NCBI GenBank assembly: GCA_015680685.1
Contig: MNCI01001941.1
Span: forward strand, 672,252 to 736,251
Direction of reading: 5' to 3'
Source of the DNA: Gnetum montanum
Lineage: Eukaryota > Plantae > Gnetophyta
DNA length: 64,000 bases
This document shows, piece after piece, positions 1 to 64,000 of this stretch; positions within the stretch are counted from its first letter, which is position 1, and the number at the start of each line of letters is the position of its first letter. The notes under the pieces were generated by a model. The model was given only the letters and a program-made list of their open reading frames with translations. It ran no database searches and was not told the origin of the DNA. The position numbers and the translations under genes are program-made.

Positions 1-59
1 ATGCTACAAATTGCTCAAGTTGAGATAAAATCACTTTCTTCCATTTTGAAAATTTACTA

Positions 60-520
60 AATAACGTTTACCATATTTCATTGTTTGTGCTAAATTTATC
101 CACATGGCCACTTTTTGTATGAACTAGAATATCTTAGACATGCCTTAGTTTAAGAATGAAAAATATAGTATTTTTTCCATTTTGATCTTCATGCACTTAT
201 TAACCACCATATGGTCCATACCTATTTTGGAACAGAAAATGAAAAACAATGAACTTTTGTATAATATGAATTGGAATAAATTGACCTTGGTAAATGACAT
301 CATCATAACATTGACTCAATCTTGAGCTTCTTTGATATCTTACTTATCTTCTTTGCATGATGTCAAGGTTAATTCAAAATCCTATCTTTAAAACTTCATA
401 AGCTTATGATCAATATAGAGCAGGGTGTTTTTTGAATTATTTACTCAACTTTGAAATCTTAGCTCCATAAACTAGCTTTGCTTTGGGTTCTATTTCATGC
501 AATAAATCTTAATTTAATCC
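60..520 (-). mobile_element. Degenerate Ty3/Gypsy integrase C-terminal remnant
   Basis: Minus strand gives KLVYGA (~461-480, cf. TPYxLVYG) and a PK(W>stop)..YGPY-like motif (~210-235); many stops and frameshifts. Confidence 0.4.
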
Positions 521-1558
521 CATTCCTAAAAAGTTTCTACCTTGACATGCGTTCTTGCAATCCATGGATCCGTAACTTTACTTTCAAGCTTAATTTTCAC
601 AGCTTCACTCATACTATATTTCTTACTCAAAACTTGGCTTTAAATCTTCAGGGACCAACAATCATAATTAGAACCTAAGTTTTTTGTTCATATAATTAAA
701 AACCTTGAATTATTTTGAGATACAGAGTCTCTTTCCGTGGATAAATATATATCCATGTTAAAATTAAGAACCATTTATAATTCATATACTTTAGTTCAAT
801 GTTAAACCCAAAATTAGTTCAATTTTTAAATAAGCATCCTTGTCAAATTCATGCATTTCACTCAATTTTATTTTGTATTTCATATTATTAATTGTTTGGT
901 TAGTGTTTAATTAATAATTATTTTAGTACAGGGTATAGTTGATATAATTATAATGTGATTATGAGTAGTTTTTATATTGGTAGTTTAACTAGGTTTTTAT
1001 GTAAACTATATAGACATTATACAAATGTTATAATTAGGGAAACGTTAGCATCCTTTGGCTCGTCAATATGCTACCACATATAACTATTGTTTTGTGTATG
1101 TATGTAATTTGCATGAGTAAACTTAGAAGCCAAGAAGACATTGTTACACGAAATGGCAATGTGAGCGTAAAATCTTTTGTTCCTTGAATCTCGTTTGGTG
1201 CCATCGTTGATGTTCCGGTTTACCCAAGAGCACCCGTTGAATCTTGTGATGGCGAACGAATAATGTCTCGAGCATCATTGGTGAAAGCAAAAGGATAACA
1301 TATGTAATTAAGTTTAACTCATGAGAGCTCTTGTTTTGTTAATGTCTCTATTCATCAGTGTAAGAAGAGGAACATGCAACAGGAGGAGATGAGATTGCAG
1401 TGTTCATTAATGAATTTTACGGAATGTTGGCCACAACTCAATAAGACGATCGATCTCACACCCTATGCACAGCTGTGTCTGACAGTCGGAAAAAACATAA
1501 AGTAAAGGTAATAGTGGCTTAGCAGTTAGCACCTATGGCAAAAGCAAAGCATGGTGAC

Positions 1559-2308
1559 TTGGGCGTAGAACCAAAAATTGACGTAATCGATCAGGGCGGA
1601 GTACGAGCACTAGACTGGAACGTAGCATACTTACATGATGCCTCTGTCGTTGAAGGGTGCGATGGACGTCACACTAATCACGCCGAAGCTTTTGAGACGG
1701 CGGATGAGCTGCCCAACACATGAAGTGAAGGTTTGAGAGTCTGTGCGGAACCGCTCGTAGTCAATGTCAATTTCGTCTGGGTCGTACCTCTGGATTATGG
1801 CCGTCAGCGATTCCATTACATTGTTCACTCACGATGCCAAAGACCATGGCATGAACTGCACCTTCACTTTGCCCACACTGTCACCGTCGAGGCTTACAAT
1901 AACGTTCACTTTGCCGCACGGATGTGCTACCTTGAGCACCGCTGGTGTTATTGTTTTGTTTTGCTAGAACATGGCGAACTTTCCACTGGTGGGTTTGTGG
2001 CCATTTCCCTGCATGTAGTCGATGGCGAAGGTGAGGATAAGGTGGATCTCACCCACCTTGGTGTTTACAGGAACATCCTTGAGCTTCACTTCGTTGAACT
2101 GCGAGCCGATGTATTCATGGAACACCATCTTCCATGCACCACAAAGCAACGTATATCTAAACATGGCACATTATTTGTGGTGCATACTGCATACTGCATA
2201 GTTCAAAACTCGATACTTACTTGCGATAGTTGAGGGCACCAAAGTAAGTGAGAAAGCCTCGAAAGCCAGCGCAAGAACCACCATTGTGGAGGATGATGAG
2301 GATGCCAT
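1559..2308 (-). pseudogene. GH18 class IIIb-like chitinase pseudogene, copy 1 (exon 1 2308-2221, intron 2220-2134, exon 2 2133-1559; C-terminus missing)
   Basis: Signal-peptide-like exon MASSSSSTMVVLALAFEAFSLTLVPSTIA, GTAAGT donor, then VFHEYIGSQFNEVKLKDVPVN..IHLILTFAIDY, catalytic-type motif DEIDIDYE, SIAPF, IDYVNFWFYA. In-frame stops at 1964-66, 1829-31, 1631-33 and ~1611; acceptor AG mutated to AT. Confidence 0.9.
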
Positions 2309-2370
2309 ACTTACTGGGAGTTAGCTTGTGAAGCAGGGATGTGGGATAAGAAACAGAAGGGGTGTACTTG

Positions 2371-2380
2371 CCTTATACAG
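2371..2380 (-). promoter_or_regulatory. Putative TATA box of the captured chitinase gene
   Basis: Minus strand CTGTATAAGG ~65 bp upstream of the ATG; the equivalent in copy 2 (~7130-7139) reads CCTATATAAG. Confidence 0.55.
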
Positions 2381-3374
2381 GCTATGGGCAATGCAGAGTG
2401 CCACTACCAGTGGTGGTGCTTCTACATCTCAATTATGTATCACATTCTGGGCCAGCCAAATGATGATTGCATTGCAGGGGAGTGTAGTATAGTAGTCTGT
2501 AGCTAGCTGAAAAGTGACAATGCCATCAAGTTGTTGCATCTCATCTCATTTCATTTTAAAAGGCATGCAGGAGGATTTCCATCTTACAAATGGTTGTGGG
2601 TGCTAGTACCATGACAATGAAGCCCATCCAATTGGCATGTAGGCTCCAGATCTTGCTGCATGGGATGCGCGGGTTTTAGAAGAAGCATGCTGCCATAGTA
2701 TTTGAAGTAGGAATTGAAATTGAAGACATAGGGATGCCAAACTTGGTAGTTTACACCAAGAATAATGGATTGGAATTTGATTCTTTCATATCAATCTATT
2801 ATTAAAATAATTATTTTTAAACATTGTTAAAGTATAAATAAGAAATTTAACTTTGTATTAAGGAGGGAACCTAGCAGACGAGGAATACCTAAAGTTAATA
2901 CCTGAAAGAACACACATCAATTTGAAATCAATTTCTGTTAAAGAATTGTTAAGTAAGGATTCATTGAGCCTATGGCAACTATAAACTATTGGAGTCCATT
3001 GTAGAGCTGTGAAGGTTGCTGCACTAAGGAAACATCAAGGTATAATTGCAGATTAGTTGAAGTCTCCCTTGTAATCCTCATAATCTATGCTTGTATTTGT
3101 GATTTCAATTTGATTTAATCATTAATTTTCATTCTTGAACTTAAGATTAGAAGTTTGGATGAAAATTTATGTTTTTACTTGTGAGTGATAATCATAAGTG
3201 TGGAATTTGATTGGATTTGATTTTAATTAGTTTATGTCTTACTGATCTTTTTGACTTTGGAACTATTTCTCCATGGATACAACTTATGGGTCAATCATAG
3301 ATGAGGTGACAATTTATGTAACAAAGATAATTATTAAAGTAATCCAACACCAAATTTTTCCTAGTTCATCAATC

Positions 3375-3392
3375 TAGCACTATTGCTAGGGA
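3375..3392 (+). other. Primer binding site, tRNA-Asp/Athila type (degenerate)
   Basis: TAGCACTATTGCTAGGGA differs from TGGCGCCGTTGCCGGGGA only by transitions; 3 bp after the LTR end. Confidence 0.75.
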
Positions 3393-5631
3393 GTTCAAAA
3401 GAATCAATCTTCATCAAGGGTTTAGTATATTTTATTTTTATTTTTTTCATATTTCTTTTTAAAATTTAGATTGAATCTTCAAAAAAAGTACACATTCTTT
3501 CTATTTCATTTCATTTTCTTTTGTTTTGTAGCATTAGAAATGGTCTCTCTTAATTATTTTTCTTGTAGGTAGAAAAATTAGAAAAATAAAAAATAAGGAA
3601 AAAGTACAGTCCCAAGAATCAGTCTTCTTAATTCATAAAATTGAGAAAGGTTATAACATAGTTTTAATCAATTACTAGAATAATTAAATTAGTTTGCAAA
3701 ATTTTAGGATTAGTTGCCCATGGATGTGCTAAGGAAGAGTGTGTTTGTTAAATGAACCAAGCAACAAAAATATCCAACATGAATACCATAAGTTATTATA
3801 AATTCTAATCACATACCATATTATATAAAGTAAAAATAATTAAGGGAAAGTCAATACTCTACAACTTTTACCTTGAAAAATGTAAAAGGCAATAGTATTT
3901 TCTATTGTTATTTGGGACTATCAAGAATTTAGTACCATCATGTCTGGAATGTAAAGGAGAAGGACAAATCCTCCTACCTTGAGATAGGTAGGTTTAAACC
4001 AAAAATCCCACTAAGGGTGAGGCTTCTATTAATAAGTATCTTAAATGTTATTATTTTTAAACAGTATTCTTTAAGTACAATGTTCATAAGTCAAGATGGC
4101 TAAATAGCTCAGTATAGGATAATACTTATTATTGTTTGGTTATTATTAAATACTTGCTTGGGTGAGTGACTAAGGTGGAAAGGGTGTGCTATATTGGACC
4201 TAGTTTCTCTAGTGGTAAAGGCATCTACCGATATCAAGTAAGATCAATGCCATGTGAGTAACCCTTAAAAAATGAATTTGGCTCACACAAGAACCTCATG
4301 ATTGAAGCTAGTTAAATATTGAATTTCTTGAGAAAAAAAGAGAAAAGAAAAGAAAAAAATTAAAAAAAAAAAGCAAGAAAATAACAATAAAAGAAAAAAT
4401 GACCCCACAAGAACCTTCAAGCATGAGTTGAGCCACACTTTCACAAGAACCCTACAATTGGGGCGATGCTTCAAGCTCATAATTTTAAGCATCTCACAAG
4501 AATCCTCTTCTATGAGCAAAGTGTTTAAAGGTCAGGCAACAATTACCAATCAATAATAATTCCACTACATTAGAACTAGGGTATAGCACTGGTAGTGAAG
4601 GAGTGACTCTTCCATAGTTAGTATCTTAATAGACACATTCACTTTTAATCATTCCTATTACTCCATTACTTAGTCACTTTGCTTTTTCTTCTTTCTACTT
4701 CTTAGACTATTTTTTTTCTTTTTTCTTTTACCTCATTTTTAACTTTTGCTATTTCTCTTTTTTTTATTTTTGTTGAGTTATCTTACTATTTTTCTTTTGT
4801 GTTGTCATCTCTTTTTACTAGTGATAGTTTTGTGGATGGGTTTTCTTTGTATTTCCCATCATATCTTCCAGAGACATTAGTGGTTGAGATTCCTACTATG
4901 GTGGCCAATGATGGATACTAACACTCGTTCACCCATTGTCTTTGATATCCTTTTAGTCATCTAGATACATAAAACCCAAGGCACTTTTTGCTTTTGGTAT
5001 ATCCTTTGACCATGTTTCCTTTTTCATACTTTGTCTTTGCTAATTAACCTCGGTATGTTTCATACCTTAGTTTAATTAAGGAAGGGATAACCAATTAATA
5101 AATGATATCATAGTAGGGTATAAACAATATGGAAGCTGATCCAAGAACAAGTTAGGGAATGAGTTAGCTATAAGTAATGCATCTTGAATCCTTAAATCAT
5201 AGGAAATGTTTAGACCTTGAGCTTATAAGATGTTCTTGCACCTAATGAAGCAAACCTTGTGAGGTGATGTTAAGCCTAATTAATCCTAGGTAGGGCCATG
5301 CTAACCAAGTTATATGTGGACTCATATCTAATAATAAGAATCTATTATCAATAGAAAAAATAAGCATATGTACATAATTAGAAAAACAATATTTGGACAT
5401 TTGGACAATGGACAAGTTTAATTTTTGTTTTATTATTTTATGATGTTGGATAACGAACATTAATGATATTTTTCTTGTTAAATGTCTATATGTTTTAATG
5501 TATTAAATTTTGGATAGGCTAAAAGGATATCTTGGAATGGCAGTAGCATAATTTTATTTTGGTTACAATTGTGTGCCTATTAATGTTTATTTTATTTCAT
5601 TCATTTTTGCCTTTATGGCCAAGCACTGGCC

Positions 5632-5650
5632 AAAGGCTAGTTGGGGGTTG
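5632..5650 (+). other. Polypurine tract
   Basis: AAAGGCTAGTTGGGGGTTG immediately before the 3' LTR, preceded by a short TGGCCA..TGGCCA palindrome pair. Confidence 0.7.
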
Positions 5651-8191
5651 TGTTTAAACCCAAATTGGTTGAATTTTTAAATAAGCATCTTTGTTAAATT
5701 CATGCATTTTAGTTTATTTTATTTTGTATTTTATATTATTAATTATTTGTTTAGTGTTTAATTAATGATTATTTTAGTAAAGGTTATATTTGATATAATT
5801 ATAGTATGATTCTGAGTAGTTTTTATATTGGTAGTTTAACTAGGTTTATAAATAAAATAAACTATATAGATATTATACATAGATTATAATTAAGGAAACA
5901 TCGGCATCCTTCGGCTAGTCAATATGCTTCCAGATAGTGTGTAAGTAATTTGCATGAGTAAACTTGAAAGCCAACAAGACATTGTTATAGGAAATGACAA
6001 TGTGGCATAAAATCTTTTGTTCCTTGAATCTTGTCGGGTGCCATTGTTGATGTGTCGGTTTACCCAAAAGCACCCGTTGAATCTCGTGATGGTGAACGGA
6101 TAATGTCGAGCATCATTGGTGAAAGTGGAAGGATAACATGCGCAATCAAGTTCAACTCATAAGAGCTCCTATGTTATTAATGTAGTTATTCATCAATGTA
6201 AGAAGAGGAACATGCAACCAGAGAAGATGAGATTGCAGTGTTTATTAATGAATGCTACAGAATGTTGGCCAGAACTCAGTGAGAGGATCGACACAGCTGT
6301 GGCTGATAGTTGGGAGAAACATAAAGCAAAGGCAATAATGTCTTAGCGCCCATGGCAAAAGCAAAGCATGGTGTTCTAGGCATAGAACTAGAAATTGACG
6401 TAATCAATCACGGCAGAGTATGAGCATCAAAGTGCAACGTAACGCGCTTGCACGATGCCTCTATCATTGAAGGGCATGATGGACGCCATGCTAATCAGGC
6501 CAGAGCTCTTGAGATGGTTTCGGAGTCTGCGTGGAACTGCTCGTAGTTAATGTCAATTCTGTCCAGATCGTACCCCTGGATTATGGCCGTCAGCTACTCC
6601 ACTACATTGTTTACCCACGATGCCACCGACGCTGGCACAAACTGAACCTTCACTTTGCCCACGCTGTCACCGCTGAGGCTCACAATGACCTTCACTTTGC
6701 CACACGGATGCACTGCCTTGACTGCTGCTAGTGTTATTGTTTGTCTTTGCCACAACATACCGAACTTTCCGTTGTTGGGTTTGTGGTTGTTTCCTGCATG
6801 TAGTTAATGGCAAAGATGAGGATAAGGTGGATCTCTTCCACGTTGCTACTCATGGGAATGTACTTGAGCTTCGCTCCGTTAGAACTGCGAGCCAATGTAT
6901 TCACGGAACATTATCTTCCCTGCACATTATTCGTGGTGCATACCGCATACTACATAGTTCAAAACTCAATACTTTACCTACGATGGGTGAGGACACCACA
7001 GTGAGCGAGAAAGCCGCGAAAGCCAGCGCAAGAACCACCATTGTGGGGGACGATGAGAATTCCATGCTTACTGGGAGTTGGCTTGGCGAAGCAGGGATGT
7101 GGGATGAGAAACAGAAGGGGTGTGCTTATCTTATATAGGCTATGGGCGATGCAGAGTCAATACTCAGTAGAGTGCCACTGTCGATGGAGGTGCATTATTT
7201 CTGCGTCTCAATGATGTATCCCAGTCTTCGACATGGGCAATGACGAGGCCACCCAAATGATGGTTGCATTGCAGGGGATTATAGTGTAGTAGTGTGTGGC
7301 TGGCTGACAAGTGATAGTGCCATTGCATCACTGCATCTCATCTCATCTCATTTCATTTTAAAAGACGTACAGAAGGATGTTCAAGTTACAAATGGTTGTG
7401 GCTGCTAGCACCACGGCGATGAAGCCCATCCAATTGGCATGCGGGGGCTCTAGAGCTTGCTGCACAGTGTGTGAGGGTTCTAGAAGAAACTTGCTACTGT
7501 AGTATTTGGAGTAGGGATCGAAATCAAAGACAGCAGGGATGCCAAACTTGGCAGTTTGCACCAAAAATAATGGATTGGAATCTGATTATTCCATATCAAT
7601 ATATTATTAAAATAATTATTTTTAAACATTGTTAAAGTATAAATAAGATATTTAACTTTGTATTTAGGGGGAACCACCGAGGACCCAAGGGGTTCAATAC
7701 TTGAGAGGAATACCCAGAGTTAATACCCAAGAGAACCCACATCAAGTTGAAATTAATTTCCCTTAAAGAATTATCAAGTGAGAATTCATTGAGCCTCATG
7801 GCCACTATAGACTATTGGAGTCCATTGTAAAGCGATCAAGGTTGTTGCATTATAGAAATAGCAAGGTAGTATTGTAGATTAGGTGAAGTCTCCCTTGCAA
7901 TCCTGATAATCTATGCTTGTATTTATGATTTCAATTTCATTTAATTATTAATTTTTATTCTTGAATTTAATATTAAAAGTTAGGATGAAAATTTATGTTT
8001 TTACTCATGAGTAATAGTCATAAGTGTGAATTTTGATTGGATTCGATTCTAATTATTTTATGTTTTGATGATCTTTCTAACTTTGGAACCATTCCTCGAT
8101 GGATATGATTCATGGGTCAGACAAGGTGATAAATTATGCAATAAAGATAATTATTAAAGTAATCCAACATCAAAATTTTCCTAGCTCATCA
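5651..8191 (+). repeat. 3' LTR (2541 bp)
   Basis: Starts TGTTTAAACCCAAATTGG, ends CCTAGCTCATCA; diverged direct repeat of 800-3371. Confidence 0.88.
6376..7065 (-). pseudogene. GH18 class IIIb-like chitinase pseudogene, copy 2 (exon 1 7065-6978, intron 6977-6920, exon 2 6919-6376)
   Basis: MEFSSSPTMVVLALAFAAFSLTVVSSPIV, GT..AG intron, MFREYIGSQF, IHLILIFAINY, VKVIVSLSGDSV, DLDRIDINYE, IDYVNF*FYA. Contains frameshifts, stops and a ~30-bp deletion relative to copy 1. Confidence 0.9.
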
Positions 8192-8199
8192 CTCACCTA

Positions 8200-10110
8200 T
8201 CTTGAACCCTACTACATGAAATGGCTAAAATGTAATAACAACATCATAATTGAATGCTTCTTCTACCTTATCTCAACTCTCTATGTCATACACTTCCAAC
8301 CAACCAAGATCTAACTTTGCGCATAAAGATTGATCCAAGTTACAAAGTTACCAATGAAGTCCTTTGAGCTTCTCAAACAATTTCTTAAAACAACTATATT
8401 CAACATAAGAAATTATCTAAGAACACTCGTAAGAGACATGATCATCTTTGTGAGATAGCTAGAGACCCAATGGTAGCAATCATATATAATCCAAAATTAC
8501 CAAAATATTTCAAGATCAATCAATTTTGCCACTATCATTAACTACTTGGCCATGATACCAATTTTTGGTTGGCCTTGTAAGATGAACTATAGAAAATGAT
8601 TGATAGTGGAGAATTTGATTCTAGATGCTCCCAACACCAGCACTAGTAATAACCCATATACTATAGCCACATTCAATGTTTCCAACAAATCTAAACCTAG
8701 TAGGGAGCCATTTGTAATTTGAGTACCTTCTCATAATGGTCAGGTTTCAACTTCCACAAGTATAAGAATTCCTTTTGTTATAAGGGTACCATCATCGAAA
8801 CCTCCCAGAGAGCCCTTCATTATTATATTTTCTTCTTCATTCACAAATAAGCCTATTTTCCATGTTGGCTAATATTCTCCTATTGGCTAATGCATCAACA
8901 TCCTCCCAGTTAAACAACAAAAAGTCTCCATCTAAACAATGAAAACATTTAGCTCCCAAGCCCAAGGCTAAGGAGACTAGCCAATCAAAAGTTTGGAAAG
9001 AAGTAGGTCTATTGAAACTTACTCCAGTCTTAGTTGTACCCATGAGTTCTACTACTCAAATCACATCAACTATCCAACCTAAGAATAGAAGCAAATAAGA
9101 GAAAAGTAAGTGGTAAAAATAAGAAATTGTTAAAATGAAGTCAAATTCCTAGGTAAGGTGGAGAAAGTCAAAGTTCATTTACAAGTGATAAAGACTTCCT
9201 CATACCATGAAATAAGGAAAATTTCTGCTAAAGTTGGAAAAGCACTTCACTAAGCCTTTACGATTTGGTTATGACTTCTCCCACTCATCATGAAGCACTT
9301 GTCAAAATATTAATATCTATCCCTTTGAGTGAAGAGTTTTCTACCAATGAGAAGTCCATCCACTCTATTATCATGCCACCTTCACTTAGGAAGAATTAGG
9401 ACCAACCATGTTAACATTTTATGATAGTGAAGTTAAGATCGATCTATGAAGTGGTAAAGTGTTATGTGCTCCTCTTTTCATAAGTGTATGAGTTGGTCAA
9501 CACAAAGTACATAATGTACATGTGGATGATGAAGTAGCAATGAATGTTATCTCCTTACCCATTATGGAATGTTGAGGTTTGGTTAAGAACATTTATTACA
9601 TCTCCACCTCTATGCTCAAGTCCTTTAATGGATCACAAGTAATAGTGAGAGGGTCCATATCATTAAACTTTATGTCTAGGAAATAATTCATCACATCAGC
9701 TAACTTTCTAGTCATTAAAGAGACACTCAGTTTTAACTTAATATTAGGAAAATCATGGTTGGCTAAGTTGAGAGCACTTTCTTTCCCAATTCACTAGGAG
9801 ATTCATCTATCTTAAGAGGGATGTGAAATTGTTATCCATGGACGTAGCATAGTGCCTTTGTCAATTAATAATGTTAACATCAAACAAGAATCTAAGGTGG
9901 AGTTCTAGGAGGAAGCTCTTGTAACCAACAGTGAAACCAATAACCACCATGAAACCAATGAAGCTAAAGCCAATAACTCTAAATCCTTGAATGAGTCTTG
10001 AGAGGGACTCCAATTTAGCATCATTAATGAAGGGAATAGGGAGTATAAAATCATACAAGAAAGGCCTTACCAGTTTTCTAACTTATCAAAGATTAGGAAA
10101 TAATTATACA
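8200..10110 (+). mobile_element. Degenerate Tat/Ogre-like gag C-terminus and aspartic protease
   Basis: PKYFKINQFCHYH*LLGHDTNF gag motif (~8500-8570); PLFISV..VHNVHVDDEVAMNVI (~9470-9555); FNLILGKSW (~9732-9760). Homologous to 52300-54230. Confidence 0.75.
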
Positions 10111-10299
10111 ATCAATATGTTATATACCTTTTTCTTGTATATATATTGTTGCATGTTTACTTAATAACATTGTTTACAAATGTGACTTGCAAGTTTGCAC
10201 TTTATTTCATAATTTTTATTTTATTACATCATATTTCCGAGTTTTACTTTCTAGCCTTATTGTGTGTTGTTGTTTTAACTCATAGCCTAAATCTACTAT

Positions 10300-12500
10300 T
10301 TATATAGTAAACATAACACATAAAAATTATAATAATCAATAGACAAGAAGTAGCCTTGATCTAGAGCTAAAATGCAACATCTTGAGGCCAAACATAGCTA
10401 GATAGCTCATAAGCATAATCATAGTTACACAATGTAACATAAATGGATGATACATTGTCCTTAAATCCATGAGTGTAGCAACAAATCAATAGCCATAACA
10501 GTTAAGAATGATAACATATCATCATCATCAACATCAACAACTTAGACTAAACCAAGGAAGGAGGAGGGGAAATGTTGCTAGAGCCATCATTATTACCATC
10601 AGAGGCATGTAAACAAGAAAAACATTAAAACCATAAGCACTAAAACTAAAATGTAAACTAAAATTAAGATTGAAAAAATTAACAAGTGAAACACAAACAA
10701 CAAAATGACCTAGCTCATGGACATAACTGTCATTGCATTTAACTTAAGACTCAACATCATGAATCAACATTTAGTTGATTTAACATTTTTGTGAAAAAAT
10801 TGACATGGAAAATAATAGTTTAACATTTTGAAAAACATAGATAGAAATTTTATGAAAGAGTAAACCTACACAACATGGGCAAGCATTTTGACAAATAGTT
10901 TTCATGAAATAGAGTTTCCATCAAAACATATAACCATAACCAAAAATATAGAGGCCTAGAGAGTTCAAGAATTCCAATAATCTTGGCTTAAGAACTAAGG
11001 TAGCTAAACACCTTGGGAATGAGTGAAGAGTAAGTAAAAAACATTGTGATTATTTAGTTTTGGAAATGTACATGTTGCCCTTACATCCTCATAAAAATTA
11101 AAATGTGCTAAAAGCCCTTCCTTCCCAAATAAGGAATGCCAAAAATGTTGGTCCTAGGAGTGGGACAAAGTTTTTAAAAATTATCATAGGCCATAAATGC
11201 GGTCAATGTTATCAATCATGCAAAAAGGTGAAAACGATGCTCATACATGTGCTAAAAAACATTATTTTTTCAAAAATTGGCAAAAAACCCTAATTCATTA
11301 TAGTTTGAGCATAAAAAACCTTTAAATGTAGTGAAATAGACAGAGGGAATGAAAAACAATACTATAGGTACGTGAAAGGCCAACAACGTTGTTAATTTTG
11401 GCTAAAAATTCAAAAACCCTAATCTCTTAACTTAGAAAAATACTAATTTGACATGGATTCACAACAAAAAAAACTTGTAATTATTGCATTCAAAGAATAA
11501 AACCTTGTTACATGATATCTTTTAGGCTCATATGTAAAAAAACACTGATCCTAGGTGGAAAAAACCCCAAAAACATTGCTCATGTGACCATGGGAGAACC
11601 TAGAAATTCTAAGAAATAAGTAAATATGGGCAAAATGCTGCATATAAAGCCTAGAAAAAACTCAAGAAAAATTAAGTTTGCCTAAATACACTATGGTGGT
11701 TAGTTTTCTAATCCTAGCCTACTCCAAACATGCTGTACTAGTGAAATTATCAATGAAATTGCCCAAATACATTGCTAGCATGAAGCTAAAATTGAAATTA
11801 ATGTCACATGTTGATATTTCATGGAAAATTTCTTGCTCTAGTCCAAACAAAGTATGCCCAATTATCTAAATATCCTAAGTCTAGTCTAAACATGCTACAA
11901 CAATGAAATTGACAAAGAAATTAACTTCATGCACTACCCTCTATTGGAAAATTTGCTTTTATGGCTTAATACATTGCCCATCTTACACAAATACACTTTC
12001 AAGTGGATCCCAAAACTCTAAATTTAAAATACCATAGGTCAAAAATGTGTGGGATTAAAATTAACAATGAAATTAACTTACTACACTACCTCATGGAATG
12101 AAATTATCTTCCATAGTCTAAAACACTACTATTCTACCTCAATAATTTGATAAGTGGACCCTACAAGATCTAAACAAAGATGTCAAGTGCCAAAAAATCT
12201 AGGTTAATGAAATTAGCCAAAACACACTGACAAGCTTGAGATCATCGTCTACACGCTGTGAGGGTGAGTTAGACATGCTAACATGTGGGCTCCACTACAT
12301 CCTTTTCAAAGCACAAAGGGTCAAAAATGATGTACTAGTGAGATTGATAGCTTATTTGCCATAAATACACTATCAACCAAATCTACATAGACCAAACACT
12401 ATCCAGAATTATCAAATACATTGTCAAGTGCATGATGCCCACACATTGTCCCACTAGCCCAAACATGCTAACAATAGGAAATATTCATCATTTTAACTTA
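10300..12500. mobile_element. 3' internal region of the Tat/Ogre-like element, with antisense exon/intron-like blocks and degenerate repeats
   Basis: T-rich intron-like block on the minus strand (~10610-10710) between coding-like blocks; recurrent AAACATGCT..ATGAAATT motifs at 11700-12480. Boundaries approximate. Confidence 0.4.
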
Positions 12501-14249
12501 TTTTAACATTAAAATACCATTACGTTATTCATTTGTGGCTTTTCTATTGTATTATTACCTATTTTGACAACATAGTAATAAAAATAAAAATTTAATATCA
12601 TTTATTACATCATTTTGGCCTCATTTTGAACTTGTTTGACATTCATATAATGCAGATGCCACTTAATGTACTTATGTTGACATGCAGGACTAAGTTATGG
12701 AGATGTGGGACTCATTCGACTTGCCTTTAAGCCTAAGTGAATCCTTTTGGTGATGTCAATTATTCAATTGATCTTGAATACTTAAACCTTAAGCCTAGAA
12801 GCCTTTTAACCATGTAGCCTTAATATCTTAGAATTGCCTAACCGCTCATGACCTAGAAGCCAGAAAAATCATAGAATAATTCCTATTAACACTTTCCATT
12901 TCAATCAAAAATGGTGAGGAGAAAACATTGAAGCTACATTCCTCCCTAGAATCTTAGTTTGCTCATGGACATTAGCAAATCCCTACAAGGCAACATAAAA
13001 TCCTTTACATGGTCTTAATTACATCTAACATTAACATGATTTTCTTTTAGTATTACTAGCCTTTGTTTGCAGACTTGAACAAATAAAAAGCATTGATAGA
13101 TAGAGTTCTTAAGTTTTCCTTCCTCTTAAAATAGTGCAAATTTTGTATAAATCTACATAGAGTTCTCAGGGTTTGCTAATTATGTCTCAAAGTGGAAAAT
13201 GTTTGCTTGTTATCTCATGTAACCTCTTGTAATCTCTAGTTTCATTGACTTGTTTTCTTATTCTCTTTGAGTTATATTTGTAGGATGATCCTAGATTCAT
13301 TGCAGAGGTATGACTCATCACAACAATCAATCACCACATGATCTGAATACATGAGATTTCACTAGCTTATTTAACCATGCCAACAGTGCTTGCCTCATAT
13401 CACTTCCATTAACTCTTCTATTCCATAATCATATAACCAAACTTTAACCTTTTATAACTTTCTAACGATAAAAACCTATGTTTAACATTCATGCATCATG
13501 GCCATGTGACATCTTCTTCTACATGCTTTATCAATCATTTTACCATATCTCCAAACATTTCATCTAGTAAGAAAATAAAATAGAATTTGACCTTAGCAAT
13601 TAAACCCAAATAAGATTTCACTTTTAAACAAGAAGAGATGTTAAGAAAGCCAAGAGGCCAAAAATAAATCAATGCCTCTATAAAAAGAGCCAAGTGGTCA
13701 AAGTAGCCAACACTAAAGAATTGATTTCTCAAAATTCAAGTCCATGTAACCAGTATCATAAGTATGAAGCATGAAGACATCATCAACCAGTAAACATGTC
13801 ACTATGTGATAACCATGATGTCAAAGCATTTGGAATTCTTTATTAGCTTATTGATCATTTTAATGTAGCCAATTTAGCCAAAACATCTCACTCCAAATTA
13901 CCATTGTTCCATTTTAATCTTAATTCACCATCATGAGTACTCCTGTCATGATTTGATAGCTATAGAATCAAGTGTTAAGAGAGAAGCATTGGTGATGAAC
14001 CTACCATGGTGTTTTGCATTTTTTATTGATGTTTCTTAAGTCAATCCTTAAAACATCAACAAAGAAGGGCCAATCAAACAACTCAAAGAAAATTTCAATT
14101 ATTAACAAGGAAACCTCATGATGAAATTTTGTCATCGAACTTGAGTGCAAAATAAATAAATAAAAATGCCTCAATTTTTCTTTAAAATTCACCTAGTAAC
14201 CTTGTTTTATCAAAACCTTGGAGCATTCTCACTTTGTAAGGTATAATTC

Positions 14250-16849
14250 ATGGCATAGAATGTAAAATATGCTATGAATTATACCAAAACAATATAATTG
14301 AACCTATAATTGTCAAATAAGCTATCCAAATGCTATGATTAAATTCGCTATAGTCAAAAACGTTGTAGGAAAAAATGTTGTAGTTTTGTCTAGTATAAAG
14401 TATAAAAAATGATATGTAAATGCCTAGGAAACTTGCCTAAACCATGTTAACATAGAAATAGCAAATTGGTGACCTATTTAAGCAATAATTAAAGCCATTT
14501 TCAAGAACTTTTTGGATCATTTGAGACTCATCCAAACTTGAGACTTTTGAAGCAAAGCAAGATCTAAGAGCTTGTAGCCCTTTCCCTAGTGCAGATCATC
14601 GAAAACATTGAAAGCTTATTTCCATTAATGTTCAAGAGTAGATCAGTCAAGCTAGATGCATGTGGGTTAGCTATAGAACACATCCTACCTATCCTCACAG
14701 TAGATCTTTAACAACCATTTCAAAGAAATCTATGAATCCTTATATTTTGTAAAGGCTTTTTGATCTACACTTGTATTTCAAAAATATTTTTTATAAAATA
14801 TTAATACAAAGTTTGCAGTTATTTTGCTCAAATATTTTTTCTATCTCGATCTTGATCTTTGCATAGATCCAATGTTGGGTTCATTCTTCATTTGTTTTCT
14901 TGCTCATTCATTTCCTTGTTGTTTTGGTAACAGACTCTCAAGTCATTAGGTGATCGAAAAAATCACCTAAGATACCTTAGGTCCTTTTGAGGTCCATAAA
15001 TTTTGGGCTAAAACTTTTTCATGTAGATCTATTTGATCTCCAACCCAAAATTTTCTATTTTGACAGATTATATCAAGTGCTATCATAATAGGTTTGATTT
15101 TATAGATAAGCTAGCATCTATGTCTAAGTTCAAATTGAATTATAAGGTCTAAGGTTCAAATATAACTAACCAAGCTATTATCTTGATTCTCTTTAAAATA
15201 GAACATAACAAAAGGAAATAAATTTTAAAACATAAAAGATATATTTATATACAAAAATAGTTTTTATTACCAAATATAAATCATACCATAAACTAATGAA
15301 GTATTGCATGTATCAATTTCCCATCAAGTGTCTAATAATGCTAATTTAAAACTTCCAAAAAAAAGTTAGTGAGTATATAAGGAAGGATCATTGCCTAGAG
15401 TTTCCATGTGCATCCTAGTAATTGAGATCTAGGGAGGATTGATGGATGAGTGAAAGCTTAATTTATTTGAGTAGCTTATCCCAAGCTAGAAATAAGGTCT
15501 TTAACTTAAGAAAGAAGCATCTTACTATCACTCCAAATGATGGTCCCTAGGTTAGTGCACATATGCTAAACTAAAAATAAAAATACAAAGAAAAAACTAA
15601 AATTAAAATAAAAGGTAAAAATTTATATTAAAAAATATCAAGAACATCTAAAAGATAATAACAAAGCACATATCTTAACCACTACAAGCAAAGTTAATGA
15701 TAGAGAAAGGTTTATAAAACATGAGACATTGGCTTTACATAAGGTATTAGGGGTTCAAATCACAAACATACTAATGAGTAAGGGGTATCTAAGGTAAGGG
15801 TCATACATTTAAAGTGTTGAAAAGATAGATATCTAACATTTAAAATAATAACTTTTAGGATTTCATAAACTAGGATGATTTTGTAGAAATTGCTAGTGAT
15901 GTGAACATGTAGTTCTTATAATGAGATTCATTTAGAAAATTATATTGATATTTTTTGATGCTTCTTAGATAGTCCTGTCATGCTAAAGTTATTTTAGAGA
16001 ATTTTTTGAACCCAATGGTTTTTAACTTTCTTAGAAAGACCTTAGATGAGAGTGAGAAGCTAAAAATATTAGGTTAGTAGTAGTCATACTTTAACCCAAA
16101 ATTTGATAATTTGACATCCATGAGTAGTTTTTAACCCAAAATTTGTACATATGTCATTCATGAGAGTTAGTCTAGATGGGTGAGATTTCACATAAAATAG
16201 TCTTTTATGGCTAGTAAATGTTAGTATGAACCTAATAGTTATGCTAATGTTTGATGTAGTAACTTATGTAATATCACTACTAACAAAAATAATGGGTTAA
16301 ATATAATTAATGAATTAATGGTAATGTTAATAATGTTCATAAATAATTAATTTAACTATAATTCCTATTGGTTCTAATAGTATGCTTTGGAGCATGAACC
16401 TCATCGTCCATTCTTAATCTAAGAATCTTCAAGATGGTTTCCTTTATTTTAAAGTTATGCTAATCCTGCTTGCATGTATTTCATGTAGATCTTGTAGGAA
16501 GCCAAGAAGTTGAAGGAGGAGTTGGAAGAAGAAATAATATTACATAAGAATGTTACCTCTTAATATATGTCATTTATATTTTTTGCCATGTTATGAAATT
16601 GTTATTTGACCTTGATTTTGGATTATATATGTTATGTTGTAACAATGTCTAACTTTATAAAAGTTAGTTAATGTAAATCTCTCAAGTGGATTTAACAATT
16701 AAGTTCTACCTTAATATATTCAAATATTGATGATTTAAAAGGTCCTTAATTTTCTTGTAAATTTATTAACTATTTAATTTTATTCATAATGTGCTCCTTG
16801 AATACTTAAGTTCAATTTATTTTTCTAAATAAAATTTAGGGATGTGACA
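14250..16849 (+). mobile_element. Highly decayed LTR-retrotransposon remnant(s)
   Basis: TATCA followed by AGTGCTATCATAATA (~15071-15090) resembles an LTR end plus tRNA-iMet PBS; AAAATTTAGGGATGTGACA (16831-16849) resembles an LTR 3' terminus. No coding domains recognised. Confidence 0.3.
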
Positions 16850-17715
16850 ACATGTCTTTATAGAGTATGAGCTAAAAGTAGCTAGCCATAAAAAATTTTA
16901 TGGATATTTATCATATAATGTAATTGCCAACACATGATCCTTCATGCACATCTTAGAGAAGCTCTAGTTAGCTTGTCTTTGGTAAACACTAGCAAATAAG
17001 GTCATATGTACACATTTTATCAAGGTTTGTTCTATATCAATGTAATGATTCAATAGGTGTAGAAATTATTCAGTCATTCACTTATATTACTTAGAAGGAT
17101 CCTTCTAATCTTATAGATAAGTGATATAATAAGAAAATCATGAATTGTTTATTGATTAAAAGACTATCATAAACTTACTGAATAAAGTTTTCTTAGGAAA
17201 TTAATTAAAAAAGAGTTCTTCATTAGCTTTGTCATCCCATATTTATTGAGATAAATTATCTACAACAAAATTCTATATTACCTTTTTACAAATTATTGTA
17301 AAATTGAATTTTTGTAAGATTTATAGCCATTTAATGATTTGGGAACTTACCATTGTCTTATTCATGAGGAATCTTATGAAAATATAATCAACATGCATAA
17401 ATATTTAATAGTTAAGAACATAGCACCTAAACTTTTCATGATCATACACCACCACCATTAAATACTTTTATATTATGCCATGGTTAAGTTCTACACAAAT
17501 GATAATTTTACATACATAGTAGATATAATATGAAAATTTTTAATCATCCAAATATGTAAACATGTCCCTTAACATTTAGTTGGATGTATTAATAAAGAGG
17601 TAAAAAGGCTTACACTAGCCATGTGTGTGTAGAATGGGAGTTTCTACAAGCCTATACTTTAGGAGCTCAAAATTCTCTTCACAATCATTTATCCAAATGA
17701 ACAATGCATCCTTAT
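16850..17715 (-). mobile_element. Element A (oldest Athila-like): RNase H and start of integrase
   Basis: Minus strand NKDALFIWINDCEENFELLKYRLVETPIL, IYYV, EKFRCYVL, IIKWL*ILQKFNF, NFVVDNLS; continues from the RT at 34112 upward. Confidence 0.8.
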
Positions 17716-17769
17716 TGATGAATCATGTTTTGACATGCTCCAATTATTGTAAATATTGGAGCATGTCAA

Positions 17770-20456
17770 AGACATTGTGACCATTGTGACCACTATCTAT
17801 GGATGGTTTTATCCTACTAATTTCCTAGTGATCAATGTGGAGAACCACAAAGGGGACTTCCCCATCATAATGGGAAGGGCATGGATAAGCACCATTGATG
17901 TAAAAATGGACATAAGATATCTTTCCCTAAAAATATCTAAAGAAAATTCATTTAGGAAGATCAAGAAGAAGTAAGTTCCATGCATTGTGTGTAATGATAC
18001 AAGGTGCAATTGTGTGCAGAAACTTTGAATAGTGAAATGAGCATCCATCTCTTCATGCCAGTAGTATGCATAAGAAGTTGATATTCAAAGGTGTTTGTAT
18101 GTAGTAGCCATAAACAAGAGAGCACCTAGTGGTTGAGTGTTGATCTTGAAAGTAGCACACTTTGCATAGAACCAATTGAGAGCTTGACATGCACATATGT
18201 CACAGGCATAAATGAACCAAAGTAGGTTTATCACCAACTCTTTGATAATGCAGATGATGATAACTACTAAGGAGAGTTGAGAATTCTTGAAATTTCAAGC
18301 AAGGGCCCATTAAACTAAAAACTCTAGTAGTAAGCATGGAATATGTGTTCTTAAAAAATGGAAAGTTGTTCATAATCAATGCAAATCTTGCTTCAAAACA
18401 AAAATAGATGTTGTTAAAAGTGGTTGAAAAATGATTAGCAGCCTTTTCTTGGTCATATCCAGAACTCACACAAATTAATCCTAGGATATGCTAGCATTAC
18501 ATCTATACTAACTCAATTGTAAAGCCAAAGAGGCAGCCACAGAGGTAGTTGAACCCCAAATTAAAGTAGATCATTAAGGAGGAAATCAAACAACTCCTCA
18601 AGGTGGGGTTCATTTTTCCCATTGTGGATAGTGAGTGGGTTACTCCACTCATGATTATGTCAAAAAAAGGTGGCAAGTGGTAGGTATACATTGATTTTCA
18701 ACTACTAAACATGAAAACATTCAAAGACCATTTTCCATTGTCATTTATTGATCAGATGTTAGCCATAATATCTGGGAATTGCTATTAAAGGTTTTTGGAT
18801 GGTTATAATGGCCATAATCAAATCAGGATCTTGCTAGAGGACCAAGTAAAAATAACATTTACAAGTCCTTGGGGGCCTTTTTCATATCATAAGATGCCTT
18901 TTAATCTATGCAATGATTCTACTACATTCCAATGCTTGGTCTTGAGCACTTTTTAACAATAGATCGGTATTGGTATGAAAATATTCATGGATGATTTCTC
19001 TACTTATGAAGCTACATTTGAACAAGCTTTGGACTACCTTGAGTAAGTGCTAAAATGATATGTTGAAATAAACTTGTGGCTCAATTGGTAGAAGAGCCAT
19101 CTGATGGTCCAGGAGAGCATTGTGTTGGGGCACAAAATATCATAAGCAAGAATTAAAGTTGATCTCAAAAAAATAAGGGTCATTCAAGGAATAACCTGTC
19201 AACCAAAAACTATCAAAGATGTTCAGTCATTCCTTGGGCATACTAGCTACTACCAATGATTTATAGAGAATTTATTTAAGATTGCAAAATTGTTGGTTGA
19301 GCTAACAAAGAAGGATGATTAATTTGTCTAGACCATAGAATGTGAAAAAGCATTCCAGCAACTAAAAGAGAAACTTGTAGAGATTCCAATTCTACAAGCA
19401 CTTGACTAGTCCAGACCATTTCATGTCATGATGGATGCATCAAATTATACCTTGGAAGTTGTGTTTATATAGATGGATGATAGGAAATTTCCATATTACA
19501 TCCACTATGCAAGTTGAAGCATTGTAGATGCAAAATTGAACTACACCACCATAGAAAAAAAATTGATGGTAGTAGTGTTTTCTCTAGAGAAGTTCAAGCA
19601 TTATGTGCTTGGATACAAATTATTTGTGCACATGGATCATAGTGCCATTTTCTTCTTGATGAAAAAGCCAACAGTGAGCCCATGTGTCATATAGTGGCTG
19701 GTGATCTTATAGGAATTTGTTCTTACAATGGTAGATTGAATGGACACCGAGAATGTCGTTGCTAATCACTTATGTTGGTTGAGATGGAACAACAAAGAGG
19801 AGAAAAGCCCACTATCTAATCTATTTCTTAATGAACTTCTCTTTGTCAAGGTTGTAATTGAACAATTGCCCAATGAGCCTAAATGGTATGATGGTATTCT
19901 CACCTATCTACTCATCCAAGAGATGCCACAAAGGTTGGACCACTAGAAGAAACAATAGTTTATTTACTAGGTAAAATGCTTCATGAAGATCAATAGACAC
20001 CTTTATAAGGTGTGTGTCAATGGCCTAGTTCATTGGTATGTCCTTGATGATGATCAACTTGATGTTCTCTAGGATGCTTATGAAGGTCCTTGTGGAGGCC
20101 ACTATGCTGGGAGACACATGGCCATTAAAATCCTAATGATAGGGTATTATTGGCCAGCAATCTTCAGGGATTCTCATCAACATGTCTACTCTTGTGAACA
20201 CTACCAGCAAGATGGTGGAATGATTGTTAGAATGGAGAGATCCCAATAGTGGATCCAACTATTGAAACCATTCAACATCTAGGGCATTGATTTCATGGGT
20301 CCTATCATGTCCATGTCAAATGGAAAGGCATACATCATAGTCACTATTGAATATTGTACAAAATGGGTAGAAGTAGTAGTCATCACCAACTATACATCTT
20401 TTATTGCTCTTTGGTTTGTACAACAAAATGTTATAAATAGGTTTGGTGTGCCACAT
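17770..20456 (+). pseudogene. Element B pol (protease, RT, RNase H, integrase N-part)
   Basis: PIIMGRAW; SEWVTPL, KDHFPLSFIDQML, FLDGYNGHNQI, IFMDDFS; MDASNY, NYTTIEK; GPCGGHY, GIDFMGP, EYCTKWVE. Many stops. Confidence 0.92.
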
Positions 20457-21319
20457 TGATGAGCAGTGAGGTACCCCCATGCCCAACCATACAAATCATA
20501 AGCATTCACATGCGATTCAGTGAAATTCTGCAAACTTTAATTACCAAGTACACTAGAGCTAAATAGTGTGTGAGTGTTCATTGTCTTCCTAGTCCCACTT
20601 GTGAAATGCAACTATATGATTAAGTGTGACTAAGGCGTAAGATTTTTATTATTTTGTGTTTTATCAATTTACTTTCCTAGAACAAGAATGAAAGTGAGAG
20701 TAATTAAGTGCTAAGTAAGCTATGGTCTAATCTAGCCTAACACAAGTAACCATTTCTAGTTCCTAGACACATCCTAAACTTTGTGTGAACACTACTGGGT
20801 TGTCAAATGCTAACCATTTCTGAGCTGCCAAGTGTCACATGTATGTTTAAAAGGGTTGTGCTTGTGTATTTTAATGAGTTTCTTAATTGATTAAAATTAA
20901 TTGATGCATGAATAATGTTAATGTAAAGTACATGAAATCACAATATATAAATGCATAAGAAAGAAAAGTCTTAAGTGCTGCAAGGATGAATCAAAGAGCT
21001 CATCTTTATTGCCAACACAATGGTGTGTTTAGGTACATTAATGCTTGAATAAAGATCTGATCACACTTAGACCTCCTACTACGGGCACTTGGAAAATATT
21101 CTAACTCTTAAATGAACAAACTACAAGAGTTTTTCTACTTAACTACCAAAAACTACTCTCAATTGTGTGTCTAGCAGCTGTATTTATAGACTTAGAAGTA
21201 ACCCTACGATATCGAATGCACGATATTACATCTTGGATCATGATATCGTGTACCTAATATCGTGTACCCAATATCATGGCCACTCCGATATTGGAGCATA
21301 TGAAAAACATGATTCATAA
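20457..21319 (-). repeat. Element C 3' LTR
   Basis: Direct repeat of 29655-30524; minus-strand TATAAATA at ~21181-21188. Confidence 0.92.
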
Positions 21320-23399
21320 TATTCCCACAACTGAATGAAAACTCATCCTCAAGTACAAAAGAAGAAGAATAAGTCCCTTACACAATATATTAGGAGGGAT
21401 GGAAAGTTTGACTTGACATGCAAAATGACATCAAGGAAACAAACAAATATAGAAGTGCCAAAGCATACAACATTACAATTGTGTACAAAATTGGGAATTT
21501 ATGATAATAAGAAAGAACACCCTCAGATCCAATGGACATCCAACCCCTCTTGTCAATAGAAGAATGAGGGAGAGGTAGAAGAGATCTAGCGGTCATGAAC
21601 AATCTTCCATGAGTGATATTGTTGCATCCTCCTTGGTGAAGATAGTCCTCCTTCCAGTCCATGCTCTCCACTACAATCACAACAAAATCAAGGATTAGTA
21701 TATAAAGTGTAACATATAGTGGCTAAATACCTTTTCTCATTAGTGATTTTATCTAGCCAAATTGTGATTGTGATAGATTGGTTGCTTGATAATGTTAGTG
21801 GAAAAACTAATGAATGGGTTAAGTAAGAGAAGTGGTCTATAAAATTTAGAAAAAGTTTAACACAAGGAATACTGGAAAGAGGATATAAGAATTTAAAACA
21901 ATAAAAAGAAGGAATTCACTAAAAATAGTTGTGAAGATGCATACAATTGGATGAAATTGATGGGATAAATAGAAAGAATTCGATTGTAACAATGTCTAAG
22001 GGTAAAGAACTTAACTTAATGAAATCAAAAGATATGCAAGTGGGTCCTCCACAAAGTAGGAATAGGNTCAAAAGATATGCAAGTGGGTCCTCCACAAAGT
22101 AGGAATAGGCCTTTTAAGCCCATGCATAGCTTTAAACCAAGGATTTCGTGGCCACCATGGATGATAAATGGTTACAGAAAGTTAAGTATGAAAACCTAGA
22201 AGTAACTGACTGAGAAACCTAACACATCAAGCTAGAACATTGAATCAAAATACGAAACTAGTAGTGAGGTGAGGCATGAAAAGCATAGATGGATAAGAGA
22301 GAGAATGCAATGGAATTCCTAAATATGGTCACATGAAATCCCTTGTAGATTTTGTGATTAAATGACTTAGTAGAATCCATCCTCAGTCCAGAGAAAAACC
22401 AACCACTTTCAATGACTTCGCATTGACATTCTAAGACTAGTCCATCCCTTGAGATACAAGAATGCTCCCACAAAATAACCACCATTCAAAATTGGAGAGA
22501 AAGTAGGAAGTTCGAAAGTGCCTTAGTTAGAGGAGACAAGACAAGTCCCATAACTAGTGTTTGTAGCCCTTTTATCTGGTCTAAGGGATGTGCTTTGAAT
22601 TTTTTTTGAGTGGGAACCACACCATGCAAAGACCCATGCATTTTTGCATTTATTTTGTCCAAGGGGTGTGCTTTGAATTCTCATTTTTTTTCATGAGGAT
22701 CACACCATGCAAGGACTTATTTGACTTCCTATTGTGGAATTAACCAAAATGGTGAGAAGATCTTGAGAACACTCCTGCACATAGGAAAATAGAAAAGCAC
22801 AAAGAATCTCACATCCCTTTAAAGCCACACCCTATTCAAACCTTTGATTCTTTCCCAATTTTGGAAACTACACAAGTTACCAATTTATTAAGGTTGCATT
22901 AATGAAAAAGGGACTGCATGTTTCTAAAATGAGGAAAATCATAGAGTATGTGGATGGGTGGATGACGTGGACTCATTTCCTATTACATGAAAAGAAACCA
23001 TGTCCCAGTTGTTAGTAACAACATTCAAAGTCAAAACTAGACATCAACAATCAAATTACAAATGACACCTTATTAGTAGAAAGAGTAGAGAAACACACCA
23101 AACACAAGAAAATATAAAAGAAAGTAAAATATTATGTAATAAATATCATATATATGAACAATGGTGTTAAAAAAAACTTAGAAAAGATTAATAACTTGAA
23201 AAAAAAGAGATGTAAAACAAAGAATATGAAAATAAAAAGTTGTAAAACCAAAAATGTGTAAAACAAAAAAAGCCAAAAGACTGAGGAGCCTTGTAAAGTG
23301 TTGGTGTGGGTGGCCATCTTTCCCAAAACTAAGTTATAAGGGGGAGATCTGAAAGATTGAGCATGGTTGTTCATCTAGCAAGGTATTTATTGAGTTGGT

Positions 23400-26300
23400 T
23401 GGCTTGGGCTCATAGAAAGGCTTCAATTGTTGGGTGTTGACTAATTATTTCTTATTTGGGCTATCAGATTTATAGATAATAATGGTCCCAAATGGAAAAT
23501 TATCATCAATATTGTAAGGTCCTTCCCACAACATTTGAAATTTGGTTCGTTGGGGTATATGTGCAAGATTCTAGTAGAGGACCTTGTCTCCTAGTTGAAA
23601 CTTAACTTTTCTTATTTTGAGGTCATGAAATTTCTTGTTGAATGCCTTATTCATTTTGTTGGATGATAGGGCCATTAACCAATTTTCATCTAGCATGTTA
23701 AAGTTCATTAATCATTCCTTCTATGTGAGACTTAGATTTAGGTCAAGGTCACAGGTTGTAGAGAGTGTATGAAGCTTGGATTAGAAGGGCAGTGTTAGTA
23801 GTTTTCTGTACACAAGTTCATAGGGAGAATAACCTATGGGAAGCTTCCATGTGGAGTGATAGGTCCAAAGGGAATCATTTAATTTGGTGCTCTAGTCCCT
23901 TCGGTATTTGCTAATGGTCTGTGTTAGAATTTTTGTAATCACCCAATTAGTCACCTCAACTTGACCATTGGCTTGGGGGTGATATGGTGTTGTGAGTTTG
24001 TGCTCAACCTCCAAGTGCTACATAAGTTTTCAGAAAGTGGCACCTAGAAAATGAGTTCCATTATTAGAAATTAATGCATGAGGCATATCAAACTTGCTTA
24101 TGATATTTTTTTGTACAAACTAAGTAGCAGTAGTAGATGTATAGTCAGTGAAAACTGCTGCTTCTACCCACTTAGTGCAATAGTCAACTGCAACTATGAT
24201 ATATGCCTTTCCATTTGATAAACATGTGATGGAACCCATAAAGTCAATGTCCCAAATATCGAATGGCTTAAGAGCTTGAATCCATTGTTGTGGCCCCTCC
24301 ATTCGAGCTATCATTCCACCATCCCTCTGAAAATGATCACAAGAATTGATGAATTGATGTGCATCCTTGAGGTTTGTTGGCTAGTAATATCTCACCATGA
24401 GGATTTTTATGGCCATGCATCTCCTAGCATAATGGCCCCCACATGAGCCTTCATGAGCATCTTGGAGAATGCACAGTTGATTCGTGTCAAGGACACACTA
24501 GAGTACTAGGTCATCAGGATAGACTTTGTAAAGGTTCCGATTAATTTCCATGAAATGCTTGACCTGGTGAAGAAAGTATTGTTTCTTTCTGGTGTCCAAT
24601 CCTTGTCACACTTCTTGCTTGAGCAGATAAATGACGATGATGTCATACCATTTTGGTTCATTAGGCATTTGTGCATTAATAGCCCTTGTAAGAAGAGATT
24701 TGTTAGGAAACTGATCAGATATGGGGCTCTCTTTCTCCTTGTCATCCCATCTTAGCTATGATAAGTGATTAGCAACTACATTTTTCACACTTTTTCGATC
24801 TACCATTGTGATATCAAACTCTTGCAAAATCATGAGCCACCGTATGACACAGGGCCTCACTATTGGTTTATTCATTAGAAACTAGATGGTGTTATGATCT
24901 ATGTGTGTGAACACTTTATAGCTAGGCACATAGTGCTTGAACTTCTCTAATGCGAAAACCATTGTCATCAATTCCTCTTTCATGGTGATGTAGTTCAGCT
25001 TTGCACTTGAAATACTTCAACTTGTGCGATGAATGTAATACGGACATTTTTGATGAGCCAATTGCATAAGCACTGCCCTCAAAGCATAATTTGATGCATC
25101 TATCATCACATGAAATGGTCTGGACCAATCAAGTGCTTGTAGAATTGGGGTTTCCAAAATATTTTACTTTAGTTGTTGAAATGCTATTTCACATGCAAGG
25201 GTCTAGAAAAATTATGCATCTTTCTTTATTAATTCAACCAATGGCTTGGTGATTTTGGAAAAATTCTCAATGAAGTGTCAACAGTAGCTAGTATGACCAA
25301 GGAATGATCACACTTCTTTAACTATTTCTGGTTGATGGGTTATTCCTTGGATGACCCTTATTTTTTCAAGGTCCACCTTGATTTTTGCTTTTGAGATATG
25401 GTTCCCCTAGACTATGCCTTCCTGGACTATAAGATGGTTCTTTTGCCAATTAAACTGAAGGTTTGTTTCGACACATCTCCTCAACACCTACTCAATATGG
25501 TCCAAGGCTTGCTTGAATGTAGCTTCATAGGAAGAAAAGTCATCCATAAAGACTTCTACCCCACTACTGATTTTTTGTTGGAAAATGCTAAGGACTAATC
25601 ATTGAAATGTGGCTAGGGAATTACATAGATTGAATGACATTTGATGGTAAGCAAAAGTCCCCCAAGGACTTGTGAAAGTTGTCTTTGCCTAGTCCTTTGG
25701 TGGAATCCAAATTTGGTTATAGCCACTATAACCATCTACACAGTTGTAATAGCTATGCCCAGAAATGGTTTTTAGCACTTGGTCGATAAAAGACAATGGA
25801 AAATCATCTTTGAAAGTTGCCATATTGAGTAGCTGGAAGTCGATGCACACTCGCCATTTGTCTTCTTTACTGGGCATGATCACAAGTGGACTAATCCACT
25901 CACTCTCTATGATAGGGTAGATGAATCCCACCTTGAGGAGTTGCTCAATCTCCTCTTTGATAATCTACTTTAATTTGGGATTCAAACATCGTTACAACTA
26001 TCATTTCGGCTTAATGGTGGGGTTGATGTATATTTGGTGTTAGCATATTCTTGGATCTATACTAGTGAGCTTGGAATATAACTATGCAAAGGTTGTTGAC
26101 CATTTTTCCACAAACTTCATCAAAATTTTCTTTTGTTCTATAGCAAGCTTGGCATTAATAATGATTGAACTTCCATTTTTCAAGAACACATACTCCATTT
26201 TGGCTGGTAGTGTCTTTAATTCAAGGGGTTCTTATTTAAAATTATCAAGAATCATCATTTATTCCTTTGAAGAGCTAATGCTGAACTTGCTTGAGTTCAT

Positions 26301-26950
26301 CCATACTTGCAACATATTCATACATTAGGCCCTCAATAGGTTTCATGCACAATGTACTGCTGCTAGAATTAGTTGTCAATGACTAGGTGCCTTCTTTTCT
26401 TGTGGCTGCCGCATATAGACATCTTTGGATTTTAGCTTCTAGTGCACACTGCTTACATGCAGAGATAGATGTTCGCTTTATTGACCATAGCTTTTGCACA
26501 CAATGACACCTTGAATCATTTTACATGATACATGTAATCCTCTTCTTCTCAATCTTTCCAAATTCATTTTCTTTAGATATCTCCAAGGAAAGATCTCTAA
26601 TGACCATTTTGGCATCAACGGTGCTTAACCATGCCCTTTCCATAATAATTAGGAAGCCCCCTTGCAGTTATCCACCTTGATTACTAGGAAGTTGACAAGA
26701 TATGACCACCCACAAATGGTGGTTATGATGTCTTCTACCAGTCCCAATGGAACAGTGATGGACTAGTCTACTAGTTCTAGTCGGATGCTACTCTTCTTCA
26801 AGGGAGGAAGGTTCCACATCATTTGCATCCCATGCAAGATTAGATTAACACTAGAACTAGAGTTGAGAAAGGCTTTACAAGGCTCATTCCCAGCAATTTT
26901 CAAATATACTAGGGGACTTCTAGGATCAGCTAAGTTCCTAGGTAGGTTAC
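23400..26950 (-). pseudogene. Element C pol
   Basis: AFLNSSSSVNLI (protease); ESEWISPLVIMP, WRVCIDF, DGYSGYNQI, VFMDDF (RT); RNase H at ~24770-25200; FDIWDIDFMG, VDYCTKWVEA, PYHPQANGQVE (integrase). Confidence 0.92.
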
Positions 26951-26989
26951 TAGCTCGAATCCAATCAGATACAACATGGGTCAACATTA

Positions 26990-29000
26990 TAGTATGGATT
27001 CAAGAGGGGTTTTGATTTGAAGGAAAATTAGATAAAAGTGAGATAGAGAAAGGTGGAGAAGTAGGGTTACCAACCACTAATGTATCTAAGGGCTTTGGTA
27101 AGCTATGAAGTTGAAAGAAGGATCTTTTCTTTGATCATGGTTCTGAATTTCTTGGTTGGTTAACTGGTTGTAGAGTAACTGCCCTCATAGCATTTCTTTG
27201 CTATAGTTGTGTAAGAAATTCACCCTGCATGGATGGAGTAGGTGGTAGCTATGTAGGATATGAAGGAGTAGGTGCAGGAATAGGAGGAGCATGAAGATAG
27301 TAGGTGGCATCCCTCCTTGGATAGGGTAGTTGGTACACTTCAGGAGGGTAGTGGTGAGGTTGGTAAGTGGCAACATGACCAGAGGAGTCCCATGGAGATG
27401 AAGGTTGCTGAACATAGTAACCATAGGGATCTGGTTGTCGGTAAGGGTACTACTATCTTGGAAGTGCCAATACTTACAATTGTGGTTGCTATCACTGCTG
27501 GTACAGTTCATAGGGTTCTAGTGAAGTTTTTCTTAGATAATACTTCTATGTTTGGTAGAACTATCAAGCGTTGCCTTATGAATAAGGTAATCGTTTGGGT
27601 GTTTGCCTTTGTGCAAGTTATGGATGTAAGGCATACACTCTAGATTCTTGAAAGTGTGACACAATTTGCAAACATCTGTTAGGATGTTCATACTGGCAAA
27701 TGTCACACCTGGCATCATCATCTAAGTCACTATCTACAACCATCTCTATCATAGCCATTTTACCCTTACACTTAGATATGGCTCATTCAACTTCCTTATT
27801 TCTCCAGTGCTCATGCTCACAACTTTGCTCCTTGGACTCTTCAGCAATTTTTAAGATAGCCTGAAACTTGTTGTTCATAGAGTTCCATAATTGGTTAACC
27901 TTAGCTGTGATTTCAAATTGAAATTTCTGGAATGGCAAGGTTTTCTAGTTAACCACCTCATCTCTGATTAACTCATCTTCACTGTCACAAAATTAAACAC
28001 CCCTTTTGTAGATAGAAGGATTCTTATTGTATTCCTATGCACTTTCTAGCTTTCTTAATTCTTCCTCCTCCTTGGCTACCTACTCAATTAACTTTTGGAT
28101 CTAACAGATGCTTAACTCTATCAATCTCCATTAGGCATAGATGCTAAGGGTTTTCCTTGTTTCAACCTGCAACCTTTCTATGATATGGTGAAGTTGATCA
28201 AGCTGAGAGTATCCATGGCTAGGACACCTATGCAATAGAGAATAATAACAACTAATAGTGGATCCAAGGGCTCTTGGTTTTTTTGTTTCCACCCTTGGAT
28301 TAGCTTCCTTAGATTGGACACTTGGGAGTGTATTTGATATTTGTCATTGAACAATTCCAACATCATACTTCACCACCTAATTGATTTTGGCTCCAAGGAC
28401 TAGTACCAATTTTCTACTTCCTTAATGAGTATCCTTAGAAATAATTTCAAATTCTACTAGCCATTCTCAATATTCTACAAGGAACATGCATCTTGGAAGT
28501 CCTAAAGATGATTCTTTGGATCAACATCATAGCCTCCCTCAAAACAAAGGATGTTGTTCATGTTCAACCTCCTTATTCTACTATCCTTTACATGCTTTGT
28601 TGGAATTCTCATAGCCTCTACAATGTTTAACATGTCCTGAGTGGCAAGTAGAGGTTCATCAAGGCCATGGTGATGGTGCCCATGATGTTTTCTACTATCA
28701 TGGTGATGCGTCTCCCTGGATTGCCCACACCTTCAGTCATGACTGGCCCAATAGTCCCTTTTGTTGTTTTGGTCCTATCAATCACCTCCATCACAATTAT
28801 GCCCTTTATAGCCATGATCTAAGCCAAATGAAGAAGAAGAAGAAGATGATGAAGGGGAAGAGAAAGGAGAACTTGCTCCATGCTGATGCTTATCATCCTT
28901 TCTTCAATGATCACGACCATGATCACGATCATGACCTCCTTTTTTCCTCTTATCATGACTTACCCCTCTAGATCCATTTTTTTGTTGGATCCATTTTGAC
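26990..29000 (-). pseudogene. Element C gag region
   Basis: Retrotransposon-gag-like segment (~28200-28560: FEGGYDVDP..HL, EKWY*SL, FNDKY) and Pro-rich linker; disrupted. Bounds approximate. Confidence 0.7.
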
Positions 29001-29654
29001 TAGAACCTGGATTATGAATTTTGGATTGCACATTCTAGTTGAGGCCCCTTGAACAAAGTCAAAGAGAGGAGAATCACAAAAGAAAAGGCCCCCAGAGAAG
29101 TGTTTGCCTCCATCCAATGGGCCAAGTAGAGGTGGAAAGGTATTTGATCCCATGCCCTTCACAATCTCATGTTGGTACTCTAGCTGATGATCCCTTAACC
29201 TTTGTGCTTCAGTGGGATGACAATCCCTTGAGTTGAGATCTCACATCTTGTGCTCTCCATGAAGATGTTGAAGTCTTTGTCATGTGAGAATTAGTTGGAG
29301 CATCACTGAAACAAATCAATCAAGTGGCAACACAATGTTTCCTTCAATGTCACACAACTGTAGCATTTCATCTTGATGTAAGATGAAGGTGAAGTCTGGT
29401 ACATACTCATCGAGATGAGCATATACCACCCGGTATTACTAAGGCACCTAGTCTACTCTAGGTGGAGAAAGGCTTCTATGAGAAGAAGACATTTTATGTT
29501 AATGAATTTATATGAAATGTGTGGTTAAGATTCAATTTAATTGTAATAATAATTTTTTTTTACAAGATTTGACTCTTAAAATTCAAACAATGAGGTTACT
29601 AAGTTTTACTTAGTTTAGAACACGTAGAACTAAAGTCTTCGAAAATGATGTCAA

Positions 29655-30524
29655 TGATGAGCGGCAAGGTACCCCAATGCCCAACCATACAAATTACAGG
29701 TGTTCACATGTGATCTAGTCAAATTCCATAAACTTTAATTACTAAGTATGCTAGAGCTAAACAATGCATGCATGTTGTTTGTTCAGTTTCTTCCAAGTCC
29801 CACTTGTGAAATGCAATTGTATGGTTAAGTGTGACTAAGGTGTAATATTTTTATTATTTTGTGTTTTATTAATTTACTTACCTAGAACAAGAATGAAAGA
29901 GAGAGTAATTAAGTGCTAAGTAAGCTATGGTATAATCTAGCCTAACACAAGTAACCATTCCTACTTCTTGGACACATTCTGAACTTTGTGTAAACACTAC
30001 TGGGTTGTCAAATGCTAACTGTTTCCGAGCTACCAAGTGTTACACGTATGTTGGAAGGGGTTGTGCTTGTGTATTTTAATGAGTTTCTTAATTGATCAAA
30101 ATTAATTGTTGCATGAATAACATTAATGTAAATTGCATGAAATCACAATATATAAATGCATAAGAAAGAAAGTCTCAAGTGTTGCAAGGATGAATCAAAG
30201 AGCTCATCTTTATTGCCAACACAATGATGTGTTTAGGTACATCAATGCTTGAATAAATATTTTATCACACTTAGACCTCTTGTTGCAGGTAGTTGGAAAA
30301 ATATTCTAACTCTCAAATAAACAAACTACAAGAGTTTTGCTACATGACTGCCAAAAACTACTCTCAATTGTGTGCCTAGGAGCTGTATTTATAGACCCAA
30401 AAGTAACCCTACGATATCGAATGTACAATATTGCATCTTGGGACATAATATTGTGTACTTGATATTGTATACCCAATATCATAGTCACTCTGATATCAGA
30501 ATGTATGAAAAACATGATTCATCA
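29655..30524 (-). repeat. Element C 5' LTR
   Basis: TGATGA...TCATCA termini; pairs with 20457-21319. Confidence 0.92.
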
Positions 30525-30529
30525 CATGT

Positions 30530-31210
30530 GCATTAATTTTTGAAAATGGAACTCACTTTATAGGAACTACCTTTTGGAAGCTCATGTAATGCTTAGGGGT
30601 TGAACATAAACTCACAACACCTTACAACCCCCAAGCCAATGGTCAAGATAAGGTTACCAATAGGGAAATCATAAAGATTCTAACAAGAACTATCAGCAAA
30701 TATAGGAAATATTGGAGCATGAAACTCAACGATGCCCTTTGGACCTATTGCTCAACATGGAAACTTCCTATAGGCTATTATCCCTATGAGCTGGTGTATG
30801 AAAAATTACCAACACTTCTTATTCAATCCAACCTCTGTACACTTTCAACAACCTATGACCTTGACCTTGACTTGAGTCTATCAAAAAAATAAAGATTAAT
30901 AAATTTCAACTTGCTAGATGAAAATTGATTGGTGGCCCTATCATCTAACGAGTTGCACAAGGCATTTGTCAAAAAGCACCATGACCTTAAAATTAGAAAA
31001 GTCAAATTTTAATTGAGAGATAAGGTCCTCTACTGGAATCCCATACATGTACCTCAACAAACTAAGTTTTCATCATTGTGGGAAGGACTTTATATAAGTT
31101 ATGAAATTTTTCCTTCTGGGGCCATGATGATCTACAAACTTGAGAGACCAAACAAGAAATAGTTGGTCAACATATAACAAGTCAAAACTTTCCATAAGCA
31201 TATGCCAGCT
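30530..31210 (+). pseudogene. Element B integrase C-part
   Basis: ENGTHF, TTPYNPQANGQ, LNDALWTY, PYELVY, LWEGLY; resumes after the C insertion. Confidence 0.9.
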
Positions 31211-33253
31211 AATACAACAAACATCTCATTGGATGGACAACCACGCTCAATATTTTGGATCTCCTCCTTTCAACTTAGTTATGGGGGAGATGGCCATCCA
31301 TGCTAACTATATAAATGGCTCCTTAGTTTTTCATCATTTTGCTTTACACCTTGTTACTTTTACAACTTTTTATTTTACACAATTTTTATCTTACACCTTT
31401 TTGTTTTATGTTATTAATTTTTCAAAAGTTTTTGTTTTAGAAAATCATTAGTATGTGTTATTTTTCTTAAATATTTTACACATATTTTTCTTTATTTTGG
31501 ATGTGATTTTCTTATTATGTTTTAATAATAACGTGTTGTGTTACCAACTAAGTATATTGTGTTTAATTGATGTAGGCATGTGCTATCTGGTTATTTGATT
31601 GTTGGTGTTTGGATTCTAGCTTTGAATTTTGTTACTGATAATTAGGACATGGTTTCTTTTTCATGCAATAGGCAGTGAGTCCACATCATCCACCCATTTA
31701 CAAACTCTATGGTTTTCCTTGATTTGGAAGTGTGTAGTCTCTTTTTCATTAATAAAACTTTATGAAGTTATGACTTTGGTATTTTTTGGACCTAGAAAGG
31801 ATTCAAGGGTTTGAATAGGGTGTGACCTCAAGGGAATTTGATATTCTTGATGCCTTTTTGCTTACTTGGATGCATGTTTGTTTTCATGGATTCCTTACTA
31901 TTTTGTGTCGAACAATAACAGGAAGTTGAATAAGTCTTTGCATGGTGTGGTTCTCATCATAAAAAATGATGGGAATTTAAAACAAACCTCTTAGATAAAA
32001 TAAATAGGCTACAAGAATTAGTTATGGAACTAGAAAGACATGTTACCCATGCCTGAAGGTCCCCTCTAACTAAGGCCCTTCCTCACTTCCTACTTCTCTT
32101 TTCTTCTCTAATAAGGAATGGTGGCTTTCTTCTGTGATCACTCTTGTGTCTTAGGGGTGGGGTTGGGGTGGGGGGGGGGGGGGGTACTAGTCTTACAATG
32201 GGGATGTGAAGTCACTGAATGTGGTTAGTTTTGGTCTGAACTAAGGATGGATCTTATCAAGTTATTTAACCATAAAATTCATAAGGGACTTCATGTGAAC
32301 TTAATCAAAAACTCCATTCCACACACTCTCTCTCATCCATCTATGCTTTTCATGTCTCACCTCATTGCTAGTTTTATGTTCTTGTTCAATGTCCTAGTTT
32401 GATGTGTCAAAATTCTTAGGCAATTTCATTAGGGGTTTTTTTCTTCAACTCTCTATAACCATTAATCATCCATAGATCCCATGGACTCCTCAAGTTAAAG
32501 TTATGCAAGGGTAGTAAAAGGCTTGTGTCTACTTTGGGGAGGACCCACTTGCATATCTTTTGGTTGGGTTAGTTAAGGTTTTTACCCTTATACATTATCA
32601 TAATAAAATCCTTATGCATGCCTCATCAATGACATCCAATTATGTGCATCTTCATAATGTTTTTTGAGTGTTGTACTCTTTTCATTTGCTAAGAATTCTT
32701 AAACCCTCTTTCAGCATTTCATCATGTTTGGAATTTTTCAAATTTAACAATGGATGCATCCACTTTACCTATTTTTCAACTTTCCTACTAACATTATTAA
32801 CAAAATCAATCCACCACAATCACAACCTCACCAAGTGTAACCACCAATGAGACAAGGTATTTCAAAGCTATTCATTACACATTGCACACTAATCCATGAT
32901 TTTGTTGTGATTACATTGGAAAGCATGGACTAGAAGCAAGATTGTTTTCATCATAGGAAAAGTAGTAGCACCATGTGATTAGGACTATTCATGATCATTG
33001 AATCTTTTTCCTCGCTCTTCAGCTACTAGAGGAGTTGGATGTCAGTTTTGTCTAGGGTGTTTACTTTTCTTATCATGAAAATCCAATTTTATAAAATATT
33101 ATAAATTTGTAAACTTGGGCACTCAAAGTCTATTTGTCCCATTTGAGTTAGTTTGTGTGTTATTTAATAATCTCATACCTACCTAATATTTTGTAAGGAA
33201 CTTGTTTCTTCTCTTTTTCACTTGAGGATGAGTTTTCATTTAGTTGTGGGGTA

Positions 33254-34111
33254 TGATAAATCATGTTTTGACATGCTTCAATATTAGATATGTGATATTA
33301 AAGCCATGATATCGAATACCCGATTTTAGGCCCCAAGATGCAATGTTGAATATTTGATATTGTAGGATATATTCCACCCTATAAATATAGCACTTAGGCT
33401 CATGATTTTCATATAGTTTTTTTTGTTAATTTTTGCAAAGTAATGAAGTTCTTGCAATTTAGTCATTTCAGAGTTAGAATATTTTTGAGTACCCATAGTA
33501 GGAGATTGACTATGTATAGGAGTTTATTTGAGCACTAATGTACTTGAGCATAGTAGTGTGACGGGAATAAAGATGAGCTCTTTTGATAATCCTTGTAGCA
33601 CTAAGAATATATTAATGTTTTTCTAATGCATTTATTGTTCATGCACTTTACTTTAATGCATGTTAATTAGGCAGTTAATTTTCAATTGTTAATGAACACA
33701 AGCACAACCACTTTGAGCATACGTGTAGCACTTGGTAACCCAAAAATGCTTAACATTTGGTAACCTAGCAGCACTACATGAATTGAAGATACGTCTAGGG
33801 AGTGGGAACAAGTACTTGTGCTAGGCTAGCTAGGTAGTAGATAAATTAAATATCAAATTACTTTACCCTCTATTTTTGCTCTAGGTGATTAAATTTATAA
33901 AACATAAAATGATAAAAATAATATAACTTAGTTGCACTTAACCATAAACTTGTACCTCATGAGTGGAATTGAGAAGACAACAATCATTTTGATTAGATTT
34001 CACTTCCTAGAACTAGTGTACTTGGGAACTTAATGTCTATGGAGTTCATAGATCATGTGTACACAATTCTGATTCATATGGTTGGGTGTAGGGGTACCTT
34101 ACTGCTTAACA
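33254..34111 (+). repeat. Element B 3' LTR
   Basis: TGATAAATCATG...CTTAACA, preceded by PPT-like TTAGTTGTGGGGTA; related to the reverse complement of the C LTRs; TATAAATA ~33380. Confidence 0.9.
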
Positions 34112-37100
34112 CTTATTTATGAGTTCCCCTAATGATTTGGCTATTTTGGAAATATTCTTCATAAATTATTGGTAGAATCAAGTGTGTTCAAGGAATGACT
34201 ACACATCTTGCACTATTTTAGTCCTTTACATGATTTCTTAGATTACCTTTATCTTCTTAGGATGCACTTCAATTTCCTTATCTAAAATATAATACCCTAT
34301 GACAATGTCATTCTAGGTCATTAGTAACAAATTCTTCTATTAAGCTTTAAATTTAATTTAATATGCAATTTAAGCACATGCTCTAATCGTCTAGTATCTA
34401 TTTACAAATACAATCATAAGTAGAAAATTCATACAAAAATACTTCTACAACATTGTAAATCTATTTCTAAAACATGCTAAGGATGAGACATTAAAAGGTT
34501 AAAGCACTATTACACAAGCCAAAGTGCATATTTTTATATGTGAATCTTCCTAATGGACTCATGAAGATTGTTTTAACTTTCTCTTATAGAATAATTTGGT
34601 TATGCCCACTATAATCATTCAAGAATCTATGGCACTTATATCCTACAATTGTATCTAGTACTTTGTCAACAAATAGTAATGGAAAGTGGTCCTTGAATGT
34701 TACCATATTCAATAGCCTAATATATATGAAATTCCACCACATTTCTCCTTTCTTTGAAAAAATTACTAGTGAGCTAATCCACATACTATCCACCATAGGA
34801 TAAAGAACCTTGCTTTGAGGAGCTTCTTAGTCTCCTACTTGATAATCTATTTAATCTTGGAATTTATCATATACTATGATTAGTGCTTAGGCTTCTTTAC
34901 AAGATTGTTGTGTATGTGGTGTTTGCAAATATGTGGATCAATATTTCTAATATCATTAGAAGATAAAGTAAAGGTTATTGATCATTTATTGAACACTTGG
35001 AGAAACTTCTAATTTTTTCTTTAATTATTTGAGCATGAATAATTATCATTTTTTTTTATTTTTAAGAAATACACACTTAAGGAACTTTAGTAATATCTTT
35101 AATTCTCTCAATTCAGACATTGAGTCTTTAGAAATTTACAAATCTCTTTGATAAATGACATGTTCATACATGTAACCTACATGAAAGAGCTGTGATTGTA
35201 TCTATTACATCTCTTTAAGCTTATAAAAAAAAGAGCTTATAAGTATTTTTTCTATTTCATATAAATTTTATACATGTAGCTATCCTTTTCTATTAAACAT
35301 TAGATGCCTTCTTGCTTGATTTCTACAACATACATGTCCGTTTGCACATACATTTCTTCCATTTAATTATTGCATGTTAGTATTTTTAATTATTTTAAAA
35401 TCCATACTTTCTACACATATGTGCATCTTGTGTCATTGTACAAGATTCATGAAACTCATTACTTCTTCATAATGTCATGTTCATTTTCCTTTGTAATCTC
35501 TAAGGAAAGATTTTTAATTTCTAACTTTGCTTCCATACTACTAAGTCATGTCCTTCTCATGAAAATGGAAAAATATTATTTATTTTTGCTAACATAGATA
35601 ACTTGAAAAAATATACAAGGTAAGATCACCCACTAATGATGGCTATCACACCATCATCCATGCATATAGGAATAGTGATGGATTGATTTGCAAGCTTTGA
35701 ACAAATGTTATTTTATATATTAGAATCAAGTTTCAAGCTTTGTACATTTTTTGAAAGATGCAATTCATGAAAAAACATAAATATAGAAGAGCTTTATAGG
35801 GGATACACTTTTGATTTTATATAAATAGATTATCAAACTTTCTAGATCTGTTCTTTTCTTGAGTAGAGTTCTTTCTTTAATCCAGTCAGTTACAACATGT
35901 GTAAACATAATAGTATAAATCTTTCAATCAAGAACAATGATGACTATTTTCTCATGCATGAAAATGAGTGGTATGAAAGTTGTGAAGAAATAAGTTACTT
36001 TACATAAGCCTTTCACTAGACCTCATTGGCTAGCTAGTCTACTAGCTTCTTCCAGAGATGTGAGAACCATCTTACAAAAGAATCACATCCTACATCTTCA
36101 TTAGAATATAAATATATAACCTTCTCTACTATATATTTATCTTCCTTTAGTAAATATCCAAACTTGTTTCTTTTTAATTTTTTCTTATCCTTATCTTGAT
36201 CTCTACCTCTAGTCTATTCTACTCATTCTTTCATAATTTTCAATGTAGACTAAAAATTTTCATCTAAAGAATCCCATATTTTTTGTACATTCAATGCTAT
36301 TCCAATGAGATATTTCTACATAAGAAAATTCTTCTATGAAACCACCTTATCAACTAGTATCTCTTCTTCCTAGTAATCATGTATCTACACCTTTTTCTTG
36401 TTAAGGTATGGGTTCTAATTATACTCATCTATGTTCTTCTTACTTCGTAGTTCTTCTTCTTCTATAGCCACTTGTTAAATAAGACTTTTTATCAAATGGG
36501 ATTTGATCTCTAAGAGCTTTCCTTTTGCATAGATATCAAGGATCTTTCTCATTCTATTTTGTGGTCCATCTATCATGTGAGAAAACCCATGGTTTAACAT
36601 CTATGAAAGAAGAAATGTTATCAATGCAAAGCTAGGAATCTATAGGTATTAATAAGAAAATTTTTAATATCTGCAACTTATTTTCTATGTTTTGTAAGGC
36701 ATAGGCATCATAAAGGATTTGTATATAATATTGGAGATTATAATTTTAGTATCTCTCAAACTTAAGAATATTGTTCATGTCAATCTATTTGCTGTAACTT
36801 TTCATTTGATGCCTGTGAGATATTCTAATTGCTTTTCTAATTTGGATAATGTTTTTTAATACCAAAATGGGTTCATTGTAATAATTATCAGAAGTATCAT
36901 AATCATAATTATGATCCCTCTTTGCTCTAACATTATGCTTTCTTCTATGTATCCTTTCTTATCATTTATCATTATTTTAATCTATATTTCTATCTCCATA
37001 TAGATCTCAACTAGGATATCTACTATGATTTTTTTGATCATGTATCATTGGTTTTCTATCTTAGGTTGTTCCGCCATATCTACACTCATTATTGTTAGAG

Positions 37101-37300
37101 CTTAATGATAAAAATAATGAGAAAGATGAAAAACTTGAAGAGTCATGTTAGCTTTCTCTAATTTGATAGTTTTTTTTGGTCTTGTACCCTCTATCTACTA
37201 GAGTTTATAGGCCTTAAGATTATCCTTGTTCTAGAATGTATTACATATCCTTGAAGAATGCTTACTAAGATTGAATGTAACCTTGTATTATATAGATTAC
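34112..37300 (-). mobile_element. Element A: gag, protease and RT remnants
   Basis: MVDSMWISSLV, FKDHFPLLFVDKVLD, FLNDYSGHNQI; protease- and gag-like remnants colinear with element C. Distal end approximate. Confidence 0.8.
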
Positions 37301-37399
37301 CAACATTGTATATGTAATAATGTTGGAGTTTACACCTTTTTGACTAGTAGTCAATGTCCTTTCTTTGATACTAGGATGTTATAATGATAGATAGCTTAG

Positions 37400-39650
37400 A
37401 TTAAAATGGTAGTACTTATAAAAAAAATATAAATTATTGAAATCTAAGAATGTCAAGAAAAATATAACTAGCAATGTAGTAGGCATCCTTAAAAGTAGGT
37501 GTAAATATGTACAAAGATACTATAAATGATAAGTAAAAATTTTGATACAATATCAATGGTCCCTTTGTATGATACCTAACCTATACACCATGGAATGATA
37601 GTTTGATGCATTAATGTCCAAGGAAAATTTTACAAATCCAAATTTAATAACAAAAAATTATATTATATGATAGACATAATTCAATCACATCAAGCCATTG
37701 GTCTCTATCATGATGAAAACTTAAAAAATATAGTTAGATATCATTGTTACCAAATTAATTACAAAAAATAAAGTTAGACCTATAAAAAAGATAGGTAAGT
37801 ACAAAATCCATGCTATGAACCAAAGGTTATTACATAGTACAAAAATACTAGTTGAATCATTAAACTTATAGAAAGACAAAAAAACTTCCAACTAAAATGA
37901 AATAATAGAAAAGGCATAAAAACTAAATCTAAGGATTCACTTATTTAACTTTCTCATCATTAAAACTAATTGAAACATGAATAAGACAAAAGACATAAGA
38001 CAAGAACATAAGTATTTTAATTAGGAATATGGGACAAGTAGTTAATAGCTAAATAGCTAAGATTAATGAATTATTGATGCAAAATGAGAAAGAAATAGAT
38101 AGATTAAAAGAAGAAGTAAAAGACTTTAAGTATGTAAATAAAAAACTTAGAGCTATGAGCATAATTAAGAACTTACTTCTTGAAAAAAAAGAATAGAATA
38201 TGGTACAGTTAGAAGAAAAGTTGGCTATTGTGAGCTATAATTAGAATAATCCAAGAAGGTTAAATCTCTAGATCTTTCTTATTTTTTGCAGCCAATTTTT
38301 TAATAATTAATAGTTAAACTTAGCTATAAAAAGGAATGGATGCATGAAACTCAAGTTGAGAATGAAAAAGCTAAGAAAAGCCAAGTCATTTTTGTCCAAA
38401 TGGATCACAGAGCTCAAGATTTGGTTAGAATGGCTATATAGAAAAAGAGAAGAATTTCCACCATATATAAGAATATTTTAGACAATATGATGATTGTAGT
38501 TACAGAATAATGATAGAGGTTAATCAAAAGAAGTTAGAGTTGAAACCAATATGTTCAACTACAGGAGATACATTAAATAAGATAACTGATGTATTAACTG
38601 AATTAGGTGCCACAAAAATAGAAGTTAAAGATATTATTAAGAAACTTGATAACATAGAGTTAGATACATTAACTTAATTCATAAGAATTTTACTTAATCA
38701 TGGAAGATTAGCTTAATAGTTACTAATAGACTAGCTCTAGATCTAGAAAATTAAAAAAGCTTAACAGAAGGTTGAACAATTGTCTAACAATTTGTTGCTC
38801 TATGAGGAAAACATGAGATTAATTAAACCATGATTTGGTAACAATTGTAGCAACTAAAAGCTATTATATAAAGCTTTGAGAAAATTTTTAAAATGGAAGT
38901 AGGATCATAAAAAAGCTTGTAAAATACTATTTTTCTTAAGGACATCTTGAAATAGGTTCTTCTTTTCTATTTTAGCTTTCCTCTCAATTTGTCATTTTAT
39001 AAGTTAGTTTCTTTTACTTGTTTCACTAAATTTGCACATAAATATGCTTTAGTAGATAAAGGATTTGGGTATAAGGTATTTTCTTAAGATACTAAGTTTT
39101 AGCTTATTTTTGTTATTCTTATTAAACAGAATAGCTTTTTCATGTTTTGAATGAGATTAATATAGAATTAAATTTTTTTTTGTTTAAATTTGAGATTTAT
39201 TAATAAAATTTAAATCTCAAATTATTGCTCTATATAGCATTACTTTTTCAAATTACAACTTTTGTAAAGTGTGTTAGCAGATAATTCAAATTCATAAAAT
39301 GACAAGTTCTATAGAATTGTTTATTTAGTGTTGTAGCTACATGAAATTTAAAATTCAATAAAAAAATGCCACTTAAAATAGATAGTTAGAATTGAGAAAT
39401 AGTTAAAAGAGAAAGCACATTATCATCTATATATATAGATAATATTGAAGCTTTGGATAAGTAAGTTAAAATAGATTTAGCCATATTTATCTTAATTTAA
39501 AATAAAAAAAGCTATTTGGAGGTATCTGTGCCTTGGTGAAACTAGAGATCAACTACCATCTAAAATGAGCAACCAAACTATTTTGTACAAGGTCATAATC
39601 CTACACCAACACATACATAAAGGTTGGTAAAAAAGAAAACATCAAGAGTT
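37400..39650 (+). mobile_element. Decayed retroelement 3' segment: integrase-tail-like motif followed by coiled-coil-like ORF remnants
   Basis: NGPFV motif (~37555); E/K/L-rich heptad-like reading segments at 38060-38880; many stops. Confidence 0.35.
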
Positions 39651-39698
39651 CAAATTTCCAGGATATTGAGTGGTAATCTGTATCTTAGGTAGGGTTGT

Positions 39699-40647
39699 TG
39701 GTCTAGAGACATCTCTTTTGAATCCCTTGTTCTCTTTCCTATGTGTGGTTTCTACAAGTTTTGGCCTCTATGGAGACATCTTGGAGGTCAAGGAGATATC
39801 TTGTTCAAGAGCTAGGACTTCACAAGAGACATCGAGTATATGCATAAGATGTCTTTGCCAAGAGATGTGTCTTTGTAGAAGATGTTTCATATTGGAAAAG
39901 AGACCTATTGAACATTATAAAGACATCTCTCTAGAGTGAAGATGTATTAGAGGAGATGTCTCCGAAACTACCAAAATATCCCAGGTAAGACATCTCATCT
40001 AGGAGGAGATGTCTCATCCATGAAGAAGATGTCTCTTTTAAAAGTATGATCTTGATAGAAGATGACTTGAGAAGACTAGAGATGATCCATATGACCATGG
40101 AACTTTCAAAATTTCTCATTCTAATTTGAGAAAAAGTTGGAAGAAGGTGGAAAAAGATAAAAACATCATGGAATCTTGAAGTTAAGCTTGAGGAAGCTTT
40201 TCTAGTCTTTTTTTCTTACTATGTCAATAAGTATAGGTTGTGTCTCATACTTGTATCACCATGAGATCTCATGAGATCTTATGAAAGAACATGAAAAGAG
40301 TACATAAGTTTGTATGTAGCTCTTCGTCAATTATGGATTTTGTCCTAGTATCTCGTATGTGCTTTTGAGTTAAGATCGTAGACTTGGATTATTGAAGAGA
40401 TTCTCTATTGGTTGTATCTTGCATTGAGAATAGCTATTCTATGGTTGTAGAGCCTCATGCTCTATAGTATTATTTTATTGAGAGAGAGGTTATGTTTGAA
40501 TGTTTTATGGGTTGTTGAATCCTATTGTAATCTCTTACAATAATTAAAGATAACAAGTTTTCTAGAAAATTAATTATCTTTTCATAATATTTATATTTTG
40601 TGTTAGAAGCTAATTTAATATCAAATTAAACCTTCCCAAAATAATTA
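39699..40647 (+). repeat. Element D 5' LTR
   Basis: Homologous to 42942-43854 and 46119-46831; ends approximate. Confidence 0.8.
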
Positions 40648-42941
40648 TTAGTATAAGAGATTTTGGTTGATTGATGCTTGTACTCTTTTGAAGGATTTTG
40701 TCAAATATAGATGATTCCTAAGAGGAAACCGATTTAGATCCTAAAAAGATACATGGAGAGCATGAAGTCTTTCTTCTAAAAAATGGTTGCTTGGCTAGAT
40801 GAAATCAATGTAAAGATGGATAGGAATGCCAATCCTAGTCATATCTCAACACGCAGAGACTATGAGCATTCATGTTTTAATGAAGAAATTTCATAGCCTA
40901 GTGGAGATGGATCAAATAATGAGGAAGGATAATCTAGCTAAAGTGTAGGAACCCATCATCCAAGGATTTCAATTAAAGAGAATCCTATTTCTTAGATGAA
41001 AATTCTAAGGGCTATAACTATGGCAACTACTTCTTCTCCTAGCAAGCTAGATGAGGAAGATAAGGGAAGGGTTGCTAGAGCATTCCATAATTCTACAAAA
41101 TTTTATACATAGAGTTGAAGGCTCTCAATTATGTAGATGACACCAATGCATTTTCATGTTAGCTGAAACGAATTGACAAGAACTTTGAGTTGGAAGAGGT
41201 ATCAAATCACTTGAGGGTACCTATTGCTAAATCCAAATTACAAAGAATGGCTTCTACTTGATGGGAAAAGGAGTCCCAGGTTTATGAAAGATAAAATGAT
41301 CAACCCATTAGAGATTGAAATTTGATGAAATTCATGTTGAGAATAAAAATTGAATAGTCTCATCAAAGACAAGAGACTTATGAAGTTAAAATTTCTAACG
41401 CAAGATGACAATGATATCAATGAATTCTATATCAAATTTTGTGATTTATTCCATCAAGATAAAGTAAATTAAGAGAAGTATGAATAAGCTCCAATCTTTT
41501 TAAAATGTATCAAAATGACATATTAGTAAGAGTTTTGTTTATATGATTCACAAACCCTTAATAAGGCTTATGATTTGGCACTAAAGGTTGAAAAGAAACT
41601 AAGTGGATTCAAAAAAATGAGAAAACAAACATCCAAGAGGAAGGATAAGGATCTAAAAAGGAGAAGGGATCCAAGTCCAAATATGAAAACAAAGATGATA
41701 GCCATGATAGGAAGATAGAAGAATAATGAAAAGTGTGAAGCTAAGAAGGACCTAGGTAAGGGAGGAAAGGATCAAGGCAAAAGCTCATCAAAGATTCAAT
41801 GCTTCAATTGTGAAGAATGGAAACATAAGAAATGAGAATGCCCACTTCACAAGGCAACCAAGGAAAAATATATGTCAAACCATGGAGGTGGAGGAGACAT
41901 AAAGCCAAGCTCTTCAAAGAGATACTCCTATTGCTTCCAAGATCAAGAAATTTTTTAAATTAAATTATTATGCTTTCATGGGGAATATGAATAAGTGAGA
42001 TCATCCTAATAGAAAATTTTTATTTAGATTGGAACTAGATTTTTTCTTAGTAGGGAATGAATTCATGTTTTAATTAATGAGGAAGCCCAAGAAAATGCTA
42101 TTTCTTTTAGAGTAGTTACTAGATTAGGCTTGGTAACTAATCCTCAACCTAGACCGTATAAAGTGCATCAGATGTCTAGAGATTTCTCTTAAGAGGTAAA
42201 GGAACAATGTAGTTTAAAATTTAAAACTAGGATTTTTCATAATGTTGTAAAGTATAATTTTCCTCTAATTAATTGTAATAACATAATTATTCATAGACCT
42301 TGGAATTTTGACAATGTTGTTCAATTTGACAAAAAAAGAAATCTATGGAGTGTAGCTATATTTGATGAAATCTATGACTTAATTCACATGATGGTTGAAT
42401 AAGTGAGGTAGCAAAGAAGGAATGTATGGTATCAAATTAACTTTATTCTTGGTACTACCATTCCAAACACGATATATTACCAAATGACATCAAATTAAAG
42501 GGTTGAATTGCAAAGGAAAGTAGAGGAGTTACTTGCAAATGGCTTCACAAGGGAATCCATTTTAACTTATGTAGATCTAGCAGTGCTAGTTCCAAAGAAG
42601 GATAGTGATGAATGGAGGATATGCATTGATTCTAGGATAATAAATAGGGTAACAATGAGGTACAAGTTTTCTATTCTATAGATGGACAATATTCTTACTA
42701 TTCTTAATAATGCTAAAATTTTTAGAAAATTTGATTTGAAGAATGGTTACCATCAAATTAGAATTAGGCCTAGTGATGAATGGAAAATAGCATTCAAAAT
42801 ATCAAATGAATTGTTTAAGTAGTTGGTGATGTCATTTGGGCTCATGAATACACCTTCTACATTCATGAGATTAATGCATGATGTATTGAAGGACTTGATT
42901 GGTAAATACCATATTTTTAATGATATTTTTTTATGTATAGC

Positions 42942-43854
42942 TGGTGTAGGATCATCTCTTTATTTTCCCTTGTTCTCTTTCCTACATTCATGTTTTTGTA
43001 GATTTTGGGCTTCATGGAAACATCTTGGAGGCCATGGAGTCATCTAGCCTAAGATTTGGACTGTTGGGAGAGACATCTTAGAAGAAAAAAGATGTTTAGA
43101 CCAAGAGGAGAACTTGTACAGAACATCCTTAACTTAAGGGAGATGTCTTAACAAAGTGTAAATGATGTCTCAGATCAGACGTTGTAAAAGTGATAGATAC
43201 ATCTCATAAAATGGTAATATGTATTAACTAGGACATCTCTAATGTGGCTAAGATGCCTTAGCAATTTTGGAGACATCTCCAGCTAGGATAAAATGTCTTC
43301 CTAGCATTTTTAGTTTTGATAAAAGACATCCTAGAAAGACTAGATATGATTTGAATGGTCAAGGAACCTTCCAAAATTACCATTCCAAGTTTGGAAATAG
43401 TTGAAACATGGGATAAAAAGATGGAAAAATTTAAGAATTTGCAATTTAATAAATATGAATTATGATTCATGCTTGTATCATAGAGATATGTGAGTAATAT
43501 GTCATGAGATGTCAACAGGACAATATGCTTGTAGCTCTTGATTAATTGAGTGAGCATTGTCTTGGTGTCTCTTGTATCTTGTGAATTTAGATCTTAGTCC
43601 TAGGTTGTGGGAAAGACTCTATTAATTATGTCTTGCATTGAGAATAACTATTTGTGGTTGTAGAACCTCATGTTCTGTAGCATTGTTTGACTGTGAGGAA
43701 GAATGTTTTGTGGGTTGTGGAACCTTGTTATAATATTATTTTTCAATAAATTGAATATAGCTATTTTTCTTCTTTTCTATAAAATTAATAATCCTTGCAT
43801 AATATTTGGATTTAGTACTAGAAGGTGATTTTCTATTGGAGTGAACCTACTCCA
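42942..43854 (+). mobile_element. Solo LTR related to element D, inserted in D's RT
   Basis: Termini TGGTGTAGG / CCTACTCCA; exact TSD ATAGC (42937-41 / 43855-59); RT sequence resumes (NEEEHFDHL). Confidence 0.9.
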
Positions 43855-46118
43855 ATAGCTCCAATGAGGAAGAGCACTTTGATCACTTGGAAATGGTGTG
43901 TGTTAAATTGTAGGCATAGTTGGTAATCAATGTGAAGAAAATTTATTTCCTCAAGAGGAAAATCACATATTTATGGAATGTGATTTCTAAAAACCAAATT
44001 ATAAAGAAAGATACTAATGCCAAGGCTATTAGAGATTGCCCAACTCCTAAGAATGTCAAAAGGTAAGATTATTTCTTGGTTTAGTAGGTTTTTATAAATG
44101 GTTCATCAAAAATTTCAATGGTATTTCTTAGCCTATATTTGCTTTGTTCAAGAAATATTAAGATTTTAGGTGGAATAATGAAACCCAAGGAAGATTAAAC
44201 TTGTTAAAAACAAAAATTACTAGTGAGTTAATGATTGAAATTTGAAAATTTTATAAGCTTTTTTAGATAAAGGTGAATGTAAGAGAACTTGCCATTAGTG
44301 GGGTACTTTCACAAGAATATAGACCTGTTGATTTTTTTTTGAAGAATTAAATAATTTTAGACAAAAATATTGTGTATATGAGAAGAAATTATATGCTATT
44401 CTTCAATTAATCAAGCATTAGAGGTACTACTTGTTGCCGAAGAAGTTTACTTTGATGATGGACCACAAAATGCTACAATTTCTAAACTCTTGAAAGAACT
44501 TGAATAAAAAGAACATGAAGTGGATTACATAGTTGCAAGGGTTTAATTTTTTTTTCAAACACAAAAGTAGAAAAACCAATGTGGTGGCTGCCAGGATACA
44601 TGTGGTAAATTTTAGCACACCTCATGTAGAAGGTATGGGTGATTTTATTGATTTGTATGAGCATGATATTGATTTTACAAAGACTTAAAGATACTTCAAA
44701 GAACCATTTTTAAGTAGGATAGACTAGTAGAGGAACTACAATATTCAAGATGAACTCTTATTCAAAAAGGAGAAGGTATGTGTTTCTAATTATGATTTTA
44801 GGAAAAATATTTTTTTGAAAAGCATTGTAATCACATGGAAAGTCAAATGAATAGGGATAAAACATTGAAACTTATAGGTAGACACTATTTTTTCCTATTA
44901 TGGAAACTAAAGTTTTGAAATTTTTGAAGGAGTTCTTAACTTATCAGAAATTCAAAGAAGGTAAAGGGTGGATGGACATTACATGCCTTTGTGAATTTCT
45001 GAGGGTCCATTAGAAAGTGTGTCTATGGATTTTGTAAGTGGTATTCCAAAAACCAAAAGTGGAAACAATGCCAATTTCTTTTTTGTTATGGATAGGTTCA
45101 CCAAGATGACATACTTTATATTGTGCAAAAAGATGAGTGATGGTTATCATCTTGCAAATTTATTCTTCCAGCATGTTGTAAAGTTACATTGAATTCCTTT
45201 AAATATTGTTAGTGACATAGACTCCAAATTCACTAATTTCTTCTAGAGATTCATTTGAAAACATTTAAGGAAAAAGTTGAAATTTTCTAGTGCATATCAT
45301 CCATAATCTTATGGCCAAATGAAAGTAGTGAATAAATCCTTGCTAAACATGTTAAGATGTTTGTATGATGGACACCCAAATACATGGAAAAACTTGTTGT
45401 ATCATGCTGAGTTTTCTTACAATAATGTTTTTCAGGTTGCTATTAGTAAAATCCCATTTGAGGTGAACTATGATTTTTTTCTAAGATGGTGAACACCTTG
45501 AAAAGATTTGGTAGTGATGCTCAACTTAGTGCTTCTTTTATGCAAGAGATAATAAATCTTCATGCATAAGTAAAATAAAATCTTGAGAAGAAGGTTGAAG
45601 AGAGGGAGTTCTCAAGAGGAATGAGAATAAAAAAAATCAAAATTTTCTATTGGTGACTTAGTTCAAGTGCACTTAAAGAAGAAGTGGTTGAGAGATATTA
45701 ATTTTTCAAAGTTGAAAGCCAAGAGGATGAGGCTTTTCAGAATTAAGGCCAAGATTAATGATAATGCTTTTGAAATTTATTTACTAAATGATGTTGGTAT
45801 ATCTTTTGTATTTAATGTTTCATATCTTGTGCACTATCATGAACTAGTTAATGAGAAGACCATATAAGGTAACATCGATGTGTTGAAGAGGACTATTGAT
45901 CAATCTAAGCCTTCTATGGGGAGAAAGACAATCATACTCAAGTGATGAAAAGCTTCAAGCACTTAGAGAATGAAGAGGCATGAGCACTTAATCCATTGGG
46001 AGTATCAATCGACTAATGATTCTATATGGGTCCATGAGACCAAGTCTTATGAGTATAGAATTACTTTAACTCCTACTTCCTTATTCACATGAGTTTTCTT
46101 TTTAAAGGATGGAAGAGC

Positions 46119-46831
46119 TTCTATAGGAATTCCTCATCCAATTCTCTTGTTCTCTTCCTATGTATGGTTTTTATATGTTTTGGGCTCTATGAAGATATCT
46201 TTGAGGTTAAGAAGATGTACTTTTCTAAAAGTATAATTTTAACAAGAGATAACTTGAGGAGGTTAGAGATGATACATACGACTAGAAAACTTTTAGAATT
46301 ACCAATTCTAATATAGAAAATAGCTAAGTGAAGATGGAAAAAATAGAAACATCATAGAATCTTCAACTTAAGCTTGAAAAAGTTTTGCTAGGCTTTTTGT
46401 CTTGTTGTGTCAATAAATATAGGTTGTATCTCATACTTTTATCATCATGAAAGGTCAAGATATGTCATGAGATCATATAAGAAGAGTGCATAAGTGTGTA
46501 TGCATCTCTTGGTCAATTTTGTGTTTTGGTCTAGTATCTCTTGTACACTTGTAAGTTAAGATCTCAATCTTAGGTCGTTGGAGAGAGTTTATATTGGTTA
46601 TGTCATGCATTAAGAATAGAAATTGTGTGGTTGTAAAGCCTCATGATTTGTAGCATCATTTTAGTATGAGAGAAGTTGTATTTAGATAGTTTATGGTTTT
46701 TGAATCCTATCATAATCTTGTACAACAATTCAAGATAACTAATTTTCTAGTTTTCTAGCAAATTAATTATATTTTCATAATATCTAAATTTAGTATTATA
46801 ATATGATTTATTATTATAATGAACAACTCTA
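46119..46831 (+). repeat. Element D 3' LTR (internally deleted)
   Basis: Colinear with the 5' LTR but lacks roughly 230 bp of the AGAC(G)TCT array. Confidence 0.8.
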
Positions 46832-46943
46832 GGTATTACATTTTATATTTTATGTAAGTTATATATTAAGATTGTAGACTTATATGTATATTTATTATGT
46901 GGGTTAGCTTTAGTGTATGTTTTATTATTCCATGTGCTTCCTA

Positions 46944-48380
46944 GTCATCATCATCATCATTATCCTAACCTTGTCCTTAAAAAATGGGATTAACTACATG
47001 AGTTCTCTTTCACCATTCAACTCTATGAAGAGCTAGATCTTTGTTTATTTGTAGTTTTGTCAAATCATATTTGGTCATTTTGTCTATGTATTATTTGATC
47101 TTTCTTTTAATGGCTTTCCTAGGATAGTGATGTAGCAACCTTTGTTTATAGGCTAATTATCTTATCCTATTTATACATATCCAAACCATCTAAGTTTTTA
47201 TGCTTATAATTTATCTAAAATAAAAATCACTTCAAGTCTTCTTTTGATATTTGTATTATGTAGTTTATCTATTCTAGGAACATTCAACATTCATCAAAGC
47301 ATTCACATTTTTTCACATTGATTTGATATTCATGACTCCTTTTTGCTATTCAACATTTAGCACCATATAAGATAGTAGGTCTAATTAATAACTTCTAAAG
47401 TTTTCCCTTTAATTTTATTAGAATTTTTTATCATATAAAACATCACTACCCCATCTTTACTTTGGTCATTCTACCTCAACACTATTTCTTATATCTTTAT
47501 CAATTTCATCATCTAATAGGAAGATTGATCCTAGGTAGTAGAACTTTTTACAATTAGGTACTTTTTAACCTTGAATTATCACTTCTATTTCATTACTATT
47601 TATGATGTTATTAAAATTTCATTTCATATATTCTATCTTATTTCTAATAATTTTTAAGCTTTTTGATTCTAAAGCATATCTCCAATTCTTCATTTTAGAA
47701 GCAATATTTTTTTGAGTTGTATCCAACAACATAATATCATCTACAAATAACATACATCAAGGGATTTCATCTTGTATTTTCTTTTTTAATTCATTCATAA
47801 TAATGGCAAATAAATATGGGCTAAGCACAAACCCTTGATGTGGATATACTATGATTAGAAAATTAGATGTTATTCCATAGGATATTCTAATTTTAATGGT
47901 AGCTCTTTTATATGTATCTTAATTTACTTTAACATATTTATCAAGGATTTTTTTCTTCTAGAAATTTCACCAAATAACATCACTAGATACTCTATCATAT
48001 GCTTTTTTCAAGTCAATAAAGATCATATATATATTTTTTCTATGTTTTCTGAAAATCTACATCAATTGTCGTATAAAAAGAATATCCTCTATAGTAGATA
48101 TCTTGGGCTTAAATTCAAATTAATTTTTTATTACTATAAATTTAAATTTAATATGCTACTCTATGACTCTCTTCTAAAGCTTCATAGGTGCACTCATTGG
48201 ATTGATTCCTTTATAGTTTGCATAATTTTGTATGTCTCCTTTATTTTTGAACATTGGAACAACAAAGCTTTTTCTCCAATTTTTGGACATTTATCCATAT
48301 TTCAAAATATTATTAAATAATTTTTTAAACTATGAAGCTCCTATATTTCCAATTCTTTTCAAGATTCTATAGAAATGTTA
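46944..48380 (-). mobile_element. RTE-clade LINE, 3' fragment
   Basis: Minus strand MIFIDL..AYDRV, HQGFVLSPYLFAIIMNE, EIP*CMLFVDDIML; ends in a (TGA)n microsatellite tail (~46945-46960). Confidence 0.85.
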
Positions 48381-51300
48381 TTAAAACACCACTAAAAATT
48401 CATGTTGTAACCTTCATTTCCCAACCTGAGGTAAGGATTCATTGTTAATGTGAGATATGTAGTCCATGAGCTACAATCTTTCATACTTCAACTTTTGGAG
48501 CCAAAAAATGCTTCAAAAGTTGTTATTTCCTTGCTTCCTAAGTAGAAAGAGGTATCCCATGACCATATTTGAGCTCGAGAAGGTTGAAAACACCTTGGAA
48601 TGGCTAAAATTTGTATTTTCATGGTTTTTTTGTGGGGGTATACCCCCAACTACATTGGAGCCATCAACTTCAATTGGTGCTATAGTAGATATGGTGCTAC
48701 AGTAGGTAGGAAGTTCTATTTCACTCTAGAAGATGGCAGTGGCCAATGTAGTCACCATCAAGATCCAACAAAAGTGCAATGTTGGAATTGTTGAAATTTC
48801 CATTTCTCTAACAATGGCTGGTGTAGTCATCAGAAGTCTTCTACAATTAGTGTAGATAACATTTTCTAGTAGTTTCTAGCTTTTTGACATTTCCAATTTT
48901 TTCCATTTTCGATCACTTTTGCCATTTTCTAACAACCTTGTTGTAGTCCACCAAAGCCAACATAGTAAGAATGGTGCTTGCATATTCACAAAGTCCATTT
49001 ACTATTTATAGTAAAAATAGGATTTTGTGGCTATAGTCCATACCTTACTTACTATAAATGGTAACTATGCTAAGATATTTTAGCTATTGCACCTACAAGT
49101 TGACACCAATTTGTTAGCAATTATGATAATGGTGTATAGGCCCAAAAATAGCCACACTAATTCTATAAATACCCAACATGAATACCATTTTTAGGTTCCA
49201 ACACTTTTGCATTTCCAACACTTTGGCATTTTTGCAACCCTTGGCAATAGTTCTAAACTTTTACAACTATCAAAGCTCATTGCAATCTTACAACATATTT
49301 TGGTAGCAATAACTAGTACTATGTTGGGCACAAAGACTCCCATGTAGTGGCCATTGCACCAAAAAGTAAAAATCCATTTCTGTAACCACGTTGTAGACCC
49401 TGGTGAAAATTGACAAATAGTTTCTAAAAATTGGAGTTGGGAAGAAACTGGATTATGGAGTTGCCATAGCATACATCCTACCTTCTCTAATGAACTTCAA
49501 GCTCCTACAAGCAACTTCTCATGCCCTTGGCATGAAATTTGTACTTTGTAAAACTTATTCTTTATTTTCATTTAAATAAAGTTATTGTTCATATTTTGTA
49601 GGTTTTACTTTACATTTCCATTTCGACATATGTTTTTATTTTGGATTTACAATTTTCAGTTCATTTTCATTTCCATTCTCAACTTTATTTCCAATTCTAT
49701 TTTCAACTTCATTTCTGTTTCTATTTTCAAAAACATTTACATTTCTATTTGAACTTTCATTTACATCTCCTTAAGTCTTTAGGTGATCAACAAGAGCATC
49801 TAGGATGCCTTGAATCTTGTTTTTGGAGGTCCTTGGGATTCAAGTCTAAAACTTTCCTAGCATTTGGATCTTTTGGTTTCCATTCCAATAATCAAAATTT
49901 CTAGCACCAATGATTTTTTGCTACTAGAAGGAGGGCCTCCATCCCATTTCTACATCTAAATCAGTTTTCCCTATTGACAACATTACCTTTTATTTCACAA
50001 ATCTACAATTTTGACATTAAAACCTTCAAATCTCAATGTTGTCACTCATACCCCCTGTGATAGACATCCATCATGAAAGTTGTAGGTATTTGGATTTTTG
50101 GGATTTTCACAATAGTTTCTATGAAATACAAAGCCAATCTTAGTTTCTAGTTTCATATGTTACCCTGTTTTCTACCAAATTTTCTCAACAAGGCTAGTTT
50201 TGGTGGTTCTACCACCTAAATCCCCATCCTCCCCTTTGCTATGAAACTTGGAAACTTGTCAAAACCTTTCTTTTGGAAAATTCAAACTTTTCATTTTGGT
50301 TGTCAATTCCTCCCTCCACTCCAACATTATCAAAAAAAGGTTTACAATCCCTCCATCTTACATCCTTTCTTTCCCCCTTTGCTACACCCTAGCATAGGTG
50401 TAGCTAGGGAACTAGGAGTGGATGCAATTTGATATCACCTCTTACCTTTTTTAGTATAGGAATGCACCCCCTTTAATAACCACTTACTATTTATAGTAAC
50501 TAACATGTTTTTAGTTGTTTTTTCCTTTTCTAGTCTCTTTCAAATTTCCATTATTGGAATTTACATTTTTATACATCTTTTGTAACCATGTTGAGCCATT
50601 TTTGGTTTCATAACCATGTCTTTCCAACAATCAACCAAGCTATCTTTCACATTCATTGAAAAAAGATCTAACTAGTAGGCCAGAAGGCTCTATGACCTCA
50701 AATACCCTACTATCATTGAGTGTAGGTGGTCCTTGTAGCTTAGGGGGTAAATTCTTGAATTTTTTATCATAAATTAAGATCATTATAACTACATTTGTGC
50801 CAAAATCTAGGTTGGCATGATGATTCCACATGTGGAAGTAGAAGCCAAAAGGGAGTATGAGCTCATACACTGAGATGGGAAGGAGTACATTCCTTTCCCA
50901 CATGACTAGATGCCCTAAAAAGATGTCGATGCCAAAATCCTATCTCAACTAATTGAGATGGATGAAGAAGATGAGAAGCACAAATTGGAGGAGCAATAGA
51001 AGGAGAAGGATAAATTTAGGATAGAATCTTAGCCCAAAAACATCTTAGGTATGTTGTTCCAGGAAGCAACCCCGAAGGCCATAGTGCCTTCCTCTACTCC
51101 CTTTGTCTCCTTCATGGGCCAAATGCTACCATCTTCTACCCCTTCCTACCCAACCATGTCTGGTCCCATCCTAGTTATCGCTATGTACCAAATGCAATTT
51201 GTGCCATAGTCAACCACCTTCCACTTCTCCATGTCATTTTCTATTCAACCATGGTCTATACAACCCTCATCAGTTATTTTCATCACCACCACTCTTCTAA

Positions 51301-51549
51301 TCACTTAAGTGGAGTCCACCATGGAACCACAAAAAACCTAGGGATCACACATCTCGTTCATCCCATTTGTGTCTCAAATGCTGGCATGAACATAATTCTC
51401 CTTATTTGGTCCATAAACCATAATAATAACACAACCTATCCCATCCATGCCACAATTGATAGCAAGGCCATAAAAAATGCCACAACTGATAGGGACATCA
51501 CAAGGTCTAGATCAAGTCTTCTAGATGATCTAGGACCTAACAGAGGAGT

Positions 51550-54228
51550 TGAAGAGGCTCAAAGCCTCTACAACTCCAAGCATTAAGATTATGGACTTTT
51601 ACTAGGATGATTGCATCAGCCCTATGATCCCAACCTTAATGCTTCCTCCTAGTGTCCATATCCATTAATTTAGTAAGTACAATGGACAAGGTGATCCCAA
51701 CGCTCACCTTATAACCTTTCAATGTAAGTGCTTGATATTGCAACCATGGGCACACAGTATAATGAGGATCTTCCCTATGTCCTTGATTGAAAAAGCACAT
51801 TACTGGTACCATGTCCTACCTAGAGTATCTATATCCTCTCATGAGGGTTTGATAGCCCAAGTCATTAACTACTTCAAGTATAGCTTAAAGCTTGATACCA
51901 TGCTTGACCAGCTGATGAAGGTCAAGTAGGGATCCCTTGAACCAATATAGAAGTTCATCCAATGATGGAATATTTTGCTAAATAAGATACCAAAGCCTAT
52001 AGATGAAACCCACATTTTGGCTATATTCAAGGGGCAGTTAATGATTTTATCAAGTCTTTGTCATACAACCTTGACCCATGATCCCTTAGCCAAGTGTTCT
52101 CCTAAAAAAATAACATAAAGGATGCCATGGAAGCTAGTCATGACCTTGATTATGTAGCACATAAGAACCAACACATGCAAAGAGATAAAGAGAGAGGTAA
52201 ACAAAATAATATAGCTATGAAAATGGTGGCTAAAGAAACCAAAATGACTAACCATGGGCCAAGGAGCAACCAACCCAAGGCCCCTACTAATTACCATGAT
52301 AACTAGCCATCAACCTCTGTGGCCACTGCATTAACCATGTCTAGGATTAACTTTATGTAGAAAGATTGGTCTAAGTACACCAAATTACCCCTTAAGTTGT
52401 CAAAGCTTTTAGACCAACTATTAAAGAGTTATAGGATCCAATATAAACAAATGACTAAGAATGCTCATAAGAAGCATAAGAGGTTATGAAAAATAGCTAA
52501 GGAGACCACTTGAGCAATCAAGGATGACCCTCTAGTGCCTAAGTACTTTAAGTTTGATTGCTTTTGCCACTATCATCAATTGATAAAACCAACTTCTGCC
52601 TTGCACTAAAGATGACTTACATAAAATGATAGATAAGGGTGAATTGGTGCTAGACACTTTGAACCTAGTTAGGCCTTAGAAATATTTGATGCATGTATAT
52701 AAGGACCCATTGAATATGAACAATAGCTCATATACCATAGCAGCATTCAATGTCCACAATGACTAGAGGCCTACGAGGGAACCATTTGTGATTTAGGTGC
52801 CTCCTTGTAAAGAAAGGGGTCCTTTAGCTTCTGCTAGCTCAAGGCCCACCCCCCCCCCCCCCCCCCCCCCCTCTTGTAAGGGTGTCATCACCAATACCCC
52901 TCAAAGGGTCCTTTGTGATTAGAGTGCCCCTACCCATTCTAACCAAGATCACCCATGCAACATAGCAACAACTCCCCATCGTGGCTAATGTAATGCCTTC
53001 TTCTTCATAATAAACTAAGGATAATAAAAAATCTTCAACCAAATAATGGATGAAGGCTACACAGAAAGCCAAGAACAAAAATGATAAGGAAGATCAAATA
53101 TAGAAGGAACTGGGTCCATCGAAGGCCACTCCCATCTCATCTATTCCCATGACCTCCATAACTAAGGTTGCCTCAACAAGAAAACCATGGGAGGAAACCA
53201 AACCTCAAGATGAAAAGAAAGAGGCTAGGTCACAATAGCAAACTAGATATGAAGTTTGCATTTTGGTATGTATGAAGGAAGTTAAAAAAAACAAAGCAAC
53301 GACCAATAACAAAGACTTCCTTAATGCGATGGAATAGGTCAAACAATGGCTCAAGCAAAAAGATCATAACCTTAAGCTTGTATGACCTATTCATGAATTT
53401 TGCATTGGTTAAGAATTGGTTAAGATGTTGAACTCTATTCCTGTTAGTGATGACATCCCCACTAGTGAAAATTCTATCCATGCAATGATGGTACCCTCTT
53501 CACCTAGGGAATCAAAGTCAACATCGTTAGTGTTCCACGGTAGCAAAATCAAGAAAAACCTCCAAAATGGTGAAGCAACCAAGGCATCCCTCTTCCTAAC
53601 CATATAGGTCAGATAATACAAAGTACATATGGTACATGTAGATGATGGGATAATGACTAATGTCATTCCTTATACCATCGTTGAGCAATTGGACCTGACA
53701 GAATAGATGCAACATATGTTGACTTTAGCCCTTAAATCCTTTAATAGATTGTGGGTTGCCATCGAAGGCTCTATTTCTCTTGATTTTGTAATAGGGGAGA
53801 AGTTCCTTACAATGGTAGATTTCTTGGGGTTAGAAGAAACACCAAGATTAAACCTCATTCTAGGAAGACCTTGGCTGGCTTAATTGTAAGTTATGTCTTC
53901 ACATATTCATCAAGAAATAAACCTATCTTGTGAGGGAGATCAAATCATTATCCATAGTGATAGTATGGTTCCTTTAGCTATTAGCAATGTTAATATAGAA
54001 CAAGGATCCAAAGTGGAGTTTTACAAAGAAACTCTTACTATTTGTCATGAAATCAAAAGGGGTGATAGAGAAGAAGAGGCTAAGGTAAACAATGATGTAC
54101 GCATCGATGTGCTATGGGGAAAAAACCCCTTCAACATTGTTAGTGAAGATGGAGAATATAAACTAGTGCAAAACAAACCATACACATTTCCCAATCTCTC
54201 AAATATTAGAAAACATTTGCATAGGTGA
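51550..54228 (+). pseudogene. Element E gag-protease
   Basis: Motifs as above, with many premature stops. Confidence 0.8.
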
Positions 54229-54929
54229 TATATGCTCTTGATCCCTTTTATACCTTATGCACTTATAGCTCTATAACTATATGTACCTATAGCCTGATAG
54301 CCTAGTCTTTACTTTACTTATATGTGTTATCTCATTTTTCATTATGTTAAATTTAAATGTTCCTATAGTTTAAAGTTTACTTTGGTTTTACACGCTTCTA
54401 CTTTTAATTTTTTTTCTTTTCTTTTTTCCAAAAAGAAAAAATACTCATAAAAATATTTAAAGGTAGAAAATATATAATTTTTTGTTTTGTTTTGTTTTAC
54501 ATAGCATATGGCCCACCATGGCCTTAAACTGGAAAATACTGCATGGCCTGCCATGGACTTAAACTAGCAATCAACCCTACAACTCATTTTTTGCTTTAGT
54601 CTATAGCCTTCATTTCTAGTCGTTTCAACCTTTTATTGCATTCTGACCAAGTCTAGCCAATGTAGACTTCAAAACATAGATTACAACATAAAATCGTAGC
54701 ATGAAGAAAACCAAAATGCCATAACATTATAACTAGAATTAAAATAAAAAATCAAAATAAAAATATAAACATTCATAACATCATGACCATAGCCACATAA
54801 TGTGGTAAAAATGTCCAAATAATAAACTGTCAAAAAATAAACTATTTTGGCTAACACTAGCCATAGATCATCATTGGCATGAATTGAAACAACTGAAACT
54901 AAAAGATAATAGATAGAACTAAGGAGCAT

Positions 54930-57900
54930 CTATAGGAGGGGGTGGGGGATCATCTCCACATTTGCCACTGGGGCCACTACCATCATTTGGTGTCTATGAC
55001 ATAACAACACAAAGCCAATCAGTGACCAATGCACATAAAAGAAAAATGAATAACTTAAAGAAAAAATAAAGAGTAATAAAACCAAAGCTAAAATAAGTGA
55101 ACTTGAGATGGTTCTAGAGCTACATGTTTCGTGGGAAAGTTTTGAAGACCAACCTCTAGATAGTGGAGGAGTTGGTTTTCAAAAATGTTAGACCAATCTA
55201 CATCTCCAAGATTGATACTTGTAAGGATATTAGTCATATTAGCATTAGTTCATGTAGGTTGCTCATGCAAAAATGTGAAAATAGTTACTTTCCTTGAGGT
55301 AGTAGTCATGTGATGAGTGGGGGAGGTGGCTACAACCACACTCTTCGCAAACATCTTGTAATTCTCCTTTGCATTGATGTTCATCATAAATAATTCTAGT
55401 CACTACCACTCTATAGACTCCTCCTATAGCCACTTGAGGTAGGCATCTGCTTAGTCTTGTATATCCTCATGTGGTCCTTTTGAGTGTGACCCCACCTAAG
55501 GACCCAAGTGTAGTAATCCTCCCACTCACTAGCATTGTAGTTTTTGAGATTGATCTAGAGCTTTCGTCCTGCCACCTCTCTAGTAAGGGTAACTTTACCA
55601 TGGATCACATTCCAATAGCAGGCCCAAGTTATCTCCTATATGTGTAAGGAGTCCTTATTGGTAACTTGAGCTTCCACAAAATCCTTATGACCACTGATGT
55701 CATTTACCTCCTCCTTCAACTATGTGTTTTCCTTTCTCATTGCTACAACTTATTCCCATAGGAACTTGTTGGAGCATCTACATCCTCACAAAGACTTAGC
55801 ACACAAGAATGCACATCTAGTGGTACCATCGTATAGCTTTCATGGGACATTCTCTACATCAAGAGGTAAAGGATGCAATGCTACAACCTCCACTAGTCGA
55901 AGAGGATCCCATCTTAGGTTATGGATTGTAGCCAACATAAAATAAAATCCAACAAATAAAATCAGCCAATAACTAAAAAATGAAGATGATAAAATTGTCT
56001 CAACCATAGAAAATCATCTAAAACCAAGACCCCATGAAAAATAGTAAATGAAAAATAAGTTAGAGCTCTTACCAAGATTAGGGGCTATCTGCTACAACTA
56101 GTTAACCATGTCTTTAGCTACATCTCACATGAATTCAAGCTTATTTGGGGTATTAACCCATGGTTGCATATGAAAGGTGGAACTGGAAGCTTTAGCTTGA
56201 GGTTCTTTGGCTACAATAAGCATAATAAACAATCAAAAACTATAGCAAAGATCAAACATGAATTAAAAAAAAATAATAACAACACATAAAATCAAAAACC
56301 ATAAGTACCTGGTGGATCCCCTAATGAGATAGTAGGTATTTCACCTAGTTGTTCACTCTTATTCTCCTCCTACTACAATGTCTCATCATCATAATGCTTT
56401 AATATTTTCTCCTCTCAATGTTTTCACTCCCCCTCTTCCTAACACCTTCGCTCATCCTCAGCCACTGTTGATACTGTCATAGCTTCTTGCTCTAGTTGCT
56501 TACTTGCAAGAGCACCAATCATAAAAATACAGAACAAGTTAGCACATTTTGTCTAAGAGAAAACATTAAAGTAACTTAAAACCATAACTTTAAAACATAT
56601 TAACCAAAAAATAAACAAAGAAATAACATTCCTCTAACATCATGTTGCACCTCACTAAGCTTAACAATCAGTTTCTTCTTCTTTGTGGGCTCCTCTATCA
56701 CTGGCACTATCTCATCCACTAAGGACCTCTTAGGCTTTTCCCTAGCTATCCCATTAGTCTCAAAGTGTAATGCTCAAGCTTTCTTGACATTACCTTGCAT
56801 CATGAGAGGTTCCACCCCCATGCTATTAGGGGATGCACAACATCTACCATCAAGCCCCTTCGTTGTAATGGATAGCAATTACTTGACATCATTTGATGGA
56901 TCTTGGGAATGTGTAGTGGAAGCAAGATTACTTATCCAATGCCCATCATTTATCACCATGAGGAACTCAATGAATCTCTATATATAAGCTATGAAAAGGG
57001 TGAAATTTACATGGCACTTTTTCTTGAGATTCTCTCTAAGTTTCATGACTTCCAACTACAGTTTAGTAGCCAAGTGAGTAGCCTAGTTGAATAAAGCATC
57101 CTCAATGACTACCTACTTCATGGTCCAAGATTTCTCCATGCCTAGGACCTTCCCCTGTGATAGCAACTTAGGATATACATGGGATCAAAATAAAGGATAC
57201 ATCTCTCTAGCATCTGAATCCTAGAACTAGCTTAGAGAGAATTCCTTACTACCATGGTGGACATTTAGCCACTTCTCCACTTCCTCCTAATGGTCCACCT
57301 CCCTTATTTCTTTGGTGGCAACTAATATACCATCATTTGGAACACCAAAGAGGTCACTAATGGTGGAGGAATTAATATATAAGACAATGATCACACTGTG
57401 AACATAGGTGATGAATCTCTTAGTTCCTTGGCTAAAGGAGTCAAGGATGTTCAACATCTCTGCAATGGGAATAGTTGGGCCTGGGTTCATGAAAAGGTCA
57501 AGTAGGCCTACATGAATGACCCTTGTGTGGATAGCACCACATGTTTGGTCAAATAACTAGCACTACATAGCTTCCATCTCATCAAAATTAAGGCTTAAGA
57601 TCTTCTTAGTATAGCCTAATGTGATAATGGTAACTTCAACTTATGGAGTGACTACTATAACATAATGAAAGATAGCCTATTAGCCTTAGCATAGGTGCAC
57701 CATGTAAAAAAAATACAACAAGTATAGCCAAATTAAAAGGAAACTCATGAAACTACTTAAACAACCAAAACCAAAATAACTAAATAACTGCAAAACTAAA
57801 AATAACCTAAAATCAATAAAAAAAATACTCACTTCATCTATATGACACAAGCTTCTTAGGAGTTCTAGGATATGGGTTTACTTCTATGTCATCAAGAGAT
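54930..57900 (-). pseudogene. Putative multi-exon antisense accessory ORF of element E
   Basis: Coding-like blocks (GLLDLFMNPGP..ISDLFGVPNDG, FN*ATHLATKL*LEV) separated by T-rich blocks with GT donors (GTGAGT ~57832, GTACTT ~56308, GTAAGA ~56072) and TAG acceptors (~56211, ~54994). Confidence 0.55.
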
Positions 57901-60900
57901 GGGTTTTCCCATCAACTATTGTTGCAATCAAAAACATCAATGGGTAGAATACCAAGAGGTTGTTGGGTGAACAATTTAACTCCAGATCCATGCAAGGGCC
58001 ATGTTGGAGAGAAACAGAAGCAGGGTGCCCTAAACGGTTTGGTCGATTAGACAAGCACTTAATTGGTGTATCTTAACCTTTTGCAAATGCTTGTTTCAAA
58101 AGCAAGGCACGTGAAGTATTTCAATGATCAATAAATGTAAAGCAGTGAAAGTAGTGCAAAACAATGATGATAGTAAGCAAATAGCAAAACAGACTTGGGT
58201 GAGAAAGTGCACCGCCCCAAGGTCATGGGTTTGATCCTTTGCTTTGCTGAAAGGTGTACAATAGAACATGCAACACGAAAGAGGCACAACTTACACAGAG
58301 TAGTATGGTCACAGATCTCTAAACTATAGAGCTAACCAGCAAACTCAAAGCCAACTAGAGTGCTAGAAAGTATAGACTACACTCTCCAAAAGCCAACTTA
58401 AAAGCCAATCACCACCCCAAGACAACCCTTCGAGTGTTGTTTACTAGGGTATTTATAGGGCTAGGAGCAAGAGAAAAACGATGCCACGTGTCCTAGGCCC
58501 CACAAGGTACAAACATGGCTGTACGATGTAGGTGTGCGATGCTGGAGGTGAGCTTTGTTACACTGTGACCATACTGCTAAAACTGCATGTGCCAAAATCC
58601 AGTGTGCCAATAATGCAAGCAAAATGGAGCCTATGCTCTAGGACTACATCTTCCCTACTCTTGCAAGTAAGGTCAACTGTAGGAACAATTTTTGGGGATT
58701 GACCAGGGGTATGCAAAATGAAGCAAACTTGCTGATTCTATCTGCCAAAGAGATATCAGGATGAGAACAATCATTGCCAACAAGTTATAGAGCTAACCGA
58801 AGATGTCTTGATGCCTCCATGCTAGTGTTGCACTACCCACATTGTTCAGCACATTGGTATAGTGTAAGTAACTACTTGCTATGCTATGCTACACTACGTA
58901 GCATAGCATAGCATAGCCACCGGTCTTGACAGAAAACTTGTGTAGGAGCCGAGATCATTTGTATGAGGCTTGGTCAGGCAAACAACTGCAACTTTTTTCC
59001 TTCATGTCAGAAAGCCTTTGGACTTGCTGAATTCATCTTTGGAACATTTTTTTCATTTTTGCATCGTTGCTACATTGTGCTACGCTATGTAGCATAGCAC
59101 AATGTAGAAACTAGTGTATCATGCTTCCTTGTTCAATCTACCAAGAAACCTTGCTTGAGGGCTAAGTGGGATAATTAGTTTTGGAGGCTAAAGCATTGCT
59201 AAATGCAAACTTCTTATTGGAGTTACTTGGCAAAGGAGGGCCTTTGTGCGCTTTGTCCCTGTTACGCTCTACTACACTGCATAGCGTAGCACCTTGTGAT
59301 GGTGGAGCAAGTTTTCTTGATGGTTGCAACATGAGAAAATGCTTTGGAAGACCAACTTGTCATCAAATTACATGTTGTATGCTTGATTGATCTCTTTGAG
59401 GCTTACTACATTGCATAGTGTAGCGTAGCATAGTAGATTTCTATGCTAGAAAACTTGTCAAACTATTTTTCTCATCCCAAACACTTTTGACAACTCCTAG
59501 CATGGTCCTTAGGTAAATTGCCAGCTGGGTCAATTATCTGGTTGGGTAGGCTAGAGAGTCCAACAAGCCTATAAGCCCTAGAGATAGAAAACTTACTAGA
59601 TTGTACAGTCTCTCCTTGGTTCCTACACCATTCTGTCAACCCATCATGATGCTACACTTGTGGAAATCCTTGCCCAAATTCTAAGACTCTATTAAAGCAT
59701 GAGGGTCCTAAAATTTTATGGTGTTTTATTGGCCCCTCTTTGTTGATGTTTTAAGGATTTTCTCAAGAGAAATTAAAAAAGAATACAAAACATCATGAAG
59801 GACAAGATGCCAACATTACTCTCCAATGGTCACTTAGATGTCACTTTGCTATGCTTGGGAGTATCAGGTTAGTTGTATAGGGAAAGGGGGAAAGGATGGA
59901 TTTGAGGGAACAGGTTTAGGAAAGGGAAAGATATAACATAGTGTGGTCCCTCATTGGAGTGTTTATGAGGGAGTCAATACACATGGGCATCTTTCTTTTG
60001 CTAGCTTCCGACCTCTTGTCAAAATGCTTAGAGATGGTTGTTGTGAAATAGCTGATGTGCCATTTGTTTTGGGCATGTCTCTTTTTTGTTTTTATTAAGA
60101 TCTTTTGCTCTTTTACACTTTTGCGCTTTTTCTTCTTTTTTTTTAACCATGTTCACTTGCAAACAACCTTATTGTTGCAGGATAGGTGTTTCCTCCCCAA
60201 GATGAGTTGTGTTACATCCATGTGGGGCTTTGACATGCCTATAGGTGCTTCTCATGTGGCGAGCTGCATTACGTGCATCATGGACTTTGCGGTTGAGCAT
60301 GTGGAAGGGCTTTATATGCATCGGGCAAGCTTGTAAAAGAGATGTAAAATGGGAAACTGGGGGTGTGAGAAACGAGCTGAAGAAGGTTAAGAGGGAGGGT
60401 GGGATGTGCACTCCCAATTAGCCAAGCTAGTCAGAACGATCACCTCGGAACGATGTAGTGTCCTATCCTCCTGGCGAAATGCATCTTTGAATGATGTCAT
60501 CTTGACCTGTATCCTGCAAACACAACAAGAAGTAGACCAGAAAAATGTAACCATGAAATGAGGTAAGGGAAAAATCCCACTTACTTTAAACATTTGTGAA
60601 GTAGGGAGCGTTGTTGCTGAAGCATGCAACATCCAAAATAGGAAGGCCTATAGCAGTTTTGGCAATGGCAAACTAAAGGGGTTGGCACTGAAGAGGCTAG
60701 GAGTTGTAGTAATGTGAGTGCTCAAGAGTCCTTGCCCAAGGCAAACATCATGTAGTTTAGCTGTAAGCTAAGAAACCTAGAAGCTAAACATCTTTTAAGC
60801 TCAGATGATGGCGGGGGCTGGAGGGTAGCAACTTTGTGGCTGTGCCACAATACTACTGGGACTCCAGTAGAAGGCATTGAAAATAGGAGCTACTGCCAGG

Positions 60901-61164
60901 GTGATGGGCTATGGTAGTAATAGCTCTGAAAGGTCAGCAAGATGTCAAATGACATCTCTAGAGAATCAGCAAGATGCTAGTGGCAGTGGCATTACATATG
61001 TTCTAAAGGGTATTTTCTTATCATCATGAACTACATTTTGGAACTGCAATGTCCCACCCCATGTTGGCACTATGCACACTCACTTGTTTGTGGGATCATG
61101 GATGTGGGCTAAGAACGTTGTGTCGTGAACCTAATTTAAGGTCTTGGTAGACCATCAAATGTAC

Positions 61165-61440
61165 TAGTTTAAGGTCCCAGCAGACTACGATGTGCTAGTT
61201 TAAGGTCCTAGCAGATCACTATGCTAGTTTATCATCATAGCGGATAGTGGATGGGCTAGTTTAAGGTCGTAGCAAACCATCTATGCCAGTTTTTTTTCAT
61301 CATAGCAGACATTCTTTGCCAGTTTATAGTCATAGCAGATGGTCTGTGCTAGTTTATAGTCATAGTGGATGGTCTGTGCCAATTTATAGTCATAGAAAAT
61401 GGTCTATGCTAGTTTATAGTCATATCAGACTATCTATGTT
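61165..61440. repeat. Tandem array of ~30-bp units in the element F 3' UTR
   Basis: About 9 units of GCTAGTTTATAGTCATAGCAGATGGTCTGT and GCTAGTTTAAGGTCC variants. Confidence 0.85.
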
Positions 61441-61459
61441 TACCTTGCTTTTGCATTAG

Positions 61460-62310
61460 ATGTAGTATGACTTGAGGTACAAGTGGTTCATAGGATTTGC
61501 AAACTCTTTGCCATCCATGTTTGCCAATTTGAAGGCTCCGTTCTCATAGGATATCATGACTATGAATGGACCTTCCATTTTGCTGAAAACTTGTTTACAT
61601 GCTCATGAAAAAATTTGAGAACTAGGTTCCCCTTTTTGATTGGTCGTCGATGTAGATTGGAATGATGCTTTTGCCACTGCTTGTTTTGGTACCATTTGAT
61701 ACAACCAAGTGTTTGAGCATGCTCCTCCTCTATGGAGTCAAGGTCAATGATCCTTGACTTGTTGTTTTGAGCCTCATTCATGATGCTTGAAAGGATCATC
61801 TGAAGTGATGGTACTTGCAATTCAAGAGGTAACATTGCTTTAGATCCGTAGACTAGACTATAAGGAGTCTTACCTATGACCATTCTACACATCGTACGGT
61901 AAGCCCATAGCACATAGAGAATTTTCTCATGCCATCACCTCTTACTATTGCTAAGCATTCTTTTTTGAAAGTTGATGATGGCCTTATTTGTTGTCTCCAC
62001 CTGAATTTTTTCCTGTGGGTAGTATGGCAACGAAAGGATTGCTTGATGCCAAGGTTTCTACTATAGGTTTTGGTTTTCGCGCTACTAAACTGTGGCCCAT
62101 TGTCTATCACAATAGTCATGGGAAGACCAAAACTTGTTACTATGTTGTCCAAGATAAAGTGACAAACCTATTGAGATGTATTTTTCCTCAGGGGGATAGC
62201 CTCTGCCCACTTTGTGAAGTACTCAGTGGCGGTGATGATGAAGCTATGTCCTGTGGAAGACTTAGGTGTGATGGTGTTGGCACATTTGGCCATTCCATGG
62301 AACAGTAAGA
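61460..62310 (-). pseudogene. Element F integrase
   Basis: ITATEYFTKWAEAIPL, FGLPMTIVIDNGPQF, LWAYRT, TPYSLVYG, KFSAKW, GAFKLANMDG; frameshifts. Confidence 0.9.
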
Positions 62311-63370
62311 CTCCTGATTTGAAAACTAAACTCATGGGTTTAATTTTGGTAAGCCTCTTACTTCATTTTCAATAACTTATAAAAGTCAAGTCATGCTTCT
62401 AACCTTATATATTCAAAGGTTGTTGGCATATCAAAGTTCAATTGCCTGGTTGTTAAGACTTTGTGGTGTGGTTTTAAATCAAAGTTTGAATGAGATTGTT
62501 ATGGGCGTAATTTTGGGGCAAAATCTGGCTTGTGGATATTCCAAATATTAGCAAAAATCTGCTACCAGTGGTCAAATAGATTTCAGTGGAAACGTTGGAA
62601 TACCATTCTGGAAAATATTTCAACGCGATTTTGGCACAGCCGTTGAGAATGGTTACGAAAAATGCCAAAACCCTCACTCACGCAGTTGCTGGCAACATAA
62701 GCAGAACCCAGAAAACCTGGATTTGTGCCCTAAAATCCTTGTTGCTGCTGGAGAGAACCTACGTTGAAGACCATCCATTTGCCTCGAGCGTTGTTGCTGT
62801 TGCCATCAACGTCGCTGCAGTTGCCGTCACGAGCACTATTGCTGGAGATGAACAGGCCATTGTCATTGGTCTGCGTGCCTGTCCGAGTGCTATTTTGAGC
62901 ATGAGTCGATGTGTTGAGAGAAGCAGAGTCGATGCCAACGCCTACAGTAGGTCGGGCAGATGAACAACGGTGAGAGAGAAACGAGCGGTGGGCGGATGAA
63001 TAGCGGCACCAACACAACACACGGCTACGACAATCAGAGGACCCTACCGATGTCTGCCACATGTAAAAAAAATTCTTCTCTGCCTGGCCGCGGCTGTGAT
63101 CTGGTACTGCTGAGTCTGGAGNAACAGGGTTCTTCTTCCAAAGGACTTATTTCAAATTTTTAGGCGGTATGTCATTCACTCCTCCTGCAACCTACCTTCC
63201 AAAAAAGTAGCCATGTCCAATGCTGATGCATTCGGTATCGCATACCAGTCTGGTGAATGCGGCAACAAAGACACAAAACCATATCAAGAAAGGTGCCTGG
63301 AGATATTTTGGGCCGATGCTAGTAAATCGGAGTTGCAATTTATCAAATAAAATTTTAAATAATCACAATA

Positions 63371-63414
63371 CCATATACACTAAGTGTGAAGCCCATATAC
63401 ACTAAGTGTGAAGC
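63371..63414. repeat. Perfect 22-bp tandem duplication
   Basis: CCATATACACTAAGTGTGAAGC twice. Confidence 0.9.
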
Positions 63415-64000
63415 CCCGGTTATAAACTTACCTTTTTTTTTAATTTAATTATCCCAAGACTTCAAAAAGTTATTGTTTTTAAATATTATTATATAAGTTA
63501 CTACCTACAAAATATTTGTAATATTAATGTTAAAATGTTTATAAAATTTTAAACATTTGTAGTATGTATTAATGTTAGCATGAAATTCTCCTAATTTTAT
63601 GCATAACTTCCTAACTCCCTAACTACATAACTTTCTCCTAGCTTGTTGGGCAAGGAATCTTCTAATTGGTTAGTCCAATTACTTAGGAGAAAAGTTAGGT
63701 GAGATATTTTTGAGATATTTTTGGGATATTTTTAAAATTGTAACTTCCCTACCTACCTTTGAACCCTATAAAAAGGTGGGGGGGGGGGGGATGAACATTG
63801 AAAAGGGGGGATCTTGGCTTCTCACATCATCACATTGGGGTTTGATACATCACACTTTGAAGGCTACTAGTTAGCACTTGGGCTCTCACTTGGAGATAAT
63901 TTGAGTCTTGGGGAGAACAGCATTTTGTAAAGAAGAAGTTGTAACGATTGCTTACAAGATGGCTTGCTAGAATAAAGATTTCAGCCTCTTTGTCATGGTC
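63407..64000 (+). mobile_element. Probable LTR 5' part running off the window
   Basis: Starts TGTGAAGCCCCGG, AT-rich U3-like tract, CCCTATAAAAAGG (~63764). No partner LTR in the window. Confidence 0.45.

Follow-up and report, generated by a model that had tools for sequence, protein, structure and literature searches.

Repeat architecture of the locus

Within the 64-kb stretch of DNA that was analysed (the window), positions 800-8191 consist of two long direct repeats on either side of a non-coding interior, and each repeat contains a fragment of a GH18 chitinase-2-like gene on the opposite strand. The features of the block, which very probably represents an LTR retroelement on the plus strand, are the following:

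795..799, no strand: candidate left target-site duplication (TSD) TTCAA; 3 of 5 bases equal those of the right candidate
800..3371, + strand: 5' LTR, 2572 bp, TG...CA; homologous to 5651-8191, with the homology stopping at both ends
800..1561, + strand: LTR segment past the shared truncation point of the GH18 fragment, homologous between the LTR copies
1562..2377, - strand: GH18 chitinase-2-like fragment of the 5' LTR (copy 1), antisense to the element; HMM positions 28-219 of 305, E 5e-65
3372..3374, + strand: AT-rich spacer ATC from the LTR end to the primer binding site (PBS), 3 nt, after a CATCA terminus
3372..5650, + strand: non-coding interior, 2279 bp; no ORF, no Pfam match and no similarity elsewhere in the window
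3375..3393, + strand: decayed tRNA-Asp PBS of Athila type; 12 of 19 positions identical to the FIDEL PBS
5638..5650, + strand: polypurine-tract (PPT) region with the Athila core TTGGGG (5641-5646), the core lying 4 nt before the 3' LTR
5651..8191, + strand: 3' LTR, 2541 bp, TG...CA, aligned with the 5' LTR
6379..7135, - strand: GH18 fragment of the 3' LTR (copy 2), the same fragment; family HMM E 7e-31
8192..8196, no strand: candidate right TSD CTCAC; 3 of 5 bases equal those of the left candidate

By blastn, 802-3374 and 5654-8194 align with 78.8% identity over 2649 columns, and no extension of this match was found. In a global alignment of the LTR pair the identity is 84.5% at 2466 ungapped sites, corresponding to a K2P distance of 0.178. 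Identity lies between 0.84 and 0.90 within the repeats and has dropped to 0.36-0.37 by ~100 nt outside; the two bins of 100 columns in which the repeat boundaries fall have intermediate values of 0.56-0.64. Both repeats start with TG (800 and 5651) and end with CA (3370-3371 and 8190-8191). An earlier sequence-only reading had placed the chitinase copies in 2.55-kb TG..CA direct repeats, and this architecture is borne out by the alignments. The same reading had asked whether the repeat runs past its TG/CA ends: the homology continues for a trivial 3 nt beyond CA (ATC/CTC), and identity outside is random.

An exact TSD was not found at the flanks of the element. In the canonical register the 5-bp candidates (795-799 and 8192-8196) match at 3 of 5 positions; computed from the 0.155 differences per site between the LTR copies, exactly 3 of 5 matches are expected in ~15% of true insertions. 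To the right of the element an old repeat begins 81 nt beyond its end and has no left partner; the idea that the block is a clean insertion into this repeat was rejected on account of that distance and of the missing partner.

The remaining 56 kb of the window contain no further copy, solo LTR or fragment of this LTR. Conserved stretches of the LTR, run twice as exact patterns against metagenome contigs, gave no match, and Rfam and tRNA scans returned nothing.

Truncated GH18 fragments in both LTRs

The fragment has a TATA box, a signal-peptide exon and a short intron, and of the catalytic domain it retains the initial two thirds. In copy 1 the TATA box lies at 2371-2377 and the start codon at 2306-2308; exon 1 extends to 2221 and exon 2 from 2133 to 1562, separated by an intron of 87 nt (2220-2134) with a GT donor and an acceptor that now reads CAT. 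The corresponding features of copy 2 are a TATA box at 7129-7135, a start codon at 7063-7065 and exon 2 at 6919-6379, and its intron (6977-6920) has suffered a 26-nt deletion with the CAG acceptor left intact. Both reading frames are broken, copy 1 by in-frame stops at 1964-1966, 1829-1831, 1631-1633 and 1610-1612, copy 2 by at least three frameshifts and by stops at 6594-6596, 6427-6429 and 6388-6390. The catalytic DxDxE motif is retained as D-I-D-Y-E in copy 1 and reads D-I-N-Y-E in copy 2.

Chitinase homology breaks off at an identical codon in the two copies (about 220 of 305), following the F-Y-A codons at 1562 in one and 6379 in the other, and the sequence past this truncation point is again homologous between the copies. 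GH18 HMM positions 221-305, ~85 residues, are absent from both copies, from the interior and from the flanks. Neither copy thus shows the complete (beta/alpha)8 domain, open frame and DxDxE motif of a functional GH18 gene. Of the captured chitinase gene that had been proposed for both LTRs, the presence of the same GH18 segment in each of them stands, but the segment is a truncated pseudogene fragment and not a gene. The recognisable chitinase-locus sequence covers 1562-2377 (~0.8 kb), against the 1.7 kb (1045-2760) proposed earlier. Its boundary lies 994 nt before the LTR 3' end, and this position is compatible with U3.

Over HMM positions 28-220 the fragments are 48-50% identical to plant chitinase-2-like proteins. 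The matches of the profile search were generic chitinase-2-like proteins at this level of identity from many plant orders, and those in the PDB were class III and GH18 plant chitinases. An exhaustive protein search with a 68-aa piece gave at most 62% identity, with 55% for the top-scoring match. A parental GH18 gene was not found by the protein and profile searches. For the non-chitinase part of the LTR, no homologue was found for an antisense 166-aa ORF and an 88-aa ORF, and the segment 800-1561 gave neither a Pfam match nor a protein homologue.

Signals at the LTR-interior junctions

Published ATHILA junctions consist of the LTR terminus TATCA, an AT-rich spacer of 3-6 nt and a tRNA-Asp/Asn PBS, and a 19-nt PBS of the Athila group has been published for FIDEL. 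At the 3' end of the 5' LTR we find CATCA, the spacer ATC and a candidate PBS, to be compared with the TATCA-like terminus and AT-rich spacer of Athila. The 19 nt at 3375-3393, 3 nt after CA, share 12 positions with the published PBS; six of the seven mismatches are G>A or C>T, five lying in the three CpGs, and CpG decay of comparable scale is seen all along the LTRs. A fit as good as this one occurs at only 2 of 127,964 window positions, but the 12-nt PBS core recurs at 62832-62843, in a context unlike an LTR junction, so the statistic may be softer than it appears. The assignment depends on accepting six transitions and identifies the site by homology, not as a functional site. The generic test, a TGG primer site within 40 nt after the LTR, was negative. 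With these qualifications, the PBS predicted at 3375 is present as a decayed tRNA-Asp site.

At the other end of the interior, a PPT had been predicted at 5632. The motif ttgggg is the conserved PPT core of Athila-like elements (FIDEL Table 1), and it was found at 5641-5646, with the LTR starting at 5651. Purine content alone is not significant here (13 of 19, with at least 12 of 19 reached in 23.5% of windows). More specific comparisons were possible with Athila-like elements of the same window, E1 and E2. For E1, a nested element at 20457-30524, insertion is proven by a sister copy in which the flanks of E1 adjoin each other at the homologous site; the TSD of E1 likewise keeps only 3 of 5 bases. 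A motif longer than the core, at 5639-5647, is shared with the PPTs of E1 and E2: of the 4 occurrences of the 9-mer AGTTG[G/T]GGG in the window, both strands counted, 3 lie just before an LTR start (in the element, E1 and E2). The 26-nt PPT/LTR junction agrees with that of E2 at 16 of 26 positions in register, a value reached by 2.5e-4 of window positions.

The LTR termini give a similar picture. The terminal 8 nt of the 3' LTR are identical to those of both E1 LTRs, and the terminal 8 nt of the 5' LTR are one base off; counting both strands, the window contains the E1 8-mer 5 times. Over the last 14 nt, the 3' LTR and the E1 3' LTR agree at 10 positions, which is reached by 3e-4 of positions. 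These terminal similarities to E1 and E2 were spotted by eye before being tested, and they are confined to the terminal 10-25 nt; beyond these, LTR bodies and interior have no similarity to E1 and E2. When the ends of the LTRs and of the interior were aligned locally and freely to E1 and E2, no significant match resulted; only the in-register termini match. Together, the PBS, PPT and LTR terminus of Athila type on the plus strand uphold the earlier proposal of an LTR retroelement.

The reading favoured first, as no TGG, no purine-rich tract and no exact TSD had been seen, was an ordinary local duplication at the DNA level: a dead chitinase pseudogene and its flanking sequence would have been duplicated in tandem or by insertion, and the LTR look would be coincidental. 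It was dropped after the comparisons with E1 and with published Athila junctions, and we now consider it very unlikely. The repeat unit does resemble a gene locus, with ~1 kb upstream, the fragment and 0.76 kb downstream; gag/pol, an exact TSD and another copy in the window are all lacking, and tandemly located gene families are named by LTR_retriever as a source of false LTR pairs. However, arbitrary breakpoints would not put three lineage-specific signals at canonical places: the PBS follows the first repeat at 3 nt, the PPT core precedes the second by 4 nt, and the unit closes with the terminal 8-mer of the E1 LTRs. The homology also stops at the unit ends. A variant in which the spacer between the repeats is a TSD-flanked insertion at a tandem junction was rejected.

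Elements of the Helitron or Pack-MULE type often capture gene fragments with introns and promoters, which would be in line with two insertions of a fragment-carrying DNA transposon. The unit, however, lacks terminal inverted repeats as well as a 9-bp TSD, neither of its strands shows TC...CTRR ends, and the sequence between the copies has a PBS and a PPT at its ends. We regard such insertions as scarcely credible.

Interior without coding sequence

The interior contains no ORF of at least 80 aa, and when searched in ten pieces it gave no Pfam match. In a six-frame tblastn comparison it matched nothing else in the window, the gag/pol remnants there included; these searches covered the interior on either side of 4326-4388. 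Remnants of gag, protease, RT or integrase were found in these 2.28 kb neither at the DNA nor at the protein level, and there is no trace of the chitinase C-terminus. The earlier description of an interior devoid of gag/pol is hence confirmed. The gag-pol and env-like ORFs that serve as a criterion for Athila are missing, and Athila membership is here an assignment by cis signals only, not a placement in an RT phylogeny.

The missing coding sequence may reflect the state of the element at insertion or a later loss of gag-pol, and we lean modestly towards the former. An element that was autonomous when inserted, whose gag-pol was later deleted and whose interior was overwritten, would be pol-less merely through decay. 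The age of the insertion (K2P 0.178) speaks for this, as does the state of the window, which is decayed throughout with no ORF >166 aa, and deletion-derived non-autonomous ATHILA elements are common. Yet no coding remnant is left in 2.28 kb, whereas E1 and E2, of similar age, retain remnants, and the PBS and the PPT have both been kept at the ends of the interior. An autonomous element at the time of insertion therefore appears somewhat unlikely to us.

Neutral drift and age

Between the two copies of the fragment, codon positions 1 and 2 diverge by 0.161 and 0.167, and the non-coding parts of the LTRs by 0.136-0.155. As the first two codon positions have changed as fast as the non-coding flanks, both fragments have drifted neutrally and were non-functional ever since insertion. 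Codon position 3 has a divergence of 0.26 and a GC3 of 0.68, and 40 of its 47 changes are transitions. The naive dN/dS of 0.35 was accordingly rejected as a sign of selection; it is artificially lowered by the transition decay of GC-rich third positions. A stop codon at the same Trp codon was considered as a shared lesion and also rejected, since one copy reads TAG there and the other TGA.

These data bear on a tandem array of GH18 genes in which both copies were functional after duplication and decayed later. Chitinase-2-like genes are widespread in plants, the two copies have no identical point lesion, and the naive dN/dS, taken at face value, would point in this direction. However, both copies lack the same C-terminal 85 residues at the same junction, the first and second codon positions have changed at the flank rate, and the Athila cis signals are present. 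Such an array is thus extremely improbable.

With a rate of 1.3e-8 substitutions per site per year, the K2P distance between the LTRs would date the insertion to ~7 My ago.

Proposed origin of the LTR-borne fragment

Taken together, 800-8191 is very probably one old insertion of an LTR retroelement of the Athila group (Ty3/gypsy), with a GH18 fragment in each LTR. The element is decayed, protein-less and long dead, and one copy is seen in the 64-kb window. As the same fragment is found in both LTRs, at least one round of reverse transcription must have followed its acquisition. We propose that a genomic, not mRNA-derived, chitinase fragment entered one LTR of a progenitor as DNA and was carried into both LTRs by the reverse transcription that followed. 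Its intron would have survived the passage through RNA because the fragment lay antisense to the element. Priming and integration may have been carried out by the enzymes of an Athila-type element, for example of the family at 17-34 kb; the cis signals are those of the Athila-like elements found there, which would fit the use of enzymes of that lineage. The Athila-like elements in the window are themselves dead, with no ORF >166 aa anywhere in it.

One could go further and see in the element the survivor of a non-coding Athila-derivative family carrying the chitinase fragment, with promoter and intron, antisense within its LTR. We consider this unlikely and put it forward tentatively. If such a family did exist, each transposition would have doubled the fragment and each solo LTR would have retained it; with the LTR promoter and the chitinase promoter transcribing towards each other, antisense RNA or small RNA directed at GH18 genes could arise.

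Plant LTR retrotransposons are known to capture host gene fragments, and in the textbook cases and surveys the cargo lies in the element, not in the LTR. The literature on such captures yielded no account of an LTR that itself contains a host gene fragment with promoter and intron. A fragment in this place would behave differently over time, as each element carries it twice, solo LTRs keep it and the element promoter lies beside it. The antisense orientation together with the retained intron may be viewed as a natural counterpart of the logic of engineered retrotransposition reporters. Generic filters for PBS, PPT and TSD would discard the element, and it was recognised only by lineage-specific motifs read with CpG decay in mind. 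The biological weight of a single dead copy of ~7 My hinges on whether a family exists.

Comparison with known systems

The chitinase fragments resemble plant GH18 proteins of the chitinase 2-like and class III-like type (tulip-bulb chitinase, narbonin group) in their 48-50% identity and in the DIDYE motif of copy 1. They differ from them in lacking the last 85 residues, in their stops and frameshifts, and in the D-I-N-Y-E of copy 2.

The element shares with the Athila/Calypso group (ATHILA of Brassicaceae, FIDEL of Arachis, Calypso and Diaspora of Glycine) a tRNA-Asp PBS a few nt after the LTR, the ...ATCA terminus, an AT-rich spacer and the TTGGGG PPT core; the TSD of the group is 5 bp. The Diaspora LTR, with 2524 bp, is close to the 2.54-2.57 kb of the element, a comparison of length only. 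Unlike members of this group, the element is without gag, pol and env-like region and carries a host gene fragment in each LTR, and in the bodies of its LTRs it has no relation to the Athila-like copies of the window.

Among the ATHILA elements, ATHILA4a and some ATHILA0 are known as non-coding families. Like these and LARDs, the element has cis signals without coding capacity and was presumably moved by related autonomous elements. These families, in contrast, have been described without host-gene cargo, and here one copy and not a family is seen.

Capture of gene fragments by plant LTR retrotransposons has been documented for Bs1, for 425 maize elements and for 672 captured genes in rice and 1343 in sorghum. 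As in these cases, an LTR retroelement carries a host fragment, often evolving as a pseudogene. In Bs1, however, the captured pieces lie within the element sequence, whereas here the fragment is in the LTR, twice per element and antisense, with promoter and intron kept. The chimeric LTRs of BARE-2 and Veju, attributed to template switching, are similar in that foreign sequence was incorporated into an LTR and then propagated. In BARE-2 and Veju the foreign part is from another retroelement or of unknown origin; in the present element it comes from a protein-coding host gene, of which an intron is kept together with the promoter.

Structure of the repeat pair

The stretch 800-8191 is best explained as one old Athila-type LTR element insertion, both LTRs of which carry the same antisense GH18 fragment. 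The window is AT-rich and rich in repeats, with a longest ORF of 166 aa in 64 kb.

Features of the element
800-3371, + strand: 5' LTR
1562-2377, - strand: GH18 fragment, copy 1
3372-5650: interior
3375-3393: decayed tRNA-Asp primer binding site (PBS)
5641-5646: TTGGGG, the Athila polypurine tract (PPT) core, ahead of the 3' LTR
5651-8191, + strand: 3' LTR
6379-7135, - strand: GH18 fragment, copy 2

In blastn, 802-3374 matches 5654-8194 with 78.8% identity over 2649 columns; neither copy has a further match within the 64-kb window, and an nhmmer search of the window with a two-copy profile gave no additional copy. A global alignment including 150-nt flanks shows identities of 0.84-0.90 within the repeats and random similarity beyond them, with 15.5% differences at 2466 ungapped sites (K2P 0.178). 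Both copies start with TG, at 800 and 5651, and have CA near their end (3370-3371 and 8190-8191), 3 nt before the homology fades. The interior of 2279 bp is unique within the window, and no coding trace was found in it, the searches of the interior covering 3372-4325 and 4389-5650.

By generic LTR criteria the pair is poor, and a DNA-level duplication of a dead chitinase fragment was therefore initially preferred. There is no TGG within 40 nt past the first repeat, and the tract ahead of the second contains 13/19 purines, where at least 12 are reached by 23.5% of windows. Neither an exact target-site duplication (TSD) around the element nor a terminal inverted repeat besides TG/CA is present, and coding remnants are missing. 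Tandem gene families are, according to the LTR_retriever authors, one source of false LTR pairs, for which the TSD serves as a filter. The duplication reading was dropped after comparison with the neighbouring elements E1 and E2 and with published Athila junction signals.

Neighbouring Athila-like elements

A nest of one Athila-like family occupies 17789-34987, with E1 lying inside its sister copy E2.

Retroelement features elsewhere in the window
20457-30524, - strand: E1; 868-bp LTRs (20457-21319 and 29655-30524), 87% identical; integrase and RT-like remnants
17789-20456, resuming at 30525, + strand: E2, sister copy hosting E1; pol part, 3' LTR at about 33255-34110
34112-34987, - strand: E3, third fragment, adjoining E2
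24123-24380 and 61877-62167, - strand: integrase-core remnants (side observation)

The sequences on either side of E1 in E2 directly adjoin one another at the corresponding place within E1 itself, at about 24078, hence E1 is a proven insertion. Its TSD scores only 3/5, the same as the candidate TSD of the element in the canonical register (TTCAA vs CTCAC). The generic PBS, PPT and TSD tests are too blunt for this element.

Further repeats were seen in the window. One is old and dispersed (8273-10263 and 52310-54423), and its conservation looks coding-like: nucleotide identity is 58% across 2 kb, and tblastn gives 33% over 491 aa (E 4e-54); pieces of it had no match in Pfam. Its copies begin at the same point, 81 nt beyond the right end of the 3' LTR. 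A direct repeat of ~0.6 kb is present in three copies (40023-40621, 43530-43831 and 46209-46814), 70-76% identical, which are possibly LTRs of further decayed elements. Single N positions occur at 22067 and 63122.

Athila-type signals at the junctions

The 8-mer GCTCATCA closes the E1 LTRs and is found identically at the end of the 3' repeat, the 5' repeat being one base off. It occurs five times in 128 kb (both strands), three of these at the LTR ends of E1 and the 3' repeat. Ahead of the 3' LTRs, AGTTGTGGG immediately precedes those of E1 and E2, and AGTTGGGGG lies 3 nt before the second repeat; the window holds four instances of this 9-mer class. Compared in register, the 26-nt junction agrees with E2 at 16/26 positions and the final 14 nt with E1 at 10/14, scores reached by 2.5e-4 and 3e-4 of window positions, respectively. 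Further into the LTRs and the interior no similarity to E1 or E2 was found. Matching ends with no deeper similarity are what one would predict for a different family that relies on enzymes of the same lineage.

In the ATHILAfinder preprint, the conserved ATHILA 5' junction consists of TATCA at the end of the LTR, an AT-rich spacer of 3-6 nt and a tRNA-Asp/Asn PBS, and in soybean Diaspora and Calypso the PBS begins 5 bp past the LTR. Similarly, the element has the terminus CATCA, then ATC, then 19 PBS-like bases. The FIDEL paper (peanut) reports a 19-nt tRNA-Asp PBS, a 5-bp TSD and a PPT core, ttgggg, that is conserved among Athila-like elements. Positions 3375-3393 share 12/19 identities with the FIDEL PBS, and G>A or C>T changes account for 6/7 mismatches; an equally good fit is reached at only two of 127,964 window positions. 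Five of the six transitions sit in the site's three CpGs, a decay that is to be expected since the two LTRs disagree at about half of all their CpG sites. Decay of the same kind is seen where the PBS of E1 would lie, with 10/19 identities and 7 transitions. The sequence-only reading, which had called a PBS and a PPT at these junctions, was right on both.

The other equally good tRNA-Asp fit, at 62831-62849 (+ strand), has the same 12-nt core as 3375-3393; it lies in a GC-rich, ORF-like stretch, not visibly behind an LTR end, and may be a chance match or the remains of a related element. The fourth copy of the Athila-type PPT motif (48643-48651) has another decayed tRNA-Asp-like PBS (49237-49255, - strand; 11/19 identities and 6 transitions) only about 590 nt upstream of it. 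The span 48643-49255 may be a further non-coding Athila derivative, a very short one, or an element that has undergone heavy deletion.

The GH18 fragment and its decay

The minus strand of each repeat resembles plant GH18 'chitinase 2-like' or class III-like proteins, and the PDB matches of a 68-aa piece include narbonin and plant GH18 chitinases. With a GH18 profile made from about 100 full-length homologues, copy 1 scored E 5e-65 and copy 2 E 7e-31. Upstream, a TATA box and an ATG come with a signal-peptide-like exon, followed by a GTAAGT donor. The 87-nt intron is in phase with exon 2; it is 26 nt shorter in copy 2 and has a mutated acceptor in copy 1. In both copies the profile match stops at position 219/220 of 305, past identical F-Y-A codons (1562, 6379), and the last 85 residues are absent from every frame of the repeats, the interior, the flanks and the remaining window. 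As the sequence past the break is also homologous between the copies, the truncation is older than their separation.

No point lesion is common to both fragments: copy 1 is interrupted by four stops, copy 2 by three stops as well as at least three frameshifts, and at an equivalent Trp codon one copy has TAG, the other TGA. Differences at codon positions 1 and 2 (0.161 and 0.167) are the same as in the non-coding parts (0.136-0.155). The naive dN/dS of 0.35 was rejected as a sign of selection: with a difference of 0.26 at position 3, a GC3 of 0.68 and transitions in 40/47 changes, it reflects fast decay of GC-rich third positions. Both fragments have been under neutral drift since separating.

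The captured coding sequence (1562-2134, 6379-6919) has this GC3 inside a 33% GC region, lost third-position G/C almost only through transitions, and differs between the copies at half its CpG sites. This looks like a methylation-decay footprint, which mimics purifying selection in naive dN/dS.

Age and origin

Plant LTRs are dated with a rate of 1.3e-8 substitutions per site per year, at which the element would be about 7 My old. Because the fragment and both its junctions are common to both LTRs, it was already part of the template when the last reverse transcription took place, and hence has been retrotransposed at least once. The non-transcribed promoter sequence and the kept intron point to genomic DNA, not mRNA, as the probable source. 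The intron would survive passage through element RNA only in antisense, the orientation of the fragment.

Today the element is without any coding trace. We lean slightly towards its having been non-coding already at insertion, as it has no remnant at all, whereas E1 and E2, which are similar in age, still have theirs. With every retroelement in the window dead, no local copy could now serve as a helper.

Comparison with known elements

Gene fragments are common in plant LTR retrotransposons (425 maize elements; 672 rice and 1343 sorghum genes), and non-coding ATHILA families are known. A literature search on host gene fragments inside LTRs, or on chitinase cargo, returned nothing relevant. BARE-2 and Veju have foreign TE sequence within their LTRs, whereas the LTRs of the element at 800-8191 contain a fragment of a host GH18 gene.
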